A stretch of DNA of 61,321 nt from Verrucomicrobiia bacterium (lineage in GTDB: Bacteria; Verrucomicrobiota; Verrucomicrobiia; Limisphaerales; UBA11358): the NCBI GenBank assembly GCA_041482195.1, contig JBGPDH010000001.1:1-61321 (forward strand), in the 5' to 3' direction. The position numbers were made by a program, and so were the translations under genes. Of this stretch, positions 1 through 61,321 are shown one piece after another. The notes beneath the pieces were generated by a model that ran no database searches, had not been told where the DNA came from, and was given only the letters and a program-made list of their open reading frames with translations. How positions within the stretch are numbered: the first letter of the stretch is position 1; every line of letters starts with the position of its first letter.

Positions 1-103
1 AACCCGCCGACACGAATGTCGGCGCTACGTAGCGCAGGCTTTCCAGCCTGCGGGTTCCGGGGACTTTCCAGTCCCCGGACAAGGACAGTGTCAAGATGCA
101 CCC
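1..103. repeat. REP-like composite hairpin element (family 1), truncated by the window edge
   Basis: Chain of short GC hairpins: GCCGACA-cgaa-TGTCGGC (6-23), palindromic junction GCGCTAC/GTAGCGC (22-35), GCAGGCT-ttcc-AGCCTGC (34-51), GGGGACT-ttcc-AGTCCCC (59-76). The tail AGTGTCAAGATGCACCC (87-103) recurs at 56295-56311. The same hairpin units recur at 7246-7347 and 30806-30883. Confidence 0.8.
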
Positions 104-142
104 GAATTGGGGCCACCGATTTGAAGCGGAAACGCGACCGCC

Positions 143-1990
143 TCAGATATTATAATCGATGACGTCTTTGGAAGCTACGGAACCGTTGTCGAGCGGACGT
201 TCGTAAAACAGCCGGACATCGGCCTTCTGCGGCAGTAATTCCCGGGCCCGCACCAGCGCCCGCTTTGTGGCAATCGTCGGATTGAGTTCAGCCGGAAAGA
301 TGTTTTCCTCGCCAATTTGCTTCAACAGACCGCTGTTGCGCAACACCCGGGTCACATCCGGGCTGCTGCCGCTGATGAGCAGGTAACGATCCGTCTTGCG
401 CAGATAATCGTGAAGCGATTCCAACGCCATGACGGTGGTGGCGTCCAGATGCCGGGCATTTTTCATGCGGAGGATAAAGACGCGGATGTTTTCGTCCTCG
501 GCCTGACGGCGAACCTGGTCCTGAAACAAATCCGCTGCGCCGAAAAACAGTTCGCCCTCAACGTGAATGATGGAAATTTGGGGATTGGGCCGCTGGTTCC
601 GGTCGCGCAGTTCAGCCAGTTGCCCGCTCTCATTGAAGGTATATTCGGCCAGGGACGGTGTACTGGTTTTTTGCAGAAATAATGCCAGCGCCACACCGAT
701 GCCCACATAAATGGCGGTATCGAGTCTGAGAAACAGCGCGGCTCCCAACGTTGCAAAAAACACGATCGCATCCGATCGAGTGGAGCGGGTTGACACGCGG
801 ATTTGCGACCGGTTGATTAATTTGTAGCCGACCCGCATGAGCTGGGCGGCCAGGGCCGGCACGGGAATATAGTTAAAGACCCAGGTCAGAAAAAACAGGA
901 TGAGCAGGACCGCGACGCTGCTCATCATGGACGAAAGCTGTGAGACCGCACCGCTCTGGTAGTTGACGGCCGAACGGGTGAACGAGGAGGATCCGGGTGT
1001 CAACCCGAACAATCCGGTCGCGAGGTTGCCTGCCCCCATGCCGATCAGTTCCTGATTAGGATCCAAACGCTGGCCGCTGCGGGCGGCCAGGGTTTTGGTG
1101 ATGGCCGTGGCTTCGAGCATTCCGATGATAGCGATGGCCACGGCGCTGTCCGCCAGTTGGCGCAGGATCGGCAATTGATCCTCAAGCGAAGGAAGATGTT
1201 TGAGCGTGGGCAACGCGCCCATCAAGGCACCCTCATCTTTGACCAGATGAAAGGGCACTTCCGGATGATAATAAGCAAAAATCCGTGCGGCGACGCCCAG
1301 AAAGGCCAGTCCTAACAGCGCTTCCGGCCAGCCCGGCCGCCAGCGTTTGATCCCTTCAAAGATCACGAGTGTCAGCAAAACAATGCCAATGGACCACCAG
1401 GAGAAATTACCCATGCCGATGGCCACGCCGACTCCCTTGAAGGTGGTCAGAAAATTTTCTCCAGCCGGGCTTTGAAACCCCATCCCGTTGTGCAGCTGAC
1501 TGAAAACCAGAAGCACGCCAATCGCTGTCGTGTAACCCACCACCACCGAACGCGAGATGAATTTCGTGACTTCGCCAAAATTGAATAGTCCGGCAATAAA
1601 TTGGACGACGCCGATCATCATCGCCAGATAAGCAGCCAGTTGGAGCGGATGCAGGCCCAGATCGGTGTTGGACGCCAGCGTGGCCGCCGTGATGAGGCAA
1701 ATCGAGGTCGTGGGTCCGAAGACATGGTGGTGTGATGAAAAAAACAGCGCGCTGACAAAACCGCCCACTACCACCGAAAGGATCACCGGCATCGGCGGCA
1801 GGCCGAGGATCAGCGCAAAACCAATCGCCTGCGGGATGGAAACCAACGTCAGCGTTGCGCCGGCGATCGAGTCATGGCGGAACTTGTCCCAGGAATAGCG
1901 TCGCAGTTCGTCAACAAAGGGAAATCGCACCCGCCGGGGAACCCATTGCCAGCCACCGAAGACGCTACCGGGTTGGGAAAAGAAGTTCAT
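143..1990 (-). CDS. SulP-family anion (sulfate) permease with C-terminal STAS domain
   Basis: Multi-TM protein with a SulP-like N-terminus (YSWDKFRHDSIAGATLTLVSIPQAIGFALILGLPP) and a STAS-like C-terminus (IIHVEGELFFGAADLF ... ILRMKNARHLDATTVMALESL). The start is placed at the ATG giving MNFFSQ; the ORF extends to 2059. Confidence 0.9.
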   Translation of the reverse strand: MNFFSQPGSVFGGWQWVPRRVRFPFVDELRRYSWDKFRHDSIAGATLTLVSIPQAIGFALILGLPPMPVILSVVVGGFVSALFFSSHHHVFGPTTSICLITAATLASNTDLGLHPLQLAAYLAMMIGVVQFIAGLFNFGEVTKFISRSVVVGYTTAIGVLLVFSQLHNGMGFQSPAGENFLTTFKGVGVAIGMGNFSWWSIGIVLLTLVIFEGIKRWRPGWPEALLGLAFLGVAARIFAYYHPEVPFHLVKDEGALMGALPTLKHLPSLEDQLPILRQLADSAVAIAIIGMLEATAITKTLAARSGQRLDPNQELIGMGAGNLATGLFGLTPGSSSFTRSAVNYQSGAVSQLSSMMSSVAVLLILFFLTWVFNYIPVPALAAQLMRVGYKLINRSQIRVSTRSTRSDAIVFFATLGAALFLRLDTAIYVGIGVALALFLQKTSTPSLAEYTFNESGQLAELRDRNQRPNPQISIIHVEGELFFGAADLFQDQVRRQAEDENIRVFILRMKNARHLDATTVMALESLHDYLRKTDRYLLISGSSPDVTRVLRNSGLLKQIGEENIFPAELNPTIATKRALVRARELLPQKADVRLFYERPLDNGSVASKDVIDYNI

Positions 1991-2166
1991 GGCAAACCAT
2001 CGCGGCAAAATTGGCAAAATACCTGCATATCCTCCGCCATAGAGCAGATTTGAAACCACTGCTCAAACTCGTTACTAGCTTAAATCGTGTCTTCGCGAAA
2101 GCAACGGGAACTTGCTGGCAGTAAGGTAACCAGGGAAGCACTTGCCACGCCGCCGGAAGCACCATC

Positions 2167-2745
2167 CTACCAGGTTACCGGCACGGTCATTTTTTTGCCG
2201 AATCGGTTGTTATAGTGTAGCTGCCGGTGTTTCAGGCCGTATTCGTGGACGAGCTTCGTCAGTTTCACATCATAGCAGCAGTACTCGGCGATTTCCGCGA
2301 GTTTGCCGTCCTTGAACCAACGAATGGCCTGCATGCCTTCCGCCGTTTTTTCCACGCCAAACGTCGCCGTCGCAATCGAATCCAGCGAGAGCCGGTGCTG
2401 CAATTTGTTTTGCAACTCCACCATCATGTCCAGCGTTGGCAACTGGCGCAGATCGAACGTCGTGTAGCCATGCAACACCTCATAATCAAACCGCAGGATG
2501 TTGAAACCCACCACCAGGTCCGCACGCTGCAAATCCGCAATCAGGTCGTTTACCTGTTTCTCACCGTAAATCGTGTAATCGCCGCGTGCCGTGCTGAACG
2601 TCACGCCGAGGCTCATGGCCATTTTGGAAATATGGTTCCAACCGCCCACCTCCTCGGCGGACTTTTGCGTTTCCAAATCGAAATAGACGATGTTCTTTGC
2701 CACGTTTTCAGACTTACAGTTTGTGCCTCGCGATTCGCAGCCCAT
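2167..2745 (-). CDS. DEDDy-type 3'-5' exonuclease (RNase H-like fold, PolB-exonuclease-like)
   Basis: Exo motifs VYFDLETQ (DxE), VVGFNILRFDYEVL (NxxFD) and EYCCYDVKL (Yx3D). The start codon is uncertain. Confidence 0.7.
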   Translation of the reverse strand: MGCESRGTNCKSENVAKNIVYFDLETQKSAEEVGGWNHISKMAMSLGVTFSTARGDYTIYGEKQVNDLIADLQRADLVVGFNILRFDYEVLHGYTTFDLRQLPTLDMMVELQNKLQHRLSLDSIATATFGVEKTAEGMQAIRWFKDGKLAEIAEYCCYDVKLTKLVHEYGLKHRQLHYNNRFGKKMTVPVTW

Positions 2746-2766
2746 CTTCGCAATTCACGCAGGTCG

Positions 2767-2826
2767 CGTAAATCGTAAATCGTAAACTAAAATGACTTTG
2801 GACTTTGAACTTTGGACCTGGGACTT
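2767..2826. repeat. Two adjacent heptanucleotide tandem arrays in a divergent promoter region
   Basis: CGTAAAT CGTAAAT CGTAAAC (2767-2787), then GACTTTG GACTTTG AACTTTG GACCTGG GACTT (2794-2826). Confidence 0.85.
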
Positions 2827-2837
2827 ATATTGCCCGC

Positions 2838-3413
2838 ATGGCACTGACCCCTTCAACCATGCTGCCGCTCGGCACGACAGCGCCCGATTTCAAGCTGCCG
2901 GATACCAATGGGAAAACGGTTTCGCTGGGTGATTTCAAGGACAAGTCCGCGTTGCTGGTCCTGTTCATCTGCAATCATTGTCCCTATGTAAAACACATCC
3001 GCGCCGGCCTCGCGCAACTGGCGCGTGATTATCTGCCAAAACACGTCGCTATCGTCGGTATCAATTCCAACGACGTGGACAACTACCCTGAAGACAGTCC
3101 GGCAAAAATGAAGGAGGAAGTGAAATCCGCGGGCTACACGTTCCCGTATCTCTACGACGAATCGCAGGCCGTTGCCAAAGCCTATCATGCCGCCTGCACG
3201 CCGGATATCTACCTGTTCGCCAAGAACCTCAAGCTCGTCTATCGCGGCCAGTTTGACGACAGCCGGCCCGGCAATGGAATCCCCGCGACCGGAAAGGATT
3301 TGCGCGCCGCGCTGGACACCGTGCTGGCCGGCAAGCCCGTTTCGCCAAACCAAAAAGCCAGCGTCGGCTGCAATATCAAATGGAAGTCAGGCAACGAACC
3401 GGACTACTTTTAA
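2838..3413 (+). CDS. Thioredoxin-fold protein (AhpC/TSA or redoxin-like thiol-disulfide oxidoreductase)
   Basis: PDFKLPDTNGKTVSL ... LVLFICNHCPYVKH places a CxxC in a redoxin context. The first in-frame ATG is used, because the TTG at 2805 lies inside the heptamer repeat. Confidence 0.8.
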   Translation: MALTPSTMLPLGTTAPDFKLPDTNGKTVSLGDFKDKSALLVLFICNHCPYVKHIRAGLAQLARDYLPKHVAIVGINSNDVDNYPEDSPAKMKEEVKSAGYTFPYLYDESQAVAKAYHAACTPDIYLFAKNLKLVYRGQFDDSRPGNGIPATGKDLRAALDTVLAGKPVSPNQKASVGCNIKWKSGNEPDYF

Positions 3414-3442
3414 GGCAGAAGGTAAAATGAAGAATGCAGAAG

Positions 3443-3799
3443 TCAGTCGCCGCGGGCACGCTTTGAAATCGTAACGAAAATGGCAACAAGTTCATTTGCC
3501 TCCTGAAGCAACGGGGACAAACGCGTTCGGAAGACTACCTTTTCATCCATCAAAAGTTCAAGCCAATAAACGGTTTCGTCGGTTTCTTTCAGACAATCGC
3601 CAATTTTTGAAACGAACTCGGCCTTTGAACGCGCACGATTGGCCTCGCGATAATTTGCCCCGACTGAAGTCCCGGAGCGTAACACCTGCTTACCAAGAAC
3701 CTGTGCAACGGTTTCTTTGGGCAGCGCACAGTAAAGCCGTATTATTCGACGGGCGAAATCCTTTGTGCGTGCAGCGAGGTCTTTTTCTTCATTCTGCAT
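3443..3799 (-). CDS. Four-helix-bundle protein (23S rRNA intervening-sequence protein family)
   Basis: MQNEEKDLAARTKDFARRIIRLYCALPK ... LRSGTSVGANYREANRARSKAEFVSKIGDCLKETDETVYWLELL is the typical family signature. The longer ORF to 4027 overlaps gmhA and was trimmed to the ATG at 3799. Confidence 0.85.
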   Translation of the reverse strand: MQNEEKDLAARTKDFARRIIRLYCALPKETVAQVLGKQVLRSGTSVGANYREANRARSKAEFVSKIGDCLKETDETVYWLELLMDEKVVFRTRLSPLLQEANELVAIFVTISKRARGD

Positions 3800-3809
3800 T
3801 CTTCCTTCT

Positions 3810-4376
3810 TCATTTCCTGGGAAGTTTTTCCTCCACCATTTCGCAGAGCACGTGCATGAGCAGCTTGTGGCCTTCCTGAATGCGCGCGGTCTTGTCGCCC
3901 GGCACCAGGAGATCCAGCGTCGCCACGCCTTTGGTAAAACTGCCGTCACGGCCCAGAAAACAGATGCTTTCAATGCCTTCGCGTTTGGCTTCTTCGAGCG
4001 CCTTGAGCACGTTCTTTGACTTGCCACTGGTCGTTAACGCAATGAGCACGTCGCCTTTTTCGGCCAGACCACGGATTTGGCGGGCGAACATTTCGTCGAC
4101 GCTGTAATCGTTGCAAACGGCAGTCAGGAACCCGCCGTCGGCGGTCAGGGAAATGGCCGGATACGGCCGGCGATCTTCCACGAAGCGGCAGAGAAACTCC
4201 GAGGCCAGATGCGTGGCGTCCGAGGCGCTGCCGCCATTGCCGCAGGTGAGCAACTTGTGACCCGAAGTCAGACAACGCAGAACCATCTGGGCAGCACGAT
4301 TCAGCGGCTCTTCCAAATCCGCCAGTCCGCGAATAGTTTTAACGGAATCATCAATCGCCCGTTGCAAGAGAGTCAT
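3810..4376 (-). CDS. gmhA: D-sedoheptulose-7-phosphate isomerase (SIS domain)
   Basis: LLTCGNGGSASDATHLASEF ... DVLIALTTSGKSKNVL ... GHKLLMHVLCE. Confidence 0.9.
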   Translation of the reverse strand: MTLLQRAIDDSVKTIRGLADLEEPLNRAAQMVLRCLTSGHKLLTCGNGGSASDATHLASEFLCRFVEDRRPYPAISLTADGGFLTAVCNDYSVDEMFARQIRGLAEKGDVLIALTTSGKSKNVLKALEEAKREGIESICFLGRDGSFTKGVATLDLLVPGDKTARIQEGHKLLMHVLCEMVEEKLPRK

Positions 4377-4417
4377 GCGTGCAAAGTTAACGGTTGGCCG
4401 TTGAAAGAAAAGGCGAA

Positions 4418-5257
4418 ATGAAGTATCGCTTGGGTATGCCTGACCAAAGCCATCATGACAGATTGGCGTTCACTTTGGTCGAACTTTTGGTCGTCATTGC
4501 CATCATCGCAATTCTGGCCGCGCTTCTGCTGGCTGCGGTCGTTCAGGCCAAAGAACGAGCACAACAAATTCATTGCGCCAACAACGTGCGGCAACTGGGA
4601 ATTGCGTTACAGGGTTTCGCGGTAGAAAATAATGTTTACCCTCTATATGTAAATCCGGTTTATTCAAATGGGACATTTCAAGGCTTTGCATCATCTTGGA
4701 GAAGTGACGTTCAAAACGGGCTATACGCTCGTTCCCTGATTCGTGTCGAGGGATCGTCCCCTGGATCATATCCGGCGGAAGGTATATGGCATTGCCCTTC
4801 TGCATATCGTCCCGCTAGTTTTCCAAATCAGCCATATGTGCTTGGATATGATGATTATGGTTACAATAGTTTTGGTATGAGCGAGCAAACAGATACGAAC
4901 GCACTTGGACTTGGTGGTCATTATGTTTGGAACGATTTATATTATCCGCCTCCGGCTGTAAACATATCGGAGGTTGTGGCTCCCAGTGAAATGATGGCGA
5001 TTGGTGATGGATTCATGGGCAATAATGGAATTATTCGAGATGGGGAGCAGATTTTGTGGCGGACTTACAACGTGACAAATTTTTTTGATAGTACAAAGAG
5101 AGCCTATGCACGCCATCAAGGCAAAGCCAATGTAGTGTTTTGCGACGGCCATGTTGAATCGCCGACGTTGCAATTTTTGTTTGAAGATACCAGCGACACC
5201 GCCCTGGTTCGTTGGAATCGCGACCATCTGCCGCACCGCGAAAAATTATCGCCCTGA
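4418..5257 (+). CDS. Prepilin-type N-terminal cleavage/methylation protein, DUF1559 (H-X9-DG) family
   Basis: [22 protein letters not shown] class-III signal, and C-terminal [15 protein letters not shown] (H-X9-DG). Confidence 0.9.
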
Positions 5258-5276
5258 ACCGGCAGATCTTGAATCA

Positions 5277-5330
5277 AGAAAGCAAGAAGGCAGGATTTGT
5301 CTTTTCCTGAATTCCTGCTTTCTTTATTGA
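5277..5330 (+). terminator. Putative intrinsic terminator hairpin after the DUF1559 gene
   Basis: AAGAAAGCA (5277-5285) pairs with TGCTTTCTT (5317-5325). There is an inner CAGGA/TCCTG stem and a T-rich 3' flank. Confidence 0.4.
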
Positions 5331-5375
5331 TGTCTCCGCGCTTGAGGCTTTCACCAAACCAGTTATTCTTCGGCT

Positions 5376-5600
5376 ATGCCGATTTACGAATTTCATTGCG
5401 AAAAATGCGAGCGCGACAGTGAAATCCTTGTCCGCTCCAGCGATTGGAAAGGCACTGCCTGCCCGCATTGCGGCTCAACCAAATTATCCAAGAAGCTTTC
5501 AGTCTTCGCTTCCGCCGGCGGAGATGGTGCTTCCACGCCCTCGCCGGACAGTGGAAATGGCGGCGGCCATTGTTGCGGCGGCGGGTGCAGTTGCCACTAA
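5376..5600 (+). CDS. FmdB-family zinc-ribbon protein (CxxC...CxxC)
   Basis: MPIYEFHCEKCERDSEILV ... CPHCGSTKLSKKLS, with a Gly/Cys-rich tail GGGHCCGGGCSCH. Confidence 0.85.
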   Translation: MPIYEFHCEKCERDSEILVRSSDWKGTACPHCGSTKLSKKLSVFASAGGDGASTPSPDSGNGGGHCCGGGCSCH

Positions 5601-5603
5601 TTT

Positions 5604-5657
5604 GGTAGGGACGCCGCGCCGCGGCGTCCGCGGACAGCGCAGCGCGCTGTCCCTACC
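5604..5657. repeat. Nested GC-rich double hairpin between convergent genes
   Basis: GGTAGGG [GGACGCCGCG-cc-CGCGGCGTCC] [GGACAGCGC-agc-GCGCTGTCC] CTACC. It overlaps the stop codon of the HAD gene. Confidence 0.8.
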
Positions 5658-6330
5658 TACAAACCTCCTCCGCAGTGACTCGCGTCAAATCCTCAACCAC
5701 CCAGTCCGGCTGATGCTTTTTTAGTTCGTCCAATTTGGCGCCGCCGGTGGCCACGGCCAGTATTTTCGCGCCAATGTGCCGCCCGCAACGGATGTCGTGC
5801 GGCGTATCGCCCACCACGACGATTTCCTCGCCGCGCAATGGCCGGCCCTGCACACGGCTACCGCGTTCAAGCGCTGCCACGGCGATCTGATTGCGATCTT
5901 CGTTATCGTCGGCAAAGCCGCCGATTTCAAAAACATCCCAAAGATCGTAGCGGCGCAATTTGATTTCCGCGCCCAGGCGGATGTTGCCGGTGAGCAAACC
6001 GAGCATCGGCGGATTCGGCAGGGCCAGTAGACTCTTAATGAACTCCAACACCCCACGGCAGGTGCCGCCTTGGCTTTGCGCAACGGTCTGGTCGAGCCAG
6101 AAAACGTAATTTTCAAAGAACCGCCGGAAATTCTCCGGCGTCGCCGCAATCCGGTGAATCCCGAAAAATTCGCGCACCAGATTTACATCCGTCCGCCCGG
6201 CAAAGCTGATTTTTTCGACCCCATCAAGCGCGTTGAACTCGGTGGTAAACGTCTTCGCAAACGCCTTAATGCCAGCACCGCCGGTATGAACCAGCGTGCC
6301 GTCAATGTCGAACAATACGAGTCGCACCAT
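5653..6330 (-). CDS. HAD-superfamily hydrolase (phosphoglycolate-phosphatase-like)
   Basis: LVLFDIDGTLV motif I, LLTGN motif II region, VVVGDTPHDIRCG motif IV. Confidence 0.85.
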   Translation of the reverse strand: MVRLVLFDIDGTLVHTGGAGIKAFAKTFTTEFNALDGVEKISFAGRTDVNLVREFFGIHRIAATPENFRRFFENYVFWLDQTVAQSQGGTCRGVLEFIKSLLALPNPPMLGLLTGNIRLGAEIKLRRYDLWDVFEIGGFADDNEDRNQIAVAALERGSRVQGRPLRGEEIVVVGDTPHDIRCGRHIGAKILAVATGGAKLDELKKHQPDWVVEDLTRVTAEEVCR

Positions 6331-6461
6331 CAGACGGGAAGGTAATCATTATTGAGGTGACAGGCAACGCGGCGTTGGAACAGTGAATAAGTTTTTATTG
6401 ACTAAGATTTGATTCATATTTTATACAACTAATCGTCTCAGAGGGACTGGATGGTCAGAAC

Positions 6462-7112
6462 ATGCCGCGAACCCGCGCGTTCACGCTTATCGAACTGTTG
6501 ATGGTCATGGCGATAATCGCCATCCTCGCCGCATTGTTGTTATCCGCCATCCGGCATGTCAAAGCCTCGGCGCACGCGGTTACCTGCAAGAACAATCTCA
6601 AACAATGGGGAACCGCGACACAACTTTTTGCGGCGGATCATGGTGATCGGCTTCCCAAAGATGGCGCCTTCGATGGCGGCTCCATCAAAGAAGGGTGGTA
6701 CATTGACTTGCCGCGCACATTGGGATTACCCACGTACAGAGAAATGGCGTGGCGTACAAACAAACACATTGAACCTGGTCGTTGCATTTGGATTTGTCCG
6801 GCAAATCCTCGCCGCAGTAACAGCAATGAATTGTTCCATTACTGCCTCAACAAAAACGTAAACGGCACCGGCACCGGCAATCAGATCAGGCTTGTCTCCA
6901 TTCCTCATCCTTCGGTCACGGTCTGGCTATTTGATAACGGCGGTATTGCCGCGGTGGCACAATGGAACAACGTTCATTCCAATTTGCATAGCCATGGTGC
7001 GCAATTTACTTTTCTCGATGGTCACGTTGCCTGGTTCAAAAACAAGGAGTATTGGAATTTCAAAACCAACAAAGGCCTGACCAACAATCCGAAATTGGTC
7101 TGGTTCCCCTGA
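6462..7112 (+). CDS. Prepilin-type N-terminal cleavage/methylation protein, DUF1559 (H-X9-DG) family
   Basis: [22 protein letters not shown] and [14 protein letters not shown]. Confidence 0.9.
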
Positions 7113-7136
7113 CAGGCCGTATAAAAAACATTCCTC

Positions 7137-7208
7137 GTACCTGCCGAGGTAACGAGGCTCTGATCTATTTCCGATTTCCGGTTAGAGCCTCCTTACGTCC
7201 GCTGCTAC
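7137..7208. repeat. Family-2 hairpin element (imperfect 24-nt inverted arms)
   Basis: GTACCTGCCGAGGTAACGAGGCTC (7137-7160) versus GAGCCTCCTTACGTCCGCTGCTAC (7185-7208) gives 19/24 complementary positions. The same arm sequence occurs at 10196-10273. Confidence 0.7.
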
Positions 7209-7245
7209 CAAATAAATGGACCGCTGAGGCGTCTCCAGTTATGAC

Positions 7246-7347
7246 GTAGCGCAGGCTTTCCGGCCTGCGAGTTTGGCGACTTTCCAGTCGCCCAAAGCAC
7301 GGGACAAGAATGTCCCGTCAACTCGCGGACAGGAATGTCCGCGCTAC
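7246..7347. repeat. REP-like composite hairpin element (family 1), complete copy
   Basis: Bounded by GTAGCGC (7246-7252) and GCGCTAC (7341-7347). Internal hairpins are GCAGGCT-ttcc-GGCCTGC, GGCGACT-ttcc-AGTCGCC, GGGACA-agaa-TGTCCC and GCGGACA-ggaa-TGTCCGC. Confidence 0.85.
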
Positions 7348-7376
7348 ATAAAACATGGAACCGCTTTAACGCGAAG

Positions 7377-9434
7377 TTACGGGGTGCGCTGGATACGGAA
7401 GAATTGAGGTGCATCCAGAGTATTGGTCCTGAAAGTGAAATGATCGCCGCTGGCCATCACATTGCTGGCCAGTGGCGTCCAGGTAGTCAGATTCGACGAA
7501 ACCTCGATATTGTACGAGCGGTTACTCTGTGATTCCCACGACAACGAGACCATGTCGTTCGTTATCCCCACGGATAGCAGGTGGAATGGCACTTCGAATG
7601 GATTGCCAAAAAGCATTATTACCGGCAGATGATCGGAGGCTGTTTTGTCGTCGCTGCCGTACAAACCGGCCGGCGGCGGATTCAGTAAATCGGTGCGGAA
7701 AACCTGACTGCCGACGACGTTGGAGGCGAGTAAAGCACAGGGCAGGATATAATCGTATCGTCGAGTGAGGCCATTGGTGTCCTGAATAGACCAGGTCTGT
7801 TCGCTGCCGGTGAACAGGTTGACTGGAGTGGCCAGTCGCAAACCGGTCGGGACATTGACCAATCGCGGCAGGGTGTGCAGGGTGCCGACCGGCGGCCGGA
7901 GAAGATCTTCATTGAAATCACCACTCAGCACGTATGGCTGTTGACCCTGGGCCGGAAGATATACGGTGGCAAAATAATTTGAAATGGCGCTCGCCTCTGC
8001 CGTCCGTTTCGCGGAGGCATCGGCGTCCTGACCCGATTTCAGGTGCACGGTAAACACATGCAGCGGCTGCGGAAAGCCGGGAACGGAAATTTCAGCCTCA
8101 AACAAATCGCGGGTGAAGCCCGAATTGGTGTAGCCGAAGGGTGAGAGATCGCAACCGTGCAACCAGCTGCGAGAGGCGACGATGGGAAAGCGGCTGAGAA
8201 TGACACTCCGGATAAACCCGTCATCCGTGGAATTAGTAACAAGGTGATAACCCGGCCGAAAGGCGGTGACAAAATCCGTCATCCGGGCCGTGCAATCGTT
8301 GGTCACCGGAATCTCCTGGAAGGTCAGAATATCGGGGTTAAGAAATTGCACCTGGCGGCCGATGGCCTGCACGTGCCACATGTTGGTACTCCAGTTCGTG
8401 AGGCCGTTGCCATGAAGATTGTAAGTAACCAAGGAAATTGCCGGGACCGAAGCGCGCCAGACGTCGAGGACCGCCGGGCTGCTACTGGCCGAACCGAGCG
8501 CGTTGCTGATCACGACGGAGTAGAGGCCGGCTTGCGCGAAGGTAACGCCCGTCAAAGTAAGATTGGTGCTCACCTGCCCGGGAAGATTGGTTGCGTCCAT
8601 TCCAACATTGGATGCGGGGGTGAATTGCCACTGATAAATCGGTGGCGGAAGCCCATCGGCGCTCACGCTGAAAGTGACGTTGGCGCCATTGGTCGCGACC
8701 TGATTTTTCGGTGGGGAAATAATGACGGGCCGCTCCAACGGCGGCGCATTGGTTACCACGTCACAAAACGTCGTGCCCACACGTACGTCATCAACATACA
8801 AACTGCCGATTGTCCCCGAAACACCGTCCTCCCGGAAACCATAGCAGGTAATTGTTTGAGCAGAGGTTCCATCGGTTGCGGTCACACCGGGGTCGGTTTC
8901 CGCGGATGGGTTGACCCAGAGAGTGGCCACAGAGTTGCTCACCACCAGGCGCACCACCAGGGTGTAATCAGTGTTGGTCTGTAAATCGGCGCCGAAAACA
9001 GCCGAAGGCAAACTGCCGCTGTTGGCAAGGCCAACCCGGAAAGCACCGGCTGCCGCATCCACGGTCTGCGCAAAAATCCGGGCGCGGAAATCCAAGCCAC
9101 CTCCCTTGAATTCGGCGAAATAACTGCCGCTGCTGGATGGCAGGCTGGCGTAATCGATTTTGAAGCTCACATACAGGACCGCGCCTGACGTGGAGACATA
9201 GGGTTGACCCGCCAGCGCTGCCTGTACGTCTTCGCTATTTGTCTTGCTCAAGAAAATCCGGTCGGAAATAACGTTCACCTGGCCACTGCTCCCGCTGTAA
9301 GTAGTCCACGGACTGTCCACCGCCGCAACGAGGGGACCGTTGGAATAATTGAAGTTATCGTCCAACAAAAGAATCGCGTCCGCCGAGGAAGCGGAAATCA
9401 AAAAAACCAACATACCAAAACTGGTCCTTCTCAC
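7377..9434 (-). CDS. Secreted multidomain endonuclease/exonuclease/phosphatase (EEP) family protein with an Ig-like domain
   Basis: Signal peptide, then an N-terminal beta-sandwich region. Ig I-set-like PVIISPPKNQVATNGANVTFSVSADGLPPPIYQWQF. EEP core LVTYNLHGNG ... ILTFQEIP ... ASDHLPVIMLF. C-terminal W...FFRI module. Confidence 0.8.
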   Translation of the reverse strand: MRRTSFGMLVFLISASSADAILLLDDNFNYSNGPLVAAVDSPWTTYSGSSGQVNVISDRIFLSKTNSEDVQAALAGQPYVSTSGAVLYVSFKIDYASLPSSSGSYFAEFKGGGLDFRARIFAQTVDAAAGAFRVGLANSGSLPSAVFGADLQTNTDYTLVVRLVVSNSVATLWVNPSAETDPGVTATDGTSAQTITCYGFREDGVSGTIGSLYVDDVRVGTTFCDVVTNAPPLERPVIISPPKNQVATNGANVTFSVSADGLPPPIYQWQFTPASNVGMDATNLPGQVSTNLTLTGVTFAQAGLYSVVISNALGSASSSPAVLDVWRASVPAISLVTYNLHGNGLTNWSTNMWHVQAIGRQVQFLNPDILTFQEIPVTNDCTARMTDFVTAFRPGYHLVTNSTDDGFIRSVILSRFPIVASRSWLHGCDLSPFGYTNSGFTRDLFEAEISVPGFPQPLHVFTVHLKSGQDADASAKRTAEASAISNYFATVYLPAQGQQPYVLSGDFNEDLLRPPVGTLHTLPRLVNVPTGLRLATPVNLFTGSEQTWSIQDTNGLTRRYDYILPCALLASNVVGSQVFRTDLLNPPPAGLYGSDDKTASDHLPVIMLFGNPFEVPFHLLSVGITNDMVSLSWESQSNRSYNIEVSSNLTTWTPLASNVMASGDHFTFRTNTLDAPQFFRIQRTP

Positions 9435-9479
9435 AAGGATTGCCGGACAGCATCTCAGGTTGCGGACAGGTGTAAAGAG

Positions 9480-10187
9480 TCACCGCTTAGTTATAAATTC
9501 CGGTTGCGAATACTTTTGTTCGGCTAATAACAGCGCCCGCGCCTGCAGCCGCGCATTCGGCTCAAAATCCGACCAGACCATCCCCGCGGCCGAACTTCCC
9601 GTGTCGCGCATGGCCTGTTCCCAATCGGCCCGAGCCGAAGAAATCGGCGACGGCTGTACCGAGCCCTGGATCAACAGACCCTGTCGATTTCGCCGTTGTG
9701 CCGCGCCTGCGATTTTTTTCCCTTTCCAGAGCAGATCCGACTTCACATAACCGACAAAACACGCACTGGGAAGTGACGAGTGACGCGCGCCGGGTGTCGA
9801 GTGCCGGAAAGAGGGCGCCAGTCCGGTTTCGATTTCTAATTGTGCAAATGCGGATTGAATCCACTCGTGGACGCGCCGGTAACTTTCTTCAGCCTTGAAA
9901 GAATACCATTCGTGATCGGGCGGAAAAACGAGGCTGTAGGTCCAATCCGCGTTGTGCGGCACGATGCCGCCACCGGTCGGACGCCGGATCAGCGGGCGTA
10001 GCGGGGTCGCGCTTTCCACATGGGTAAATTTTTGGAAATAACCAAACGTAGCGGCCGGTTCATTCCAGCCGTAAAATCGCAGCACCGGTCGACCCAAAAG
10101 CGCCGCCGCTTCCAGCAACGCCTCGTCCAACGCCATGTTGAAGGCCGGGTTGCACTTTCCGGAATTGAGGTGAAGCCACAAGCTCAC
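9480..10187 (-). CDS. Lipoate/biotin protein ligase (BPL/LPL catalytic domain) family protein
   Basis: NPAFNMALDEALLEAA ... RFYGWNEPAATFGYFQ ... WKGKKIAGAAQRR (catalytic Lys context). Confidence 0.8.
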   Translation of the reverse strand: MSLWLHLNSGKCNPAFNMALDEALLEAAALLGRPVLRFYGWNEPAATFGYFQKFTHVESATPLRPLIRRPTGGGIVPHNADWTYSLVFPPDHEWYSFKAEESYRRVHEWIQSAFAQLEIETGLAPSFRHSTPGARHSSLPSACFVGYVKSDLLWKGKKIAGAAQRRNRQGLLIQGSVQPSPISSARADWEQAMRDTGSSAAGMVWSDFEPNARLQARALLLAEQKYSQPEFITKR

Positions 10188-10195
10188 GAACCGAT

Positions 10196-10273
10196 TGTAG
10201 CGACGACGTGAGGAGTCTCAAACTCGATTCGCTGTCCTGTAAAAGGAAATGAGCCTCCTCACGTCGGCTCCTA
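10196..10273. repeat. Family-2 hairpin element
   Basis: GTAGCGACGACGTGAGGAGTCTC (10196-10218) and GAGCCTCCTCACGTCGGCTCCTAC (10250-10273) are inverted copies with about 20/24 matches and a 31-nt spacer. Confidence 0.75.
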
Positions 10274-10275
10274 CT

Positions 10276-10950
10276 TCACACCAATTGGGGACACAACTTT
10301 TTAATTTCGCAATGCGCACAATCGGGTTTGCGCGCGAAACAACGTCGGCGGCCATGCCAGATGAGCCAATGACTGAACAAGGTCCATTGCTTCTGCGGCA
10401 CCAGCGTCATCAATTCCTGCTCAATCTTTTCCGGCGTGTTTTGTTTCGTTAACCCGAGCCGATTAGACAACCGCGCGACATGGGTGTCTACGACAACACC
10501 GATGTTGATGTTAAACGCGTTGCCTAAAACGACGTTGGCTGTTTTTCGTCCGACGCCACCGAGCTGAATCAGTTCTTCCATCGTTTGCGGCACCTTCCCG
10601 CCGTGTTTTTCAACGATAGCCTGGCAGGCTGCCTTGATGTTGCGCGCCTTGTTGCGAAAGAAACCAGTGGTCTTGATCGCCTGTTCCAAATCGGCCAGCG
10701 GCGCATTCGCATAATCTGCTGCGGAGCGGTAGTGTTTGAACAAATCCTGCGTAACGATATTGACGCGCTTGTCGGTACATTGCGCCGAGAGAATTGTAGC
10801 GATGAGCAATTCCAGAGGATTGCGGTGATCCAGTTCACAATGCGCCTCGGGATAAGTACGGTCGAGCGCGGCGATGATTTTCTCCAGTCGCGTGATCCTG
10901 GCCTTGAGTGTTTCGCGATACACAACTTCCTTACAAATCCCGGTAAACAT
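10276..10950 (-). CDS. nth: Endonuclease III (DNA glycosylase/AP lyase)
   Basis: HhH-GPD signature LIQLGGVGRKTANVVL, catalytic D in VVDTHV, and the 4Fe-4S cluster loop CFARKPDCAHCEIKKLC. Confidence 0.93.
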   Translation of the reverse strand: MFTGICKEVVYRETLKARITRLEKIIAALDRTYPEAHCELDHRNPLELLIATILSAQCTDKRVNIVTQDLFKHYRSAADYANAPLADLEQAIKTTGFFRNKARNIKAACQAIVEKHGGKVPQTMEELIQLGGVGRKTANVVLGNAFNINIGVVVDTHVARLSNRLGLTKQNTPEKIEQELMTLVPQKQWTLFSHWLIWHGRRRCFARKPDCAHCEIKKLCPQLV

Positions 10951-11197
10951 CGCGCCGATGTCGGATTATCGCGATGTCGGCCGTTCGGGAAAAATCATTT
11001 ATCGAATAGACCACGCGATAGTCTCCGACGCGAAGTCGCCAGAGATTCTTACTTCCTTGAAGTCTAACCACGCCGGGCAATCGAGGATTTTCAGCCAATG
11101 CTTCGATTTTGCGCAAGATCCGGTTGGCGACAGTAGCAGGCAGATTTTCCAACTCCTTGCGCGCTGAACGCGCAAATGTGATGGCGTAATCAGCCAT
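10931..11197 (-). CDS. RelE/ParE-family type II toxin
   Basis: 88 aa: ITFARSARKELENLP ... LQGSKNLWRLRVGDYRVVYSI ... IIRHRRDVY. The start overlaps the upstream antitoxin by 8 nt (ATGGCTGA). Confidence 0.85.
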   Translation of the reverse strand: MADYAITFARSARKELENLPATVANRILRKIEALAENPRLPGVVRLQGSKNLWRLRVGDYRVVYSINDFSRTADIAIIRHRRDVYRDL

Positions 11198-11381
11198 TGC
11201 CCTTGCGTTTCAGTTTCAAACGACGTTTCACGGATTCGAGGCTCGCGCGCGGCTCACGCGCGCGTGATACAGCCACCAAGGTGTCGTAAAAATCCTCCCA
11301 CATGCGACCATGCCGTTGCAGGTCGATGACGGCAGCGGTTTTCCGTCCACGCTCATCCACCACGAAAGCAATTCCGCTCAT
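11190..11381 (-). CDS. Putative antitoxin of the RelE/ParE pair
   Basis: A 63-aa ORF immediately upstream of, and overlapping, the toxin gene, with a basic C-terminal tail. The assignment rests on position and size only. Confidence 0.6.
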   Translation of the reverse strand: MSGIAFVVDERGRKTAAVIDLQRHGRMWEDFYDTLVAVSRAREPRASLESVKRRLKLKRKGNG

Positions 11382-11475
11382 AGATACAATCTGACAGAAA
11401 AATGCCGGAAGTAAATTCCGAAGTCATTTCCTTTCGTTGCCCTTTATTGCGTGAAATCCAATTTCGCGTGGAGGC

Positions 11476-12318
11476 TTATACCCGCAGATAGACGTAAATG
11501 GCAAAAACGACGGCGGCGAGGCCGGCGGCGGCGGCCAACGTCCAGAGCAGATTTCGTTGCCGCGCGGCCATGGCGAAGGTGGAGACGATGATGCCGGCCT
11601 GCGCGGCGAGCATGCCAAAGAAAAATTTCTGGCTGCGACGGTGGTGTCGCTCCGCCGAGAGGTTCGCCTTGCGGACTTGTAGTTCCAGCAGATAGCCGAT
11701 GTTCTGGTTCAAGCCGGCTTCAGCATCGTAGCGCAGGCCGGAGAAGCGCATTTTAGCGGCGGCCAAATTCCGGGCGGCGGACTTATCACCGGCGGGCAGC
11801 GACTTTTCAAGCTGCGCAATGGCTTGATTGGCCGGGGCGAGCGCGGCATCAAAATCCCGCGTCTGATCGCGGGCGGCTTGCAGTGCCGCAGCGAGAGTTT
11901 GGTCATCCACCAGTTTCAAGTCCCCGGCGATTTCGGTTTCGGGCTTCTCTGTCTCAACCGCTGCGAGCGCGGTCTGCAGATTTGGGTCCAGCGTGAGCGG
12001 GGCAAGGGAAGGAATTTCTTCCAGCGCCGGATTTTCGATCGGGTGGACGTCCGTGGTGGCCTGGAGGAGTTCCAGCGAGTTGCGCTGCATGGCGCCGCGC
12101 AGTTTCTTGGCCTGGAAATAACCCCACTGGTCACCGGCCTTGGATTGAAGTTGCGCGCCAAAAGCGCGGTCGTATTGGGCGCGGGTCATCTCGCTGGAGG
12201 CGAGTCCGGCCAGCAACGTGGCGATGACTGTCATCACGATGGGCGTGGCCGAGAGAATTTTGCCCCACTTGGTTTGGGGGATATCCTTCTTCAATTCTTC
12301 AGGGATCGTGACTTTCAT
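11476..12318 (-). CDS. Membrane protein, DUF4337-like
   Basis: N-terminal TM segment, then KAGDQWGYFQAKKLRG, a long helical insert, and C-terminal HHRRSQKFFFGMLAAQAGIIVSTFAMAA plus a final TM. This is my recollection of the DUF4337 layout. Confidence 0.5.
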   Translation of the reverse strand: MKVTIPEELKKDIPQTKWGKILSATPIVMTVIATLLAGLASSEMTRAQYDRAFGAQLQSKAGDQWGYFQAKKLRGAMQRNSLELLQATTDVHPIENPALEEIPSLAPLTLDPNLQTALAAVETEKPETEIAGDLKLVDDQTLAAALQAARDQTRDFDAALAPANQAIAQLEKSLPAGDKSAARNLAAAKMRFSGLRYDAEAGLNQNIGYLLELQVRKANLSAERHHRRSQKFFFGMLAAQAGIIVSTFAMAARQRNLLWTLAAAAGLAAVVFAIYVYLRV

Positions 12319-12328
12319 GGGGCGATAA

Positions 12329-14650
12329 TTATTTTGCCGGGACAGCGTTGGACGCCGTGGAATCCGCGGGCGGTGCCGTAACGGCGGTGGTGGATGTGGT
12401 CACTGACACTGGACCGGGATTGGCCGGCTTGTCGGTTTTGCTCTGCGCCTTTTGGAGATCGAGCAGCTTTTGGACTTCCACCGACGGCTTGCCGCATTTG
12501 CCGTCCGTCCAACGGTAGAGCCGGCCCTGGCTGTCATTGAGAAAGGCCCAAATAAACCAGACGACAAACGCGACGAACAACAGTTTGGGCCAGACGGAGG
12601 GTTTCTCAGCATATTTGTCCGCCGCGCTAAAGGTGGATCCCGGCGGCAAAGCCGCCACACCCGTCAACGCACCACCGAACGGCACATTCATTTTCGCCTT
12701 GGCATTCACGGCCCAGCCGTTGGCATCGAGAATCGGGCCGAGATTGCGTTTGCGCAATTTCAACCAGGCGATGGCCATGGACGGAGCGGAAATAACCAGC
12801 AAGATACCGGTGATGACCAGCGGGATCTGCCACGGTTCAAATCCTTTAAGGAAACCCAGCAGGCCGGCAAACGCCGCCGCCAAAGTGCCCAAGGCCAGAC
12901 TGAGCAGGGCGATGACGCTTGGATCAAATGCCGGTTTTGCCGGTGCTGCCGGTGCCGCTGGTGCCGCCGGGTTGGCCGGGACGAGGGGTGCATTGGCAAC
13001 GGTTGTCAATTGCGCGTTGGCGCTGGCATCCGCGGCAGCCGCCTGCTTGGCGGCGCGCTCCTCAATCATGCGGACCAGCTTTTTATAGGGCGACCAGAAT
13101 GCCTGCCGGATGCTGATCGGGTTATCCACAATCCTGGTAATGGTGGCGTCCCAGTCGCGGCCTTTGCGATCATAGAAAATGCCGTTGCGACCCACGATGA
13201 GATTGTCCGAATCCCCGCCGGTGAACGCGGCGACAATGGACAATTTCTCGCCGCTGCCTTTGCGTGCGCAATCACAATACGCGAGGTAGGTGCCGGCCAT
13301 GCCTGCCATGGCAGCGTGCTTGCCGGCGTCATTCACAATGAGGCACAAGTCACAACTGCGCTGGTCGAGATAAAGCGTGCCCGCCTGGAAAATGGCCTTG
13401 TCTTTCCGGCCATAAAAATCGGCGAAGTTGACAAAGTTGCGGCAGAGCTTTGCGAGGTCGCGATGATAATGAATCAGCCGGTGCAGGCCGATGACCGCGA
13501 CGGAATTACCTTCCTCGTTCTTGTCCCTGGTGATGAGCGCGGTCAAAGTTTCCTTCGCCTTGCTGGCAAGAATTTCGCGGGCGCGCTTCAGCCCGATTTT
13601 TTCGACGGAACCGCCGGTCTTGCCTGCGTTCCAGGCATCGAAAGCAGCGAGTTTACCGACCAGCGCATTCCAATCCGCCTCGGTCAGCACCGACCTGGCG
13701 CCGAGCAGTGGCACGATGGCATTGGTTTGCAGCGCGGCAATGGCATTGGCCCACGCTGGATTGAGGCCTTGAGTCAACGGCAACGGCGTAGTGGCTCCGA
13801 CTTGCGCCAGCGGCAAGCTGGCAATGTCGGCGTGCGTGTTGCTCAGATCTTTGGCACTCAACGCGGCATAGTCCTTCTCGTCGCGGTTCAGCGCGTTGAT
13901 TGAGCGCGGATCGAAAGCAGCCAGCCGTCCGCGCGTAAAATAGTCGTCCACCTTCGCCTTGACGGCCCGGACGGCACCAGAAGCGGCTTCGGTGTTCACG
14001 CCCAACGGCAGCACAGCGGCGTCGCCTTCGGCCTTTTTCCACCAATCAGAATAAGCCGCGGCGTCAGAGAAAAACCGATCCACTTTGGCCTGGCTGACGC
14101 CGGGCTTGCCACTCACGTCGGCGTCCGCGTCGAGGCAGTTGATGATGTCGGCGATGACGGCTTTGGTCGCTTCATCGCTGGCGGAATCCGCCGGTATGAT
14201 GCCATCGCCATTGAATGGTTTGGCGGCGAAGGTCTGCGCGGCGGCGGCGGCTTCGTCAAAGGTGACCTCCCCTGTATCTGACTTGCCCAGAACCTGCCGG
14301 GCGAAATTGGCGATCAATTTGCCTTCCGGGGTGGCGTCATTGATGGCGGATGGCCGCAGGGTAGGGCTGCCGCTGAGCAGATCATCCGGGTTTTTCATCA
14401 GGCCGGCGGCCCACTTGGCAGCGGCAATGAGTTCCGGCACGCGGACGCGCCCGTCTTTGTCGGTGTCAATCAACGCGAGCGTGGTGTTGTCGAATTCGAC
14501 GCCCGTGGTGGGACACGCCAGCGCTACCCAAAGCTTCTGGTCGAGCTGGTCCAGGTTCAGGAGGTCGGCGCCGGAACCGATGATGACCTGATTAAAGCCG
14601 CCGGCGCGGAAAAACCGCCAGCGATGAGGGGTTGTCGTGGCATTTGGCAT
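12329..14650 (-). CDS. Large membrane-anchored protein with an N-terminal canonical EF-hand, function unknown
   Basis: EF-hand loop DTDKDGRVRVPE (nt 14432-14467), a soluble region of about 560 aa, a Pro/Ala linker, and three predicted TM segments near the C-terminus (VIALLSLALGTLAAAFAGLLGFL, IPLVITGILLVISAPSMAIAWL, LLFVAFVVWFIWAFL). Confidence 0.7.
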   Translation of the reverse strand: MPNATTTPHRWRFFRAGGFNQVIIGSGADLLNLDQLDQKLWVALACPTTGVEFDNTTLALIDTDKDGRVRVPELIAAAKWAAGLMKNPDDLLSGSPTLRPSAINDATPEGKLIANFARQVLGKSDTGEVTFDEAAAAAQTFAAKPFNGDGIIPADSASDEATKAVIADIINCLDADADVSGKPGVSQAKVDRFFSDAAAYSDWWKKAEGDAAVLPLGVNTEAASGAVRAVKAKVDDYFTRGRLAAFDPRSINALNRDEKDYAALSAKDLSNTHADIASLPLAQVGATTPLPLTQGLNPAWANAIAALQTNAIVPLLGARSVLTEADWNALVGKLAAFDAWNAGKTGGSVEKIGLKRAREILASKAKETLTALITRDKNEEGNSVAVIGLHRLIHYHRDLAKLCRNFVNFADFYGRKDKAIFQAGTLYLDQRSCDLCLIVNDAGKHAAMAGMAGTYLAYCDCARKGSGEKLSIVAAFTGGDSDNLIVGRNGIFYDRKGRDWDATITRIVDNPISIRQAFWSPYKKLVRMIEERAAKQAAAADASANAQLTTVANAPLVPANPAAPAAPAAPAKPAFDPSVIALLSLALGTLAAAFAGLLGFLKGFEPWQIPLVITGILLVISAPSMAIAWLKLRKRNLGPILDANGWAVNAKAKMNVPFGGALTGVAALPPGSTFSAADKYAEKPSVWPKLLFVAFVVWFIWAFLNDSQGRLYRWTDGKCGKPSVEVQKLLDLQKAQSKTDKPANPGPVSVTTSTTAVTAPPADSTASNAVPAK

Positions 14651-14781
14651 AGGAATCCTTTTTTGATGTTATTGGTTTAAGGCACAACCGGCATAAGTTC
14701 AAGGAGCAATAAAATTGAGCAGCTCAACCACGACCGGAACCAGCATGCCAGTCCGTCAGCCCACCTGCCGGGCCATCCCGG

Positions 14782-15552
14782 TTAGAACTTGTAACCGATA
14801 GCCACCACCAGTTTGAGGTCGTTGCATTTGAAGCCGGGCGCGGGAACGTTGTTATAGTTGTCATAGAAGAAAACACCCAGGGTTGCTTTCTTATCCGCGG
14901 TGATATCCGTGTCGACGCCGGCCAGGAAGTTGACGATGTAATTTTTGAGATAAGTCGCCTGGGGCAGCCATTCGGCCGTCTGGGTAAACCGGGCGCGGTC
15001 GGTCAACTTGTAGTGAAACTTTTCACCTACCCGCACCGCGGCGTAGTTGTCGATATTGCCACCCACGTTTTCCCAAATATAGGCGGGGCCGACTTCAAGA
15101 CTGAGATCCGTGTTCGTGTTGTTGACGAAGTAATAGCCAACACCAGGGCTCACGGTTGCGCGGTAATAAATGTCTGCGACGTCGTCAAACATTCCATCCA
15201 CTCGACCGTATCCATAAAAGCGCTCGGTGAACAGGCGATTGTATTGGGCGAATCCATGGGCCGAATTGGCGTTGACCGTATTCTGTCCATTCACGGTGGA
15301 TTCGCCGTAAGTGGCATCGGCACCAAAACTCAACTCATTTTCGGTCCACTTCTTGCGCGTGCCGGCGGTGAGCGTGGCCAGGAGGGTTTCACTATTGCCG
15401 CGGGTCAGCGTAAATCCCAACGCCGCGATGCTTTCCCACTGCGGTTTCTTCTCTACTGCGGGCGGGACATTGGTTTGAGTTTGGGCTTGAACCGAAAGCA
15501 CGCTGGTCACTGACAGTGCAACCAGCGTCCACAATCGGATGATTCTTTTCAT
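14782..15552 (-). CDS. Outer-membrane beta-barrel protein, DUF481-like
   Basis: Signal peptide ending SVQAQ, an alternating beta-strand pattern, GFTLTRGNSETL motif, and a terminal aromatic residue (GYKF). Confidence 0.6.
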   Translation of the reverse strand: MKRIIRLWTLVALSVTSVLSVQAQTQTNVPPAVEKKPQWESIAALGFTLTRGNSETLLATLTAGTRKKWTENELSFGADATYGESTVNGQNTVNANSAHGFAQYNRLFTERFYGYGRVDGMFDDVADIYYRATVSPGVGYYFVNNTNTDLSLEVGPAYIWENVGGNIDNYAAVRVGEKFHYKLTDRARFTQTAEWLPQATYLKNYIVNFLAGVDTDITADKKATLGVFFYDNYNNVPAPGFKCNDLKLVVAIGYKF

Positions 15553-15613
15553 AAGTTTCCCGATTGGCTGCCAGCCTGAACCATCTCAAGCGTTGGAATG
15601 GCCGGTTGGACGT

Positions 15614-16111
15614 TTACTTGCCCAACAGATTGCCAACACTGTTGACCGCGTTGGACACCGTCTGATTCGACATAAGGTTTTGGATTTGCGTCTTGAGATC
15701 GTCCACTGTTTTCTGTTGTTCTGGTGTCAGCTGGAAATTGCTCAATTGCTTCAAGGTGTCCAGCGCGTCCTGGTATTTCTTTTCCCCAACCAGATTCTTT
15801 GCCTGATCAATCAGATTTTGAACCTCGGTCGCAGCGGCTTCCGTCTGGGTTGAAGCCGTCGTAACTGCCTGCGTTACCGCTTGAGTCACTGGCGCAACCG
15901 CCTGCGATACCGCCTGGGTGGTTGCTGTGGCCGCAGTTTGTTCAGCCGTCGTCACTACGGGGGCGGCTTCCGAGGTATTGGTCACCGCACTTTCAACAGC
16001 TTTCGGCACTTCCGTCGTTGAAGGAGTCGAGGCTTCTTTATTTCCACAACCGCCGAGCAAGGCGGCAATCAGACACGAGACAAAACCAGCACCAATCATT
16101 TTAATTTTCAT
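15614..16111 (-). CDS. Lipoprotein, low-complexity Thr/Ala/Gln/Val-rich
   Basis: Lipobox LLGGC, a QAV(T/S) repeat region, and a helical C-terminal half. Confidence 0.7.
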
Positions 16112-16313
16112 ATGCAGTCCTCTCTATTTTTTACGCCACCGGATCCATCAACGACCACCGGCACATTTTATCATTTGAAACGTTGAAAATCGCTCTTAAA
16201 ATACTAAAGCGTCCTAATTATAAGAAGATACAAACTAAAGTAAACACAAATAAAGAAAAGGAATGCCTCTTCGGTGCTTACCGCTTCCCGGGGAAGCGAA
16301 GATGGCCTCGAGA

Positions 16314-17552
16314 TTAAACCAACTCTGGTTGTTTGATCTCTTTCGGCGGCGTGGACAGCGGCGTGCCATCCTCGGCTTCGGGATATTCGAAAACTCTGCC
16401 CTCGTAATTGCGGATGAGCACGCGGCCCGCGTTGCGGCACAGAACGTATTCAGGATTGATGGGCACCTTCCCACCGCCACCGGGCGCATCAATCACGTAT
16501 TGCGGCACGGCGTAGCCGGTCGTATGACCGCGCAACTGCTCCATAATTTCCAGGCCCTGACTGACGCTGGCCCGCAGATGCGCTGAACCGGAAATCAAAT
16601 CGCACTGATACAGGTAATAGGGTTTTACGCGGCACATGAGCAGTTTCTGAACCAGCGCTTTCATCACCACCGCATCGTCGTTGACGTGCTTGAGCAATAC
16701 GGACTGGTTGCCGAGCGGAATGCCGGCATCGGCCAGGCGCCCGACCGCGTCACGCACTTCGGTAGTCAATTCGCGCGGATGATTCGAATGAATGCTCAGG
16801 AAGAGGGGATGAAATCGTTTCAGCATGGCGCACAGCGCGGGCGTGATGCGCTGAGGCAGAAATGTCGGAATGCGCGAACCAATCCGTAAAAATTCGACGT
16901 GCGGAATCGCCCGCAGTCGGCTCAAAAGTTGTTCCAGCTTGTCATCGCTTAACAACAGCGGATCGCCGCCGCTCAACAGGACGTCGCGGATTTCAGAATG
17001 TTGCGCGATATATTCGATCTGCCGGTCGAATTCATGGTGAAAATCATAGCCGCTGGCATTGCTGACCAGCCGTGAACGCGTGCAGTAACGGCAATACGCT
17101 GCACACCGGTCGGTGACCAGGAACAGCACCCGATCCGGATAACGGTGTACCAGGCCGGGCACTGGCGAGTGCGAATCCTCACCACAGGGATCACTCATTT
17201 CCCACGGAGCGGTGTGTGTTTCCTCGACCCGGGGAATCACCTGTCGCCGGATGGGGCAATGTTCGTCCGTCGGGTCGATCAGGTTGAAAAAATAGGGTGT
17301 GATGGCCAGTGCGAGTTTGTGGTTGGCCAGTTTGGCGCCGGCGAATTCCTCCGGCGTGAGTGTGGGCATCAGGCGCTGTAATTGCTCGGGCGTCGTGATG
17401 CGGTGTTTGAGCTGCCAGCGCCAGTCGTTCCAGTCGGCATCCGAAATGTCATGCCAGAAACCACGGCCGGCGGATTGAAATTCCTTTAAACCTTGGAGTC
17501 GGGGCTCTGACGGCGGTTCCTCGCCGTTCGCCGCTAACTTGTCATCCTTCAT
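16314..17552 (-). CDS. kamA: KamA-family radical SAM enzyme (lysine 2,3-aminomutase-like)
   Basis: FLVTDRCAAYCRYCTRSR (CxxxCxxC), SGGDPL, and 412 aa, which is typical of true lysine 2,3-aminomutases. Confidence 0.85.
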   Translation of the reverse strand: MKDDKLAANGEEPPSEPRLQGLKEFQSAGRGFWHDISDADWNDWRWQLKHRITTPEQLQRLMPTLTPEEFAGAKLANHKLALAITPYFFNLIDPTDEHCPIRRQVIPRVEETHTAPWEMSDPCGEDSHSPVPGLVHRYPDRVLFLVTDRCAAYCRYCTRSRLVSNASGYDFHHEFDRQIEYIAQHSEIRDVLLSGGDPLLLSDDKLEQLLSRLRAIPHVEFLRIGSRIPTFLPQRITPALCAMLKRFHPLFLSIHSNHPRELTTEVRDAVGRLADAGIPLGNQSVLLKHVNDDAVVMKALVQKLLMCRVKPYYLYQCDLISGSAHLRASVSQGLEIMEQLRGHTTGYAVPQYVIDAPGGGGKVPINPEYVLCRNAGRVLIRNYEGRVFEYPEAEDGTPLSTPPKEIKQPELV

Positions 17553-17634
17553 TTTCTTAGTAGCGAACTATAGATTTGAATTGGGCGGTGTCAAGTTACT
17601 CATTTTTCAACCGTTTTTGTTCAGGCTGAGGCAG

Positions 17635-19014
17635 TTACGGTCGCCAGTTGTCCGGCTTGATCGACGATTCGACGGCGCGTCTCTGTGCATCCAGTTCGTC
17701 CAGTTTTGCCAAGGTCTCGCGGACATTGGCCTTGGACGGCCCGGAAGACGCATGTTTGCTGAAAGGCGTTACCGGCGCAGTCCGGCGGCTTTGGCCGAGA
17801 TAGTCGGCCAGTGCGGCGCGATAACCGGCGGCCAAAGGAGCCAGAGGCCGGGCCATGCGGAGTTCCGCCAGCTCAAGGTCGCGCAATTTGGTCTGTAGAA
17901 TGGTGGCCTGCCGGGCAGAATCAAAATTGCGGATCACGGCTTGCCAGGAAACTTCCGCATGGACCGGCAGGGCATTGGAGGCCGCGCGAAAGCCCACCGC
18001 CACACTTAGAATCTCATCCAGCTTTTCCCGGCTGGCCGCCGGTGTCCAAATCGGGCCGGGATCGTGGGCCACAAAACTGATGACCTGTAATGCCCACCAT
18101 TTTTCCACGTCCAACGGTTGCGCAAAGTCGGCATGAAAAGCGTTTTGAAAGGCGGTTTGCCAATTAAAGTAATTGGGCGATGTCTGCAACATGGCGCGCA
18201 CATTTTTCCGGCCATCTTTCAATTTCAACAAATCATTTACGAACAATTGTGCACTAACTCGGTAAACACCGCCATCGGAGCCGCTCACCTGGTCCTCGGT
18301 CGGCCAGCTTAACTGATCAAAGGTGAGTACCGGATGGTCGCGCAATATGTTCCGTGCATCGGCGAGCGGATCGATCCCGCGTCCGGTCGCGACCATCCGG
18401 CTTTCCGCCAGGCCGTTCACCGTCCGATTGGGAGAGGAGAGAACAATGTCGACCGTGCCTGTCGCCAGCAGTTGTTGCGACAATCCGTCGGTAAGCCAGG
18501 CCGGGATCTCCGCCGGCCGCACACCGCCGCCGCGATCGGCGAACTCCAGCAGCACCACACCGGTCATGGCACGCAGGAAACGGGTGCGGGGCAGAGCGTC
18601 CGGCAGGTCAACCCGATAATTCCAGCCGTCGGCAAAATGCCGGGAAAGGACAGTAACATTGTCATCCAGGGACCGGGCCGGGCGCAGGGTGAGATAAATT
18701 CTTCCCTGCCAGGGTGTCGTCAAAGTGATACCGAGCTCGCGCCAGAGTTGATGTTTGATTCGCTCAGCGGACACTGCCAGCAAGGCCGGTTCAAGCCGGA
18801 CGACATCCGCGTTCGTAGCCACTGCGGGTGTCGCAGCCAAAGACCAATCGGCAGGACTGGATTGGTCACCCGTAACAATGAACTGGCCGGAGACACTGCG
18901 CGCTAAATTTGCGCCTGGTAATGAAGGCTGGGCGGACGTGTGCGCGCAGAAAACGCAGACCATGGCAACGGCGCAACCAAAGTCAGACAGGTGGCGCTCA
19001 GGGAACATGATCAC
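17635..19014 (-). CDS. Secreted hypothetical protein
   Basis: N-terminal hydrophobic signal ending AHTSAQ; no recognisable motif. The GTG start overlaps the upstream stop codon by 4 nt; an ATG lies two codons downstream of the GTG, at 19008. Confidence 0.6.
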   Translation of the reverse strand: MIMFPERHLSDFGCAVAMVCVFCAHTSAQPSLPGANLARSVSGQFIVTGDQSSPADWSLAATPAVATNADVVRLEPALLAVSAERIKHQLWRELGITLTTPWQGRIYLTLRPARSLDDNVTVLSRHFADGWNYRVDLPDALPRTRFLRAMTGVVLLEFADRGGGVRPAEIPAWLTDGLSQQLLATGTVDIVLSSPNRTVNGLAESRMVATGRGIDPLADARNILRDHPVLTFDQLSWPTEDQVSGSDGGVYRVSAQLFVNDLLKLKDGRKNVRAMLQTSPNYFNWQTAFQNAFHADFAQPLDVEKWWALQVISFVAHDPGPIWTPAASREKLDEILSVAVGFRAASNALPVHAEVSWQAVIRNFDSARQATILQTKLRDLELAELRMARPLAPLAAGYRAALADYLGQSRRTAPVTPFSKHASSGPSKANVRETLAKLDELDAQRRAVESSIKPDNWRP

Positions 19015-19334
19015 TCTTTAGCCGAAGACGGCTGCCCCGGTTTGCTTTCCGTTTTGGCAGTGGTTTTGGCTTTGCTGTCAGCCGCCGGTGCTGGTGTCGA
19101 TTCAGTCCGGGCTGATTTCTTATACCCTTCGCTGCGGTAGTCAGTGGTATAAAATCCACTGCCTTTAAACAAGAGCCCGGCTCCGGCGCTGATCTTGCGT
19201 TTGACCCGGCCCCGGCCCCATTTTTTTTGAGGGCAGAGGTTCTCGGGGCAAACCCGCAAAGGGCCGGCGGAGATGGACTGGAACGTCTCAAACTCGCATC
19301 CGCACTTCTGGCAGAAGTATTCGTAGGTGGGCAT
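19011..19334 (-). CDS. FmdB-family zinc-ribbon protein with extended Lys/Ala-rich tail
   Basis: MPTYEYFCQKCGCEFE ... VCPENLCPQ ... GSGFYTTDYR. Confidence 0.8.
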   Translation of the reverse strand: MPTYEYFCQKCGCEFETFQSISAGPLRVCPENLCPQKKWGRGRVKRKISAGAGLLFKGSGFYTTDYRSEGYKKSARTESTPAPAADSKAKTTAKTESKPGQPSSAKE

Positions 19335-19364
19335 GAACAGTCAGCAAACGCCCGGCGAGGCGCA

Positions 19365-20165
19365 TCAGGGTGACGACGTACCGGTCGCTGCCGGCACGTT
19401 GGTCGTTGTTGGGATAACCTGTACGGAACCGTCGGAATTGACCTCGACATTCAAATCGTAATGCGCCGGTCCAACCGCCCGGTTGGTTGTCGGCGCCCGC
19501 GCCATAAGCAACTGGGCACCTTTATGTTGCTGAGTCGGGTCAGTCCCTGCGCGCATCCATTCCAACCGGCGGGCGATGAGCAAATCATTCCGCAATTTCC
19601 GCGTCTGGGCGCGGACAGCGGACAGGTCATTGAATTTGCGCTCCAGTTCAGCCTTCTCCGCCACTTGACGTTTTAATTCGTTTTCCAGAAAGCCATTGTT
19701 CGTTTCAGATTCAACCAGTTTCATCTGGGTTGCGGTAATCTGCGCGGACAAGTTTTCGATGGTATTGGTCATGTTCACCACCTGCTGGTCCAGGACCTGA
19801 TTTTGGGACTCGAGGTCGGCGATTTGGTCCTGGGCGGTTTTGAGCGCAGTCGTGGTATTCGAGAGCGAAGCGGACGTCGCGACATACTGATTGCTGAGCA
19901 CGGTCAACGTCTGCTGGGCGGCCACCAGATCGTTGGTCAGTATCAAATTCACCTGACGCAACCCATCGAGATTGAGATTGGCGGACGCCAGCTGATTGGA
20001 AAAATCGGAGATGGCGTAAGCGTTTTGTTTCTGTTGGTTATCCGCATGTTCCTTTTCCGCCAGAAAGGCAATTACCACCCCCACACAAATCACCACCAGA
20101 ATAACCACTCCTGTCCGCGCTTTCATAACACTTCCCAAAATGGGACGACCGAACTTATTTGGCAA
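19365..20165 (-). CDS. Membrane-anchored coiled-coil protein
   Basis: One N-terminal TM segment (VVILVVICVGVVIAFL), then a long Q/N/L-rich heptad-like region. Confidence 0.6.
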   Translation of the reverse strand: MPNKFGRPILGSVMKARTGVVILVVICVGVVIAFLAEKEHADNQQKQNAYAISDFSNQLASANLNLDGLRQVNLILTNDLVAAQQTLTVLSNQYVATSASLSNTTTALKTAQDQIADLESQNQVLDQQVVNMTNTIENLSAQITATQMKLVESETNNGFLENELKRQVAEKAELERKFNDLSAVRAQTRKLRNDLLIARRLEWMRAGTDPTQQHKGAQLLMARAPTTNRAVGPAHYDLNVEVNSDGSVQVIPTTTNVPAATGTSSP

Positions 20166-20177
20166 GACAACATCCAG

Positions 20178-21308
20178 CTACTTCCCATCAGCGGCGGCCG
20201 GCGCTTTCATGCCTGTGTCAGACTGGCTTTCGAGTTGCAACGCCTTTAAATCGGGGTCAAGAATTTCCACTCCTGCGCCTTTTTTCAGGGTGGCCAGATA
20301 GGCCGGGGCCAGCTTGGCTGATTTTTGTTGAATGAGCGCCTGTTTTAAATCACTGGCCACGGTGGCATAATCCAGCTTTTTCGCCGGCGTCTTTGCCAGA
20401 ATTTTGATCAGGTGATAGCCGCTGGAGGTGGTCACCACATCGCTGATCTGATTCGTGTTCAACGAAAACGCTGCGGCTTCAAACTCCGGCAGTGTCTGGC
20501 CACGGGCAATCGTATAGACGCCACCTTTATTCTTCGAACCAATATCTTCCGAATACTGTTCCACCAGATTGCTGAAGTTCTCGCCCGCCCGGGCGCGCTT
20601 TAACATATCCTGCATTTCCTTCTTCTTGGCCGCCATTTCCGTGTCGGTTAACTGCGCTCCGGTGACCGGATCATGCGTGCTCAGGAAAATCTGGGCGATC
20701 CGTACCGTTTCAGGCTGCTCAAACTCCGCCGGATGATCGTCATAGAATTTCTTTGCCTCGTCATCGGTCACCGTCACTTTCAACTCGCGCACCAGCGTCG
20801 CCTGCGCGGTCCCTTCCTGTTCCAGACGCGTGCGCAGCTGGGACATGGACATGCCCAGGGCGGTAAACTGGCGGTTGAGCGCCTCCTGCGAGCCGGCCCG
20901 TTCCAACAGCGTCTTCATCTGCAAATCCGCTGTTTTTTTCCCGGCAGCCTTGTCGGCATCCGTGGCTATCTGCAGCAACAGCTGGACTTGAATGAGCCGA
21001 TCCAGCATTTCACCTTCGATCGTTTTCAACTGCGCGGGGGGAATGACTTGATTGCGCATGGCCGCGGCGGCCTTAATCCCGGTCATGGCCTCGTCCAAAT
21101 CGCTCTGCTTGACTTCAAAACCCTTGCCTTTGGCAATGACCGGATTGCCAAACAGCGCCGTCATCGTGGCGTTCAGATTCACGTTGGTGTTCTTGCCGGA
21201 GGGCGGAGGGTTGGCGGTTGAGCTGGCCGTGGCGGCCCGCGCGGACAGGAACGACATGATGAACACACCCAGCACAAGGGACAAAATCACTCTGGTTTTT
21301 ATTTTCAT
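20178..21308 (-). CDS. Periplasmic parvulin-type peptidyl-prolyl isomerase (SurA/PrsA-like)
   Basis: Signal peptide, a SurA-like chaperone region, and a rotamase domain GGVYTIARGQTLPEFEAAAFSL ... SGYHLIKIL. Confidence 0.85.
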   Translation of the reverse strand: MKIKTRVILSLVLGVFIMSFLSARAATASSTANPPPSGKNTNVNLNATMTALFGNPVIAKGKGFEVKQSDLDEAMTGIKAAAAMRNQVIPPAQLKTIEGEMLDRLIQVQLLLQIATDADKAAGKKTADLQMKTLLERAGSQEALNRQFTALGMSMSQLRTRLEQEGTAQATLVRELKVTVTDDEAKKFYDDHPAEFEQPETVRIAQIFLSTHDPVTGAQLTDTEMAAKKKEMQDMLKRARAGENFSNLVEQYSEDIGSKNKGGVYTIARGQTLPEFEAAAFSLNTNQISDVVTTSSGYHLIKILAKTPAKKLDYATVASDLKQALIQQKSAKLAPAYLATLKKGAGVEILDPDLKALQLESQSDTGMKAPAAADGK

Positions 21309-21334
21309 AATCTGCTTGTTCTTCCTAATAACGA

Positions 21335-22933
21335 CTATAACTGTACCACTTTCACGTTGCTGATGTCAGCGTCTTTCTGGAGCTCCTCCAGCATTGCTGC
21401 CGGCGGCGCGCTATCGAGATTAAATACGGTCAGCGCCAGCCCTCCCGCAGTGTCGCGAGTCAGGCTCATATTGGCAATGTTCACTTTGTGTTTGCCCAAC
21501 AAGGTGCCGAGATGGCCGACCATGCCCGGCCGGTCTTTGTTGTTGAGCAGCAATAAGGTACCGCTGGTCGGAATCTCCACTGGCGTGCTGTACAACCGTA
21601 CAATCCGGGGATTATTGGGAGAACCAAAAAAAGTGCCTCCGGCTGAGATCAGCTTCCGGCCATTGTTGAAAACCTGCACATGCAGCCACTCATTAAACGT
21701 GACCGGCTCGTCGGATTTCTTTTCCTCGACCGTGATGCCGACGCTGGCGGCGGCGGCACGGACATTGACGTTGTTGACGTCCTTGACCGCGCTGCCGGTT
21801 AGAAATCCCTGCAGGACCGCACGCGTCACCGGATCGATGTTCGGCAATTCCCGCGCGCGTCCGCCGTAGGTGACGTAAATCCGATCGGCGCCGGCGGGCG
21901 AAAGCTGGGCCAGCAATTTACCCAGGGCCGCGCCCAGAGGCAGGTAAGGCTTTACCTGCTCGTAGGTCTTGGCATCGAGATAGGGCAGGTTCACCGCGTT
22001 ACGCACTTCGCCGGTAAGCAGGTAAGCGGTGATGACTTCGGCGACTTCGATGCCGCATTTCTCCTGCGCTTCCTGCGTACTCGCCCCGAGGTGCGGCGTT
22101 AAAATGATGTTCGGCTGTTTGCGATACGGATGCTCGGCGGGCAATGGTTCGACTGCAAACACATCTAGCGCGGCCCCGGCGACCTTGCCGGATTCGAGCG
22201 CCGCCACCAGGTCGGTTTCCGAAATAATTTCGCCGCGCGCACAATTGACGATCCGCACGCCGGGTTTCATTTTGGCGAAGGCGGCGGCATTGAGCATCCC
22301 CTTGGTTTCCGGCGTGACCGGCATGTGCACCGAGATGAAATCCGCGACGCGATAAATATCGTCCACTTCCGCGGCAAATTCAGCGCCGATGGCTTTGGCG
22401 CGGTCCTCGGTCAGGTACGGATCGTAAGCGATGACGCGCATCTCAAAGGCCCTGGCACGTTTGGCCACTTCCGAACCGATGCGGCCCATGCCCAGAATGC
22501 CGAGGGTTTTGTCGAGGAGTTCGATGCCTTGAAACAGTTTGCGATCCCATTTGCCGGCGGCCATGGACGAGTGGGCCTGCGGCACTTTGCGCGCCAGCGC
22601 CAGCAACATGGCAAAACTCAGCTCTGCCGTGGTTACGGTGTTGCCACCGGGCGTATTCATCACCACGACACCACGTTGCGTCGCCGCCGCCACGTCCACA
22701 TTGTCCACGCCAACGCCCGCGCGACCGACGGCGCGTAATTTCGGAGCGGCTTCAATCACCTTGCGGGTGACCTTGGTCTCGGAACGCACCAGCAGCGCGG
22801 TGGCATCCGCCACCACCGGCAGTAATTCCGCTTCAGGCAGGCGTTTGGGCAGAACAACCACTTCAAATTCAGGCCGCTGCTGGAGTAGCGCTATGCCTTT
22901 GGGTGAAATCGGGTCGCAAACGACAATTTTCAT
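21335..22933 (-). CDS. serA: D-3-phosphoglycerate dehydrogenase, long form with ACT domain
   Basis: GILGMGRIGSEVA NAD-binding motif, a 2-hydroxyacid dehydrogenase core, and a C-terminal ACT-like region (LLLLNNKDRPGMVGHLGTLLG). Confidence 0.93.
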   Translation of the reverse strand: MKIVVCDPISPKGIALLQQRPEFEVVVLPKRLPEAELLPVVADATALLVRSETKVTRKVIEAAPKLRAVGRAGVGVDNVDVAAATQRGVVVMNTPGGNTVTTAELSFAMLLALARKVPQAHSSMAAGKWDRKLFQGIELLDKTLGILGMGRIGSEVAKRARAFEMRVIAYDPYLTEDRAKAIGAEFAAEVDDIYRVADFISVHMPVTPETKGMLNAAAFAKMKPGVRIVNCARGEIISETDLVAALESGKVAGAALDVFAVEPLPAEHPYRKQPNIILTPHLGASTQEAQEKCGIEVAEVITAYLLTGEVRNAVNLPYLDAKTYEQVKPYLPLGAALGKLLAQLSPAGADRIYVTYGGRARELPNIDPVTRAVLQGFLTGSAVKDVNNVNVRAAAASVGITVEEKKSDEPVTFNEWLHVQVFNNGRKLISAGGTFFGSPNNPRIVRLYSTPVEIPTSGTLLLLNNKDRPGMVGHLGTLLGKHKVNIANMSLTRDTAGGLALTVFNLDSAPPAAMLEELQKDADISNVKVVQL

Positions 22934-23057
22934 TTCAAAAAGGACGGTTAGTCTAGTTTATCCCCGGAGCGAGGTCAAACAATGAAATCAGGTGAGCACC
23001 CCAGGCAAGATACGCTCGACCTTAAATCAAAGATTATGCTATATCTGCGGCTGGCTT

Positions 23058-24695
23058 ATGAAGTCTTTGACCAGAACATGCTCGGGAGCGGTTTTGGGAG
23101 CACTCCTGGTGAGTGGAATTTTGTGTCCGCCTCCCACGCGTGGCGCCGGGGTGACCATCATCACCCACGGGTATAACAGCGACGTAAACGGCTGGGTCAC
23201 GGGCCTGGCTGACGCCATTCCGAATTACCGCTCCTTTCCGGGCACGAATTTCACCACCTATACAATGACCGTCACTTCCAACAATGGTTTTAACTTCGCC
23301 ATCACGCGGACCAACGGCAGTCCCCCTTCGGTGACCGATTCAGGTGAGATTATTGTCAAACTGGACTGGAGCCAGATGGCCGGCGGCTCTGCACCTTACA
23401 ATTTCAGCACCTTCAACGTGGCTTGGGCGGTAAGCCAGGTGCTCATGCTCACCAATGCCATTTCCGAACTCAATGGACATTCGCTGGTAGAATTTCCCAT
23501 TCACCTGATCGGCCACAGCCGGGGCGGTTCCTTGATGAACCAACTGAGCCTCCTCCTCGGAACCAACGGTATCTGGGTGGATCACCTCACCACCCTGGAT
23601 CCGCATCCGCTCAACAAGGATGGTTTTAATGACGCCATAATCACCGGCGTGGTGGATGCGTCCGCCAGCAATACCTGGGTGAATGTATTGTTTGCCGATA
23701 ATTATTGGGAAGATTTGGGGAGCACCAGTTTTCCTACTTCTGAGCTTGATCCCAATGGTGAACCGGTGGCCGGCGCCTATCGGCGACAACTAACGCAATT
23801 AAGCGGCGGTTATCCTCCTGTTTTTTTGTCTGGCGATCCCTACGAGTATCATTCCAACGTGCATCTTTGGTATCACGGCACGATTAATACCAACACGCCA
23901 GTGAGTGATACCGAAGCGTCCATCACCAGTTCGGAACGGACGACCTGGTATGTCCCTTACGAATCCCAGGGTGTCATTGCGGGATTTGATTACAGTCTGA
24001 TTGGCGGCGGGGACCGCACCAGCCTGGCCCGTCCGCTCGGACTCCCCAGTGATCCGGCGATTCGCGACGGTTACAACCAGTTGTGGGACCTGGGCGCAGG
24101 GACGAACGTGAATCGGACCACACTTTCAGTCAACAATGGGACGTGGCCAAATCTCATCACATTTGATGTCACGGGGACCAACACCGTCGTGGCCGGCAAT
24201 TTAATCAACACGACGTTTTATTACCAATATGCCGGAATCTCCAATGTGACCGTCTCGATCTATTACGACCAGGATTTCAATCCGTATAACACGAACAGCA
24301 CACTCGCTCTCCAGGGGCAGGTGACGAACACCGGACCAGGTTCAGTTTATTATTACTCGAATCTGGGTTTGACCACCACCAACGTGCCGCCGGGCGTTTA
24401 TGCGATTTACGGGAAAATCTCGGACGGCTCGCACACCCGATACCTGTACGCGCCACAATTGGTTGACATTATTTCCAGCCAGCAACCGCCGGTTTTGGAC
24501 ATTGTGCAATTAAACGCCACCCAATTTCGCATCGGCGTAAACGGCATTACCGGCCAAACCGTCGCGCTCCAGGCCTCCGCTGACCTGCACAACTGGCTGC
24601 CCGTTATAACGAACGTTCTGACTTCCAGCCGTTGGACTTACACCAATAGCCTGCCGGCCGGCCAGATGTTTTATCGCGCGGTACTCAATCCATAA
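23058..24695 (+). CDS. Secreted alpha/beta-hydrolase-like protein (lipase/esterase-type nucleophile elbow)
   Basis: Signal peptide, GxSxG elbow [11 protein letters not shown], and a C-terminal W...FYRA module. The start is taken at the ATG giving MKSLTR; the ORF opens at a GTG at 22992. Confidence 0.65.
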
Positions 24696-24757
24696 ACTCA
24701 TCCGCCCGCAAAATTGGCTGTTCGTCCGTTCCAAATCGAGTATGTTGCACGGCGAAA

Positions 24758-26203
24758 ATGAGCAGGTTGTTGCTGATTGATGACGAGGAGGACGTGCGGT
24801 ATTCGTTCCAGCGAATCTTTGATTCGCCGGAAGTTGAACTGGCCGCTGCGTCCAGCGGCGAGGAAGGTTTAAAAACCATTCCCAAATTCAAACCCGACCT
24901 CGTGCTCATGGACGTGCGCATGGGTGGCATGAATGGGCTCGAAACCCTTCGCCGTATCCGGGAGAGCAACCCGAAGCTGTTGGTCATCCTGATGACTGCC
25001 TACGGTACGACCCAGACCGCCATCGAAGCGATGAAGCTCGGTGCCTACGATTACCTGCTAAAACCGTTTGATGTGCCGAAGCTCAAGGAGATTGTCGCCA
25101 ACGCCCTCAAGGCCGCGCGCGACATGAAGCAGGTGGTCTCCTACGAACCGTTGTTGCAATCCGAGGATTATGAACTCGGCATCGTGGGGCGCAGCGAGGC
25201 GATGCAGCAGGTCTTTAAACTTATCGGCCAGGTCGCCGCGACCGACGCTACCGCACTGATCACCGGCGAGAGCGGCACCGGCAAGGAACTGGTCGCGCGA
25301 GCCATTTATCATCACAGCGACCGGAGCCAGCAGTCGTTCCTCGCCGTCAATTGCGCGGCGATCCCGGAGCAACTGCTTGAAAGCGAACTGTTCGGCCACG
25401 AACGCGGCGCCTTTACCGGCGCCACCCTGCAGCGCATCGGCAAATTCGAGCAATGCAACAAAGGCACGATTTTCCTCGATGAAATTGGCGACATGACACC
25501 GGCCACCCAAACGAAAATCCTGCGCGTGCTGCAATCCGGCACGTTCGAGCGCGTGGGCGGCAACCAGCCGATTCAGGTGGATGTGCGCGTCATCGCCGCG
25601 ACGAACAAGCCGCTGGAAGCCGCCGTCGCGGCAAAACAATTCCGCGAGGACCTTTTTTATCGGCTGAACGTCGTGCGCATCCACATTGCACCGCTGCGGG
25701 ACCGCCGCGAGGACATTCCGTTGCTGGTGAACTATTTTCTGGAGAAAATTGCGCGGGAACAGCAGCGCCGGCCGAAATCCGTCGCCACCAGCGTCATCCG
25801 GACGCTCGAAAAATATCATTGGCCGGGCAATGTCCGCGAGCTGGAGAACGTCATCCGCCGCGCTTATGTCATGGCCAAAGGCGATGCCATTCTCCAAAGC
25901 GACCTGCCGCCGGAGGTTTCCGGCCTGAGTTCCAGCGGTGCTCCCCTGCCACCGGCCCTGGGAGTGGCCAGCGACGATGCCGTGACCGACGCCGCCGCCA
26001 TGGCACGGCAACTGTTCCAGTGGGCCAAGCGCGATCCGAAATTAAAGGTCATTCCCGCCGTGGAACGCGAACTCGTCATCCAAGCGCTCAAGGAAACGAA
26101 CAACAATCAGGTGCACGCCGCCAAGCTGCTCGGCATTACCCGCGCGACGCTTCGTAAGCGCATCGAAAAATTCGGGATCCAACGCGAGTTGAATGTGAAG
26201 TAA
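24758..26203 (+). CDS. Sigma-54-dependent response regulator (NtrC family: REC, AAA+, Fis-type HTH)
   Basis: REC with LVLMDVRM phospho-acceptor context, Walker A GESGTGKE, GAFTGA loop, and HTH AAKLLGITRATLRKRIEKFG. Confidence 0.93.
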   Translation: MSRLLLIDDEEDVRYSFQRIFDSPEVELAAASSGEEGLKTIPKFKPDLVLMDVRMGGMNGLETLRRIRESNPKLLVILMTAYGTTQTAIEAMKLGAYDYLLKPFDVPKLKEIVANALKAARDMKQVVSYEPLLQSEDYELGIVGRSEAMQQVFKLIGQVAATDATALITGESGTGKELVARAIYHHSDRSQQSFLAVNCAAIPEQLLESELFGHERGAFTGATLQRIGKFEQCNKGTIFLDEIGDMTPATQTKILRVLQSGTFERVGGNQPIQVDVRVIAATNKPLEAAVAAKQFREDLFYRLNVVRIHIAPLRDRREDIPLLVNYFLEKIAREQQRRPKSVATSVIRTLEKYHWPGNVRELENVIRRAYVMAKGDAILQSDLPPEVSGLSSSGAPLPPALGVASDDAVTDAAAMARQLFQWAKRDPKLKVIPAVERELVIQALKETNNNQVHAAKLLGITRATLRKRIEKFGIQRELNVK

Positions 26204-26228
26204 TCACACCGATGGCGATTGTCAGCCG

Positions 26229-27725
26229 TCACCGTCTGCGAGAAGGAGACGCTGGCAGCGAGTTGGCCACGCGTCGGAAGTGGTAGCCAAGGATGGCGAG
26301 TTCGATGGCATGCGGGAACTGACGTGGATGCCGGATAAGTGTGCCCCAGAACAGCCGCCAATAGCTCACGCGCCCCCGGTGCCACACGCCCAGCACCCAG
26401 AAGGATTTCAGAAAAGCAATGATATCGGCGCGGGACAAGCGCAGGCGCGGCCCGGTCGGACGATGGCTCTTCAGAAACGTACGAATGCGCTGGTAGTAAT
26501 TGCGCGGCTCGTAAAGCTTCCTCACGAGATCGCGATAACCGGATTGTAAAAATTCACGGTTCAATTTGGGTTTGAAGTTCAGGGCGGCGTCGGTGTTGTT
26601 GCCGGTGCTTTCGGTTTCCAGGCGGCCCTCAAGCTTCAATCGCTGCCATAATCGCGTTTGTGGCAACGCGTTCAGCAAGCCCACCATCGCCGTCGCCACG
26701 CCGGAACGCTGGATGAACTCGAACTGCCGCTTAAAGATGTCGCTCTTGTCGCTGTCAAACCCGACGATGAACCCGGCCATGACCTCCAGCCCGGCGCGTT
26801 GCAGCGTCTGCACCGAGGCAACGAGGTCGCGGTTCCGGTTCTGGAGCTTGTGACATTCCTCCAGCGACTCGACCGATGGCGTTTCGATGCCGACAAAAAC
26901 CTTTTTGAAGCCGGCCTCCACCATCAGCGCGCACAATTCCGCATCATCGGCGAGGTTCATGGACGCCTCCGTGAGAAATCCGATCCGGGTCCGCGTGCGC
27001 CGCCGCCATTCAATCAATTCGCGCAACAGCGCCTTCGTCCGCGGTTTATTGCCGATGAAATTGTCGTCCACCACGAAGACCATGTCTTTCCAACCGCGCC
27101 GGCATAGTCCGTCCAATTCGGCAATCAATTGCGCCGGCGTTTTCATCCGGGGCACGCGTCCATTCATGACGATGATGTCGCAAAATTCGCAATCAAACGG
27201 GCAGCCGCGTGAGAATTGCACCGACATCGTCACGTAATGCCGCAGATTGATGAGGTCCCAGCGCGGCGCGGGGGTGCGGGTAATGTCCGGTCGGCTGGTG
27301 GCGCGATAAACGGGTTGCAACCGGCCGCTCTGCATGTCCGCCACCACCCGGGGCATCACTTCCTCGGCTTCGCCCAGGACAAAATGCTGAATTTCCGGGA
27401 ATGCCTCGTGTCCGGTGGTGAACAGCGGCCCGCCGGCGATGACCGTTTTTTTCAACGTCGCGCACCGCGCAATTACTTCATGGACGGATTCTTTTTGCAC
27501 GATCATCGCGCCCACCATTACGTAATCCGCCCAACGCAGGTCTTCATCCTTGAGACGTTTCACATTAAGGTCCACCAGCCTGAGTTCCCATTCCGGCGGG
27601 AGCATGGCTGCCACCGTCATCAGTCCCAGCGGCGCCATGGCGGCTTTTCGAGAGACAAACTGCAAGGCGTGCTTGAAGCTCCAGAACGTATCGGGCGTTT
27701 TCGGGCTGACGAGAAGTATTTTCAT
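26229..27725 (-). CDS. B12-binding-domain radical SAM protein (DUF4070-type C-terminus)
   Basis: N-terminal cobalamin-binding-like fold (MKILLVSP ... MVGAMI) and radical SAM cluster SRGCPFDCEFCD. Confidence 0.85.
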   Translation of the reverse strand: MKILLVSPKTPDTFWSFKHALQFVSRKAAMAPLGLMTVAAMLPPEWELRLVDLNVKRLKDEDLRWADYVMVGAMIVQKESVHEVIARCATLKKTVIAGGPLFTTGHEAFPEIQHFVLGEAEEVMPRVVADMQSGRLQPVYRATSRPDITRTPAPRWDLINLRHYVTMSVQFSRGCPFDCEFCDIIVMNGRVPRMKTPAQLIAELDGLCRRGWKDMVFVVDDNFIGNKPRTKALLRELIEWRRRTRTRIGFLTEASMNLADDAELCALMVEAGFKKVFVGIETPSVESLEECHKLQNRNRDLVASVQTLQRAGLEVMAGFIVGFDSDKSDIFKRQFEFIQRSGVATAMVGLLNALPQTRLWQRLKLEGRLETESTGNNTDAALNFKPKLNREFLQSGYRDLVRKLYEPRNYYQRIRTFLKSHRPTGPRLRLSRADIIAFLKSFWVLGVWHRGRVSYWRLFWGTLIRHPRQFPHAIELAILGYHFRRVANSLPASPSRRR

Positions 27726-27797
27726 TAGAACTATCTATATTCAGCAGGGTAACTGTAAGTCCGATTTAACGCAGTGACGAGCTAAATTACATATATT

Positions 27798-28553
27798 TTA
27801 TTCACCGATTTCGATGCCAACGGGACAGTGATCGGAACCTGGCACGTCCGGCCGGATGAAAGCCCGTTGAAGGCGCGGGCGCAGTGATTTGGAAACGAGA
27901 AAATAGTCAATGCGCCAGCCGACATTGCGGGAACGCGCACCACCCATCTGGCTCCACCAGGAGTAATGCCCCCCGGCCTTTTCAAATTCACGGAAGGTAT
28001 CAAGGAAACCGGACTGGACAAAGGCGCTGAAGCCGGCGCGTTCCTCCGGCGTGAAACCGTGGTTGTGGACATTGGCCTTCGGATTGGCCAGGTCAATTTC
28101 GGTGTGCGCCACGTTGAGGTCACCGCAAAAAATCACCGGTTTTTGTTGCTCCAGTTTTTTCAGATAGCGCAAAAAATCACGATCCCATTTCTGGCGGTAG
28201 GTTAACCGTGACAAATCCCGTTTGGCATTGGGCACATAGACGTTCACCAGAAAGAAATCGGCGAACTCGGCGGCCAACACGCGACCTTCCTGGTCGTGTT
28301 CAGCAATGTCGATGTGCGGCACCACCTTGACCGGACGTGTCCGGGTGAAAATCACCGTGCCGGAATAACCCTTCTTTTCGGCGCTGTTCCAGTAGGTGGT
28401 ATACCCTGCCGGCCAGAGCTGTTCGACATCGTTCGGACCGCACCTGGTTTCCTGCAGGCAAAGCACGTCGGGTTTCTCAGCTTCCAGATAGTCGAGGAAA
28501 TTTTTCTTCAGCACGGCGCGCAGGCCATTGACGTTCCAGGAAATTAATTTCAC
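27798..28553 (-). CDS. xth: Exodeoxyribonuclease III
   Basis: VKLISWNVNGLRA ... LCLQETR ... CGDLNVAH ... GSDHCPV. A GTG start is chosen because the longer ORF to 29231 translates intergenic repeats and runs antisense through the IscA-family gene. Confidence 0.88.
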   Translation of the reverse strand: MKLISWNVNGLRAVLKKNFLDYLEAEKPDVLCLQETRCGPNDVEQLWPAGYTTYWNSAEKKGYSGTVIFTRTRPVKVVPHIDIAEHDQEGRVLAAEFADFFLVNVYVPNAKRDLSRLTYRQKWDRDFLRYLKKLEQQKPVIFCGDLNVAHTEIDLANPKANVHNHGFTPEERAGFSAFVQSGFLDTFREFEKAGGHYSWWSQMGGARSRNVGWRIDYFLVSKSLRPRLQRAFIRPDVPGSDHCPVGIEIGE

Positions 28554-28568
28554 GCGCGGAGAATAAAC

Positions 28569-28680
28569 CACGGATGAACACGGATAAACACGGATTTGCC
28601 AATTCCTCTGAATCTTAATCTTTCTCTTAATGATAATCCACGGAAGGATTAAGAGTATGATTAAGAGCAAGATTAAGCGG
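28569..28680. repeat. Phased low-complexity repeat block (10-nt CACGGAT units plus GATTAAG units)
   Basis: CACGGATGAA CACGGATAAA CACGGATTTG (28569-28598), then CTTAATC/GATTAAGAG copies in inverted and direct orientation up to 28680. Confidence 0.8.
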
Positions 28681-28730
28681 TAAGGCGCGTTGACGCTAAC
28701 GCGTTGAGCGACTAACTTGCTGCATAACAA

Positions 28731-29114
28731 ATGATCGCACGCACTGCCCAGCCACAAAGCACTCAGCCGGCTTTCCGCGTCGGTGACGAGCGTCTGGTCA
28801 AACTCACGCCGAGTGCGGCCCAAAAGGTCACCGCCTTGCTGACCAAACAGGGCCGGCCCGGCGGCGTCCTGCGGGTGGCGGTGGTAGGCGGCGGATGCTC
28901 GGGTTTGCAGTACAAAATGGATTTGCAGGACGCGCCGGCCAACCGGGATATTCTCGTCGAATCCAGCGGGGTGCGGGTGGTCGTGGATCCCAAAAGTGCG
29001 CTTTACGTGACCGGCAGTGAGCTGGATTACCTCGACACACTGGATGGCGGGTTCAAGGTAAAAAATCCAAACGCCGCGACGTCCTGTTCCTGCGGTGAGA
29101 GCTTTAGCGCTTGA
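28731..29114 (+). CDS. HesB/IscA/ErpA-family iron-sulfur cluster insertion protein
   Basis: GGGCSGLQYKM and C-terminal SCSCGESF cysteine triad. Confidence 0.88.
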   Translation: MIARTAQPQSTQPAFRVGDERLVKLTPSAAQKVTALLTKQGRPGGVLRVAVVGGGCSGLQYKMDLQDAPANRDILVESSGVRVVVDPKSALYVTGSELDYLDTLDGGFKVKNPNAATSCSCGESFSA

Positions 29115-29119
29115 ATTCG

Positions 29120-29216
29120 AAAACATCGAACATTCAACATCCAACGCCCAACTTCCAAGAAATAGCACGCCGGCATTATCGGATGTTCGAGCTTGAATGT
29201 TGAATGTTGGGAGTTC
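29120..29216. repeat. Heptad-phased inverted repeat between the IscA-family and J-domain genes
   Basis: Left arm GAACATT CAACATC CAACGCC CAACTTC (29126-29157). Right arm GGATGTT CGAGCTT GAATGTT GAATGTT GGGAGTT (29181-29216). AACATTCAACAT pairs with ATGTTGAATGTT. Confidence 0.8.
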
Positions 29217-29229
29217 CCACCATCTCCAC

Positions 29230-29832
29230 ATGATGGACTATTTCGCCTTGTTGAAAGAACCGCGCCGACCGTGGCTGGAACCGGGAGCGCTCAAAGCGAA
29301 ATTTCTGGCGCTGGCGGCGGAAGCGCATCCGGACAAACAGCAAACCGAAAGTGAAGCCGAAAAACTCGCGGCCAGCCAGCACTATGCGGAGCTGAATGCC
29401 GCCTATCATTGTCTCGCCGAACCCAAATCCCGATTGTTCCACCTGCTGGACCTGGAACAAGGCGCGAAACCCGCAGAGATCCAGCGAATTCCCGACGCGC
29501 TGGCCGATGTATTCGCGGGAGTGGCGACAACCTGCCGGAACACCGATAATTTTCTGAATGAGAAAAAAAAACTGACTTCCCCATTGTTACAGGTTCAACA
29601 GTTTGAGCGGTCCCAGGAATGGGTGGAACAGTTGCGTAACCTGCAAGCCAGACTCGCCGGGCTGCACAACAAACTGGTTGAGGAATTGAAGCAGCTCGAT
29701 GCCTCATGGAGGTCCCAAACCAGCGACCGAACCGTCTTGTTGAATCGACTGGAGGAACTTTATCGTCTGTTCGGCTATTTCAACCGCTGGAACAGCCAGA
29801 TTCAGGAACGGATTGTCCTGCTATCGCTATGA
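29230..29832 (+). CDS. J-domain co-chaperone, HscB-like
   Basis: MMDYFALL ... KFLALAAEAHPDK (HPD motif) with a helical C-terminal domain, directly downstream of the IscA-family gene. The start is moved out of the repeat. Confidence 0.7.
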   Translation: MMDYFALLKEPRRPWLEPGALKAKFLALAAEAHPDKQQTESEAEKLAASQHYAELNAAYHCLAEPKSRLFHLLDLEQGAKPAEIQRIPDALADVFAGVATTCRNTDNFLNEKKKLTSPLLQVQQFERSQEWVEQLRNLQARLAGLHNKLVEELKQLDASWRSQTSDRTVLLNRLEELYRLFGYFNRWNSQIQERIVLLSL

Positions 29833-30659
29833 AATGCCCGCAAAATCTGTGGCAAACAGCATCCCGGAGCGCAGACAGCCATGTCCGCGACCACACCGGC
29901 GGCAACTATTTGCGGACAAAGCTATCCGTGCTCCCATTTCAGAGGGATGGCACGACAAAAGTTGCAATTCGCCTACTTATTTGCGTGTGGCTATTTGCCA
30001 CAGGTTCGACCGGTTGGACACAAGAGACCTGGCAAGAGGCGTTAAGCCGGATGCCGTTGGGGACCAACACAACGGAGTTGAACCGGACGAATTGTGTAAC
30101 GCTGATGCTCGACACCTTTCAATCCAACGCCGTCGTGAAAGCGCTTGTTTTGATGCCGGGTGCCACGGACGAACTCTATTTCTACCGCAGGGTTCATGCG
30201 GCGTTGACCAACGCCCATCCGTCTTTGCTGGACGCGGTCGTGGCATTGACCAACCAGACTTACCTCCGGGCTACGTTTCAGTCCCCCTTGCTGTTGCTGC
30301 ACACGAGCGAAGACGCGCTCGAGGTCATCACGACGGTAAAAAACAAATCGACGGCAGCCAAACTCCGCAAAAAGCTGATTTCCGACCGGCTGGAATTTAA
30401 TGACGCCGGCTGGGACGAGCTGCGGGCGGTCTTGAATAAGAAAATGGGTGTTGGCCTGCGACCTTTTTCAAACTCACCGGAATCCGGGCATTTTTACCGC
30501 CACAATTTCGTGGCGTGTGGCGCGACGGAATGGGAAACGTTGGAAGCGATTGCCCTGACCGACAAAACCACATTCACGGTACACTGGTTGACCGTGCATT
30601 TTCAAATTGACGGGCGCAGCGGCATAGTGCCGGGAATCAAGAATCTCCAGGCGCCTTAA
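29829..30659 (+). CDS. Hypothetical protein, probably secreted
   Basis: Long ORF with a hydrophobic segment AIRLLICVWLFATGSTGW. The start is very uncertain, because the first ~45 codons overlap repeat-like DNA. Confidence 0.45.
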   Translation: MKCPQNLWQTASRSADSHVRDHTGGNYLRTKLSVLPFQRDGTTKVAIRLLICVWLFATGSTGWTQETWQEALSRMPLGTNTTELNRTNCVTLMLDTFQSNAVVKALVLMPGATDELYFYRRVHAALTNAHPSLLDAVVALTNQTYLRATFQSPLLLLHTSEDALEVITTVKNKSTAAKLRKKLISDRLEFNDAGWDELRAVLNKKMGVGLRPFSNSPESGHFYRHNFVACGATEWETLEAIALTDKTTFTVHWLTVHFQIDGRSGIVPGIKNLQAP

Positions 30660-30805
30660 CCACCCGTTAAAAAGGTAGCCGCCGATGTGAATCGGCGGAG
30701 TAACACCTTATTTCGAGCGATTCCGCGGATTGATCCCGCAACGCGGGACGGCTACAAGCAAGTGATGGTTCTTTAACGGGCTGCTAGAGCGATTCCATCT
30801 TTCAC

Positions 30806-30883
30806 GTAGCGCAGACATTCTTGTCCCGTGTTTGCGGCGACGGGAAAGTCGCCGAAACCCGCAGGCTGGAAAGCCTGCGCTAC
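30806..30883. repeat. REP-like composite hairpin element (family 1), inverted orientation
   Basis: GTAGCGC (30806-30812) ... GCGCTAC (30877-30883). Its reverse complement aligns with 7246-7347 (GCAGGCT-ttcc-AGCCTGC, GGCGACT-ttcc-CGTCGCC, GGGACA-agaa-TGTC). Confidence 0.85.
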
Positions 30884-30901
30884 ATCATAACGGAAAACAC
30901 T

Positions 30902-33100
30902 CTAAGTTTCCGGCTGAAAAACCAAAACGCTTAAGGGAGGCAGACACAATTCTGCCGAACAAGGCTGGCTGTGGCACGGGTGGTTTTCAGTCGTGACCAC
31001 CCCGAGATTTCCCTGGTTACTGCCGCCGTAAATGGCCGCATCGCTATTCAACAACTCGCGCCAGCGTCCGGCACGCGGCAACCCAATGCGATATCTTTCC
31101 CGCAAAACCGGCGTCAGGTTCAGGATCACCGCCAACGGGTTGGACCCGTCCGCGGACTGACGGACGAACGACAAGACACTGTTGTCGCGGTCCGTGCAAT
31201 CGATCCAGTAAAAACCGGCATGGTCGTAATCCGCCTGCCAGAGTCCGGGCGCGGCAACGTAGAACCGGTTTAAATCCTCGATAAATTTTTGCAGGCCGCG
31301 ATGGTAGAGCCCAGCCTCGAGGAGCCACCAGTCCAGCTGGCCGTTTTCGTTCCATTCGGCGCGCTGGCCGAATTCGCCGCCCATGAACAGGAGTTTCTTG
31401 CCGGGAAACAACCATTGATAGGCGAGCAACGTGCGCAGGTTGGCAAATTTCTGCCAGTCATCACCCGGCATCCGGCCAATCAACGACCCCTTGCCGTGAA
31501 CGACCTCATCGTGAGAAAGCGGCAGGATAAAATTCTCGTGATGGTGATACAGCATCGCGAAGGTGAGATCATTCTGATGATATTTCCGATGAACCGGTTC
31601 GCGGCTGAAATAGCCGAGCGTGTCGTGCATCCAGCCCATGTTCCATTTGAAGGAAAAGCCCAGTCCACCCAGATACGGCGGCCGGGTCACGAGCGGCCAG
31701 GCAGTCGACTCTTCGGCAATCGTCATCACCCCGGGGAATTCCGTGTAGGTGATGTGATTGAACTTTTTCAAGAACTCAATCGCTTCGATGTTTTCGCGCC
31801 CGCCGAACCGGTTCGGAATCCATTCGCCTTCTTTGCGCGAGTAATCGAGGTAAAGCATCGAGGCCACGGCGTCCACGCGCAAACCGTCCACGTGAAAGCG
31901 GTCGCACCAGAACAACGCGTTGGCGACCAGAAAATTGTTAACCTCGTGACGGCCATAATTGAAAATGAGCGTACCCCAATCCTGATGCGCGCCTTTGCGC
32001 GGGTCCTCGTGTTCGTAGAGCGCTGTGCCGTCGAAACGCGCGAGCGCCCAGTCGTCACGGGGAAAATGCGCCGGCACCCAGTCAATAATAATGCCGATGC
32101 CGGCCGCGTGCAGCGTATTGACCAGAAACTGGAAATCATCGGGCGTGCCGTAGCGGCTGGTCGGGGCGTAAAAACCGGTTACCTGATAACCCCATGAAGG
32201 ATAAAAGGCGTGTTCGGCCGGGGGCATCAATTCAACATGGGTGAACCCCATGCGCTTGACGTATTCCGCGAGCGGAGCGGCGAGTTCGCGATAACTCAAT
32301 GATTCGGTCGGGGATTTCTTCCGCCAGGAACCGGGGTGCACTTCGTAAATACTGACCGGTGAACGGAGCGGCGCTTGCTCCCGGCGGTGTTTCAGCCAGG
32401 CGTCGTCCGTCCACTTGAACTTCTTGTTGTTCCAAACGATGGCGGCATTCTTCGGCGCCACCTCAAAGAAGAAACCGAATGGATCCGTGTTTAATTTGAT
32501 GTTCCCGTGCACGTCCCGGATTTCAAACTTGTAATGGGCCCCCTCGCCGACGCCGGGAATGAAAATTTCCCAGACCCCGGATGCGCCGAGCAGACGCATG
32601 GGATGAAAACGGCCGTCCCAACGATTGAAATCACCGACGACACTGACGCGCTGCGCGTTCGGTGCCCAGACGGCAAAACTGACGCCGTGGACGCCGTCAA
32701 TCACCCGCAACTGCGCGCCCAGTTTTTCGTAGATTTTCCGCTCGTCGCCCTTGCCAAACAGGAACAAATCCGATTCGCCGAGCGTGGGCAGAAACGAAAA
32801 GGCGTCGCGCGTCCGACGCGCCTCGCCCTGATGGGTGGTGACGACCAAATCGTAGGCGTAAACCTTGTTCGCCGACCGGGTGATGCCCTCAAAAACATCC
32901 GTTCCGGGAAGCCGCTGAAGCGCAAAATGCGGTTTGTTTTTTTCGTGGACGGGCTGGATTTCAACCCGGTCGGCGTCGGGCAGCAAAGCGCGGACGACGA
33001 GGCCCGAACCGTCGCCGAGCGGCTGCATGCCCAGCAATGAGTGAGGCGATTGATGTATCAACTCAACCAGGCTGTGCAATTCGTCGGGTGTGAGAATCAT
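30902..33100 (-). CDS. glgB: 1,4-alpha-glucan branching enzyme
   Basis: 732 aa. GH13 blocks GIGIIIDWVPAHF, VDGLRVDAVASMLY and MTIAEEST, plus an N-terminal CBM48-like region. Confidence 0.95.
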   Translation of the reverse strand: MILTPDELHSLVELIHQSPHSLLGMQPLGDGSGLVVRALLPDADRVEIQPVHEKNKPHFALQRLPGTDVFEGITRSANKVYAYDLVVTTHQGEARRTRDAFSFLPTLGESDLFLFGKGDERKIYEKLGAQLRVIDGVHGVSFAVWAPNAQRVSVVGDFNRWDGRFHPMRLLGASGVWEIFIPGVGEGAHYKFEIRDVHGNIKLNTDPFGFFFEVAPKNAAIVWNNKKFKWTDDAWLKHRREQAPLRSPVSIYEVHPGSWRKKSPTESLSYRELAAPLAEYVKRMGFTHVELMPPAEHAFYPSWGYQVTGFYAPTSRYGTPDDFQFLVNTLHAAGIGIIIDWVPAHFPRDDWALARFDGTALYEHEDPRKGAHQDWGTLIFNYGRHEVNNFLVANALFWCDRFHVDGLRVDAVASMLYLDYSRKEGEWIPNRFGGRENIEAIEFLKKFNHITYTEFPGVMTIAEESTAWPLVTRPPYLGGLGFSFKWNMGWMHDTLGYFSREPVHRKYHQNDLTFAMLYHHHENFILPLSHDEVVHGKGSLIGRMPGDDWQKFANLRTLLAYQWLFPGKKLLFMGGEFGQRAEWNENGQLDWWLLEAGLYHRGLQKFIEDLNRFYVAAPGLWQADYDHAGFYWIDCTDRDNSVLSFVRQSADGSNPLAVILNLTPVLRERYRIGLPRAGRWRELLNSDAAIYGGSNQGNLGVVTTENHPCHSQPCSAELCLPPLSVLVFQPET

Positions 33101-33157
33101 GCCGACCCAACCTAACAGAAGGATCTGTTAAAAGGAAATGTTCTTCCCGGGGAACGG

Positions 33158-33745
33158 CTACCATTGCGCGAGGATTCGTTCAATCTGTTCTGCATGGGCC
33201 TCCGGTGAACCATCGGTCCAGACGACAAAATTGGAGCGCGCGATTTTCTGTGCAACGGGCCATTGGGCGGCGAGGCGTTGTTGGATTTGTTCCGGTGTCC
33301 AATCCCGTTCCAATAGCCGTTGGCGCTGGTTTACCGGAGAGCAGGCGACGCAAACGGTTTTGTCAAAATACGATTCGGCCCGGGTTTCGAAAAGCAACGG
33401 GATGACCACCACAGCCAATGATTGATTTTCCCGGCGCCAGGTTTCGAGCTCCGAGAGCCAGCCTTCGCGTATACGCGGGTGAAGAATGTTTTCAAGCTGC
33501 TGGCGGGCGACGGAATCGGCGAAAACGATTTGAGCCAATGCCTCACGGCGCAGGTGGCCGTCACTGGAAACAATGTCGTCGCCAAAAAGCGATCGGATTT
33601 CTCCCAAAGCCGGCTGACCGGGTTCGACGAGCCGATGCGCCAGTTCGTCGGTATCCACGACCTGCGCACCGTGCTGGCGGAGAAATTGCGCGGCAGTGGA
33701 TTTGCCCATCCCGATGCCACCGGTCAGTCCCAACAGCTTCATCAA
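33158..33745 (-). CDS. coaE: Dephospho-CoA kinase
   Basis: LLGLTGGIGMGKST P-loop, 195 aa. Confidence 0.92.
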   Translation of the reverse strand: MMKLLGLTGGIGMGKSTAAQFLRQHGAQVVDTDELAHRLVEPGQPALGEIRSLFGDDIVSSDGHLRREALAQIVFADSVARQQLENILHPRIREGWLSELETWRRENQSLAVVVIPLLFETRAESYFDKTVCVACSPVNQRQRLLERDWTPEQIQQRLAAQWPVAQKIARSNFVVWTDGSPEAHAEQIERILAQW

Positions 33746-33897
33746 GACGATGATAAAGCCTGGATTTATTTGCGCGACGAGAAATTACAGTAAAGCACCT
33801 GTCATTGGCATGTCTGACTCGAAACCCCTACCATGAAACAACTGGCGCAGCATCCGGTGGAAGATCCGCCGTTAGTTTGAGAGGGACCTGAGTCAGG

Positions 33898-36801
33898 TTA
33901 CGGGCTCTTGATACGGTAGAATGCCGGGGTCGCGATGGCAGTTGTATCCGTGTAAGAAAGCGAGCCGCCGGCGGCTCCGCCGGTCGGGTAACCGGTTACT
34001 ATCGCCGGCCAATTGGCCGAGGGACTCCCCATGACATTGGTCTTAAGCACAGAATAGGTCGCACCCGATGTTGAATTCCATGTCAGTATAAAGGAATGTC
34101 CGTTGGAAATGTAAACGGGGCTCGAAATGGTAATGCTGGGAAGAATGATATTCGTGGACGCGGCGACAATCTGGCCCGGGAACTGTGCCTGGAGGAAATT
34201 CAAGGGCGTCTGGCCTCCCGGCGGAGTAAAGCCGAGGACGGCCTGGGAAACATAAATCTTCATGCCCGGATTGATTTGGATCATGTTTGCCAGATTCGCC
34301 GAAATGGTGGTCAGTTGAGACAAGTCGAGCGTCAAAACGTACAAGGCGTTGCTTCCAGTGGTGCCGGAGAACACGAAAAGCGGTGTGAATTGAGGCAGAT
34401 AATTTTGAGCCGACAAGGCCAACGTACCGAGGGCTACGTTGTTGATAAAGCCAATCCCGCTTGGTCCGCGGTCCTCGCCGGCCCAAGTGGAATCAACCAC
34501 CGCGTTGTTTCCGGATGCCACGGAAAACAGAGTGGAACCCAACAAATCCCCGAATTGCGGTTTTATCGACAGATTAAAGCCATTAAAACAGATAAAAGAA
34601 CTCGCCCCGCCACCATCAGACAGCGAGTTGGTCACGTTGAAATTCAAACTGCCGCCGGCCAGGAGCGCAGACTGGCTTAAGTGCAGTGTGTTGGCGCTAA
34701 AGCTGGTATCCGCCCCTGAATAAATTGAATAATAATATGGCTGCTGGTTGATTTGGAAATTCTTGGCGCCACTGATTTCGATGGACCCGGCGGTAGCGGA
34801 GAAACTGCCATAGGTAAAGTTTAACGCATTACTGATCTGGATGTCTTGACTGGCAATGGTTTGACTGGCCGAAACGATGAATCCGCCATCGCTTTGGCCT
34901 GTCCCATTATTGACGAATTCGATATACGGTGCGGCGGTGTCATCACCAAAATGCGCGTTATTCGGAACGATCAGAGCTCCGTTATTGGTGAAATAACGAA
35001 GGTTGGGTGCTTGCGCAGCGGTCCAATCCTGGAGGATGTTGGAGAGGGACAATTGCCCCAACAAGGTGAGTCCCTGCCCATCGAGCAGCATGGTCTGAGC
35101 CACGGTCAGAGAATCGCTGATGGTGTTATTGGTGCTGTGCATCACCAGGTTCTGAACCGTGACCGGCACCACCGTGGAAAGCTGGCTGGCATCCACAACG
35201 AAGATCGAAAATCCTATGGCATTGGTGGTTATATTGGTGCCCTGCATCACCGGCTGCAGGTTCGTCCATACAGCGCTCCACAGGTTTACCGGGCCGCGCA
35301 GCCGGGAAACCACTTTTTTGGCCATATTGGTCAGATTCAAAAAGCCGTTGGTGGCACCCAGATAAAAACTCAAATTCTGGCAATCCACAATGGCGCCGGA
35401 GCTGCTCACCAGGTTGCTGGTCTGGATAAGAATACCTCCCTGAGCACCCAGCCAAGTCCGGGTAAGGTCCAGGTTGTCGGCGCTAATTTGAATCACTCCG
35501 GGCAGGTTGGTCACTATCGCCGCTGCCGGTTCTGTCGCCAAATTATCAACAAAAACGCCGTAGGCACTATAGGTATTGGACACCGTGGTAAAAGCGTAAG
35601 GCGGGGACGGCGGGCCCTTATAAAAGGATGCGTCCGGCTTCCCGGCACCCACCGTACCGGCACTAAACGCCGGCAAGCCGGTCTGAGAAACAATGGGTTC
35701 AGTACGGGATACGATGTAATTGGCGGGCTGGTAGACCTTGCCGCTGCAAAGGGAGAAGGAGCTGACATTGGTGTCCACAAATAATCCCCGGTTGGTTTCC
35801 GAGCCCAAAGTATCCACCAGATAAACCGTGTTGGTAAAGAGGGCGAGGGTAAATGGATTGGTCAACGTGGCCGACAGTTTTACCGCCGCCGTTTGAAAAC
35901 CGTTTGACACCATAGAACTGGGAGTAAACCTGATCTGCGCGGTAATGCCACCGCTGGCAGTTTTGACAAAAACCGCCTGGCGCACTTCATTCGTGGGGAT
36001 TGTGGTGTTATCGAGCGAGTCAGACACGGTCGGCTGAAAGAACAGCGATGGACCGAAAGCATAGTTGGTCGAACAGTTGTTCTGCACCCCGTAAGAGGGT
36101 GCGATTACGATGCTTCCATCCCACAGCGTCACGGTATTCAGCAAGGGAATGTGTATCCCCGGCGGCAAGTCAGCCGGCGCATTGGTTTGGACCCAGTTTG
36201 TGGCAAAAAGCCCCTGGTCGAGGGCAAAATTTGTTCCGCTGATAAAACCGCTGGCGAGCAGAGAGCCGTTGATCAACAATTGGCTGCGGGACAGGTTGAC
36301 CATGCCGCCAGTTAACACGATTTGACCGTTGGGGTCGGCCTCGAGCAGCCCTTTATTCACGATATTCGTCGCCGACACCCAGAGATAACTCGCCGTGGAT
36401 AAATTCTGGGAACCGGGCGGATTGCGAACGGTGCCATCAATTGCCCGAATGGTCGCGCTGGCACTGTTATTATTAAAATTGGCCGACCAACCACGCCCCC
36501 CGATCAGGGGAAGCGGTCCGTAGTCGAATTCCCAGCCGACCGAACTCAACATCGTGCCGGTGTTGGTGTAGTTGAGTGTGTGGGAGGTCTTGTAAGGAAG
36601 CACCACACCGATAGCCCAGGTTCCGGAATTTAAAAAGTTCGTGGCGTCAACATTGGGAATGTTGTTGTTATCGATCGACCCGGTGTTGTTGTAGGTCGAA
36701 TCCGTGGCCATCCCGGTCATCGGAGTCAAAAACACACCCGCCAGCAGCAACAGGACATGCCTCCCCAGTCGCCCGACAGTTTTGGAAAAGTTCAATTTCA
36801 T
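33898..36801 (-). CDS. Giant secreted protein 3 of 3 (967 aa), N/T/S/G-rich beta-strand repeat protein, unknown function
   Basis: Signal peptide (LLLLAGVFLTPMTGMA), no catalytic motif seen, and a C-terminal W...FYRI module. Starts 15 nt after the upstream gene. Confidence 0.75.
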   Translation of the reverse strand: MKLNFSKTVGRLGRHVLLLLAGVFLTPMTGMATDSTYNNTGSIDNNNIPNVDATNFLNSGTWAIGVVLPYKTSHTLNYTNTGTMLSSVGWEFDYGPLPLIGGRGWSANFNNNSASATIRAIDGTVRNPPGSQNLSTASYLWVSATNIVNKGLLEADPNGQIVLTGGMVNLSRSQLLINGSLLASGFISGTNFALDQGLFATNWVQTNAPADLPPGIHIPLLNTVTLWDGSIVIAPSYGVQNNCSTNYAFGPSLFFQPTVSDSLDNTTIPTNEVRQAVFVKTASGGITAQIRFTPSSMVSNGFQTAAVKLSATLTNPFTLALFTNTVYLVDTLGSETNRGLFVDTNVSSFSLCSGKVYQPANYIVSRTEPIVSQTGLPAFSAGTVGAGKPDASFYKGPPSPPYAFTTVSNTYSAYGVFVDNLATEPAAAIVTNLPGVIQISADNLDLTRTWLGAQGGILIQTSNLVSSSGAIVDCQNLSFYLGATNGFLNLTNMAKKVVSRLRGPVNLWSAVWTNLQPVMQGTNITTNAIGFSIFVVDASQLSTVVPVTVQNLVMHSTNNTISDSLTVAQTMLLDGQGLTLLGQLSLSNILQDWTAAQAPNLRYFTNNGALIVPNNAHFGDDTAAPYIEFVNNGTGQSDGGFIVSASQTIASQDIQISNALNFTYGSFSATAGSIEISGAKNFQINQQPYYYSIYSGADTSFSANTLHLSQSALLAGGSLNFNVTNSLSDGGGASSFICFNGFNLSIKPQFGDLLGSTLFSVASGNNAVVDSTWAGEDRGPSGIGFINNVALGTLALSAQNYLPQFTPLFVFSGTTGSNALYVLTLDLSQLTTISANLANMIQINPGMKIYVSQAVLGFTPPGGQTPLNFLQAQFPGQIVAASTNIILPSITISSPVYISNGHSFILTWNSTSGATYSVLKTNVMGSPSANWPAIVTGYPTGGAAGGSLSYTDTTAIATPAFYRIKSP

Positions 36802-36815
36802 CTGACCTTCATCGG

Positions 36816-39143
36816 CTAATTAATCGTAATGGAATATCCCAGATTCACGGCACGTGCGATCGGAACTGTGGAATCCGTCAATTGAATAACAATATTGTCA
36901 AAGGTTCCGCTTTGCGTCGGCGTGCCGGAAATAACGCCGTTCGGGGACAAATTCAGTCCCGGGGGCAGGCCGGCCGAACCGGACGTCAGCATCCAATTAT
37001 AAGGTGCCTGCCCGCCTGCGACCACCGTGAGCGCATTGGTATAAGCTACTCCATTTGTACCCGTTGGCAAATTTGGCGGCGGTGGAGCAATCTGGATGAG
37101 GGCCTCGGCCGCCAGATTGGCCACCTGGCCGTTCGGATAAACGATGGGGGTATTGGTGCTGCCGTCGAACGAACCCCAGATAAACCAGCGATCGACGGCA
37201 TTCGGTCCAAACAGATCAAACAGAGCCTGATTCACATAATCCGGCCCGACCTCGTTAAAAGTAATCGTGGTGGCAGGATCAATCGTTCCCGGTCCGGCAT
37301 GCCCGGCCAATTCAGTGGCCTGATTTAAATTGATGTTTCGCGTGAAAGTCGGACCGTGAGTAGGACCGCCGGCAGGGCCGAGTTCGAGGTCTTGCGCTCT
37401 AAAAATAAAGTCGGGGGCGGTCAGCACACGCTGGAAATTCTCGGTTACGTACTGGCCGTTGGTGAACACCACCATGGCGTACTGGTTCGTTATCAGCTGG
37501 GTAAAGAAACCGCTTAGATAATCGTAATCCGGCACCCGCACGAACTGCATTTTGCCAATGCCCCGGTAGTTGGCGATGGCATTGATCACCTGCGTGCAGG
37601 GCTGCGTGACAAAGACATAATTGGTGAAGTAGGAAATCAGGTTTTGCACGAAGCTCTGGCCGTTAATGTTGGTAACCCCGACGAGGGCATTGGTCACAAT
37701 GTTTACATTAGTCTGAAGCGTCTGGATAATATTGGGATTACAGAAGCCGTTGCTGATAATGAAATAATCTCCCGAGGGCACATTGGATTGAAAGAACGAG
37801 TAGGAAATATTGGTGACAAAAGGCGTGCCCACCGGCTGGCCGATGACGGGCCCCACGGAAATGGTTTGAATGGCAAAGGTCGTATTGGTGTAGATCCGGT
37901 GCAACGGGTCGGTCACTACATTGCCGAAAGTGTTCTGGTAAAACTGCACGATGTTGGTCACCAGATTGGTCACCACCACTGCCGTGGCCGGCGCGTCGGC
38001 CGGCTGACCGACAAAATTGGTGAAAAAGGCGATGACATTGGGCGAGACCACGTTGCTGAAATAAGTGAACACCGGCGTGGCCCCGACGACCAACCCTGGA
38101 AACAACGCCTGCAACGCAGCCGGGCTATTGGTCAATGAGGCTGAAACCAGGGCATTGTAGTTGGAGGTGAACAACAATTGCGGCGTCGTCAGATTGATGC
38201 TGTTCAACACGCTCCCGGCTGCGGGGGATTCCAGATGAGCCGCGCTTGGCGTGTCATAATTGTTGGTGCTGTAGAGCCAGCGCAGTCCCGCGGCGTCATC
38301 CCGCGTCAACCCGGTGTAAAAAATACCGGTACGTAACGCACCCAGACCGATGCCCGAGGCCACCGGAGGATTGTTCACAGTCGGGTTAACCGGAATTTCA
38401 TAGGCATCGGCATCGGGAGTGACAGGAATACCACAGTCTTCCAGGATTTGATATCCGAACAATTCGCCATTCACATAAGGAGAATATTGACCCCAATCGG
38501 GTGGAACATAACCCAGAGGAGTGAGGTAATAGTCATAATTCCGCATCACGACGAGATATTCCAAACAATCCGGGCAGGGAGCGGTACAACCCGGGATGAC
38601 GACGCGATTGTGCAACGTCCACGTGTAACGGATGGCGTCCACCAATCCCAATTGCTCCATCATCAAACTCAGGGTTTCTGATTTGACATCCAGCAATCCC
38701 AGGCTGCTCGCCGTGAAATTCTGTCCCTGTGAATTCAACGGAAATTCCGACAGCACGGGACTGTAACCGTCGATCGCCCCCGACGGATTGTTGGTAAAGG
38801 AATTATTCAGCAGGTCGAACGCCTGTTGCACGGCGCCTTCCCCCTCGGAATGGAACCAATCCGTAAAGCTGGGATCAAAGGCATAATACATCACCGGCGA
38901 ATTGCGGCGATAGCCCTCCCCAATGTTTTTAGGACCCACTGCCAATCCGTCGACGAGAAAGGGCGGCACCACGTCACTGGGAATCGGATTGTAACCGATG
39001 TCAATGACCTGCCACAGATCGCCCTGGGGCGCGGTCGTAAAAGTGGCCGACGGTCCCAGGAGGGAATAAGCCGATGCCGATTGCAGGCCGGATGCCAACA
39101 AACCAATCCACAAAAATTTATTAATCAATGGCCTCATACACAT
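36816..39143 (-). CDS. Giant secreted protein 2 of 3 (775 aa) with a C-terminal He_PIG-type Ig domain
   Basis: Signal peptide (FLWIGLLASGLQSASA), a Cys cluster PGCTAPCPDCLEY, and C-terminal LPTGTNGVAYTNALTVVAGGQAPYNW ... LPPGLNLSPNGVISGTPTQSGTF (He_PIG, PF05345-like). Starts 1 nt after the upstream stop. Confidence 0.75.
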   Translation of the reverse strand: MCMRPLINKFLWIGLLASGLQSASAYSLLGPSATFTTAPQGDLWQVIDIGYNPIPSDVVPPFLVDGLAVGPKNIGEGYRRNSPVMYYAFDPSFTDWFHSEGEGAVQQAFDLLNNSFTNNPSGAIDGYSPVLSEFPLNSQGQNFTASSLGLLDVKSETLSLMMEQLGLVDAIRYTWTLHNRVVIPGCTAPCPDCLEYLVVMRNYDYYLTPLGYVPPDWGQYSPYVNGELFGYQILEDCGIPVTPDADAYEIPVNPTVNNPPVASGIGLGALRTGIFYTGLTRDDAAGLRWLYSTNNYDTPSAAHLESPAAGSVLNSINLTTPQLLFTSNYNALVSASLTNSPAALQALFPGLVVGATPVFTYFSNVVSPNVIAFFTNFVGQPADAPATAVVVTNLVTNIVQFYQNTFGNVVTDPLHRIYTNTTFAIQTISVGPVIGQPVGTPFVTNISYSFFQSNVPSGDYFIISNGFCNPNIIQTLQTNVNIVTNALVGVTNINGQSFVQNLISYFTNYVFVTQPCTQVINAIANYRGIGKMQFVRVPDYDYLSGFFTQLITNQYAMVVFTNGQYVTENFQRVLTAPDFIFRAQDLELGPAGGPTHGPTFTRNINLNQATELAGHAGPGTIDPATTITFNEVGPDYVNQALFDLFGPNAVDRWFIWGSFDGSTNTPIVYPNGQVANLAAEALIQIAPPPPNLPTGTNGVAYTNALTVVAGGQAPYNWMLTSGSAGLPPGLNLSPNGVISGTPTQSGTFDNIVIQLTDSTVPIARAVNLGYSITIN

Positions 39144-39144
39144 T

Positions 39145-41148
39145 TCACTGGCGCAGGAGCATCACGCGGTAATAGCCCGCGGAACTCTTGCCGATAAAAA
39201 TCGAATCACTGGTGCCCGCCGAGAACCTGGGCGACCCCAGATTGCTCCACGCCCCGAGGTTCGTCGCCGCCTGCACCTGATAGGTCAATCCCGGCTGGGT
39301 GTTCCAACTGAGGAACAAGCCCTGGGGCGTGTTGCTGAGGGTCGTTCGCAGCCAGGTGCCGGGATCCAGCGGATTGCCGCCACTCAGGAACACCTGCAAC
39401 AGGGTCGGCCCGCCTGGAGCCAGCACCGTGTTTGCCCCCGGCCACTTGCTGATGTCGCTGCCGTAATATTGCGTCATCCATTCAAACGGAATCCCGCCCC
39501 AGTTATACCCCTGCCACGTCGTGCCGCTGGCGGACGGCGACAGCGGTGACTTCCGGCCATCCTGCGTCAGGTAATCCACGCGGAACGAATGGGTGCTGCT
39601 GGCCGTCAGACCATTTGCGGACGTCATCGTCCATACGTTGCTGGAGGTGGTTGCCGTTGGATTGGGTGAACCATCCACATATATTTCGTAGTTGGAAATC
39701 GAAAGTCCGGTCACGGGCGTCCACGATACGACCAATTGCGGCTGATACGCGTTGCTGACGATGACAAACGGCGCATAGACAAAGGGTGCCGGAAGCGGTT
39801 CCAGCGGTTGCAGGGTATTGATATAACGTTGCGCGAACAGATCGAATCCGTACGTCAGGCCGGTGAAACTGCTCCATAGCGACAGAAACTGACTGACCCC
39901 ATCCGAAACGACCACTGGCTGGATCTGCGAGCCGGCCGTGGTGGTATTGACGCGGAATTCGGTGCTGACCACTGAACCATTACCGCGGAGAAATTGTCCA
40001 TAGGCCCCTTCCCGCGAGCCGTCCTGCGCCAGACTCGTCCAGACAATCAAATAATCCGTTCCCAGCGCGGCAATGCGCGGAGTGAATTGGTCGCCGAACC
40101 GGTATGAATTGACCCGCATTACCGTGCCACCGATATCGGCACTTGAAAACCCACGGGCGTAAACGTCCATGCTGTTGGTAAAGGTGCTGGTCAGATCACG
40201 TGCGTCCCAGGCGATCACGAAACCGCCATCCGAACCGGCAGCCACGGCGGGGTCATCACATGGATTTGAATCCACATCTACGAGAAACTCATTTCCCTGA
40301 GCCGTCCCACTGCCGTTGTAAGACCTGGCATAAATATCCACGCTGGGAAAGGTGACGGCCGTGCTGGGGGTTCCACCGGCCGGATTGGCAATATTGACCT
40401 GTGTGCGCTCCTGTTCGGACACCCAGGTGGCGATAAATCCGCCGTTGACCAATGCTACCACCGCCGGGGCACGCTGGTTGAAGGCGTAATTGGGATTGTT
40501 GGCCGGGTCAAACTGATTGATTAAAAATTCACCGGTGACGGGTGTCCCCGCCGGCGAAAAGATCCGGCCATAAACATCCTGCATGCTTCCGGGGGCGGCT
40601 TCACTGAAACTGGCCCAGACTACGATGACATTTCCGTGGGGGAGAGTGGCCACCGCGGGGGTAATTTGGAAATAATTGGTAGAAGTGTTGACCATCACAT
40701 CACCGGTAAGCCAGGTGTTGCTGGAAGATAAAAATCGTGCGTAGATATGCTGGAACCCTTTGGGTCCGCCTTGCCAGACAAACGCCGCGCCGCCGCTTCG
40801 CAGCAAGGTCACCCTCGGATTTTCCTGATCCCCGGCACCTTGGACGTTAACGCGGAAGGAACTGCCGGAACCGGAAAGCGTCCCGTTCAACTGCATCGTA
40901 CTCACTCCCCAGCCGTCACCGTCGGTGATGTTGTCCTGCCAGACTGTAAAACCGCCGCCGGGCGTTACGGCCACGTCCGGATGAACCTGATCACCCGCCT
41001 GCGGTCCGACCATGGCATATTCCGTCCCGTTCGTCGCGTAATAGTTCGTCTGGCCCCCAACCACGACCGGAAGCGCAAGTATCCACCCCCAGCAAAGGCC
41101 AACAACAACCTGGCGGCTGAATAATCCCGATTGGATGGCGGTACTCAT
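39145..41148 (-). CDS. Giant secreted protein 1 of 3 (667 aa): seven-repeat propeller-like region, FN3, C-terminal module
   Basis: Signal peptide, seven ~55-aa repeats (GDQxxPxVA ... GGFxVxW ... D[VI]YxR), an FN3-like segment (LVVSWTPVTGLSISNYEIYVDG), IPFEWMTQYYG, and W...YYRV at the end. Confidence 0.75.
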   Translation of the reverse strand: MSTAIQSGLFSRQVVVGLCWGWILALPVVVGGQTNYYATNGTEYAMVGPQAGDQVHPDVAVTPGGGFTVWQDNITDGDGWGVSTMQLNGTLSGSGSSFRVNVQGAGDQENPRVTLLRSGGAAFVWQGGPKGFQHIYARFLSSSNTWLTGDVMVNTSTNYFQITPAVATLPHGNVIVVWASFSEAAPGSMQDVYGRIFSPAGTPVTGEFLINQFDPANNPNYAFNQRAPAVVALVNGGFIATWVSEQERTQVNIANPAGGTPSTAVTFPSVDIYARSYNGSGTAQGNEFLVDVDSNPCDDPAVAAGSDGGFVIAWDARDLTSTFTNSMDVYARGFSSADIGGTVMRVNSYRFGDQFTPRIAALGTDYLIVWTSLAQDGSREGAYGQFLRGNGSVVSTEFRVNTTTAGSQIQPVVVSDGVSQFLSLWSSFTGLTYGFDLFAQRYINTLQPLEPLPAPFVYAPFVIVSNAYQPQLVVSWTPVTGLSISNYEIYVDGSPNPTATTSSNVWTMTSANGLTASSTHSFRVDYLTQDGRKSPLSPSASGTTWQGYNWGGIPFEWMTQYYGSDISKWPGANTVLAPGGPTLLQVFLSGGNPLDPGTWLRTTLSNTPQGLFLSWNTQPGLTYQVQAATNLGAWSNLGSPRFSAGTSDSIFIGKSSAGYYRVMLLRQ

Positions 41149-41208
41149 GGTATGAATCTAGGTCGAGCCGGTAGCGTTTGTCTGTCAGTTGGAATACAAC
41201 TATTACTA

Positions 41209-41223
41209 TAGTGTTTGACACTA
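41209..41223. promoter_or_regulatory. Perfect palindrome TAGTGT-TTG-ACACTA upstream of the giant-protein operon
   Basis: Read directly. It lies 61-75 nt upstream of the ATG at 41148 and abuts a TATAGT hexamer on the coding (minus) strand. Confidence 0.3.
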
Positions 41224-41388
41224 CAAAGGAGAGTCTGGCGACTGAACGGCCATTGCATAATCGATTCTGCCGATTCTAGATATCCGCAGTGGTTTTGTCC
41301 AAAAATTACTTCGACAAATCCTCTGCGGTGCAGTCCGAATTGGGTCACCGAAAACCAATTTTCAAATTTGTGTCGCAAGTTCATTTTC

Positions 41389-42273
41389 CTAAATCAAAAT
41401 CGCCTGGCATACCTGGGTTTCTTCCCCCAGCGCCGCCAGCAGCGTCTTAAACCCCCACCGCCGGTACAATTCACGCAGTCGGCCGGTGTCCGCCGGCCTT
41501 TCCACCAGCTCAACCGGTGAAAAGGCAGCCGGCAAATCATCGCGTAAACGCACCAGCGCCTGGTTGCGCCGGACCGTCGCCTCGGTTGCGCTGAGGTTCG
41601 TACGGAGTTTTTCCGATTTCACTTCGCTCAGCTTTTCATACAGCGCATTCACGGACCCAAACCGGTTCAGCAACTCCGCGGCGGTCTTGGGCCCCACCCC
41701 GGACACACCCGGAATGTTGTCCACGCTGTCTCCGGTCAGGCTCAACCAATCCACCATTTGCGACGGTTTCACGCCGGCTTTCTCCCGGACCTGTTCGTCC
41801 GTCCAAATCGTTTCGGTCTTGTCATTCGGGTTCAACAACCCGATCTGCCCGGACACCAATTGCATAAAATCTTTGTCGGCGCTGGCAATGACCACAGACA
41901 TACCGGCCGCCGCCGCCCGTTGCGCCAGGCCCGCGATGTAATCATCTGCCTCGACGCCTTCCCGGCAAATCGAGGTAATTTGCGCTGCCTGCAAATAAGC
42001 GACGATTTCGTCAAGTTGTGGCTTGAGGTCCGCCGGCATTTCCGGCCGTTGCGCCTTGTACTCGGGCAGCGCCGCGACGCGTTCGGCGTTCAGTCCGCCG
42101 TCCCAAACCACAATCAAATGCGTTGGCCCCACCGTCGCCCGCATCTTCGCCAGCATTTTGACAAAACCATAAATCGCATTCGTTGGCTGGCCGGTCGGTG
42201 AGCGCAACTCGCGAATCGCGTGAAACGCGCGATAGGCATAAGCGTGTCCGTCAACAATCAGCAACCGGCCCAT
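41389..42273 (-). CDS. Stand-alone 5'-3' exonuclease / flap endonuclease (Pol I N-terminal-domain-like)
   Basis: MGRLLIVDGHAYAYRAFHAI, SADKDFMQLV, and H3TH LTGDSVDNIPGVSGVGPKTAAELL. At 294 aa there is no polymerase domain. Confidence 0.9.
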   Translation of the reverse strand: MGRLLIVDGHAYAYRAFHAIRELRSPTGQPTNAIYGFVKMLAKMRATVGPTHLIVVWDGGLNAERVAALPEYKAQRPEMPADLKPQLDEIVAYLQAAQITSICREGVEADDYIAGLAQRAAAAGMSVVIASADKDFMQLVSGQIGLLNPNDKTETIWTDEQVREKAGVKPSQMVDWLSLTGDSVDNIPGVSGVGPKTAAELLNRFGSVNALYEKLSEVKSEKLRTNLSATEATVRRNQALVRLRDDLPAAFSPVELVERPADTGRLRELYRRWGFKTLLAALGEETQVCQAILI

Positions 42274-42347
42274 AAATTCACCCGGGTTTCAAAGGTTCAC
42301 CCCTTGTATTCGATTGCATGCTCAACCGTTGGCGGGCGTTGAAGCCG

Positions 42348-42995
42348 CTATTGCGGAGGCAACGTCACCATTTTGTCGGTTTCCTTTGCCTGCCCGGCCC
42401 CCGGCGGTTGCGGCGGAATCGCATTTTGTGCAAACGGCAGTTCGTCGTCCGAATGAAGCCGGTTGCCGGCGGGATCCACAATCGTCGCGGTGACAAAAAT
42501 CATCAGATTCTTTTTGACCGCAATCTTGTTCTGGCTTTGAAAGAGACGGCCGACAATCGGCAAATCGCCCACCACTGGCACCTTGTCTTTCTCGGTCTGG
42601 GTCGAGGTGAGGATCATTCCGCCCAGAATGACTGTCTGGCCATCCCAAATGTTCACCGTGGTGAGGACCTGTCGAATACTAAAGCTCGGTAAAATGACCG
42701 GCAATTGGACCACATTCAGGCCACCCGTCACATTGGCGATATCGGGTGGCGTTTGGTAGCCGGCGAATTCGGTCACCGAGGGGATCAGGGTCAGGTTGAT
42801 CGTGTATCCGTCGGAAAGAACATAGGGCACGACGTCCAGCAACGGACCGGTTTCGATCGCCTGGGTGGTCGGCGTAATGGCCGAGACACCGGGGACAAAG
42901 GTGTTGTTTTGTGCCTGGGTCATTCTGGTGGCGCCCAACGCAACCGACAGGCCCAGCATCAGTTTGAAAATTTTATTTGTGGTATGTATTTTCAT
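42348..42995 (-). CDS. Secretin C-terminal half encoded as a separate ORF with its own signal peptide
   Basis: MKIHTTNKIFKLMLGLSVALGATRMTQAQ, then secretin blocks LLDVVPYVLSDGYTINLTLIPSV, VNIWDGQTVILGGM, KVPVVGDLPIVGRLF and NLMIFVTATIV. Confidence 0.75.
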   Translation of the reverse strand: MKIHTTNKIFKLMLGLSVALGATRMTQAQNNTFVPGVSAITPTTQAIETGPLLDVVPYVLSDGYTINLTLIPSVTEFAGYQTPPDIANVTGGLNVVQLPVILPSFSIRQVLTTVNIWDGQTVILGGMILTSTQTEKDKVPVVGDLPIVGRLFQSQNKIAVKKNLMIFVTATIVDPAGNRLHSDDELPFAQNAIPPQPPGAGQAKETDKMVTLPPQ

Positions 42996-43015
42996 CTTTG
43001 GTGGCGAGAAATATT

Positions 43016-45313
43016 TTAAGGAGTGGTGCCCGTGGTGGTCGCAGCCTGCCCTTGCTGGAAGCTGAAGCCCGTGATTACCGTTATGACCAGCGTGGCCCGC
43101 ATTTCGGTTTGCCGACCGCTGGTGGTGGTCACCTCCGGTTCCGCGAGTTCTTCAAAGCCGCTGCGCTGCTCCAGGGCGTGAAGCACGACGCGGAAATTGG
43201 GATTGGTTAAAATGCCGGTGATGGTGGCCAGGGTGGGAAGAGTCGCGTTCGCCGGCGCATTGGGGGTCGTCCCATTAGGCCCAAATATCTGCTGGTCCGA
43301 CGCTGAAGAGGGAATCTGATTGGCACCCGTCGGCCCGGGGAACGGGACCGTCGAGCCTCCGGGGCCGGGAACATTAAGTGACGGCGCACTGCCGCCCTGG
43401 GCGGCAACCGAATGCCCGATATTGAACTGTCCCAGATACCAATCGAACCCCAAACCCGCATTGTCATCCTGTTCAACCTGAATGAACCGGGACTTGATAT
43501 GAACCTGCGGGGCCACCTGGTTTAATGCCTGAATCGCACTTTCAATGGTGTCCAAATCCTGCATGGTCGCTCGAACAAACAACAACCCCAACCGATCATT
43601 GAAGAAAATATTTTTGGGCGGGAACAAATTTACACCCAACGTTGAGAAAAAGTCCCGGGCGGCTATGCTGACATCCACCATACTGTTGGTAAGAGTCACA
43701 TAATTCAATCCGCCGTTGCCGTTTTGACCACCCCCGCCACCCCCACCCCCGCCACCTCCGCCACCCCCGCCGCTGGAGCGATTGCCTGAACCTGGCGCCG
43801 CGTTGACAACTGCCAACAGGCCCACCGACGTGCTATTATTGCCACCACTGCTACCGCCGCCGCCACCTCCACCGCCGCCACCTCCACCGCCGCCACTACT
43901 GCCACTTCCACCGCTGCCGCTACTGTTAACAAATTGGAGTGACCCGACACTTGCCAGGCCCTGCACGAATGTATTGGCATCTATTTTGAAAGTCCGCGCG
44001 AAAAGCTGGGGAGAACGGGGTCCTTTGGCCGAGAAAACAACGGCATATTCATTAATGGAATATTCAATGGGATGATCCGCAACCTCTACAATCGCATCCA
44101 GCGCATCCGCCATCCGCACATCGTTAAGCGCCGGGTTGATCCGGACAATGACCGAATTGATATCCACGGACTCGGATCCGGTTGACGATGCCGAGGCGAT
44201 CGGCAGGCCGGTCGCCGGGTCAATTGCGCCGCCGCCGCCGCCGGCTCCGGCAGGGGCCCCTCCGGGGCCGCCAAATGGGGAACCCGCCCCGCCGGTGGGT
44301 GTGGTCGTGGTTACGGATGCGGAATTGTCCGTGTTGGGATTAATCAGAAAGTTGATGCCGATCTTGTCAGGGTCGCGCAGTTTGGCCTGTTCGCTCAAGT
44401 TGCGAACGACTTCGCTCAACGGAAGGCCGTCGTAAATCACCGTGTCGAGCCGTATGCGGTTCAGTTTGCTCATGATCACTTCCCGACCTGGCCCCGTATG
44501 GATGAGGTTGGTGGTGGCATACGAATTGGGCGTGGGCAAAGCTCCACTTTTTCTCAAACCGGAATCCGCCCATGCCTTGGTCACCTCTGTAATGCGACCC
44601 TGGTTGTCGTAGTCCTTGATGCGCTCCTGCCTCGCGTAAATGCCTTGTTTGCACAGGCTCAGATAATAAAAAGCGCCTTGATTGACCGGGTCCAGCTTCA
44701 CCGCCTGTTGCAATTTGGCTTCGGCTTCTTCAAATTTGCCCATCTCGTAAAGCAGTTTGCCATCCCGAACCAGTGTGTCTGCGTCGGTCTTCTGATTGGC
44801 AATGGCCTGCGCCTGTTGAACCGTCGCGTCGTCCGGCACTTTCCCGCGCATCGCGGCAATCTTCTCGTCATTCTCCTTCTTGAAAGCGATGGCCGCGGGA
44901 TTCTGTGGGTCTACCTTCAAAACGCGATTGACCTGCGTGTCGGCCTCCCGCAAATCGTCGCGCTGCTGCGCTTCCCGGGCCAGTTCCATTCTCACCGCTA
45001 CCAGCCCGGAAATGGTTTCCGCGGATTCGTCCGAAATTCCGGAACCAATCGATTGCACCAGACTGTAGGCATCCTCGTAAAGCCGGGCGGCGACCGCCAG
45101 GTCACCACGGGCGGCAGCGTCCTTGGCTTGCACCAGCTTCTGACGCAGGACCACGGTGTTGGCCTGTCGTAACACCGCCTCGCTGACGGCCGTGTCAGCG
45201 ACACTGTTTGTCTGGGCGGGCGACAAGAGGGTGCCGGCCGCTATGAAGAGGATCCCGAGTGAAACAGAAACTACTTTTGTCATGGATGAATTCGGGTTAG
45301 TCGGTGTCAGCAT
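43016..45313 (-). CDS. Secretin N-terminal part: signal peptide, TPR-like region, N-domains, poly-Gly tracts, first half of the secretin domain
   Basis: N0/N1-like RIRLDTVIYDGLPLSEVVRNL and LLFVRATMQDLDTIESAIQALN. Secretin-domain onset QVHIKSRFIQVEQDDNAGLGFDW. It ends after LAEPEVTTTSGRQTEMRATLV with TAA at 43016. Confidence 0.8.
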   Translation of the reverse strand: MLTPTNPNSSMTKVVSVSLGILFIAAGTLLSPAQTNSVADTAVSEAVLRQANTVVLRQKLVQAKDAAARGDLAVAARLYEDAYSLVQSIGSGISDESAETISGLVAVRMELAREAQQRDDLREADTQVNRVLKVDPQNPAAIAFKKENDEKIAAMRGKVPDDATVQQAQAIANQKTDADTLVRDGKLLYEMGKFEEAEAKLQQAVKLDPVNQGAFYYLSLCKQGIYARQERIKDYDNQGRITEVTKAWADSGLRKSGALPTPNSYATTNLIHTGPGREVIMSKLNRIRLDTVIYDGLPLSEVVRNLSEQAKLRDPDKIGINFLINPNTDNSASVTTTTPTGGAGSPFGGPGGAPAGAGGGGGAIDPATGLPIASASSTGSESVDINSVIVRINPALNDVRMADALDAIVEVADHPIEYSINEYAVVFSAKGPRSPQLFARTFKIDANTFVQGLASVGSLQFVNSSGSGGSGSSGGGGGGGGGGGGGGSSGGNNSTSVGLLAVVNAAPGSGNRSSGGGGGGGGGGGGGGGQNGNGGLNYVTLTNSMVDVSIAARDFFSTLGVNLFPPKNIFFNDRLGLLFVRATMQDLDTIESAIQALNQVAPQVHIKSRFIQVEQDDNAGLGFDWYLGQFNIGHSVAAQGGSAPSLNVPGPGGSTVPFPGPTGANQIPSSASDQQIFGPNGTTPNAPANATLPTLATITGILTNPNFRVVLHALEQRSGFEELAEPEVTTTSGRQTEMRATLVITVITGFSFQQGQAATTTGTTP

Positions 45314-45344
45314 CTCTCGACGCTGGGATGGGTACTGGCCGCTT

Positions 45345-46139
45345 TCATTTGGAATTGTACGGTCGCGTTATCTTTTTCTGGTTCGATTTGGCGGATAGTA
45401 CCACCTCGTTCTGGTTTATGGCAACGATAATGTAATCATCGCCCGCAAATTTTAGATCATCCCCCACACGCTGTCCTTCCCAGTTCCTTCCCTCGGGACT
45501 GTATTTCAAATCCGCCAGGTAGGCGTCCGCACGCCGGAAGGGTTTGTTCCTGGATAAGCTCACCGTCTCACCGGAATCCGTCAGCTGCAAAACCAATTGG
45601 GTCGGGTCCGCGGGCGGCCCCTGCACCGCGGTGATGGTGAAGGCGTCATTTTTTTCGCCGATGGAGGCGTAATGTTGCCGTTTCGCCCGCCGCCACGCCA
45701 CCGGCTCGGCCTGGCGCTCCACGCCCACAATGTAGCGCGCGCCGAATTGATTGGTCTGCACCGAATCCAGTGTCAGGATGAAGTACAAGGGCGCAACCCG
45801 GGTCACGGCCACGGCATCGGGGCCGATCTCGTTGCCACTCTCAATCTTGATCAGGCTTCCGTCCACTGCTTTTTGCCACTCGACCGGATTGAAGAGCCGG
45901 TTGGTCGTCTCCAAATCGAGCCGGTAAGACAGTTGCAACCGCTGCATGGTGTTGCTCTCCGTCGTCAAATCCAACACCGGAAGCGGTTTGACCGGATGCC
46001 TGATGATGCCAGTGCGGGTTTCTTCCAGTTGGTTGCGGTCATGCAAAATCATGAACGGCAAAAACACCATGGCCCCCACCAAACCGAACAACACTACGCC
46101 CAGGAGAATTTTTTCGTAATGTTTTTTAAGGAAATCCAT
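45345..46139 (-). CDS. TM-anchored beta-rich protein in the PilP position (Amuc_1099-like by position)
   Basis: One N-terminal TM segment (ILLGVVLFGLVGAMVFLPFMIL). It sits between the Amuc_1100-like gene and the secretin. The assignment is positional only. Confidence 0.45.
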   Translation of the reverse strand: MDFLKKHYEKILLGVVLFGLVGAMVFLPFMILHDRNQLEETRTGIIRHPVKPLPVLDLTTESNTMQRLQLSYRLDLETTNRLFNPVEWQKAVDGSLIKIESGNEIGPDAVAVTRVAPLYFILTLDSVQTNQFGARYIVGVERQAEPVAWRRAKRQHYASIGEKNDAFTITAVQGPPADPTQLVLQLTDSGETVSLSRNKPFRRADAYLADLKYSPEGRNWEGQRVGDDLKFAGDDYIIVAINQNEVVLSAKSNQKKITRPYNSK

Positions 46140-46143
46140 GCGC

Positions 46144-47085
46144 TTAGTTTCCCGACGTCAATTTCACTATTTCAACCTGCAAGGTGACGCTCAAAAGCTG
46201 CTCGTCGAGCACCGTCTGCAGGCCGCCCCTGCCCGGAGGTGCCGCAGGCCGACTGGCAGGCGCTGCCGGCCGTGCATAAGCAGGCACCTCAGGCTCGCCG
46301 AATGTAGGTGAGCCGGGAGACGGCGAAGTGGTGGTGGCGCCGGCCGCCGGTTGCACATTTATGGCTTTGACGATGAACCCATGCGGCGAGATCGCAAAGC
46401 TCGACAACACCTTCGCCAGGTCCTGACTGAAACAACGAAAGGTAACTTCATAAGGGGTAATAACGGCAAGCTCATTGGTTATTGTCGGGTGATCAGTATA
46501 ATCGGCTTGCGGTCCGACCGCGTCATCATCCGAAGCCCGTACACGTCGAATCCCATCCAGCGCATTAATCCTCGCCGCATAAAGAAGTTCACAAATCATT
46601 TTTACCTCGCCCAGCTGTTGCGACAACGCGGTCAGGGTGCCAGGGGCGAATTTTACCGAGGTTCGTTCCGCTTCAAATGAGAAGCCATACTGGGGCGGCA
46701 AAGTGACACTGGCATTGTTCGCTTCCGCCTGCAACTGGCTGAGGATGTGATCGCGCGCGGCGGCAAATCTGGCATCGGTGATCGCGCCTTTCGCGGGATC
46801 CGGTATGGGTGGAATGGGCTGAAAATATTGCCCGGCTTGCTGGATCCATTGCTGCAACTGTTGTTGCTGCACTCGGGCGGCCTGGATGTTGTCAATCGTG
46901 TCATTGCCCGGCGATGGATTTTGGGCGCTCAACCTTTTCAACGTCTCATACGTTTGATTCAGCGCATCCAGTGCCGTGTTATTGCGTTGCCAGTTCTGGT
47001 AATCATAAACCCCCGCCGCCGCCAGCAAGCCCGCGGCAATGACAGCACCGACGACAAAAAACAAATTTCGTTTAATCCAGGCCAT
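46144..47085 (-). CDS. Amuc_1100-family pilus-like protein (PilO position)
   Basis: N-terminal TM segment, helical region, mixed alpha/beta core (GEVKMICELLYAARINALDGIRRV ... YEVTFRCFSQDLAKVLSSF), Pro/Ala-rich linker, and terminal strand LSVTLQVEIVKLT. This matches the architecture I recall for Akkermansia Amuc_1100. Confidence 0.6.
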   Translation of the reverse strand: MAWIKRNLFFVVGAVIAAGLLAAAGVYDYQNWQRNNTALDALNQTYETLKRLSAQNPSPGNDTIDNIQAARVQQQQLQQWIQQAGQYFQPIPPIPDPAKGAITDARFAAARDHILSQLQAEANNASVTLPPQYGFSFEAERTSVKFAPGTLTALSQQLGEVKMICELLYAARINALDGIRRVRASDDDAVGPQADYTDHPTITNELAVITPYEVTFRCFSQDLAKVLSSFAISPHGFIVKAINVQPAAGATTTSPSPGSPTFGEPEVPAYARPAAPASRPAAPPGRGGLQTVLDEQLLSVTLQVEIVKLTSGN

Positions 47086-47086
47086 G

Positions 47087-48904
47087 CTACAAATTCAAAG
47101 GGTTGCGCAGCACCGCTGAAACTCCAAAGGTGAACGTGCCGGAGGCATCTTCCGGATTGATCTGACCGGTCAGTTGTGTCGTTTTGGGATCAAAAAGGGA
47201 ACTCGTCTGCAATTCGTTCTCCAGCGTGTACGCGATGTCACTGTTCGCCGCCGGATCGACCTTGGACAAACTCACCGCCCGGCAAACCACGGAGATGGCG
47301 CCCGGCCTGGTGGATGAAGATTGGTTTTGCGCCGGGTTCATCGCTCCGCCGGCCAACTCGTTGTCCGACGGCACTCCGACCGGCATCCCCGGCCTGCCCG
47401 GGACGTTGGGCGCGGAGAGGGTTGTCCGCATGGTAATGAATTGTTCGATCCAAATTCCCGCCTGCACCCCCCCCCGCTGCGCAGACATTTTCTTTTGAAC
47501 ATCATTCTCAGCACGGATGAGCACCCGTCGCAAGTCCGCCAGGATATCACTCCAGTAATACCGATCGTTCATCCAGGCACTGATTTGTTCGGCTTGCTGC
47601 CGGGTGGCACCGACTTGCCCGTAAACCTTGTTGAACTGGTCGGCCTTGGTTTGCAGTTTTTGAACCTCCGGCTTGAGGCGTTCCAGCTCGTCCTCTTTCG
47701 ATATGGCCAGTTTTTCGAAGAGGAACCCGACCGCAAACGCCACCGCCACCAGACTGAACACCGTTGCCGTGAAATACGGTTTCTTTTCGTTGAAAGTGCG
47801 CCAGCGCAGCGTGCTCTCCGGCATCAGGTTCATTTCCACCGGACAGTTCGCCAGATTGCGCAGGCCCAGGCCGACAACTTCCCCCAGAGAATGGGCGACG
47901 CGCGCCAGTTCCTCCAGGTTCACCGCCGGATCGATCTGCACATTACGGAAGGGATTGAAGTATTCGACCGGCGCGTTCAGTTTCTCAGCAAAAAATTGCG
48001 CCGTATACGGCATGATGGAAGCCCCGCCGGCCAGGAAGAGCCGTTGCGGTGCCGCTCCGCCCATCTGGCCGCGATAAAACTGAATCGTCTGGTTGACCTG
48101 AATGTGCAGCTTGGTCATGAACTGCCGGGCAATCTTGGAAATCGCCGCCTGATTGGGATTCTCCGGTTCTTCGTAGGCACCGCCCAGACTGACGAAACCT
48201 TCAGCCACTTTGATTTGCTCGGCGACTTCAAATCTCAGCTTCGCCTCGTTCGCAAAATCCTGGGTGATGGAATTGGCACCCAGGTTGATGCTGCGGGCAA
48301 ACACTTTGCCTTTTTCGAAGAAGAGCAGGTTGCTGGTCTTGGCGCCGATGTCCAGCAACAGCGTGCAATCCTCCAGGTCCCCATAGTTGTAGCGAAATGC
48401 GTTGCAGAGCGCCGCCGGTGACACGTCGCACAATTGCAACCGCAACTTCGCCTCCTCGGCAATCCGGAACAATCCCTCCACAATCTCCGACTTGATGGCC
48501 ACCAACAACACTTCCAGTTCCCCCGTCGGACTCGAACCCAGAATTTGGTAGTCCCACACCACTTCCGCCAGCGGGAACGGCACATTCTGTTGCGCCTCGT
48601 ACTGGATGATTTGCGTCACCTTGCCCGCGTCCACCGGCGGGAGTTTGACGAATTTGGAAAACACCTGAAAACCGGGTGCGCAGACATTGATGTTCCGTGC
48701 TGCGCCGCCGGTTTCCGCCAGCGTTTCCCGCAGCACCTTGAGCAAGGCCGTTTCGCGCGAGGCGTCCGACGCCCCCTCCGGTCCCAATGACTTCAACTTG
48801 AAATTCTTCAGGCAGAGGATGCCGGCTTCGTTGATTTCAAAGATTGCCAGTTTGAGACTGCCGGCCCCGAAATCCACTGCCAAAAATGACTTTAAGTTAA
48901 GCAT
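47087..48904 (-). CDS. pilM: PilM-like actin-fold ATPase fused to a PilN-like TM/coiled-coil region (Amuc_1101-like)
   Basis: LAVDFGAGSLKLAIFE, LLLDIGAKTSNLLFF, LFLAGGASIMP, then a TM segment (YFTATVFSLVAVAFAVGFLF) and a coiled coil. An ATG start is chosen; a TTG at 48934 is also possible. Confidence 0.8.
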   Translation of the reverse strand: MLNLKSFLAVDFGAGSLKLAIFEINEAGILCLKNFKLKSLGPEGASDASRETALLKVLRETLAETGGAARNINVCAPGFQVFSKFVKLPPVDAGKVTQIIQYEAQQNVPFPLAEVVWDYQILGSSPTGELEVLLVAIKSEIVEGLFRIAEEAKLRLQLCDVSPAALCNAFRYNYGDLEDCTLLLDIGAKTSNLLFFEKGKVFARSINLGANSITQDFANEAKLRFEVAEQIKVAEGFVSLGGAYEEPENPNQAAISKIARQFMTKLHIQVNQTIQFYRGQMGGAAPQRLFLAGGASIMPYTAQFFAEKLNAPVEYFNPFRNVQIDPAVNLEELARVAHSLGEVVGLGLRNLANCPVEMNLMPESTLRWRTFNEKKPYFTATVFSLVAVAFAVGFLFEKLAISKEDELERLKPEVQKLQTKADQFNKVYGQVGATRQQAEQISAWMNDRYYWSDILADLRRVLIRAENDVQKKMSAQRGGVQAGIWIEQFITMRTTLSAPNVPGRPGMPVGVPSDNELAGGAMNPAQNQSSSTRPGAISVVCRAVSLSKVDPAANSDIAYTLENELQTSSLFDPKTTQLTGQINPEDASGTFTFGVSAVLRNPLNL

Positions 48905-49022
48905 TGCTGTGTTTGCGCCGTGCACTGCCGACAAAAGGGCGCTTGAACTTTTACCGTCTATAAGTACAGCCCGTGTTCAGTACTGTAAATTTTCTGGACG
49001 GTCAAACACAAAACTTGGAAAA

Positions 49023-49050
49023 TTGACTGTAGTAATTCTTGCAATAAAAT
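49023..49050 (+). promoter_or_regulatory. Sigma-70-like promoter candidate for the acylphosphatase/phosphoesterase genes
   Basis: TTGACT - 16 nt - TAAAAT, about 70 nt upstream of the ATG at 49119. Confidence 0.35.
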
Positions 49051-49118
49051 ATTGCGCCCCGGCGCAAGCTTTGGCTTTATCCCATCGTGTCGGGACAATC
49101 GCCGGTCGGCTGCCAAGC

Positions 49119-49397
49119 ATGAAGCGATGCCGCATGTGTATTTTTTACTCAGGCCACGTGCAGGGTGTCGGTTTTCGTTATACGGCGAAAACGGTGGCTG
49201 CCGGATTTGAAGTGACCGGCACGGTGCGCAATCTGCCGGATGGCCTGGTGGAGTTGACCGCCGAAGGTGCACGCGCTGAGCTCGAAGCCTTCCGTACGGC
49301 CATTCGGGATGCGGGGCTGGCCGGGTTGATCCGGGACGAGGCCATCACCTGGAGTGACGCGCAAAATGTAATGCATGGATTTGAGATCGTTCGATAG
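49119..49397 (+). CDS. acyP: Acylphosphatase
   Basis: GHVQGVGFRYTA ... GTVRNLPDGLVEL ... 92 aa. Confidence 0.9.
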   Translation: MKRCRMCIFYSGHVQGVGFRYTAKTVAAGFEVTGTVRNLPDGLVELTAEGARAELEAFRTAIRDAGLAGLIRDEAITWSDAQNVMHGFEIVR

Positions 49398-49403
49398 ACG
49401 CAA

Positions 49404-50126
49404 ATGAAATTCGCCATTATCGCCGACATTCACGGCAATCTGGAAGCGTTCCGGACCGTCCTGGCGGACGCCGAGCAACAGAAGCCCACCCATTACGTCT
49501 GCCTGGGGGACGTCGTGGGTTACAACGCCAACCCCAAGGAGTGCCTCGAAATCGTCCGCAGCATGGATATCCCCTGCGTGAAGGGAAACCATGACGAATA
49601 CTGCTCCACGGACGACCACCTGGAGGGATTCAATCCCAACGCCGCCGAAGCCGTGCGCTGGACGCGGGCGCAACTGTCCGACGAGGAACGCCAGTGGCTG
49701 CGCGACTTGAAATACACCAAACTGGTCAACAACTTTACCATCGTCCACGCCACGCTCGATGCGCCTCAGCGCTGGGGTTACGTCTTTGACAAACTGGCGG
49801 CCGCGGCCAGTTTTCCCTATCAAAACACCCAGCTCTGCTTCTTCGGCCACACGCATGTGCCGGTCGCCTTCATGCGCGACACCGTGGTGCGCGGCGGCAC
49901 CTATTCCAAATTCAAAATTGACCCGGCCAAAAAATATTTCATCAACGTCGGCGCCGTCGGCCAGCCGCGCGACAACAATCCCAAGGCCGCCTATGTCATT
50001 TACGACGCGGACGCCGGCACCATCGAACTGCGCCGCCTGGAATACGATATCGCCACCGCGCAGAAAAAAATCCGGGCCGCCGGTTTACCCGAACGCCTCG
50101 CCGAAAGGCTCGAAGTGGGAAGGTGA
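49404..50126 (+). CDS. Metallophosphoesterase (calcineurin-like, YfcE/MJ0936-type)
   Basis: IADIHGN, LGDVVGYN, GNHD, GHTH motifs. Confidence 0.88.
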   Translation: MKFAIIADIHGNLEAFRTVLADAEQQKPTHYVCLGDVVGYNANPKECLEIVRSMDIPCVKGNHDEYCSTDDHLEGFNPNAAEAVRWTRAQLSDEERQWLRDLKYTKLVNNFTIVHATLDAPQRWGYVFDKLAAAASFPYQNTQLCFFGHTHVPVAFMRDTVVRGGTYSKFKIDPAKKYFINVGAVGQPRDNNPKAAYVIYDADAGTIELRRLEYDIATAQKKIRAAGLPERLAERLEVGR

Positions 50127-50138
50127 TTTTTCAATCAG

Positions 50139-50216
50139 GGCCACAGATAAACACAGATTCGCACAGATGATTTCGTTTTAGTTTTTATCTGTTTTGATCG
50201 GTGTCAATCTGTGGCT
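50139..50216. repeat. Phased 10-nt CACAGAT repeat hairpin
   Basis: CACAGATAAA CACAGATTCG CACAGATGAT (50142-50171), then inverted ATCTGT (50187-50192) and ATCTGTGG (50207-50214). The outer stem is GCCACAGAT/ATCTGTGGC. Confidence 0.8.
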
Positions 50217-50224
50217 GCTAAAAA

Positions 50225-51241
50225 TTGAAAATTCTCATCCTCAAACCCAGTTCGCTGGGCGATGTCGTCCAGGCACTGCCGGTTCTGCGGCTCCTCAAAC
50301 ACCATTTGCCCGCCAGTGAAATTTTTTGGTGGATTGATTCCAGTCTTGCTCCCCTGCTCGAGGAGGATTCCGACCTGACCGGGATCGTCCGCTTTGAACG
50401 CCAACGCTGGGCTGCGCCCCGGCATTGGCCGGAGATGCTTTACAGTGTCCACTGGATGCGGGAACAGCATTTCGACTGGGTGATTGACCTCCAATGTCTG
50501 GCGCGCAGCGGGGCGTTCGCCTGGCTGGCCAACGGGAAATTCCTCATCGGCCTCGACGAAGTGCGCGAAGGGGCGCGCGGTTTTTACGACGTGGCCGTTC
50601 GCCGCGCCTCGTTCCACACGCACGCCGTGGACTGGTATCTGGCGGTGCTGCCCCGACTCGGGGTGCCCGTTCACAACCATTTTACCTGGTTGCCGGAAAG
50701 CCCTGCCGTAGCTGAGGCCGTCAAATCCAGGTGGCGAACAGATGGCGGCCGTTGGATCGCGATTCAACCCGGGGCTCGGTGGCCCAACAAACGTTGGCCG
50801 GCGGAATATTTTTCCGGGCTCGTCCGGCAATTGGCCCTCAAATTTCCCGATGCCCGTTTTGCCATACTGGGCGACCGGAACGACAAACCATCGGGTGGCG
50901 TCATTGCTCAGGCTGAACCGGAACGTTGTATCAATTTGTGCGGCCAGACCTCGCTTCGGGAAATGGTCGAATGGATCCGGTTATGCACTCTGGTGATCAC
51001 CAATGACACGGGTCCGATGCACGTCGCAGCGGCGTTGAGCAAACCATTGGTCGCCCTCTTTGGCCCGACCGAACCGCGCCGCACCGGTCCCTATGGACAA
51101 CTTCACAATGTGCTGCGAATTGATTTGCCCTGCTCGCCTTGTCTCAAATCCTATTGCACCTACGCGAAGCCGAACGAGTGCCTGAAAGCCCTGGCGCCGG
51201 CGGAGGTTTTTAAGTTCGCGTCCAGAAAACTTGCGGGCTGA
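50225..51241 (+). CDS. Glycosyltransferase family 9 (LPS heptosyltransferase-like)
   Basis: MKILILKPSSLGDVVQALPVL, and C-terminal ITNDTGPMHVAAAL. TTG start. Confidence 0.88.
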   Translation: MKILILKPSSLGDVVQALPVLRLLKHHLPASEIFWWIDSSLAPLLEEDSDLTGIVRFERQRWAAPRHWPEMLYSVHWMREQHFDWVIDLQCLARSGAFAWLANGKFLIGLDEVREGARGFYDVAVRRASFHTHAVDWYLAVLPRLGVPVHNHFTWLPESPAVAEAVKSRWRTDGGRWIAIQPGARWPNKRWPAEYFSGLVRQLALKFPDARFAILGDRNDKPSGGVIAQAEPERCINLCGQTSLREMVEWIRLCTLVITNDTGPMHVAAALSKPLVALFGPTEPRRTGPYGQLHNVLRIDLPCSPCLKSYCTYAKPNECLKALAPAEVFKFASRKLAG

Positions 51242-51247
51242 GCGGAC

Positions 51248-52054
51248 TTGCGCTTTGGCGGGTTCGCATTACGCTCGCCGCCGGTGAGTACTTCCTCCTC
51301 AGCGACACCACCCGGAACCACTTCACCCGGGGACCCGCCTCCCGCACAGTCGGTGTTCGTCACCACCCATTGGTCGGTGGTGTTGACGGCAGCCCGCAGC
51401 GACACCACCCGGGCCCGCGCCGCCCTCGAAAATCTTTGCCAGACTTATTGGCCTCCGCTTTATGCTTACGTGCGCCGACGCGGTTATTCGCCGGAGGACG
51501 CCCAGGACCTCACCCAGGAATTTTTTGCACGATTGCTGGAGCGCAACGCCGTGGCCACGGTCGCGCCGGAAAAAGGGCGGTTCCGTTCCTTCCTGCTCGC
51601 GAGCCTGAATCATTTCCTGGCCGACGAGTGGGACAAGGCGCGTGCGCAAAAACGGGGCGGCGGAAAGGTGATTTCATTGGACCTCCAAAGCGCCGAAACG
51701 CGGCTGGGAGAAGCGCCGGTGGAAAAGTTCACGCCGGAGAAAGCCTTTGAACATCGCTGGGCCATCACCCTGCTCGAACAGGTCTACCGGCGCCTGGGAG
51801 AGGAATATCGACAACAGGACAAAGCGACGTTGTTCGATACGCTGCGAGTCACGCTGGCTGGAAAGAGTGAAGCGGCTCCTTACGCGGAACTGGCACGGCA
51901 ATTGAAAATGAACGAAGGCGCCATAAAGGTGGCCGTGCACCGGCTGCGCCAGCGTTACCGGACCCTGCTGCGCGAGACCATCGCCGATACTGTGTCAGGT
52001 CCGGATGAAGTCGAAGATGAACTGCGTTATCTGTTCCGGACGCTGGCAGGGTAA
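51248..52054 (+). CDS. ECF-type sigma-70 family sigma factor, kinase-associated type, long N-terminal extension
   Basis: FVTTHWSVV, region 2 DAQDLTQEFFARLLE, region 4 YAELARQLKMNEGAIKVAVHRLRQRY. About 70% identical to 60512-61321. TTG start is conserved in both copies. Confidence 0.85.
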   Translation: MRFGGFALRSPPVSTSSSATPPGTTSPGDPPPAQSVFVTTHWSVVLTAARSDTTRARAALENLCQTYWPPLYAYVRRRGYSPEDAQDLTQEFFARLLERNAVATVAPEKGRFRSFLLASLNHFLADEWDKARAQKRGGGKVISLDLQSAETRLGEAPVEKFTPEKAFEHRWAITLLEQVYRRLGEEYRQQDKATLFDTLRVTLAGKSEAAPYAELARQLKMNEGAIKVAVHRLRQRYRTLLRETIADTVSGPDEVEDELRYLFRTLAG

Positions 52055-52061
52055 AAGCGTT

Positions 52062-52142
52062 CAATTCGTTAAACCGTTAAATCGGCTACCTTCAAGAGTG
52101 AGCTTCAGTTTAACGATTCAACCATTTAACGATTTAACGGAA
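52062..52142. repeat. Phased TTAAACG/CGTTAAA inverted repeat between the sigma and kinase genes
   Basis: CCGTTAAATCG (52074-52084) is perfectly complementary to CGATTTAACGG (52130-52140). Additional CGTTAAA/TTTAACG pairs flank it. Confidence 0.8.
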
Positions 52143-52192
52143 ACCTGTAACCTTTGGCCAATTCTTCCGTTGTATGGGGTGAAAGCAGAATT

Positions 52193-55100
52193 ATGGCCGA
52201 CAACAAAACATGTCCACATTGCGGAAAACCGGTTCCCCCCACGGCCCTGGGAGATCTTTGCCCCGAATGCATGCTCAAGGCCGGTCTGGCCACCCAGACC
52301 GAGGGACCGGGCGCAGCGGGTGAAGCCGCCGGCCCGCGATTCGTCCCGCCGCCGGTCGGAGAAATCGCCCGGCTCTTTCCGCAACTGGAAATTCTCCGCC
52401 TCATCGGCCAGGGCGGAATGGGGGCCGTTTACAAGGCGCGGCAACCGGCCCTCGACCGTTTTGTCGCACTGAAGGTGTTGCCGCCGTCAACGGCCGGTGA
52501 TCCGGGTTTTGCCGAGCGATTCAATCGGGAAGCGCGCGCCCTGGCCCGACTGAATCATCCCAACATTGTGGCGGTGCACGACTTCGGCAAAGCAGGCACA
52601 CTGCATTACCTGGTCATGGAGTTTGTAGATGGCGCAAACCTGCGCGAGGTGGAACGGCTCGGAGAATTAACGCCGGAACAGGCCCTGGCCATCGTGCCGC
52701 AAATCTGCGAGGCGCTCCAATTTGCCCACAACGAAGGAATCGTCCACCGCGACATCAAGCCGGAAAATCTTCTATTGGACAAAAAAGGCCGGGTGAAAAT
52801 CACCGACTTCGGCATCGCCAAGATGGTTGGCGTCGGCGCGAGCCCGCAGAATCTCACGGGGGCGAAGGACGTGGTGGGCACGCCGCATTACATGGCACCG
52901 GAGCAGATTGAAAAACCGCTGTCAGTGGACCATCGCGCGGACATCTATTCGCTCGGCGTCGTGTTCTACGAAATGCTCACCGGCGAACTGCCGCTGGGAA
53001 AATTCCAACCACCATCAAAGAAAGTTCAGATTGATGTGCGGCTGGATGAAGTGGTCCTGCACGCGCTGGAAAAGGAGCCGAATCGTCGTTACCAGCAGGC
53101 CAGCCAGGTCAAGACCGCCGTGGAGACGATCGTGACGACTCCAACCGGGGCAGGTCCCGTGTACCAAACGGAAGCAGTCACAACGGCGGCGCAGATCGAA
53201 GCGGTTCGCCAGCGCCTGAAAATTCCGGCACGCGGTTTGATTGCGGCCGGTGTGCTGCAAGTGCTTTTTGCCTTGGGGTTGCTGGTTGTCGCGATGCCGG
53301 CCATAGCCAGTGAGGGGGGCGGATTGGCCGGGTATGGCGCGGTCGGTTTCGGAGCCGCTTTGCTTGTGGTCGTGGCCTCGATCGTCTTCCTGGGCGCCAA
53401 CTCCATGAAGAAGTTGCGGAATTATCCGTTCAGCGTAGCCACGGGGATTGTGGCAGCCGTCACCGGACCGGCCGCAATTCTTGGCCTGCCTTTTGGCATT
53501 TGGGCGTTGGTGATTTTATTCCGTCGCGATGTGCGCGCGGCATTCGAGGCGAATCGTCTAGCAGGAAATAAAGTAACCCTGCTATCCGATGAAAATCAGG
53601 GCCGGTTCATGTCGTCTGCCGTATCACCATTTCGTCGCGGGGTATTGGCCGGTCTTTGGGTTTTCGTTCTGAGTGTCTTGGCGACCTCAATAATCACTTT
53701 TCTTCTGCCAAAAGCTTACGTCGGCGATGCACGGGTAAAAATAATCTCCGCTCCACCTTTACAAGATTACAACCCTTACCTCGTCCAGAATGAAATCCAA
53801 TTAATCCGTTCTATCGTGGTTCCCAAGGTTGCTGATGCTTTGAACCTATCCGAGCGATGGGGGAGGAGATTCGCGAACAGCCGAACCCTGACGCGCGACG
53901 AAACGTGGGGTTTGATGGAGCACAGCCTGGATATTGCGCCGGTCGGGAACACGATTTTGGTTGATGTGCGCTTTTACAGCCAATTCCCAAGGGAAGCGGC
54001 CGAGATCGCCAACAAAATTGCTGAAATTTACTGTACGCTTCCGCCGGGACATCGCGGAGAGATCGTGAGGCTGGCGGAACCCCCTTCCCGCCCCGTCAGA
54101 CCGAATGTTCCGCTGAACATTTTAATCGGTGTCGTAACGGGCGGCGTCATCGGCATTTTCACCGGCATAGCAACCGGATTGGTGTCTTTCTGGCGGAGAC
54201 GTCAGTTACCACCACCGGTTCACCAGCCCGATCGTTTCTGGCGGCGATTTGCCGTAACGGTGCTGGTCTTAATAATTTTAATTCCGGTTGCAATTACAGC
54301 CCTCCTCATCGTGCTTCAAATCGCCGCACAGTCTGTCATTAACCGATCAGCCGACAAACATAAACAGTCGATGAATGAACCGATCCGTTCCGACTACATC
54401 GGCCAAACCTGGTTTCCCCAGGGCGATTCGATTGAAATCACTTCGGTGGATCGAACGCCGGAAAAGATGGTGGTCAAAGGCCGTTACAACCTCGTCAGCC
54501 ACGATAACGCCTTGCTGGCACTCTATATCACTACTTCAACCAATAAGCCTGTTCCTGAAGACGCAAGCCAGCGGATGCAAATTTCGAAAGGACAGGGTGA
54601 TTTCGAATTGATTCATCCTTACCTTAAGAAAGCACTTCCGGGTTTGCCGCACGTTTCGATGTATGCCGACGGCCATCCCTTCGCCAGCCTCTATTTCGGC
54701 AACCAAGCCGAAGCACTGGAAGAAAGCAAGGCCGGTTGGGTCACAAATACGTCATCTGCTTCCACCCTCCAGTTTCGGCTTGTGCTTCCAACTGATTCAA
54801 CCGAACCGGCAGACTCGTTACCGTTGGCTTCCGGGCACGAGCGGCTTCAAATCTCGCGCGAGGTCCTGCTCGATGACTTCGCCATTGCTCAGGCTGGCGT
54901 GGATTTCAGCCCGGACGGAACGCGGAAGATCGAAATCTGTTTCACCGACACCGGCGCAAAAGAGTTTGAAGCCATTACGGCGACCAACATTGGACACCAA
55001 TTGGCGATTATCTTTCACGGCCGGGTACTGTCCGCCCCGGTGATTCAGTCGGTCATCACGGGAGGCCAATGTCAGGTAGATGGCTCAATGAATGCCAGCG

Positions 55101-55825
55101 AGATCGATCAAATCGTCGATTGCCTGAACCGGATTGCGACACCAACGGCCGAACCTCGGAATTTTTGTCCGGTTCACGAACAAATTCTCCCGTTCAATCC
55201 CCAACCGAAGGCCATGGTCAGCTGGCTGGATTTGGATTCGGGAGGGGTTTTTTTAACCAACCCAACGCTGGATTGGCAGAGCCGCTCCGGCCACGACTGG
55301 ATCCAAGCCCGTGGCCTGGATGTCGTCACGACCGAATCCGCCAAACATTTCCCGACCTTGTTGGGCATTGACCTGATCATCGCACCTGTGCCGACCAATG
55401 GATGGGATATTACAACTCCCGCCGATGTGATTCACAACTGGACACTGCTGCGGGAGGAGCCTCGGCAAATGCAGGTCTTTAGCGCCATGCCGGGGCAATT
55501 CGATACGTTTTTGTTTCAAACCCGGGAAGGCGGAAAAGGCATTCTGCAAATTCTCGGTTCTGCCGACAACCCGCCTGGCGTGAAGGTCCGCTATAAGCTG
55601 GTGCAGGCAACTAAATCCCGTGAAGCCATCGATCCGGCGACCGGCTTGCCTGTTCTTCTGCACAACCCGCGGACCGATCCCAGCACCGGACTCCCACTTC
55701 CTGCGGGCGCAACCAACATCGCCATCGATTCCGCCACCGGTCTGCCCCTGTCTCCCGGCGAAACCGGAGCCATTGACCCTGTTATTGGACTCCCCGTAGC
55801 TCCTGCCGCAACGAAGGGGCAATAA
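52193..55825 (+). CDS. Multidomain Hanks-type Ser/Thr kinase: zinc ribbon, kinase, polytopic TM, Wzz/PCP-like module, SecD-head-like domain, GLP-repeat tail
   Basis: CPHCGKPV ... CPECM. Kinase motifs GQGGMGAVY, VALK, HRDIKPENLL, DFG, YMAPE. PCP-like LPKAYVGDARVKI ... AAEIANKIAEIY ... PPSRPVRPNVPLNILIGVVTGGVIG. SecD-P1-like GHQLAIIFHGRVLSAPVIQSVITGGQCQVDG. Four D(P/S)xxGLP repeats at the C-terminus. Confidence 0.85.
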   Translation: MADNKTCPHCGKPVPPTALGDLCPECMLKAGLATQTEGPGAAGEAAGPRFVPPPVGEIARLFPQLEILRLIGQGGMGAVYKARQPALDRFVALKVLPPSTAGDPGFAERFNREARALARLNHPNIVAVHDFGKAGTLHYLVMEFVDGANLREVERLGELTPEQALAIVPQICEALQFAHNEGIVHRDIKPENLLLDKKGRVKITDFGIAKMVGVGASPQNLTGAKDVVGTPHYMAPEQIEKPLSVDHRADIYSLGVVFYEMLTGELPLGKFQPPSKKVQIDVRLDEVVLHALEKEPNRRYQQASQVKTAVETIVTTPTGAGPVYQTEAVTTAAQIEAVRQRLKIPARGLIAAGVLQVLFALGLLVVAMPAIASEGGGLAGYGAVGFGAALLVVVASIVFLGANSMKKLRNYPFSVATGIVAAVTGPAAILGLPFGIWALVILFRRDVRAAFEANRLAGNKVTLLSDENQGRFMSSAVSPFRRGVLAGLWVFVLSVLATSIITFLLPKAYVGDARVKIISAPPLQDYNPYLVQNEIQLIRSIVVPKVADALNLSERWGRRFANSRTLTRDETWGLMEHSLDIAPVGNTILVDVRFYSQFPREAAEIANKIAEIYCTLPPGHRGEIVRLAEPPSRPVRPNVPLNILIGVVTGGVIGIFTGIATGLVSFWRRRQLPPPVHQPDRFWRRFAVTVLVLIILIPVAITALLIVLQIAAQSVINRSADKHKQSMNEPIRSDYIGQTWFPQGDSIEITSVDRTPEKMVVKGRYNLVSHDNALLALYITTSTNKPVPEDASQRMQISKGQGDFELIHPYLKKALPGLPHVSMYADGHPFASLYFGNQAEALEESKAGWVTNTSSASTLQFRLVLPTDSTEPADSLPLASGHERLQISREVLLDDFAIAQAGVDFSPDGTRKIEICFTDTGAKEFEAITATNIGHQLAIIFHGRVLSAPVIQSVITGGQCQVDGSMNASEIDQIVDCLNRIATPTAEPRNFCPVHEQILPFNPQPKAMVSWLDLDSGGVFLTNPTLDWQSRSGHDWIQARGLDVVTTESAKHFPTLLGIDLIIAPVPTNGWDITTPADVIHNWTLLREEPRQMQVFSAMPGQFDTFLFQTREGGKGILQILGSADNPPGVKVRYKLVQATKSREAIDPATGLPVLLHNPRTDPSTGLPLPAGATNIAIDSATGLPLSPGETGAIDPVIGLPVAPAATKGQ

Positions 55826-55952
55826 ACACCTTCATCGCAGAAAAGTGGCCGGCAATGACTGTCTACGGCGATGGAAATAGATGGTCATTGGCGCGCAGCG
55901 GAGTATTACATCAAATGATTCAGTCAACTTAAATATAAACCAAAGAACGAGT

Positions 55953-56186
55953 ATGAAAGGTCCACTGCTGATTGCGTTTGTCACCGTCATCATCCTTCTG
56001 GCGGTCTGGGATGGCGTCTGGAAACTGATTGCCCTGTGGAAAAGCGCGCGCCACGACCAGTTGGCGTGGTTCATCTGCCTGGCCATCTTCAACACCGCCG
56101 GTATTTTGCCCATTCTTTACATTTTATTCTTTCAAAAAAATGGAACGCTATCACCGCCAATCCAGTATTCGAAGGGCGCAGCTTGA
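55953..56186 (+). CDS. Small two-TM membrane protein (DUF5652-like)
   Basis: MKGPLLIAFVTVIILLAVWDGVWKLIALWKSARHDQLAWFICLAIFNTAGILPILYILFF. The family name is from memory. Its stop codon lies inside the repeat at 56178-56190. Confidence 0.5.
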   Translation: MKGPLLIAFVTVIILLAVWDGVWKLIALWKSARHDQLAWFICLAIFNTAGILPILYILFFQKNGTLSPPIQYSKGAA

Positions 56187-56307
56187 CACTGCCCCCGATT
56201 CGGCCGCTGTAGTGGAGGAGCGCCGATCTACGATCCGGCGCCTTTCCGGGCAGTTTTTACCACCTGCCGGGTTGGAGACCGGCGCTCCAAGGCTAGTGTC
56301 AAGATGC
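56178..56307. mobile_element. MITE-like 130-nt element with 13-bp terminal inverted repeats
   Basis: GCAGCTTGACACT (56178-56190) versus AGTGTCAAGATGC (56295-56307) gives 12/13 complementary positions. The interior is made of GC hairpins. The right end matches 87-99 at the window start. No transposase is present. Confidence 0.55.
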
Positions 56308-56338
56308 GCCCATATTCGCAGAGAATGTAATTAAAAAG

Positions 56339-56367
56339 TTGACAGTTCGGCGTTATTTTGATAAAAA
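56339..56367 (+). promoter_or_regulatory. Sigma-70-like promoter candidate for the PEP-CTERM gene
   Basis: TTGACA - 17 nt - TAAAAA, about 70 nt upstream of the ATG at 56438. Confidence 0.35.
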
Positions 56368-56437
56368 ACGTCACGTCGGTTCGAAAGAACATCAATAATC
56401 GGGCAGATCGGATCTGCATAAAAACAAAGGGTTTACC

Positions 56438-57079
56438 ATGAAAGTAACCATAAAGACTATCGCTGGTTTGACGGGTCTTGCGGGACTCTTAATCGGATAT
56501 TCCGTATCAGCGGCCAACTTGATTCTCAATCCCGGATTCGAAACCGGTGATACGACCAGTTGGTCGGTGTTGGGTGCAAGCGATGGGTCTGCTTACGTTA
56601 ACGTGCAGTCGCCCAACAACGGCCCGTCAGCGCCTGGAACGTACGACGCGTATATGTACAATGTGATCCCGGCCGCCAATCTTGCGCTCCAACAGAGTAC
56701 AGCGCTGGGCGATGCCTCCCCAGGGTTGGTGAACTACTCATTTGATCTGAAGGTTGACAGTTCACTTAACGGTGGAGTGGTCTTCATTCATCTCTGGGAC
56801 ATCAATTCCACCGGCGGGGTGATCGATCAGGGACCGGGTCTGCTGGGCCCTTACTTCAATACCGGTTGGCAGACATATTCCGGTTCGTGGACCGCGCCGG
56901 CCAATGTAAATCACTTTGAAATCGAGTTTGATTGCACGACCGGCGCCGCCAGTGGCAGTGCCGAAGCCATTGAAGTTGACAATGTATCGCTGAGTCAGGT
57001 TCCCGAGCCGACGACCCTTGCTTTGGCGGCAATGGGGTTGCTTGGGGTCTGGACCTTTCGTCGCAGCCGGAAAGCCTGA
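56438..57079 (+). CDS. PEP-CTERM-anchored protein with a CBM4/9-like sugar-binding module
   Basis: Signal peptide, NLILNPGFETGDTTSWSV (CBM_4_9, PF02018-like opening), and C-terminal VPEPTTLALAAMGLLGVWTFRRSRKA (PEP motif, TM, basic tail). Confidence 0.88.
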   Translation: MKVTIKTIAGLTGLAGLLIGYSVSAANLILNPGFETGDTTSWSVLGASDGSAYVNVQSPNNGPSAPGTYDAYMYNVIPAANLALQQSTALGDASPGLVNYSFDLKVDSSLNGGVVFIHLWDINSTGGVIDQGPGLLGPYFNTGWQTYSGSWTAPANVNHFEIEFDCTTGAASGSAEAIEVDNVSLSQVPEPTTLALAAMGLLGVWTFRRSRKA

Positions 57080-57111
57080 GGCGCTTTGAAACCACTTAAC
57101 AGATGGCAACC

Positions 57112-57143
57112 AGAGCCTGTCATTACAGGCTCTTTGCTTTTTT
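57112..57143 (+). terminator. Rho-independent terminator
   Basis: AGAGCCTGT-catt-ACAGGCTCT followed by TTGCTTTTTT, 33 nt after the PEP-CTERM gene's stop codon. Confidence 0.75.
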
Positions 57144-57182
57144 CCCGACTACCCGTCGGGTGCAGTTGAGGTAACAACCACT

Positions 57183-60100
57183 ATGTATCCAATCGTTCGT
57201 GCAGCGCTCTGTCGGCGAGTCTTGGCGGGTGTCATGATGTTTATTCTTGGTACGGGCGTGGTCAACGCCCAGGTTCAGCTCCGGGTTCAGCCCGGAGTGC
57301 AGTTGAGCTGGCTCACGAACACGAAAGACACCTACCACCTGCAATGGTCGTCCAATCCCGTTGGTCTGTGGACGGATCTCATCGCGGTAACAGGCAATGG
57401 CACGACGAACACGGTTTTTGATCCCATCCCCGGCGGGACACGACTCTACCGGGTTTTGGACATTATTCCGGGTACCCCCGCAGTTCCTGGTAACCTGGTC
57501 ACGAATGGAGGGTTTGAAAACGGAAGCGGGGCCAACGCGAGTAATTGGTCCGTGGATACGGCTGTTGGCGGTCCGGTGTATGGAGTTCGCACGAACAACA
57601 ATCCGCACAGCGGTTCGTTTGACTTCCAGGTTTATCTGGCCAGCACCGGGGCCGGTCCAGTGGTTCAGTTTAACCAGTCCGGTATTCCCGTTACCGGGGG
57701 AACCACCTACCCGTTCACCTTCTACGCCAATGCCCTGACCGGCAGCGCGGGATATAACGCACAGTGGCGAATTCTGTGGAACGCCGGGGGAGACACCGGC
57801 TACCAAACTTTCAATCCTACAAACAACGCTTACGGCATGATCAGCAACTCCGTTACCACTCCCGCCGCCGCGACATCGGCGACGATCTACTTCCATTTTG
57901 CGGGCGCGGCGAGTCCGGGGGTGACATCCACGATTGACCTGGATGACGTCACACTCGGCAGCGGGAGTTCCAGTCCCGGAACCCCCGCAGTAACCAACAT
58001 TTTACAGCCAGCCACATTGCCGGTCGCACAAATCATTTGGCCGAGCATGTCGGGCATTTCGTATTATCCTGAATCGACCACCAACCTTGCCGCGGGGACC
58101 TGGACGACCAACTTCCCCATGGTCATGGGAGATGGCAGTACCAAGTCGTTCCTGACTCCGATGATTCAGAGCGTAACTTTTTTCCGTTTGCGAATCCCAC
58201 CGGTCGTTGTCCTGCCCCCGTCCAATCTGCAACAGGTTCCGTCGGGAACCACGAATGCCATCGGCCTGACCTGGAACGCCAGCACCTCGCCGGGTGTGAC
58301 CGGCTACAAAATCTTCTACGTTGAGACTAACAGCACGACGACTAATTCGGTCAACGTCGGCCTGGTCACCAGTACCGTGATCCCGGGATTGACTCCTGGC
58401 GATACGTATTCGGTATGGATTATTACCCTGAGCTCCAATGGTCCGAGTAATCCGTCCACCGCCATCCAGGTTCAGGTGACCAACAACAGCGGTGGCGTCG
58501 TGTGGTCAGACGAGTTCAACGGCTCTGCGGTCGATTCCGGCACATGGACTTATGACGTTGGCAATCAGGGTTGGGGCAATGGCCAATTGGAGTATGACAC
58601 CGCGCAACACGAGAATACTTACACGACGAATGGAAATCTGGTGATTGAGGCCGACCGCACGAATTATTGGGGGAACTCATTCACGTCCGCGCGCATTCGC
58701 ACCCAGGGACGATTCGCATTCAAGTACGGCACAATTGAAGCCCGCATCAAGATGCCGAATACAGCCAACGGCTTATGGCCGGCGTTTTGGATGATGGGCA
58801 ATAACGCCGGGGCCATCACCTGGCCAGGCTGTGGAGAAGTCGACATCGTCGAGTTGGGCTCCGCCGCCGGTATCGCTGCGGGGACTCAACAGAAACTGAT
58901 CGACTCAGCCGTGCATTACTCGAATGCCGCCGGGACCTATAGCAACTATGTTACCTGGGTGACGGCACCGGTTGACCTGAGCCTCGATTATCACCTTTAT
59001 AAGATGTCCTGGACGCCGACGACCATCACGTTTTATCTCGATGGTGCCGCCATCGGATCACTCGACATCACGGCGGATTATCTCAGCGAGTTTCATCAGC
59101 CGATGTTTCCGATCCTCAACATTGCCATCGGCGGCTATGACCCCTCGTACACCGGGGTGTACAGCCCCGGCGCCGTGACGGCGACGTTTCCGGCGAGGAT
59201 GTCTGTGGATTACATCCGGGTTACGGACAATGGGTATACGCAACTTTATTTCGGAGATAATTACGCGGAAAACGGCAGCTTTGGGGTTCTTACCGAAACC
59301 ACGCCAGTCAACGACTCCCTGACCTACAGAACCGGTTTGGAACCAAACTTTGCCTACGGAACCAATGCGGCCCTGTACATCTGGAACAACATGACCCCGA
59401 GCGCCAATCCGCCAGCTCCTTCCGAGGGAACCAACTCCTGGTCGTTCGATATCGCCGCCGGTAATTGGTTTGGCATGGGAGTTTTTCTGCCGAATTATCG
59501 CAATATGAAGAACTACTCCGACGGGTACCTTCACTTTGACATTCGCACCACCGCGGGGGACGCGACGCCCCTGCAAGTGGGAATCCAAAGTTGTGTGAGC
59601 GGACAATTGGCCGGTGATGCCGCCAACTTCTGGCTGCCGTTGGGAGCGGACCCGACATCGGAGTTCGGGTTTGCCCATGATGGCCAATGGCATTCGTTGA
59701 AAATCCCCTTAAACCGGTTCGCCAACGTCGATTTCCGCACAGTGAATCAGTTGTTCCAGATTTCAAGTGTCGTTAACCCGGCTTCGGCATTGAACCTGTC
59801 CATCGACAATGTCTGGTGGGAACCCAGCGCCACCCGGGTGAACCCTCAGAATGGAGATTTCGGGGTCTTCACCGAGACGCCGTCACACCAGAGCGCGGGT
59901 GCATTCGCCCTGGGTGTTCAAGGCAACTTTTTCGTCTGGGCGAACACAATGGTGCCCGCCACCCGACAGCCTTATGAGGGCACCAACGATATCAGTCTTG
60001 CCTCAGCCGGGGCCGGTTGGACGGGAATGGCCTTCACGCCGAACATTAAATACAATCTGACCGCCTTTAGTTACCCCGGCTGCAATCTGGAATTTACCAT

Positions 60101-60389
60101 GAAGACCACCTCCGGTACCCCGTTCATGATCGGCATGAAGAGCGGCAACCTCGATGGGGTTGGACAGAAATGGATCACATTTCCGGGACCGGGCAGCGAC
60201 CCATACGGATTCGTTCGGAACGGCCAGTGGCATGTGGTGGACATTCCAATGTCCGATTTCGGCCCGGAAGTTGATCTCTCCGCAGTCAGCCAGTTCTTTG
60301 AGATTTTGAGTCAGTCGGCGGCAATCTCTAATATCGAGCTGGACGATATCCACTTCACGAACGGCGGAGAGGCGTCACCACCCGACTGA
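57183..60389 (+). CDS. Secreted multidomain GH16 beta-glucanase (laminarinase-like)
   Basis: Signal peptide, two W...(Y/F)(Y/F)R modules, CBM4/9-like NLVTNGGFENGSGANASNWSV, and FN3. GH16 core VWSDEFNG ... LWPAFWMMG ... GEVDIVE (ExDxxE, nt 58833-58853). Then two tandem ~190-aa C-terminal modules. Confidence 0.88.
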   Translation: MYPIVRAALCRRVLAGVMMFILGTGVVNAQVQLRVQPGVQLSWLTNTKDTYHLQWSSNPVGLWTDLIAVTGNGTTNTVFDPIPGGTRLYRVLDIIPGTPAVPGNLVTNGGFENGSGANASNWSVDTAVGGPVYGVRTNNNPHSGSFDFQVYLASTGAGPVVQFNQSGIPVTGGTTYPFTFYANALTGSAGYNAQWRILWNAGGDTGYQTFNPTNNAYGMISNSVTTPAAATSATIYFHFAGAASPGVTSTIDLDDVTLGSGSSSPGTPAVTNILQPATLPVAQIIWPSMSGISYYPESTTNLAAGTWTTNFPMVMGDGSTKSFLTPMIQSVTFFRLRIPPVVVLPPSNLQQVPSGTTNAIGLTWNASTSPGVTGYKIFYVETNSTTTNSVNVGLVTSTVIPGLTPGDTYSVWIITLSSNGPSNPSTAIQVQVTNNSGGVVWSDEFNGSAVDSGTWTYDVGNQGWGNGQLEYDTAQHENTYTTNGNLVIEADRTNYWGNSFTSARIRTQGRFAFKYGTIEARIKMPNTANGLWPAFWMMGNNAGAITWPGCGEVDIVELGSAAGIAAGTQQKLIDSAVHYSNAAGTYSNYVTWVTAPVDLSLDYHLYKMSWTPTTITFYLDGAAIGSLDITADYLSEFHQPMFPILNIAIGGYDPSYTGVYSPGAVTATFPARMSVDYIRVTDNGYTQLYFGDNYAENGSFGVLTETTPVNDSLTYRTGLEPNFAYGTNAALYIWNNMTPSANPPAPSEGTNSWSFDIAAGNWFGMGVFLPNYRNMKNYSDGYLHFDIRTTAGDATPLQVGIQSCVSGQLAGDAANFWLPLGADPTSEFGFAHDGQWHSLKIPLNRFANVDFRTVNQLFQISSVVNPASALNLSIDNVWWEPSATRVNPQNGDFGVFTETPSHQSAGAFALGVQGNFFVWANTMVPATRQPYEGTNDISLASAGAGWTGMAFTPNIKYNLTAFSYPGCNLEFTMKTTSGTPFMIGMKSGNLDGVGQKWITFPGPGSDPYGFVRNGQWHVVDIPMSDFGPEVDLSAVSQFFEILSQSAAISNIELDDIHFTNGGEASPPD

Positions 60390-60511
60390 TAAATGGCGTC
60401 GCCCCCGCGGGACGATGACCGTCGGCATTTTGCCCATTCCTTATACCCTGCGCTTCCAAAAAGACGACGCGCCGACACCTGCGCCATAATCGTGAGGCGC
60501 CTGTCTCTCGC

Positions 60512-61321
60512 TTGCGCTTTTCCCCGGTTGAGCTACGCTCGCCGTCGGTGAGCACTTCAACCCCAGCGACGCCGTCGGAATCCACTCCACCCGAAAACGT
60601 TGCGTCCCGGCAGCCGGTGTTCGTCACCACCCACTGGTCGGTCGTACTGACCGCCGGACGAACGGACACCACCCGCGCCCGGGCCGCGCTGGAACGGCTT
60701 TGCCAGACCTACTGGTATCCCCTTTACGCCTACGTGCGGCGGCGGGGAAATTCACCGGAGGATGCCCAGGACCTGACGCAGGAATTTTTCGCGCGCCTCC
60801 TGGAAAAGAATTGGATCGGCCGGGCCGACCAGCAACGGGGGCGGTTCCGTTCTTTCCTGTTGTCCGCCATGAACCATTTTCTGTCCGACGAATGGGACAA
60901 GGCCCGGGCGCAAAAACGCGGCGGGAATTTCGCCCACGTACCACTCGAGTTTGAAGTGGCGGAGACCCGTTACAGCCACGAACCGGTCGACCCCATCACG
61001 CCGGAACAGAATTACGAACGCCGCTGGGCCCTGACCCTGCTAGACGAAGTCCTGCGGCGGTTGCGTTCGGAGTTCGAACAGGACGGTCGGGGCGAGCTCT
61101 TTGCCACCTTACACCCTTGCCTCGTGGGCGACCGGAGTTCCCAGCCCTACGCTGAACTGGCCGTGAAACTGGGCATCAGCGAAGGCACCGTGAAGTCCGC
61201 CGTCCATCGTCTCCGCCAGCGTTATCGCCAGTTGTTGCGTGATGAAATTGCGCAAACCGTGGCCGTCCCCGGCGAAGTGGATGAGGAATTGCGGCATCTG
61301 TTCGTCGTGCTGGCAAGATAG
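60512..61321 (+). CDS. ECF-type sigma-70 family sigma factor, paralog of 51248-52054
   Basis: It has the same motif set (FVTTHWSVV, DAQDLTQEFFARLLE, AVHRLRQRY). The TAG stop is the last codon of the window. Confidence 0.85.
   Translation: MRFSPVELRSPSVSTSTPATPSESTPPENVASRQPVFVTTHWSVVLTAGRTDTTRARAALERLCQTYWYPLYAYVRRRGNSPEDAQDLTQEFFARLLEKNWIGRADQQRGRFRSFLLSAMNHFLSDEWDKARAQKRGGNFAHVPLEFEVAETRYSHEPVDPITPEQNYERRWALTLLDEVLRRLRSEFEQDGRGELFATLHPCLVGDRSSQPYAELAVKLGISEGTVKSAVHRLRQRYRQLLRDEIAQTVAVPGEVDEELRHLFVVLAR

What the first reader, a model, noticed from the sequence alone, without database searches (positions are those of the whole stretch)
11476..16111. Same-strand envelope block: lipoprotein, DUF481-like barrel, EF-hand membrane protein, DUF4337-like protein
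Seen: four consecutive minus-strand genes have gaps of 61, 131 and 10 nt. They encode a lipobox protein, a ~250-aa beta-barrel ending in Phe, and a 773-aa protein with a textbook EF-hand loop (DTDKDGRVRVPE: D1, D3, D5, G6, V8, E12), a large soluble region and three C-terminal TM helices. The fourth is a 280-aa two-TM protein with a QWGYFQAK motif. None has an assigned function. Inference: the last two genes, 10 nt apart, look like a functional pair. Together with an OM barrel and a lipoprotein they could form a calcium-responsive trans-envelope module.
Basis: partly seen in the sequence, partly recalled or inferred. Interest (0 to 1): 0.6.

Follow-up and report, generated by a model that had tools for sequence, protein, structure and literature searches.

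The report
Membrane EF-hand protein with optional envelope neighbours
The four genes are real, but they are not a fixed machine: the core is one widespread, unnamed inner-membrane protein with a strictly conserved calcium-binding loop facing the cytoplasm, and its three envelope-gene neighbours come and go between close relatives.

Summary
All four minus-strand genes exist as described, with gaps of 61, 131 and 10 nt. They encode a lipoprotein, a DUF481 outer-membrane barrel, a 773-aa protein with an EF-hand loop, and a DUF4337-like protein.

The 773-aa protein ("BIG") is the real finding.
- It founds a large multi-phylum family: 2,751 clusters at 50% identity, with no Pfam or NCBIfam model and no Foldseek match in PDB or BFVD.
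- Over 256 homologs the loop DxDxDGRIRxxE is 87-96% conserved at every liganding position, and a second NGDG loop is 96% conserved.
- It has no signal peptide, and charge distribution across the family follows the positive-inside rule. The 578-aa EF-hand domain is therefore cytoplasmic.

The "functional pair" with DUF4337 fails as a general rule.
- In 12 of 12 other genomes that hold both genes, they lie apart.
- They are adjacent only in the window's own sub-lineage and in one rearranged case.

Close relatives show many presence/absence combinations of the lipoprotein, DUF481 and DUF4337 genes around a fixed kamA-BIG-nth backbone.

DUF481 is a recurrent but optional neighbour. It sits next to BIG in about 12% of loci, through at least five independent adjacency events, yet the two families do not co-occur at genome level.

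A calcium-sensing trans-envelope complex is unlikely. A cytoplasmic calcium sensor anchored in the membrane is the best reading.

The parts
15614..16111 (-). 165-aa lipoprotein. It has a signal peptide with lipobox LLGG|C (Cys22), a Thr/Ala/Gln-rich linker and a helical C-terminal region of about 60 aa.
   Evidence: ORF; the lipobox is read from the sequence. Pfam and NCBIfam give only weak low-complexity or helical matches. It lies upstream of the 773-aa gene in some relatives only: L031-35 at 49-65% identity, L039 and L059 at 36-37%.
14782..15552 (-). 256-aa DUF481 (YdiY-type, TCDB 1.B.75) outer-membrane beta-barrel. It has a signal peptide (...SVQA|QT) and a C-terminal Phe.
   Evidence: PF04338 at E 2.6e-36. 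The same position is occupied in L040 (87% identity), L059 and L061, but is empty in L031-L039. The family is a putative 12-stranded outer-membrane pore protein (PMC4827864).
12329..14650 (-). 773-aa inner-membrane protein ('BIG'). It belongs to a large unnamed family. The N-terminal 578 aa are cytoplasmic and three TM helices sit at the C-terminus.
   Evidence: No Pfam or NCBIfam family above cut-off. Family size: 2,751 50%-identity clusters at E<=1e-3. AF2 model has pLDDT 81.9. No Foldseek hit below E 0.25 in PDB or BFVD.
14432..14467 (-). EF-hand loop 1, DTDKDGRVRVPE (residues 62-73), flanked by helices 55-61 and 71-84.
   Evidence: Translation. Helix-loop-helix with a beta bridge at loop positions 7-9 in the AF2 model. 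Conservation 87-96% over 256 homologs. Pfam EF-hand_7 scores below threshold: 21.9 bits against a cut-off of 30.
14183..14218 (-). Second, degenerate EF-hand-like loop PFNGDGIIPADS (residues 145-156). It lacks Asp at position 1. N-G-D-G is 96% conserved.
   Evidence: Helices 131-143 and 160-173 flank it, with a beta bridge at 152-153. Weak profile matches to two-EF-hand polcalcins cover both loops (E 0.09-0.2).
13268..13354 (-). CxxC...CxC cysteine quartet (C433, C436, C459, C461) in the beta domain (residues 424-508). It is a candidate metal site.
   Evidence: Translation. At least 90% conserved in the main subfamily. 71-83% conserved over all 256 homologs, replaced by hydrophobic residues in the distant subfamily. 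Metal binding is inferred, not shown.
12539..12916 (-). Membrane module: Gly/Ala-rich TM1 (579-597), TM2 (609-627), the invariant interfacial loop KLRKRNLGPILDANGWAVN..., and TM3 (686-704).
   Evidence: Invariant residues S621, P623, R635, P639, L641, A643, G645, W646, A647, N649, G659, L662 and P669. K+R counts across the family fit an N-in topology.
11476..12318 (-). 280-aa DUF4337-like membrane protein. TM1 runs into a long helix, followed by a small helical cap, a second long helix and a C-terminal TM hairpin.
   Evidence: PF14235 at E 1.4e-10. AF2 pLDDT 83.1. Foldseek gives only generic helical-bundle hits, best E 0.04. 89% identical in L034/L035; absent from L031-33 and L036-L045.
11405..11421 (-). 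Terminator-like hairpin followed by a T-run, 55 nt after the DUF4337-like stop codon. It is the probable end of the transcription unit.
   Evidence: The scan found no more sites than shuffled sequence gives, so this is suggestive only.
16217..16244 (-). Promoter-like site (TTTACT-16-TATAAT, 10 of 12 matches) upstream of the lipoprotein gene.
   Evidence: This is a consensus match only and is not enriched over shuffles.

Best explanation
The block is a mosaic, not a module.

Shown: locus structure.
- The core is one gene, the 773-aa protein (BIG). In this verrucomicrobial lineage it sits in a stable housekeeping backbone: unknown 459-aa gene, kamA-like radical-SAM gene, BIG, nth, lplA-like gene.
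- Small envelope genes are inserted or lost on either side of BIG: the lipoprotein and DUF481 upstream, DUF4337-like or DUF481 downstream.

Shown or strongly indicated: BIG itself.
- It is an inner-membrane protein whose first 578 residues are cytoplasmic.
- It carries one canonical and one degenerate EF-hand loop, a helical domain, a beta domain with a Cys quartet, and a long helix.
- A Gly/Ala-rich TM hairpin follows, then an almost invariant interfacial loop and a third TM.

Inferred: mechanism.
- The EF-hand pair binds cytoplasmic Ca2+, and the resulting change is passed through the long helix to the membrane module.
- That module then acts as a gated conduit, or as a membrane-state or signalling element.

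Neighbours.
- In this window BIG is co-transcribed with the DUF4337-like gene. That partner is a lineage-restricted add-on.
- DUF481 barrels are a recurrent, optional neighbour. This points to a shared physiological context (envelope ion or stress handling) rather than a physical trans-envelope complex.
For: Family and conservation:
- 7,993 of the 8,000 scored candidates at E<=1e-3 in the word-indexed protein search.
- 2,751 clusters at 50% identity.
- Members at 44-55% identity come from records labelled Verrucomicrobiota, Planctomycetota, Lentisphaerae, Gallionellaceae/Nitrosomonas/Competibacter, Myxococcota, Desulfobacterota, Gemmatimonadota and Fibrobacteria. Some of these MAG labels may be unreliable.
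- Single copy in the window's own genome. Present in 151 of 301 genomes sampled from the phylum.
- EF-hand loop and NGDG conservation.

Structure:
- AF2 pLDDT 81.9, with helix-loop-helix geometry at both loops.
- No structural relative in PDB or BFVD.
- No relative in viral contigs.

Topology:
- No N-terminal hydrophobic segment and three C-terminal TMs.
- Mean K+R across the family: 0.6 in the TM1-TM2 loop, against 3.4 after TM2 and 2.8 before TM3.

Mosaic locus:
- The gene-order table shows many presence/absence combinations among relatives of 54-87% identity.
- DUF4337 is not adjacent in 12 of 12 genomes holding both genes. It is adjacent only in L034/35 and L076.

DUF481 association:
- Adjacent in 14 of about 112 main-subfamily loci, in upstream, downstream and divergent positions, in Verrucomicrobiota and in Myxococcota-like genomes.
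- The DUF481 tree needs at least 5-7 changes of the 'adjacent' label.
- Chance predicts about 0.08 adjacencies in the 87 genomes that hold both genes. P(>=4) is 2e-6.
Against: - Ca2+ binding is not shown. Pfam EF-hand models stay below their gathering scores. Loop position 9 is Arg in 92% of homologs, which is unusual for a liganding position.
- The EF-hand could be structural rather than regulatory.
- No TM helix carries a conserved charged residue, so a selective ion path is not evident.
- DUF481 and BIG do not co-occur at genome level (odds ratio 1.16, p 0.56).
- Topology rests on sequence rules, not on experiment.
Confidence: 0.6

Rival explanations
1. All four products assemble into one calcium-responsive trans-envelope machine: outer-membrane barrel, lipoprotein, EF-hand inner-membrane protein and DUF4337 partner.
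For: - All four genes are on the same strand with short gaps.
- All four products are envelope proteins.
- DUF481 adjacency is enriched.
- The trio lipoprotein-BIG-DUF4337 recurs in the window's sub-lineage.
Against: - Many presence/absence combinations of the three flanking genes occur among close relatives.
- DUF4337 lies apart from BIG in 12 of 12 other genomes that hold both.
- There is no genome-level co-occurrence with DUF481.
- The EF-hand domain is cytoplasmic. BIG exposes only an 11-aa loop and a poorly conserved tail to the periplasm.
Confidence: 0.07
2. BIG is a Ca2+-gated inner-membrane channel, a homo-oligomer of 3-TM subunits. Cytoplasmic Ca2+ bound at the EF-hands opens or closes it. 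DUF481 pores, where present, provide the outer-membrane leg of the same cation pathway.
For: - TM1 is Gly/Ala-rich, with small-residue packing motifs.
- The interfacial loop after TM2 is invariant.
- A conserved cytoplasmic EF-hand pair is linked to the TMs by a long helix.
- DUF481 is a putative outer-membrane pore family with recurrent adjacency.
Against: - No conserved polar or charged residues within the TMs.
- No fold match to any channel; a bestrophin-like hit has E 2.5.
- Oligomeric state is unknown.
- No co-occurrence with DUF481.
Confidence: 0.17
3. The juxtaposition has no functional meaning. BIG works alone. The slots on either side of it are permissive intergenic sites where small envelope genes, and a ParE toxin-antitoxin pair, land by chance.
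For: - Variable content at both slots.
- A ParE-type pair sits next to the block only in this window.
- Most BIG genes in 8 phyla have no shared neighbour.
Against: - At least five independent DUF481 adjacencies, where about 0.1 is expected.
- Two independent DUF4337 adjacencies with different gene order, in the window lineage and in L076.
- A 10-nt gap, which implies co-transcription.
Confidence: 0.13
4. BIG and the DUF4337-like protein are a two-component alpha-helical pore former or holin-like pair, of the ClyA/XaxAB/Ahl kind.
For: - The best, non-significant Foldseek hits are XaxB/PaxB for BIG (E 0.25) and the ClyA pore and AhlC for the DUF4337-like protein (E 0.04-0.14).
- One public record names a BIG homolog 'phage holin family protein'.
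Against: - TM-scores are 0.07-0.34 with rmsd of 28-40 A, a generic long-helix resemblance.
- Both proteins have strongly hydrophobic constitutive TMs.
- BIG is single-copy in a housekeeping context.
- BIG is absent from viral contigs and nearly absent from plasmids.
- The Pfam holin match has E 1.8.
- The pair is rarely adjacent.
Confidence: 0.03

Closest known systems
Bacterial EF-hand Ca2+-binding proteins (EfhP/PA4107 of Pseudomonas aeruginosa, CabD and calerythrin of actinomycetes, CasA of Rhizobium; Pfam EF-hand clan)
   Same: A 12-residue DxDxDG...E loop sits between two helices. A second loop probably pairs with it through a short beta bridge. Weak profile matches to two-EF-hand polcalcins cover both loops.
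   Different: The known bacterial examples are small soluble proteins with 2-4 EF-hands, located in the periplasm, secreted or in the cytoplasm (table in PMC9132961). BIG is 773 aa and anchored by three TMs. It has one canonical and one degenerate loop about 70 residues apart. About 400 residues of helical and beta domains have no known relative. It scores below the Pfam EF-hand cut-offs.
DUF481 / YdiY family, TCDB 1.B.75 putative outer-membrane beta-barrel pore proteins
   Same: The 256-aa gene is a full-length member: profile positions 2-210 of 210, 126 bits. It has a signal peptide and a C-terminal Phe.
   Different: No function is known for the family. A preprint reports that DUF481 mutants of Pseudoalteromonas are impaired in growth with fusidic acid (10.1101/2024.12.11.627208). 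I found no report of its recurrent adjacency to the BIG family.
DUF4337 (PF14235)
   Same: The N-terminal TM and the QSKAGDQW.FQAK helix match profile positions 10-66, with a second stretch at the C-terminus. NCBI names close homologs 'DUF4337 family protein'.
   Different: The protein is 280 aa against a 161-position model. It has an inserted, variable helical cap (residues about 90-175) and a C-terminal TM hairpin. This long form was found in only 13 of 301 phylum genomes.
Trans-envelope systems that combine an outer-membrane barrel, a lipoprotein and an inner-membrane protein (Tol-Pal, Lpt, Mla/Pqi, TamAB; from my own knowledge)
   Same: The predicted locations of the four products span both membranes.
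   Different: Those systems have a conserved periplasm-spanning domain and stable co-inheritance of their genes. Here no sizeable conserved periplasmic domain exists in BIG, and the genes are inherited independently.
Dx[DN]xDG calcium-binding loops outside EF-hands (Rigden et al. 2011, PMC3123361)
   Same: The same linear motif.
   Different: That paper's abstract states that at least twelve families, EF-hands being one, use the motif. Here both flanking helices and the Glu at position 12 are present, so the EF-hand context is the better fit.

Membership tests
EF-hand Ca2+-binding domain | 12-residue loop with ligands at positions 1, 3, 5 and 12, Gly at 6 and a hydrophobic residue at 8 | tested here: met
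   DTDKDGRVRVPE. Over 256 homologs: D1 96%, D3 91%, D5 91%, G6 93%, I/V8 96%, E/D12 97%.
EF-hand Ca2+-binding domain | Helix-loop-helix fold around the loop | tested here: met
   In the AF2 model, helices 55-61 and 71-84 flank the loop, with a beta bridge at 68-70. pLDDT is above 90 there. This is a prediction, not a solved structure.
EF-hand Ca2+-binding domain | Pfam EF-hand model above its gathering score | tested here: not met
   EF-hand_7 scores 17.2 bits on the whole protein and 21.9 bits on residues 1-210, against a cut-off of 30.
EF-hand Ca2+-binding domain | Paired EF-hands | tested here: inconclusive
   The second loop PFNGDGIIPADS lacks Asp at position 1. It is flanked by helices 131-143 and 160-173 and has a beta bridge at 152-153. 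Polcalcin hits have E 0.09-0.2.
EF-hand Ca2+-binding domain | Measured Ca2+ binding | not testable with these tools
   Needs ITC, a 45Ca overlay or Tb3+ luminescence on purified protein.
DUF481 (PF04338) | Full-length profile match above the cut-off, with outer-membrane protein hallmarks | tested here: met
   126.1 bits against 21.1, profile positions 2-210 of 210. The signal peptide and C-terminal Phe are read from the sequence.
DUF4337 (PF14235) | Profile match above the cut-off | tested here: met
   42 bits against 27, but in two stretches covering only part of the 161-position model. The L076 homolog scores 42.9 bits.
Bacterial lipoprotein | Signal peptide ending in a lipobox with an invariant Cys | tested here: met
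   [21 protein letters not shown]|C. The hydrophobic segment is residues 5-23. No dedicated predictor was available.
   DUF4337 was adjacent in 0 of 12 other genomes that hold both genes, and in 3 loci (two independent arrangements: L034/L035 and L076) of about 130 BIG loci. DUF481 was adjacent in about 12% of loci.
   N-in topology. The periplasmic parts are an 11-aa loop and a variable tail.
ClyA/XaxAB/Ahl alpha-pore-forming toxins | Significant fold similarity | tested here: not met
   Best E values are 0.25 (BIG) and 0.04 (DUF4337-like), with TM-scores of 0.34 or less.
Phage holin (the name on one public homolog) | Holin family profile match, or a phage context | tested here: not met
   Phage_holin_3_6 has E 1.8. 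No relative in IMG/VR contigs. No PHROGs search was run.

The most novel reading that the evidence does not exclude
BIG founds a widespread, undescribed family of bacterial inner-membrane calcium sensors or channels. A cytoplasmic paired EF-hand controls a 3-TM, Gly/Ala-rich membrane module. In part of the lineages this works together with DUF481 outer-membrane pores, and sometimes with DUF4337 proteins, in cation or envelope-stress homeostasis.
Probability: 0.15. Interest if true: 0.8.

Novelty: new variant of a known kind. Interest (0 to 1): 0.5.

Why it matters
How bacteria sense and use cytoplasmic Ca2+ is still largely unknown. [quoted passage not shown]

This family is a concrete, testable candidate for three reasons:
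- It is large, and its members come from records labelled as at least eight phyla.
- It is membrane-anchored, and its EF-hand loop is conserved more strictly than any other part of the protein.
- It has no family model, no name and no solved structural relative.

The family could also give a first functional handle on two orphan families, DUF481 and DUF4337. For the four-gene block itself the result is sobering: it is a lineage-specific assortment, not a machine.

Tried and rejected
Searches that found nothing useful:
- Pfam, NCBIfam and PADLOC scans of all four proteins, and of four pieces of BIG. Nothing appeared beyond DUF481, DUF4337 and sub-threshold EF-hand matches.
- Sequence and profile searches of the PDB gave only weak EF-hand hits.
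- Foldseek of both AF2 models against the PDB, and of BIG against BFVD, gave nothing with E<=0.001.
- The plasmid collection held one partial Aeromonas fragment.
- Viral contigs held no relative, so the 'holin' name was rejected.
- Names of ten distant clusters were all 'hypothetical protein'.
- A literature search on DUF4337 found two incidental mentions.

Ideas tested and rejected:
- A Tat or Sec signal at the N-terminus. HRWRFFRAGGF has no twin Arg and no hydrophobic h-region, and AF2 folds residues 13-22 as strands of the domain.
- A universal partner of BIG. All-against-all clustering of flank ORFs in 80 loci from many phyla, and in 20 loci of the distant subfamily, found none.
- Genome-level co-occurrence of BIG with DUF481.

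Inconclusive or blocked:
- A crude lipobox regex across loci was too noisy to use.
- The promoter and terminator scan found no more sites than shuffled sequence gives.

Full report
**1. Observation**

- The first ORF (165 aa) has a signal peptide ending in the lipobox LLGG|C.
- The second (256 aa) is a full-length DUF481 barrel: PF04338, E 2.6e-36. It ends in Phe.
- The third (773 aa, called BIG here) carries DTDKDGRVRVPE at residues 62-73. It has three C-terminal hydrophobic segments at 579-597, 609-627 and 686-704.
- The fourth (280 aa) matches DUF4337: PF14235, E 1.4e-10. It contains GDQWGYFQAKK.

One correction is needed. The fourth protein has three hydrophobic segments, not two, and its AF2 model agrees.

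**2. What BIG is**

BIG reaches no Pfam, NCBIfam or PADLOC family. The only match is a sub-threshold EF-hand_7 hit. The family is nevertheless very large.
- The word-indexed search found 7,993 proteins at E<=1e-3 among the 8,000 candidates it scored.
- The exhaustive search found 2,751 clusters at 50% identity at E<=1e-3, of which 1,015 are at E<=1e-30.
- Named genome records place members at 44-55% identity to the window protein in Verrucomicrobiota, Planctomycetota, Lentisphaerae, Gallionellaceae, Nitrosomonas, Competibacter, Myxococcota/Polyangia, Desulfobacterota, Gemmatimonadota and Fibrobacteria. Some MAG labels in that list are plainly unreliable, so the phylum count is approximate.
- The window's own genome has one copy. 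Of 301 genomes sampled from the phylum, 151 have the gene.
- Public names are 'hypothetical protein', with one 'phage holin family protein'.
- No relative exists in IMG/VR viral contigs. The plasmid collection holds only one partial fragment.

**3. Conservation and structure of BIG**

I aligned 256 homologs of 25-92% identity.
- EF-hand loop: D1 96%, D3 91% (plus N 5%), D5 91% (plus N 5%), G6 93%, I/V8 96%, E12 87% (plus D 10%).
- Arg is unusually fixed at loop positions 7 (80%) and 9 (92%).
- A second loop, PFNGDGIIPADS (residues 145-156), has N-G-D-G 96% conserved.

The AF2 model has mean pLDDT 81.9, and above 90 over most of residues 20-510. It shows these elements in order:
- a small beta unit (residues 13-47);
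- a helix-loop-helix at each loop, each with a short beta bridge (68-70 and 152-153), which is the geometry expected of a paired EF-hand;
- a helical domain (187-416);
- a beta domain (424-508) carrying C433-x-x-C436 and C459-x-C461;
- a long helix (514-552) and a disordered Ala/Pro linker;
- TM1 and TM2, the nearly invariant stretch KLRKRNLGPxLDAxGWAxN, TM3, and a variable tail.

A profile search of PDB sequences gave only weak matches to two-EF-hand polcalcins. They cover both loops, at E 0.09-0.2. Foldseek found nothing with E<=0.001 in the PDB (best E 0.25) or in BFVD (best E 0.34). With the libraries at hand, the fold outside the EF-hands has no known relative. No AlphaFold DB search was possible.

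**4. Topology**

- There is no N-terminal hydrophobic segment, and the N-terminus folds as part of the domain. A 578-residue domain without a signal peptide cannot be exported, so it must be cytoplasmic.
- Across the family, the TM1-TM2 loop carries 0.6 Lys+Arg on average. The segment after TM2 carries 3.4 and the segment before TM3 carries 2.8. This fits N-in, out, in, out.
- A conserved Cys quartet is also more plausible in the reducing cytoplasm. This point is an inference.

The EF-hands therefore face the cytoplasm. Only an 11-aa loop and the poorly conserved C-terminal tail can reach the periplasm.

**5. The DUF4337 'pair'**

In the window the two genes are 10 nt apart, and a terminator-like hairpin follows the second gene. 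Co-transcription here is likely. The pairing does not generalise.
- The long DUF4337-like form occurs in 13 of 301 phylum genomes, and all 13 also hold BIG.
- In 12 of the 12 genomes other than the window's, the two genes lie on different contigs or at least 26 kb apart (coordinates).
- An iterated profile search over every BIG locus fetched (about 130) found a DUF4337-like neighbour only in L034/L035 and in L076. L034/L035 have the same order and the same 10-nt gap, with the DUF4337-like gene 89% identical. In L076 the gene is upstream of BIG, in an unrelated context.
- Species-level relatives whose BIG is 80-87% identical (L031-33, L037-L040, L045) go straight from BIG to nth.
- Many metagenome contigs of the window's sub-lineage do appear to carry both genes. 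This is inferred from shared longest-contig lengths. The pair is therefore stable there by descent.
- Two independent adjacencies are more than chance would give, so a loose link is possible. An obligate pair is excluded.

**6. The barrel and the lipoprotein**

The gene-order table for relatives shows a fixed backbone with optional slots: unk459, kamA, [lipoprotein], [DUF481], BIG, [DUF4337 or DUF481], nth, lplA, Ig-EEP. Six patterns of presence were observed.

| Locus | Lipoprotein | DUF481 | DUF4337 |
|---|---|---|---|
| Window | + | + | + |
| L059 | + | + | - |
| L040, L061 | - | + | - |
| L034 | + | - | + |
| L031, L039 | + | - | - |
| L037, L038, L044, L045 | - | - | - |

DUF481 is nevertheless the only neighbour that recurs across phyla.
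- It lies next to BIG in 14 of about 112 main-subfamily loci.
- It is upstream on the same strand in the window, L029, L040, L059, L061, L065, L070 and L078.
- It is downstream in L002 and L047.
- In Myxococcota-like genomes it is on the same strand in L083 and L098, and divergent in L082 and L105 (Pfam-confirmed).
- In the phylum sample, G197, G257, G251 and G155 are further adjacent cases.
- On a DUF481 tree, the 'adjacent' label needs 7 changes, and at least 5 are forced by well-supported branches. Adjacency therefore arose several times.
- With about 1.7 copies per genome and about 3,500 genes (my estimates), chance predicts about 0.08 adjacencies among the 87 genomes that hold both. P(>=4) is 2e-6.
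- Presence of the two families is still uncorrelated: 87/64/81/69 genomes, odds ratio 1.16, p 0.56.

The lipoprotein is detectable upstream only in close relatives.

**7. Mechanism**

Shown:
- the anatomy, conservation, distribution and neighbourhood pattern described above.

Indicated by prediction:
- the cytoplasmic location of the sensor domain;
- the paired EF-hand geometry.

Inferred:
- Ca2+ binds to the EF-hand pair;
- the signal passes along helix 514-552 to the Gly/Ala-rich TM hairpin and the invariant interfacial loop.

What the membrane module does is open. It could be a gated conduit, or it could report membrane state or act in signalling. I lean to a membrane-anchored cytoplasmic Ca2+ sensor. 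The specific Ca2+-gated channel version gets about 0.17. The recurrent DUF481 neighbourhood suggests a shared physiological context, such as envelope ions or stress. The topology argues against physical bridging of the envelope.

The DUF4337-like protein is modelled as two long antiparallel helices rising from the membrane with a small cap (pLDDT 83.1). Its Foldseek hits are generic helical bundles (ClyA, AhlC, chemoreceptors), best E 0.04. Which side of the membrane its helical domain faces is ambiguous by the charge rule.

**8. Comparison with what is known**

- The studied bacterial EF-hand proteins are small and soluble (EfhP, CasA, CabD and others; PMC9132961). BIG shares the loop and its flanking helices, but not the size, the membrane anchor or the remaining 400 residues.
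- According to the abstract of PMC3123361, the Dx[DN]xDG motif also occurs in at least eleven non-EF-hand contexts. Here both helices and Glu12 are present, so the EF-hand context fits better.
- DUF481 is TCDB 1.B.75, a putative 12-stranded outer-membrane pore protein of unknown function.
- Resemblance to ClyA/Xax-type toxins or to holins was tested and not met.

**9. Verdict**

- The EF-hand is real and conserved.
- Co-transcription of BIG with the DUF4337-like gene in this window is likely.
- The link between the barrel family and BIG is non-random.
- There is no conserved four-gene module.
- There is no conserved BIG-DUF4337 pair.
- The sensor faces the cytoplasm.

The valuable part is the BIG family itself. 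It is a large, unnamed family of membrane-anchored EF-hand proteins with no structural relative in the libraries searched.

Noticed in passing
window 10931-11381 (-): A ParE-family toxin (PF05016, E 9.6e-13) and a 63-aa upstream partner lie between the DUF4337-like gene and nth. The pair is absent at this position in all syntenic relatives examined (L031-L047), so it is a recent insertion next to the block.
   Followed up: partly
L126, L132-L135, L137 (genomes G175, G208, G028, G097, G151, G238): In a distant BIG subfamily (26-29% identity, one verrucomicrobial family, five genera), the BIG gene starts within or a few bases after the end of a Glycos_transf_4 (MraY/WecA-type) gene on the same strand. 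This suggests translational coupling to an envelope-glycan initiating enzyme.
   Followed up: partly
G194:C30:13978-15909, G209:C106:13530-15575: Some genomes have BIG split into two adjacent ORFs. One matches residues about 6-239 (the EF-hand part) and the other about 277-725. This suggests the EF-hand module can work as a separate polypeptide, or that these genes are frameshifted.
   Followed up: no
L108 (Candidatus Ferrigenium straubiae KS chromosome), L087, L063: These BIG homologs carry one in-frame stop codon each. In L108 the stop lies only in the variable C-terminal tail.
   Followed up: no
window 12329-14650 compared with L040: L040 is the closest relative by its flanks: kamA 94%, unk459 92%, nth 91%, Ig-EEP 92% and DUF481 87% identity. 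Its BIG is only 80% identical, whereas BIG of L031/L039 is 87% identical with flanks of 61-86% identity. This pattern suggests recombination within the locus.
   Followed up: no
window 17635-19014 (-): A 459-aa protein with no Pfam match is conserved upstream of the kamA-like gene in most syntenic relatives, at 33-92% identity.
   Followed up: no
G000:C105:7863-8486: The window's genome holds a second DUF481 gene on another contig. It falls outside the clade of BIG-adjacent barrels.
   Followed up: partly
NZ_CP060033.1:61373-61804 (Aeromonas salmonicida conjugative plasmid): An unannotated stretch encodes a fragment 39% identical to BIG residues 337-481. It is the only plasmid hit.
   Followed up: no

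Follow-up and report, generated by a model that had tools for sequence, protein, structure and literature searches.

Related secretin systems and the locus

The closest described counterpart of the locus considered here is the Akkermansia muciniphila MUL2 locus (Amuc_1098-1102). The subject of much work on host effects and on mucin foraging, that locus is reported to have an important role in acquiring mucin (bioRxiv 10.64898/2025.12.30.696933; PMC13174399). In the literature, MUL2 consists of four or five genes and does not include the three genes described below as A, B, and C (PMC5332112, PMC13174399). The published Akkermansiaceae synteny lists dephospho-CoA kinase beside the channel gene and is drawn without such a trio (PMC13174399), so the machine evidently works there without A, B, and C, which was counted against a role for them as its partners. 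A literature search found no paper on Amuc_1097.

A second point of comparison is the T2SS that is flanked by a gene for its dedicated substrate, as with pullulanase PulA next to the pul genes. The trio resembles this arrangement in encoding large, apparently Sec-exported, folded, mostly beta proteins near a secretin and a PilM/GspL-like platform, with hydrolase domains attached to C in some lineages. The arrangement differs in having no pseudopilin, ATPase, or platform genes near the trio, and in pairing the machine with three co-conserved non-enzymatic proteins rather than one enzyme.

The window, that is, the whole 61,321-nucleotide stretch of Verrucomicrobiia DNA that was analyzed, contains the following cluster, trio, and flanks:

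47087..48934, minus strand: PilM-like gene (PilM_2, E 8e-34)
46144..47085, minus strand: Amuc_1100-like gene (Amuc_1100_fam, NF038287, below cut-off)
45345..46139, minus strand: membrane protein of 264 aa, within the PilM/Amuc_1100/secretin cluster
43016..45313 and 42348..42995, minus strand: Amuc_1098-type TPR-secretin in two ORFs (Pfam Secretin, NCBIfam Amuc_1098_fam)
41389..42273, minus strand: stand-alone 5'-3' exonuclease gene, exo53 (Pfam match), between the secretin and A
39145..41148, minus strand: gene A, ORF of 667 aa, predicted exported propeller protein, the most conserved of the trio
36816..39143, minus strand: gene B, ORF of 775 aa, predicted exported protein with an N-terminal alpha/beta domain, beta stalk, beta-sandwiches, and Ig-like end
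33898..36801, minus strand: gene C, ORF of 967 aa, predicted exported all-beta protein, the fastest-evolving of the trio
33158..33745: coaE, flank downstream of the trio

The gene order is that of MUL2, namely PilM-like, Amuc_1100-like, small membrane protein, and TPR-secretin (PMC5332112; PMC13174399). Unlike MUL2, three large, predicted exported proteins are added, the secretin is encoded in two ORFs, no homologue of the pilin-like Amuc_1102 (MUL2A) is detected, and the family scores lie under the NCBIfam curated cut-offs. The Amuc_1100-like protein matches NF038287 at E 8.7e-22 (77.9 bits versus a cut-off of 180) and has no sequence match in the PDB; PF28028 is annotated for its orthologues. 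TPR and Secretin domains are present in the secretin, and each of its two ORFs matches Amuc_1098_fam best among NCBIfam models (E 5e-55 and 2e-37), though far under the 750-bit cut-off. The second ORF has its own predicted signal peptide, and a frame check of 58 assessable loci finds the secretin gene split in 44 of them and unsplit in the other 14. Every relative whose flank is long enough has the PilM-like gene. Upstream of this gene lie two ORFs that have no NCBIfam match and are missing from distant loci, and one of them, 49149..49856, has no match in the PDB.

Our tentative reading, to which we give slightly less than an even chance, is that A, B, and C are exported, probably cell-surface, partners of this verrucomicrobial PilM/Amuc_1100/TPR-secretin (MUL2-type) machine.

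Linkage, synteny, and inheritance

An earlier note on this DNA described three ORFs of 667, 775, and 967 aa, spaced by 1 and 14 nt, between a 5'-3' exonuclease gene and coaE, with secretin ORFs on the same strand ending 1200 nt upstream of A. The ORF list gives the same values. The note asked whether the three genes travel together, and they do: among related loci with room for the next gene, B follows A in 75 of 75 and C follows B in 60 of 60. Median gaps are 1.5 nt from A to B (n=84) and 14 nt from B to C (n=31), and these conserved short gaps across relatives agree with the tightly coupled unit that had been proposed. A, B, and C are one closely coupled unit of transcription and translation with its own conserved promoter-like site:

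41273..41301, minus strand: promoter-like site TGGACA-17-TAGAAT, the best consensus match within 33-43 kb

The site falls in the 240-nt gap upstream of A, and its -35 block and -10 pattern are kept in aligned relatives. The site and the gap between A and the upstream genes were counted against a surface-partner role.

The trio also co-occurs with the pilus-like cluster, a point that the note had proposed to check. Among the sampled loci, which come mostly from one clade and include 11 pairs of near-duplicates, genes for PilM, an Amuc_1100-like protein, and an Amuc_1098-like secretin lie upstream of the trio in 67 of the 67 with enough upstream sequence. The exonuclease gene stands between the secretin and A in 64 of these 67; the L092/L093 and L096 lineages lack it. 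In the lineages that diverge most (A at 34-37% identity), the secretin gene is unsplit and the trio comes directly after it. Upstream flanks vary in distant lineages (EpsI/Bac_transf/epimerase, or DHFR/lactamase), as do downstream flanks (coaE, or large Calx-beta or Flg_new_2 proteins). Carriers of the trio and the MUL2-type cluster are soil, peat, and freshwater Verrucomicrobiota. Because the trio always lies just downstream of the secretin cluster, its products are probably surface or cargo proteins of the machine rather than a foreign insertion. Export through the neighboring secretin, raised in the earlier note, may reasonably be inferred from the 67/67 linkage together with the placement of the trio directly after the secretin in divergent lineages.

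Gene order alone is weak functional evidence, because housekeeping genes are comparably syntenic: the exonuclease, coaE, and glgB genes, whose products are cytoplasmic housekeeping proteins, have much of the same conserved synteny as the trio. This comparability was also counted against the surface-partner reading.

The three could instead be secreted or surface proteins of an ordinary kind, resembling adhesins or surface-layer proteins, that leave through a general pathway, for example a Gsp-type T2SS encoded elsewhere, so that the synteny has no functional meaning. We consider this rather unlikely, though it has appreciable weight, given that exo53, coaE, and glgB are equally syntenic in most loci, that a promoter-like site of its own precedes the trio, and that W...FYR, a C-terminal module of A and C, is found as well at the end of unrelated secreted enzymes encoded elsewhere in the window. 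However, the block from PilM to C stays intact in distant lineages while both outer flanks change, and exo53, the sole intervening gene, is dispensable, with 0 exceptions to the linkage in 67 loci.

A recently acquired genomic island between exo53 and coaE has almost no probability. The note had described the block as less GC-rich and possibly inserted into a housekeeping neighborhood, and overall GC is indeed lower in B and C (53.5%) than in their neighbors (about 57-59%), but not in A. The deficit lies in codon position 1 and reflects amino-acid composition rather than GC3, which at 0.64-0.68 is within the window range of 0.61-0.75; codon-usage distance is unremarkable, and in both measures the trio matches the remainder of the window. 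The window contains no tRNAs, and hence none flank the trio, which occupies the same position in every related locus, even at 34% identity. On GC3, codon usage, tRNA flanks, and site conservation, recent insertion thus falls away, and the trio is vertically inherited. It looks inserted on a deep scale only, relative to Akkermansiaceae MUL2 synteny (PMC13174399).

Export signals, composition, and conservation

The signal peptides noted earlier on A, B, and C are again predicted, each beginning with positive charge, followed by a hydrophobic run and then small residues ahead of the mature protein. Sequence inspection finds no TM-like segments beyond the N-terminus in any of the three. Their composition is biased as described, rich in N, T, S, and G with K and E very scarce. 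The KRED fraction is 0.08-0.11, as in the GH16 and PEP-CTERM proteins of the window, compared with 0.24 in a SurA-like periplasmic protein and 0.14-0.17 in the secretin. The composition of the trio is that of the window's predicted extracellular proteins. At 667-967 aa, the proteins are too small to be called giant, the term first applied to them. The accompanying statement that no catalytic motif is present stands for A, B, and C of the window but not for relatives, in which GH30 or GH44 domains occur in C and the next gene may encode a sedolisin-type protease.

Searches of Pfam, NCBIfam, and the PDB with single sequences of the trio gave nothing usable, nor did Pfam searches of A and C family subsets or PDB searches with family profiles. 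The A, B, and C families are without characterized relatives. Pfam and NCBIfam reveal neither a C-terminal beta-barrel translocator nor a TPS domain with a TpsB partner, as in autotransporter and TPS adhesins, nor a recognizable outer-membrane anchor or translocator domain in A, B, or C. An Rfam scan of the whole window gave no match. Even if they are not machine parts, the three genes represent sizeable families of ∼2000 (A), 670 (B), and >160 (C) clusters at 90% identity, counted among the candidates scored.

Conservation declines from A to B to C (75/59/44% identity in locus L001 and 55/42/29% in L008), with A at roughly the level of the secretin (73-75% identity, L001). This similarity, and the lack of a recognizable outer-membrane anchor or translocator domain, would suit a reading in which the three proteins are not exported but serve in the periplasm as structural, trans-envelope components of the machine. 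Such a role is very unlikely in our estimation, as the charge-poor composition fits the window's predicted extracellular proteins and not the SurA-like periplasmic protein, and C of relatives bears glycoside hydrolase domains. Furthermore, a fast-evolving C and a B that ranges from 458 to 1438 aa would be unusual for a component of fixed span.

Gene A

The following features are assigned to A:

41053..41148, minus strand: predicted Sec signal peptide (aa 1-32), hydrophobic at aa 12-30, then VVGG/Q
39814..41049, minus strand: seven propeller-type repeats (aa ∼34-445), from alignment of the seven segments
39529..39759, minus strand: FN3-like domain (aa 464-540), Pfam fn3, E 0.002, 18.7 bits versus a cut-off of 25
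39355..39516, minus strand: TSP3-like linker (aa ∼545-598), motif GIPxEW...GGNPLDP
39148..39351, minus strand: C-terminal Ig-like W...FYR module (aa ∼600-667); 115 of 120 family members end in this way

The predicted architecture of A is thus a 7-bladed propeller, a weak FN3 match, and a C-terminal Ig-like W...FYR module. The 7-fold repeat region had been recognized earlier and is borne out when the seven segments are aligned, with the motif FxVN..AGxQ..P.VA....GGF..VW.S....D.YAR. The FN3 domain of the note is visible as a match, which is sub-threshold in the window's copy; fn3 matches occur in 5 of 42 relatives of A (best E 5e-5), and fn3 is annotated for a distant orthologue. A weak TSP3_bac match is annotated for the A orthologue in L099, and the linker motif is kept in the consensus of the family alignment A3. 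Mean column identity in this alignment is 51%, with the signal peptide region the least conserved block. There are ∼2063 homologues of A, the best 120 at 58-94% identity.

No Pfam model covers the propeller repeats of A or of 42 A-family members. The same type of module is present in 19,354 representative proteins, thousands of which match at E<1e-30, and reaches 34 copies in proteins of 2000-7900 aa, some with RTX (HemolysinCabind) repeats. A shares its propeller module with these giant RTX-type exoproteins but differs from them in having a single propeller, no RTX repeats, and fixed partners in B and C. The occurrence of A-type propellers in such exoproteins was counted in favor of the surface-partner reading.

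PilY1-type proteins are large Sec-exported propeller proteins, and their propeller domain is Pfam PF05567. A resembles PilY1/PilC tip adhesins in being a predicted Sec-exported, seven-bladed propeller protein encoded beside a PilM/secretin cluster, with genes of the pilus-biogenesis type. The trio might on these grounds correspond to a PilY1/minor-pilin tip complex that primes and caps a filament extruded through the secretin, an interpretation that we hold to be improbable. No PilY1/PilC Pfam match is found in A, B, or C at E<=1 or in 42 A-family members at E<=0.01, so that no sequence relationship is detected; the domain order is also different, as the propeller of A is N-terminal and of the module typical of giant exoproteins. 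No minor pilin genes accompany the trio, no prepilin-type N-terminus (motif G[FMLIVY][TS]L[ILVM]E) occurs in any frame of the 61-kb window, and the models of B and C are not pilin-like. The absence of the prepilin motif was separately counted in favor of A, B, and C as surface partners.

Gene B

B is divided as follows, largely from its model:

38094..39068, minus strand: alpha/beta N-domain (aa 26-350), from model secondary structure; no database match
37584..38081, minus strand: stalk of long beta-strands (aa ∼355-520), strands of 11-21 residues in the model
37125..37577, minus strand: conserved beta-sandwich region (aa ∼523-673), from the model; alignable in all distant orthologues
36819..37076, minus strand: C-terminal Ig-like domain (aa ∼690-775), He_PIG type in relatives

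The AlphaFold model of B has a pLDDT of 83, and Foldseek of this model against the PDB returns solely generic tandem-Ig matches. Homologues of B number 666, and the family alignment has 102 members. The mature N-terminus is near-invariant, (F/Y)SLLGP, and is kept in distant orthologues, with G30 and P31 invariant. The N-domain that it opens has no Pfam, NCBIfam, or PDB match. Stalk length differs by lineage; the stalk is missing in orthologues of 458-493 aa and expanded in those of 950-1438 aa. The He_PIG-type domain of the note is below every threshold in the window's copy, and PF05345 matches aligned homologues clearly (E 2e-9).

The motif LTRDDxAGLRYLY prompted consideration of the N-domain as a metzincin-like pseudo-protease. 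This was rejected: no His is invariant in the family, and hhalign against an MMP-3 catalytic domain sequence gave a probability of 1.3%, with a match to a 14-residue motif only.

Gene C and the W...FYR module

Two regions are distinguished in C:

34192..36705, minus strand: all-beta, solenoid-like body (aa 33-870), ∼20-residue rungs by DSSP strand spacing
33901..34149, minus strand: C-terminal W...FYR module (aa ∼885-967); in relatives, GH30 or GH44 is inserted before it

Homologues of C show 26-87% identity. The sequence has no Pfam or PDB match, and the structure model (pLDDT 87.8, pTM 0.80) finds nothing significant with Foldseek, the best E being 0.89 in the PDB and 0.013 in BFVD. The body is thus confidently modeled as an all-beta fold without a PDB analogue. 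Some homologues contain inserted glycoside hydrolase domains (GH30 in P0128, GH44 in P0136), neither of which Pfam detects in the C of the window. A sedolisin gene, itself encoding a W...FYR module, can come after C in relatives. A Fil_haemagg domain appears in 1 of 43 C-family members only.

The W...FYR module that the note had spotted is real at the C-termini of both A and C. The end of A aligns with the C-terminus of C and with that of a distant C orthologue (37.5% over 64 aa). The module is the extreme C-terminus in every GH-fused variant of C and is found in 0 of 120 members of the B family. Being common to A, C, and unrelated secreted enzymes, it may be an export or attachment tag. In this it resembles the T9SS CTD (Por_Secre_tail): it is small, of beta type, always C-terminal, and shared by unrelated secreted enzymes, and it keeps its terminal place when catalytic domains are inserted. 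Unlike the T9SS case, A, B, and C are without Por_Secre_tail or another Pfam or NCBIfam sorting domain, and B lacks the module. W...FYR is a candidate C-terminal tag common to many secreted enzymes of these abundant polymer degraders.

Proposed arrangement at the secretin

If A, B, and C are partners of the machine, each would be exported by Sec and fold in the periplasm, and the folded proteins would then be passed outward through the secretin or mounted on it. They would assemble 1:1:1, with the conserved propeller of A as the machine-proximal part, B as a spacer whose stalk varies in length by lineage, and the fast-evolving, solenoid-like body of C as the distal part. The distal end of C would present a hydrolase (GH30 or GH44) in some lineages and the small Ig-like module in others, which suggests binding or processing of extracellular polymers for the cell. 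We infer a secretin-associated surface or cargo complex, possibly for polymer capture.

A more specific proposal is that the MUL2-type machine of environmental Verrucomicrobiota is a polymer-acquisition device. The A-B-C arm of propeller, stalk, and solenoid would capture polysaccharide or protein substrates, GH30, GH44, or sedolisin would cut them in some lineages, and W...FYR would be a tag for export or attachment, not described before, that this secretin system recognizes. This fuller scheme is speculative, and we consider it unlikely.

A large group of Verrucomicrobiota has the same kind of locus as Akkermansia together with three strictly co-inherited, predicted exported proteins. If the trio is the outward-facing part of the machine, it offers a concrete way into the question of which substrates such secretin systems bind or move.

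The leader of A

Two further features lie upstream of A:

41145..41258, minus strand: leader, 37-codon upstream ORF, its TGA overlapping the ATG of A
41209..41223: palindrome TAGTGT-CAA-ACACTA, inside the leader

The palindrome has one copy in the window versus 0.04 expected. Of 99 loci, 15 have a single copy each, nearly always ∼60-75 nt upstream of A.

A three-gene unit with predicted exported products

Three minus-strand genes, transcribed in the order A, B, C, have the following coordinates and products:

39145..41148, minus strand, gene A, 667 aa
36816..39143, minus strand, gene B, 775 aa
33898..36801, minus strand, gene C, 967 aa

The window's ORF list confirms the lengths and the intergenic gaps of 1 and 14 nt proposed in the earlier note. 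The flanks, too, are as described there: a stand-alone 5'-3' exonuclease gene, coaE, and the secretin ORFs, whose end lies 1200 nt upstream of A. The word "giant" is overstated for proteins of 667-967 aa. Judged by sequence inspection, all three products have predicted signal peptides: each begins with charged residues, then has a hydrophobic stretch, and shows small residues ahead of the predicted mature part. No later transmembrane-like segment is seen in A, B or C.

The proteins are rich in Asn, Thr, Ser and Gly, and Lys and Glu are extremely scarce. The K+R+E+D fraction is 0.105 in A, 0.090 in B and 0.077 in C, comparable to that of the window's GH16 (0.103) and PEP-CTERM (0.108) proteins and of two other proteins ending in the W...FYR module (0.10-0.13), the Ig-like domain found at the C-terminus of A and C. 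By contrast, the fraction reaches 0.237 in a periplasmic SurA-like protein, 0.135-0.166 in the secretin ORFs and 0.20-0.26 in cytoplasmic proteins. Judged from their sequences, A, B and C are predicted Sec-type exported proteins of extracellular composition.

Domain architecture

Pfam, NCBIfam and PDB searches assign none of the three proteins to a characterised family. Each protein was searched as a single sequence; the Pfam scans also covered family subsets of A and C, and the PDB searches family profiles of A, B and C. The three families are uncharacterised.

After its predicted signal peptide, protein A has seven repeats of propeller type (aa ~34-445), followed by an FN3-like domain, a TSP3-like linker and a ~70-aa C-terminal module. 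The sevenfold repeat noticed earlier lies here, as seven segments align on the common motif FxVN..AGxQ..P.VA....GGF..VW.S....D.YAR. The proposed FN3 domain does have a Pfam match, but a sub-threshold one. Conservation of A is even and strong, with a mean column identity of 51% (alignment A3). Among 1.84 billion representative proteins, phmmer detected the propeller module in 19,354, of which 2,536 have E<1e-30, and the module occurs in up to 34 copies in proteins of 2,000-7,900 aa, some of which also have RTX repeats. The propeller module is therefore a widespread component of extracellular proteins that is not modelled by Pfam.

In the AlphaFold model of B (pLDDT 83), an N-domain of alpha/beta type (aa 26-350) is followed by very long beta-strands (aa ~355-520), then by beta-sandwiches and, at the end, by an Ig-like domain; the model gives only generic tandem-Ig matches in Foldseek. 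The He_PIG domain named in the earlier note is undetectable in the window copy of B but present in aligned homologues. The mature N-terminus, (F/Y)SLLGP, is near-invariant and is retained in orthologues at ~33% identity. The middle stalk is missing from orthologues of 458-493 aa and expanded in others of up to 1,438 aa. For C, the model (pLDDT 87.8, pTM 0.80) predicts an all-beta fold with stretches in which rungs would lie ~20 residues apart; Foldseek finds no significant match for it in the PDB (best E 0.89) or BFVD (best E 0.013). The first 130 aa of C are conserved. In some homologues of C, a GH30 or GH44 domain is inserted ahead of the terminal module, which remains at the extreme C-terminus.

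The shared W...FYR ending of A and C is real. The module also ends a predicted secreted Exo_endo_phos + Ig protein of 685 aa (7377..9434, minus strand) and a predicted secreted protein of 567 aa (22992..24695, plus strand). Four such proteins in 61 kb suggest that W...FYR is a C-terminal domain common among the exoproteins of this organism, modelled by neither Pfam nor NCBIfam. Could A, B and C instead be periplasmic parts of the neighboring machine? Their charge-poor composition, the GH fusions of C and the variable length of B all argue against this, making it improbable.

Conservation of the locus in relatives

We collected 102 loci encoding an A relative, representing 91 distinct A sequences at 95% identity; GTDB genomes supplied 8 of them and JGI metagenome contigs 80, and the others were reached by looking up exact proteins. 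Record titles and protein names indicate Verrucomicrobiia and Limisphaerales. A few contigs have been placed in bins that carry the names of other phyla: loci L001 and L007 and those of the homologous proteins P0021, P0145 and P0262 bear the bin names Candidatus Limnocylindrales, Acidiferrales and Sulfopaludibacter despite a clearly verrucomicrobial locus, and these contigs are probably mis-binned.

The earlier note's co-occurrence check gives a uniform result. B comes next after A in 75/75 loci where there is room for it, C follows B in 60/60, and a secretin lies upstream of A in all 67 loci whose upstream sequence extends for 1.5 kb or more. Between A and B the median gap is 1.5 nt (range -4 to 13, n=84); between B and C it is 14 nt (n=31). 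The usual order is two small ORFs, PilM, the Amuc_1100-like gene, a 264-aa membrane protein, the secretin, the exonuclease, A, B, C, an optional fourth gene, coaE and glgB. In distant loci, where A is 34-40% identical to the window copy, the surroundings differ. In L092/L093, L096, L097 and L100, an unsplit secretin of 961-995 aa immediately precedes the trio (only the end of the secretin gene on short contigs), and the upstream flank is altered to EpsI, a sugar transferase, an epimerase, or DHFR/lactamase. Downstream, L100 and L101 have more large secreted proteins instead of coaE. Because the trio still follows the secretin when the flanks change, the block from PilM to C is the conserved unit. 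The trio is a co-inherited, tightly coupled three-gene unit locked to the PilM / Amuc_1100 / secretin cluster.

Housekeeping genes belong to the same array, which makes synteny by itself weak evidence for a shared function. That A, B and C are unrelated secreted proteins held nearby by inherited gene order is accordingly a rival account, although a rather unlikely one.

The exonuclease (41389..42273, minus strand), a cytoplasmic protein, has a conserved place within this array of envelope-protein genes: in 64/67 loci its gene separates A from the secretin. It is missing in the L092/L093 and L096 lineages and also in L100, and is thus not an obligatory part of the block. The fourth-gene slot after C holds, in many loci, a ~1,330-aa pro-kumamolisin/sedolisin-type protease with Flg_new_2 or another very large protein (for example, L002 16990..20991, L005 17389..21402, L054 18067..22086, L045 17447..21974 and L100 19454..22061). 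The L054 protease itself ends in a W...FYR module, and the L100 protein has recorded Calx-beta and DUF5122 domains. The fourth gene is absent from the window's lineage.

The Amuc_1098-type secretin of the window (42348..45313, minus strand) is encoded by two ORFs that differ in frame and are separated by 20 nt. The interruption lies midway through the Secretin domain (GspD model positions 301-464 and 472-591), and the second ORF has its own predicted signal peptide, MKIHTTNKIFKLMLGLSVALGATRMTQAQ. The gene is split in 44 of 58 assessable related loci and unsplit (901-995 aa) in 14, all distant lineages among them. The Akkermansia secretin is one 907-aa protein (PMC4960237). The window's version looks like a genuine two-polypeptide secretin.

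Composition and leader of the operon

An insertion into a housekeeping neighborhood and, by eye, a lower GC content had been suggested. Overall GC is indeed lower in B and C, but GC3 (A 0.684, B 0.644, C 0.652; remaining window genes 0.61-0.75) matches the window, and the codon-usage distances of all three genes are unremarkable. The deficit in B and C is located in codon position 1 and so reflects amino-acid composition. Across the window there are no tRNA genes or Rfam matches. A recent genomic island is extremely unlikely on these data.

The 240-nt gap upstream of A contains a promoter-like TGGACA-17-TAGAAT (41301..41273), the best match within 33-43 kb, whose -35 block is kept in aligned relatives. 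The operon's leader (41145..41301, minus strand) includes this conserved site and then, only in the window's sub-clade, a ~135-nt segment between a vestigial start and the present ATG of A. A 37-codon upstream ORF in this segment ends with a TGA overlapping the start codon of A (ATGA). The segment also holds an invariant palindrome, TAGTGT-CAA-ACACTA (41209..41223), single-copy in the window and found in 15/99 loci with one copy in each. Each end of the segment bears a copy of TTCAGYCGCCAG. In L005, ~1.1 kb of extra sequence between the palindrome and A (8874..10004) holds a 376-aa ORF with no Pfam match.

Relation to known systems and a possible role

The closest known system is the Akkermansia Amuc_1098-1102 cluster, of which the window locus is an extended variant. 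Its products are abundant proteins of the envelope, among them PilQ, the outer-membrane secretin (PMC4960237, PMC5332112); now named MUL2, the cluster is reported to have an important part in mucin acquisition (bioRxiv 10.64898/2025.12.30.696933; PMC13174399). The neighbors listed for it in Akkermansiaceae are the secretion-channel gene, dephospho-CoA kinase and rho (PMC13174399), and the secretin-coaE neighborhood therefore appears old. In the studied clade, the trio, with or without the exonuclease, fills the space between secretin and coaE. We found no description of the trio in the literature; its link to a well-studied locus and its "dark" folds make it noteworthy.

The closest functional analogies are type II secretion systems whose substrate genes lie beside the machine and the pilus-associated propeller proteins of the PilY1 type. 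A PilY1-like pilus tip complex is nevertheless improbable, as the trio lacks the PilY1 domain and the window lacks prepilin genes, both of which that type would have.

Our tentative proposal, drawn from genomic arrangement, is that A, B and C make up an assembly, of surface or cargo type, for which the adjacent secretin is required. A would be proximal, B a variable-length spacer and C distal, and the assembly might bind or process extracellular polymers, with W...FYR possibly acting as an export or attachment tag. Identity falls from A to B to C (for example, 75/59/44% in L001 and 55/42/29% in L008), which fits a machine-proximal A and an exposed C.

Elsewhere in the window, a small PEP-CTERM protein (56438..57079, plus strand) adjoins a 1,068-aa FN3 + GH16 protein (57183..60389, plus strand). 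Both are charge-poor like A, B and C, and the former indicates that exosortase-type anchoring is also in use in this organism. A 1,223-aa protein (52154..55825, plus strand), encoded divergently from the pilus-like cluster, has a Ser/Thr protein kinase domain as well as a SecDF P1-head-like domain and directly follows a sigma-70 region 2 protein (51248..52054).

What the first reader, a model, noticed from the sequence alone, without database searches (positions are those of the whole stretch)
42348..45313. Secretin domain split across two ORFs, the second carrying a fresh signal peptide
Seen: ORF 43016-45313 carries the N-domains and the opening blocks of a secretin C-domain (QVHIKSRFIQVEQDDNAGLGFDW ... 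LAEPEVTTTSGRQTEMRATLV) and then stops at TAA. Twenty nt later, ORF 42348-42995 opens with a plausible Sec signal (K-rich n-region, LMLGLSVALGA core, TQA-Q) and continues with the missing secretin blocks (LLDVVPYVLSDGYTINLTLIPSV, VNIWDGQTVILGGM, KVPVVGDLPIVGRLF, NLMIFVTATIV). Established: secretins (PF00263) are single polypeptides that build the multimeric barrel from one contiguous domain. Inference: this is either a genuine two-chain secretin, in which each half is exported separately and the barrel assembles in trans, or a recently broken gene. The newly acquired signal peptide argues against simple decay.
Basis: partly seen in the sequence, partly recalled or inferred. Interest (0 to 1): 0.78.

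Follow-up and report, generated by a model that had tools for sequence, protein, structure and literature searches.

The report
Conserved two-gene split pilus secretin
In a large group of uncultured Verrucomicrobia, the outer-membrane pore of a type IV pilus-like machine is encoded by two adjacent genes, cut at the tip of the pore's inner gate, and the second half has its own export signal; this is an old, selected arrangement, not a broken gene.

Summary
ORF1 (43016-45313, minus strand, 765 aa) ends at TAA. Twenty nt later, in another frame, ORF2 (42348-42995, 215 aa) begins.

**Complementary halves.** The two ORFs cover non-overlapping parts of one secretin: GspD HMM 301-464 and 472-591; PF00263 positions 44-169 lie on ORF2.

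**Not an error or recent decay.**
- The same 2966 nt occur in two other assemblies.
- About 72 of 80 related species genomes carry the same split, as do relatives down to about 51% identity.
- Spacers are 6-61 nt and use all three relative frames.
- dN/dS is about 0.04-0.24 on both halves.
- 66 of 69 ORF2 homologues start with a Sec-type signal ending A|Q.

**Comparison with contiguous relatives.** These lack only the stop, spacer and signal peptide. The number of mature residues in the loop is unchanged.

**Position of the break.** It sits at the apex of the central-gate hairpin, inside the barrel domain.

**Precedent.** The known rhizobial T3SS split (RhcC1/RhcC2) leaves the barrel domain whole, so this case is different.

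**Evolution.** Contiguous forms are nested among split ones, which implies at least two re-fusions.

Separate export and assembly in trans are inferred, not shown. I rate this a new variant of a known kind.

The parts
43016..45313 (-). ORF1, the N-terminal secretin chain (765 aa; 755 aa if translation starts at Met11). It carries its own signal peptide, a TPR region, Gly-rich linkers, an N3-like domain and the first roughly 43 profile positions of the secretin barrel domain.
   Evidence: GspD HMM 301-464; Amuc_1098 family 16-376. Gene calls of 755 and 765 aa in two other assemblies.
45215..45283 (-). Probable signal peptide of ORF1 (MTKVVSVSLGILFIAAGTLLSPA|Q), counted from the second Met.
   Evidence: Read from the sequence. 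Contiguous relatives start MTKA.... Cleavage is inferred.
44645..44956 (-). TPR region in the N-terminal part of ORF1, pilotin-like (PilW-type).
   Evidence: TPR_16, TPR_2 and TPR_11, E 4e-7 to 5e-6. TIGR02521 PilW, E 7e-5, below its cut-off.
43058..43222 (-). The secretin-domain strands that stay on ORF1 (ITGILTNPNFRVVLHALEQRSGFEELAEPEVTTTSGRQTEMRATLVITVITGFSF). The last 12 residues form the ascending arm of the central-gate hairpin.
   Evidence: alignment to GspD structures. (strand E175-186 in the AF2 model of contiguous homologue P0384). Mean pairwise identity 0.73 among split relatives.
43019..43057 (-). C-terminal tail of ORF1 (QQGQAATTTGTTP). It is the ORF1 share of the gate-tip loop.
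   Evidence: The tail is T/G/A-rich and usually ends TP, TQ or VP in relatives. It maps to the low-confidence loop 187-211 of the model.
43016..43018 (-). TAA stop codon of ORF1.
   Evidence: The stop is TAA in 66 and TGA in 6 of 72 related loci.
42996..43015 (-). 20-nt A/T-rich spacer between the two genes.
   Evidence: Spacers are 6-61 nt in relatives, use all three relative frames, and have mean GC 0.34. GC falls to 0.27 here. No promoter-like or terminator-like site on this strand.
42348..42995 (-). ORF2, the C-terminal secretin chain (215-aa precursor).
   Evidence: 2006 homologues at E below 1e-5; the best 120 are all 194-230 aa.
42912..42995 (-). Sec-type (signal peptidase I) signal peptide of ORF2, MKIHTTNKIFKLMLGLSVALGATRMTQA|Q.
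   Evidence: Basic n-region, hydrophobic core, small residue at -1. Equivalent features in 66 of 69 homologues; the sequence itself diverges (dN/dS 0.3-0.9). No Cys, so no lipobox. Absent from contiguous relatives. Cleavage is inferred.
42819..42911 (-). Mature N-terminus of ORF2. QNNTFVPGV is the ORF2 share of the gate-tip loop. SAITPTTQAIETGPLLDVVPYV is the descending arm of the central-gate hairpin.
   Evidence: It aligns to strand E212-232 of the AF2 model. The Gly of ETGP aligns with the second gate glycine of V. cholerae GspD.
42474..42890 (-). PF00263 match on ORF2 (residues 36-174, profile 44-169 of 169), the remaining three quarters of the barrel domain.
45345..48934 (-). Upstream genes of the same cluster: a PilM_2/FtsA-like gene (47087-48934), an Amuc_1100-family gene (46144-47085) and a 264-aa gene (45345-46139).
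   Evidence: Pfam marks come from the 99.95%-identical locus L086. The same gene order is seen in relatives.

Best explanation
This is a stably inherited gene fission of the Amuc_1098/PilQ-type secretin of a type IV pilus-like cluster.

**What each gene encodes.** ORF1 encodes a signal peptide, a TPR region, linkers, an N3-like domain and the first strands of the barrel domain. It ends in the ascending arm of the central-gate hairpin. ORF2 is co-transcribed 20 nt downstream. It encodes its own Sec signal peptide, then the descending arm of the same hairpin and the rest of the barrel.

**Proposed mechanism (inferred).** Each chain is exported through Sec and its signal is cut off after Ala (..TQA|QNN). 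The two chains then pair by antiparallel beta-strand complementation. The result is a protomer equivalent to a normal secretin subunit with a nick at the flexible apex of the gate loop. This protomer multimerises into the outer-membrane channel.

**History.** The fission arose by gain of a stop, a short spacer and a signal peptide inside a long, low-complexity gate loop, with no loss of mature residues. It is ancient in a clade of Verrucomicrobia subdivision 3 (Limisphaerales-type MAGs) and was reverted by deletion at least twice.

**Shown:** the anatomy, the complementarity, the conservation, the selection and the position of the break. **Inferred:** cleavage, separate export, trans assembly and function.
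For: **Complementary coverage.** HMM coverage of the two ORFs is complementary and non-overlapping.

**Conservation.**
- The best 120 ORF2 homologues, down to 66% identity, are all about 215 aa.
- 80 species-level loci were examined. About 72 have ORF1, a stop, a 6-61-nt spacer and ORF2.
- The same operon is seen in relatives.
- Split members with the same ...TP* tail and a signal peptide exist at 51-55% identity.

**Against recoding.** The relative frame of the two ORFs is 0, 1 or 2 in 34, 10 and 28 loci. 16 of the 34 in-frame spacers hold further stops.

**Signal peptide.** 68 of 69 homologues have a net positive n-region. The median hydrophobic core score is 2.57 (Kyte-Doolittle). 66 of 69 have an A|Q site at residues 23-38.

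**Selection.** In most of the 14 pairs, dN/dS is 0.06-0.24 for the ORF1 C-terminal part and 0.04-0.14 for mature ORF2 (two very close pairs with dS below 0.1 give 0.6-0.8). For the signal peptide it is mostly 0.3-0.9.

**Contiguous relatives.** L036, L063, L076, L078 and P0384 read straight through the loop without a signal peptide. The loop length is the same: 36-45 residues, against a median of 39 for tail plus mature head in split forms. L036 is 116-128 nt shorter than its split sisters at this site.

**Position of the break.**
- In the AF2 model of contiguous P0384 (pLDDT 76.9) the break maps to loop 187-211, between confident strands 175-186 and 212-232.
- The top 40 Foldseek hits are all secretins.
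- The profile alignment to V. cholerae GspD places the break midway between the positions of G453 and G481, which bound the central gate (PMC10550240).

**ORF1 strands still conserved.** The strands of ORF1 that belong to the barrel have identity 0.73, against 0.53 for variable parts.

**Precedent and independent assemblies.** Split OmpA assembles in vivo from two exported fragments (PMC8987393). Identical sequence occurs in independent assemblies.
Against: - There is no protein-level evidence for cleavage, export or association of the two chains.
- No SignalP-type predictor was available. The signal peptide rests on simple sequence features.
- The AF2 model is of a contiguous homologue as a monomer. 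It superposes poorly on solved protomers as a whole (TM about 0.3).
- No multimer prediction could be run.
- The first gate glycine of T2SS secretins is not conserved here (Thr in RAT), so the gate mechanics may differ.
- The tree is neighbour-joining on one gene. The base of the split clade is unresolved (ingroup monophyly in 4 of 100 bootstraps), so a single origin is likely but not proven.
- All relatives are MAGs. No function of this cluster is demonstrated outside Akkermansia.
Confidence: 0.78

Rival explanations
1. Sub-functionalisation without strand complementation. ORF2 alone builds the outer-membrane barrel. ORF1 has become a separate periplasmic or pilotin-like scaffold (TPR plus N domains) that only docks under it. 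Its last strands are not part of the barrel wall or gate.
For: ORF1 carries pilotin-like TPRs. ORF2 holds three quarters of PF00263, including all the long strands. In the Rhc T3SS the N-domain protein and the barrel protein are separate.
Against: ORF2 lacks PF00263 positions 1-43, which every contiguous secretin has. The ORF1 segment that encodes them is among its best conserved parts (0.73 identity) and is under dN/dS of about 0.1. In the model of the contiguous homologue this segment forms a confident hairpin with the start of ORF2. Re-fusions restore exactly this connection.
Confidence: 0.12
2. Programmed recoding (frameshift or stop-codon read-through) joins the two ORFs into one polypeptide. 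The 'signal peptide' would then be an internal hydrophobic insert.
For: The ORFs are adjacent on one strand with a very short spacer. In 34 of 72 relatives they are in the same frame.
Against: The relative frame varies (0, 1 or 2), as do spacer length (6-61 nt) and spacer sequence. 16 of the 34 in-frame spacers have further stops. The stop is nearly always TAA. In the window every frame is closed across the junction apart from ORF2's own. A conserved basic, hydrophobic, A|Q segment right after an ATG is what an N-terminal signal looks like.
Confidence: 0.02
3. A pseudogene: a recently broken secretin that is decaying.
For: A stop codon and a frame change interrupt a domain that is normally contiguous.
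Against: The same break is kept across species whose synonymous sites are near saturation (dS 0.5-1.7), with dN/dS about 0.1 on both sides. It is also kept in lineages only 51% identical. No further disruptions are seen. ORF2 has a maintained start, signal peptide and A/T-rich initiation region.
Confidence: 0.02
4. An assembly or sequencing artefact in this contig.
For: Some long-read MAG relatives do show frameshift noise at this locus (L017, L024).
Against: Identical sequence occurs in two other assemblies from different sources. The same architecture is found in about 72 independent genomes from many studies. The difference from contiguous genes is a roughly 110-130-nt block encoding a signal peptide, not a 1-nt indel.
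Confidence: 0.01

Closest known systems
Amuc_1098 (PilQ) of Akkermansia muciniphila and the NCBIfam family NF042912
   Same: Both halves have this family as their best NCBIfam match (186.8 and 128.7 bits). The architecture is the same: N-terminal TPR region, long linkers, C-terminal secretin domain. The neighbours are the same: a PilM/FtsA-like gene, an Amuc_1100-family gene and a small gene. Amuc_1098 is a 907-residue outer-membrane protein and the most abundant one in A. muciniphila (PMC4960237).
   Different: Amuc_1098 and most relatives of 800-1900 aa are single polypeptides. Here the gene is cut inside the barrel domain and the second part has its own signal peptide. Neither half reaches the family cut-off of 750 bits.
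Split secretin of rhizobial-type T3SS (RhcC1/NolW plus RhcC2; HrcIIC1/C2 of Pseudomonas syringae)
   Same: It is a naturally split secretin encoded by two genes and conserved in a lineage. Its functional significance is unknown (PMC3574062, PMC3973906).
   Different: In pNGR234a, NolW (234 aa) holds only N0 plus one Secretin_N domain (SctC HMM 2-142). RhcC2 (475 aa) holds a complete PF00263 domain (1-169 of 169) behind Tad-like N domains. That split is therefore between domains, and the two genes are not adjacent. Here the break is within the barrel domain, at PF00263 position 43/44, at the gate apex. The genes are adjacent and the system is T4P-like.
Central gate of T2SS/T4P secretins (GspD, XcpD, PilQ structures)
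   Same: The break lies in the hairpin that aligns with the central gate: V. cholerae GspD G453-G481 and XcpD 466-496 with its tip at 477/480. This region is flexible and poorly resolved in all maps.
   Different: The loop is longer here (about 46 residues against 27 between the two reference positions). It is T/G/A/Q-rich. It lacks the first pivot glycine. Its backbone is interrupted.
Engineered split OmpA
   Same: Two separately exported fragments of one outer-membrane beta-barrel pair in register in the periplasm and assemble in vivo (PMC8987393). This shows the proposed mechanism is physically feasible.
   Different: That case is artificial, uses a monomeric 8-stranded Bam-dependent barrel, and assembles inefficiently without engineered disulfides. 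The present case is natural, conserved and part of a giant multimeric double-walled barrel.

Membership tests
Secretin superfamily (Pfam PF00263) | Significant match to the PF00263 profile | tested here: met
   ORF2 scores 89.3 bits against a cut-off of 27.5. The Foldseek top 40 hits of the contiguous homologue model are all secretins.
Secretin superfamily (Pfam PF00263) | The whole C-domain lies on one polypeptide | tested here: not met
   ORF2 covers profile positions 44-169 only. The first part is on ORF1: GspD HMM 301-464 against 472-591, MshL 3-160 against 159-290.
Secretin superfamily (Pfam PF00263) | Periplasmic N3/ring-building domain directly upstream of the C-domain | tested here: inconclusive
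   Pfam Secretin_N was not reported for ORF1 at E up to 0.1. The GspD, PilQ and MshL HMMs do align across this region. The AF2 model of P0384 shows beta-alpha-beta elements there.
Secretin superfamily (Pfam PF00263) | Forms a 12-15-mer gated channel in the outer membrane | not testable with these tools
   Needs biochemistry or cryo-EM.
Amuc_1098 family type IV pilus outer membrane protein (NCBIfam NF042912, equivalog) | Whole-protein score at or above the curated cut-off (750 bits) | tested here: not met
   ORF1 scores 186.8 bits (positions 16-376). ORF2 scores 128.7 bits (positions 645-804).
Amuc_1098 family type IV pilus outer membrane protein (NCBIfam NF042912, equivalog) | Gene neighbourhood with PilM-like and Amuc_1100-family genes | tested here: met
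   PilM_2/FtsA, then Amuc_1100 (PF28028), then a 264-aa gene, then ORF1, then ORF2, in the window's near-identical locus and in relatives.
Rhc-type split secretin (RhcC1/RhcC2) | Split between the N domains and an intact C-domain | tested here: not met
   NGR234 RhcC2 has PF00263 positions 1-169 of 169, and NolW has only N0 plus Secretin_N. Here the break is inside PF00263.
Rhc-type split secretin (RhcC1/RhcC2) | Part of a type III secretion gene cluster | tested here: not met
   The neighbours are T4P-like (PilM, Amuc_1100 family). No sct genes are called next to it in the roughly 20-kb locus L086, which is 99.95% identical to the window.
Sec/signal peptidase I signal peptide (on ORF2) | Basic n-region, hydrophobic h-region, small residues at -3/-1 | tested here: met
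   The window sequence is MKIHTTNKIFK-LMLGLSVALGA-TRMTQA|Q. 68 of 69 homologues are net positive and 66 of 69 have an A|Q site. These are simple feature counts, not a trained predictor.
Sec/signal peptidase I signal peptide (on ORF2) | Actual cleavage and export | not testable with these tools
   Needs N-terminal proteomics of the mature protein (expected QNNTFVPGV..., possibly as pyroglutamate).
Lipoprotein (signal peptidase II) signal | Lipobox with an invariant Cys | tested here: not met
   There is no Cys in ORF2 residues 1-40. A few relatives have ..ACA|Q, but the Cys is at -2 and is not conserved.

The most novel reading that the evidence does not exclude
The nick at the gate apex is adaptive rather than merely tolerated. 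It would give a secretin whose central gate is built from two non-covalently paired arms with free termini. That could change how the gate opens for the pilus, or make channel assembly depend on two separately supplied subunits, which would be a control point. On this reading the gate apex is a general permissive site at which any secretin could be split and reassembled.
Probability: 0.2. Interest if true: 0.8.

Novelty: new variant of a known kind. Interest (0 to 1): 0.6.

Why it matters
Secretins are the giant gated pores of type II and III secretion, type IV pili and filamentous phage export. How they fold, insert and gate is still debated.

- **A ready-made experiment.** A natural, long-conserved version cut at the tip of the central gate shows that backbone continuity of the gate hairpin is dispensable. 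It also suggests that a quarter of the barrel domain can be supplied in trans. That offers a way to test assembly order and gating: free termini at the gate for labelling, and split or fused pairs from sister lineages.
- **Annotation.** ORF1-type proteins get no secretin domain call. Both halves miss the family cut-off and are mostly labelled 'hypothetical' or 'GspD'. Pilus machinery in this abundant soil and freshwater verrucomicrobial group is therefore easily mis-scored as lacking or truncating its secretin.
- **Evolution.** It is a clean example of gene fission that needed a new signal peptide, and of its reversal.

Tried and rejected
- **ORF1 homologue search.** I queried the ORF1 C-terminal 229 aa hoping for full-length ORF1-type and contiguous proteins. 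It returned almost only fragments of 160-400 aa. It did not give length statistics for ORF1, but it did yield the contiguous fragment P0384.
- **Rhc sequences.** The supplement of PMC3574062 held only an image, with no RhcC sequences. My first guess for the T3SS region of pNGR234a (470-520 kb) was wrong. The region was found at 50-100 kb.
- **PDB search with the joined halves.** phmmer with ORF1's last 55 residues joined to mature ORF2 residues 29-178 did not align the gate region. The contiguous relative and the family profile did.
- **Pivot glycine.** I first assumed the conserved 'TG' of VITG was the T2SS pivot glycine. Comparing 5wq8 with the G453A mutant 5wq9 showed the pivot is eight residues earlier and is Thr here.
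- **Foldseek.** It confirmed the fold family, but TM-scores of about 0.3 make the monomer model useless for global geometry.
- **Promoter and terminator scan.** It found nothing on the coding strand between the ORFs.
- **Literature.** Searches for a split T4P or T2SS secretin found only the Rhc case.
- **Not attempted.**
  - Testing the origin of the ORF2 signal peptide from ORF1's own signal peptide; the segments are too short for a meaningful test.
  - A second AF2 run on the joined window halves, which would add little beyond P0384.


Full report
**1. The observation**

ORF listing and direct reading confirm the layout.
- ORF1 runs 43016-45313 on the minus strand and is 765 aa. It ends ...LAEPEVTTTSGRQTEMRATLVITVITGFSFQQGQAATTTGTTP, followed by TAA.
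- A 20-nt spacer follows.
- ORF2 runs 42348-42995 and is 215 aa. It starts MKIHTTNKIFKLMLGLSVALGATRMTQAQNNTF.
- The two ORFs are in different frames. ORF1's frame has several stops after the TAA. ORF2's frame has no start codon upstream of 42995.

The profile searches show the two parts complete each other and do not duplicate.
- PF00263 hits only ORF2, at profile positions 44-169 of 169.
- The GspD model covers ORF1 at 301-464 and ORF2 at 472-591.
- The MshL model covers 3-160 and 159-290.
- The Amuc_1098-family model covers 16-376 and 645-804.

The operon is a PilM/FtsA-like gene, an Amuc_1100-family gene, a 264-aa gene, ORF1 and ORF2. This is the verrucomicrobial cluster known from Akkermansia, where Amuc_1098 (PilQ) is a single 907-residue outer-membrane protein (PMC4960237).

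**2. Not an artefact and not recent decay**

The whole 2966-nt ORF1-ORF2 stretch is identical in an NCBI MAG and in a JGI metagenome contig. Those loci differ from the window at a few positions elsewhere.

ORF2 has 2006 homologues at E below 1e-5. The best 120, down to 66% identity, are all 194-230 aa.

Two relatives at 73% and 66% identity show the same five-gene cluster. One has a 746-aa gene, a 25-nt gap and a 217-aa gene. The other has a 736-aa gene, a 12-nt gap and a 226-aa gene.

A scan of one genome per species returned 80 loci, almost all labelled Verrucomicrobiia, subdivision 3 or Limisphaerales. In about 72 of them an ORF1-type gene ends in a T/G/A-rich tail (typically ...GF[SN]FQQGTAATTTTGTTP) and a stop. 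A short spacer and an ORF2-type gene follow. The junction statistics are as follows.

| Feature | Value |
|---|---|
| Spacer length | 6-61 nt |
| Mean spacer GC | 0.34 |
| Stop codon | TAA in 66 loci, TGA in 6 |
| Relative frame 0 / 1 / 2 | 34 / 10 / 28 loci |
| In-frame spacers with further stops | 16 of 34 |

This variation excludes a conserved frameshift or read-through.

More distant cluster representatives (51-55% identity) also have the ...TP* tail, a spacer and a signal peptide.

dN/dS was measured in 14 pairs. In most of them it is 0.06-0.24 for the ORF1 C-terminal part and 0.04-0.14 for mature ORF2, at dS up to saturation. Two very close pairs with dS below 0.1 give 0.6-0.8 for mature ORF2. 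The signal peptide mostly gives 0.3-0.9. Signal peptides typically conserve physical properties rather than sequence, and this fits that pattern.

**3. The signal peptide**

Of 69 ORF2 homologues, 68 have a net positive n-region. The median hydrophobic core score is 2.57 (Kyte-Doolittle, 10 residues). 66 have Ala|Gln after the core, at residues 23-38. There is no lipobox. GC falls to 0.27 over the spacer and the first codons, as expected for an initiation region. No promoter-like or terminator-like site lies between the ORFs on the coding strand. Cleavage itself is inferred.

**4. What exactly was inserted**

Four loci (L036, L063, L076, L078) and the fragment P0384 encode contiguous proteins. 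The junctions compare as follows.
- L036: ...GFSFQSPPASTSTGGGGTTINNPGPSAITVDDQQVETGPLLDV.
- Window: ...GFSFQQGQAATTTGTTP*, then [spacer][MKIHTTNKIFKLMLGLSVALGATRMTQA], then QNNTFVPGVSAITPTTQAIETGPLLDV.

The number of residues between the conserved TG and ETG is the same in both states. Split forms have a median of 39, counting the tail plus the mature head. Contiguous ingroup members have 36-45. More distant long secretins have 21-39. The split therefore equals a stop, a spacer and a signal peptide added inside a low-complexity loop, with nothing lost. L036 is 116-128 nt shorter than its split sisters at this point.

**5. Where the break sits**

- Alignment of a contiguous relative to ETEC GspD (5w68) places the loop opposite ...LTGSTVGSNNSNPFNTVERKKVG....
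- The family profile was aligned to V. cholerae GspD. Comparing wild type (5wq8) with the G453A mutant (5wq9) identifies the pivot glycine as the G of FIVGEEVPVITGS. This position is the Thr of RATLVITVITG in ORF1. G481 aligns with the Gly of ETGP in ORF2.
- These two glycines bound the central gate. In XcpD the gate is residues 466-496, with residues 477 and 480 at its tip, and the region is flexible and poorly resolved in all maps (PMC10550240).
- Here about 25 residues of the gate come from ORF1 and 21 from mature ORF2. The nick is at the apex.
- An AF2 model of contiguous P0384 (mean pLDDT 76.9) shows confident strands 175-186 and 212-232 joined by a loop of lower confidence at 187-211. 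The ORF1 end and the mature ORF2 start both map into that loop.
- Foldseek gives only secretins among the top 40 hits. TM-scores are low, so the monomer model says nothing about global geometry.

**6. Evolution**

In a neighbour-joining tree of the concatenated conserved parts, L036 is nested among split sequences in 100 of 100 bootstraps. In 95 of them it sits in a clade of six or fewer members that includes split forms. L063, L076 and L078 form a clade (97 of 100) that is also nested (92 of 100).

The parsimonious reading is one old fission and at least two re-fusions by deletion. The alternative requires many independent fissions at the same site with similar MK..K.NK... signals. The base of the clade is unresolved (ingroup monophyly in 4 of 100 bootstraps). 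This is a single-gene distance tree, so the counts are provisional.

Beyond the clade, 50%-identity representatives are mostly 800-1900-aa proteins that match at their C-terminus.

**7. How it most likely works**

The barrel-domain strands left on ORF1 remain well conserved (0.73 mean identity, against 0.53 for variable inserts). In the contiguous homologue they pair with the first strand of ORF2. I therefore propose the following.
- Both chains are exported by Sec.
- The ORF2 signal is removed after Ala.
- The chains associate by strand complementation along the gate hairpin.
- They assemble into the usual multimer, which carries a nick at each gate tip.

Split OmpA shows that two exported barrel fragments can pair in register in the periplasm and assemble (PMC8987393). 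Adjacent genes with a short A/T-rich spacer would favour co-expression.

It is open whether the nick is merely tolerated or changes gating. Transitions in both directions and the unchanged loop length argue for near-neutrality. The long persistence of the split is equally compatible with an advantage.

**8. Comparison with what is known**

A 'split secretin' is already described for rhizobial-type T3SS (PMC3574062, PMC3973906). I fetched pNGR234a to compare.
- NolW/RhcC1 (234 aa) has only N0 and one Secretin_N domain.
- RhcC2 (475 aa) has a complete PF00263 domain behind Tad-like N domains.
- The two genes are far apart.

That is a split between domains. The present case is a split within the barrel domain, between adjacent genes, in a T4P-like system. 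I found no report of such a case, but the searchable library is limited.

I file the pair as the orthologue of the Amuc_1098/PilQ-type secretin in function and context. It does not meet the family's single-protein cut-off.

**9. Verdict**

The corrections are that the signal is old and that a different kind of split secretin was already known.
- Novelty: a new variant of a known kind.
- Interest is moderate to high for secretin and outer-membrane biogenesis specialists, and lower outside that field.

Noticed in passing
L017 (CAVXLF010000012.1) about 3730-4010; L024 (CAVWHM010000027.1) about 3480-4000: In two long-read MAG relatives the ORF1 end is frameshifted. In L017 the ORF1 frame reads through the spacer into the ORF2 signal peptide (...QQGSAAVASRHRHSINQSIFCNRKMKNHK...), with another frame break upstream. 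This looks like indel noise in T/C-rich runs rather than a third gene state.
   Followed up: partly
L042 (CAITTG010000049.1) 3682-3896: The spacer between ORF1 and ORF2 is 208 nt here. It contains about five tandem copies of a roughly 28-nt unit (CTTGTGATTTACCAATACTGGAATCCCTTA-like).
   Followed up: no
L075 (DASRCU010000119.1) 3715-4000: The ORF2 homologue has a long N-terminal extension (from MKSHDSLLFPAEISRSGDCC...) before a short signal-like segment (MAGILGAAVAARA|QVV). The true start is unclear. It is the only clear outlier among 69.
   Followed up: partly
window 43709-43777, 43841-43924, 44225-44293 (- strand): ORF1 has three Gly-rich tracts, including runs of 14-15 Gly. Relatives have comparable low-complexity linkers. 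The opposite strand therefore shows a spurious poly-Pro ORF (43782-44075).
   Followed up: no
window 43085-43093 (ORF1 residues R-A-T of EMRATLV): The first pivot glycine of the T2SS central gate (V. cholerae GspD G453; its Ala mutant is partly open) aligns to Thr in this family. The second (G481) is conserved as the Gly of ETGP.
   Followed up: partly
L085 (pNGR234a NC_000914.2) 46093-48096 and 34372-35076: RhcC2 of NGR234 has the architecture of a Tad-type secretin (T2SS-T3SS_pil_N, BON, full PF00263) and sits next to a CpaD-family lipoprotein gene. NolW has only SctC-type N0 and N1. The rhizobial 'split secretin' may therefore be a chimera of a T3SS N-part and a Tad-like barrel protein rather than a simple fission.
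   Followed up: partly
window 45283-45313: The ORF1 start is ambiguous. The first ATG gives 765 aa and Met11 gives 755 aa. Two near-identical assemblies were called differently, and relatives start at the MTKA... position.
   Followed up: partly
window 45395-45477 (- strand): Two sigma-70-like promoter matches lie inside the end of the 264-aa gene, just upstream of ORF1. They hint at a possible internal promoter for the two secretin genes. These are consensus matches only (6 found in the scanned region against 2.8 expected).
   Followed up: no
window 39145-41148 and further downstream (- strand); L001, L003, L086: Downstream of the 5'-3' exonuclease gene lies a conserved syntenic run of large proteins with no Pfam hit (about 667, 743-778 and 967-1074 aa). 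It follows the secretin pair in the window's near-identical copy (L086) and in the relatives L001 and L003.
   Followed up: no
ORF2 homologues, position +1 after the predicted cleavage site: Gln is almost invariant at +1 of the predicted mature ORF2 (66 of 69), and ORF1's own signal also ends ..PA|Q. Contiguous relatives have no Gln at the equivalent loop position. An N-terminal pyroglutamate on the gate arm is possible.
   Followed up: no
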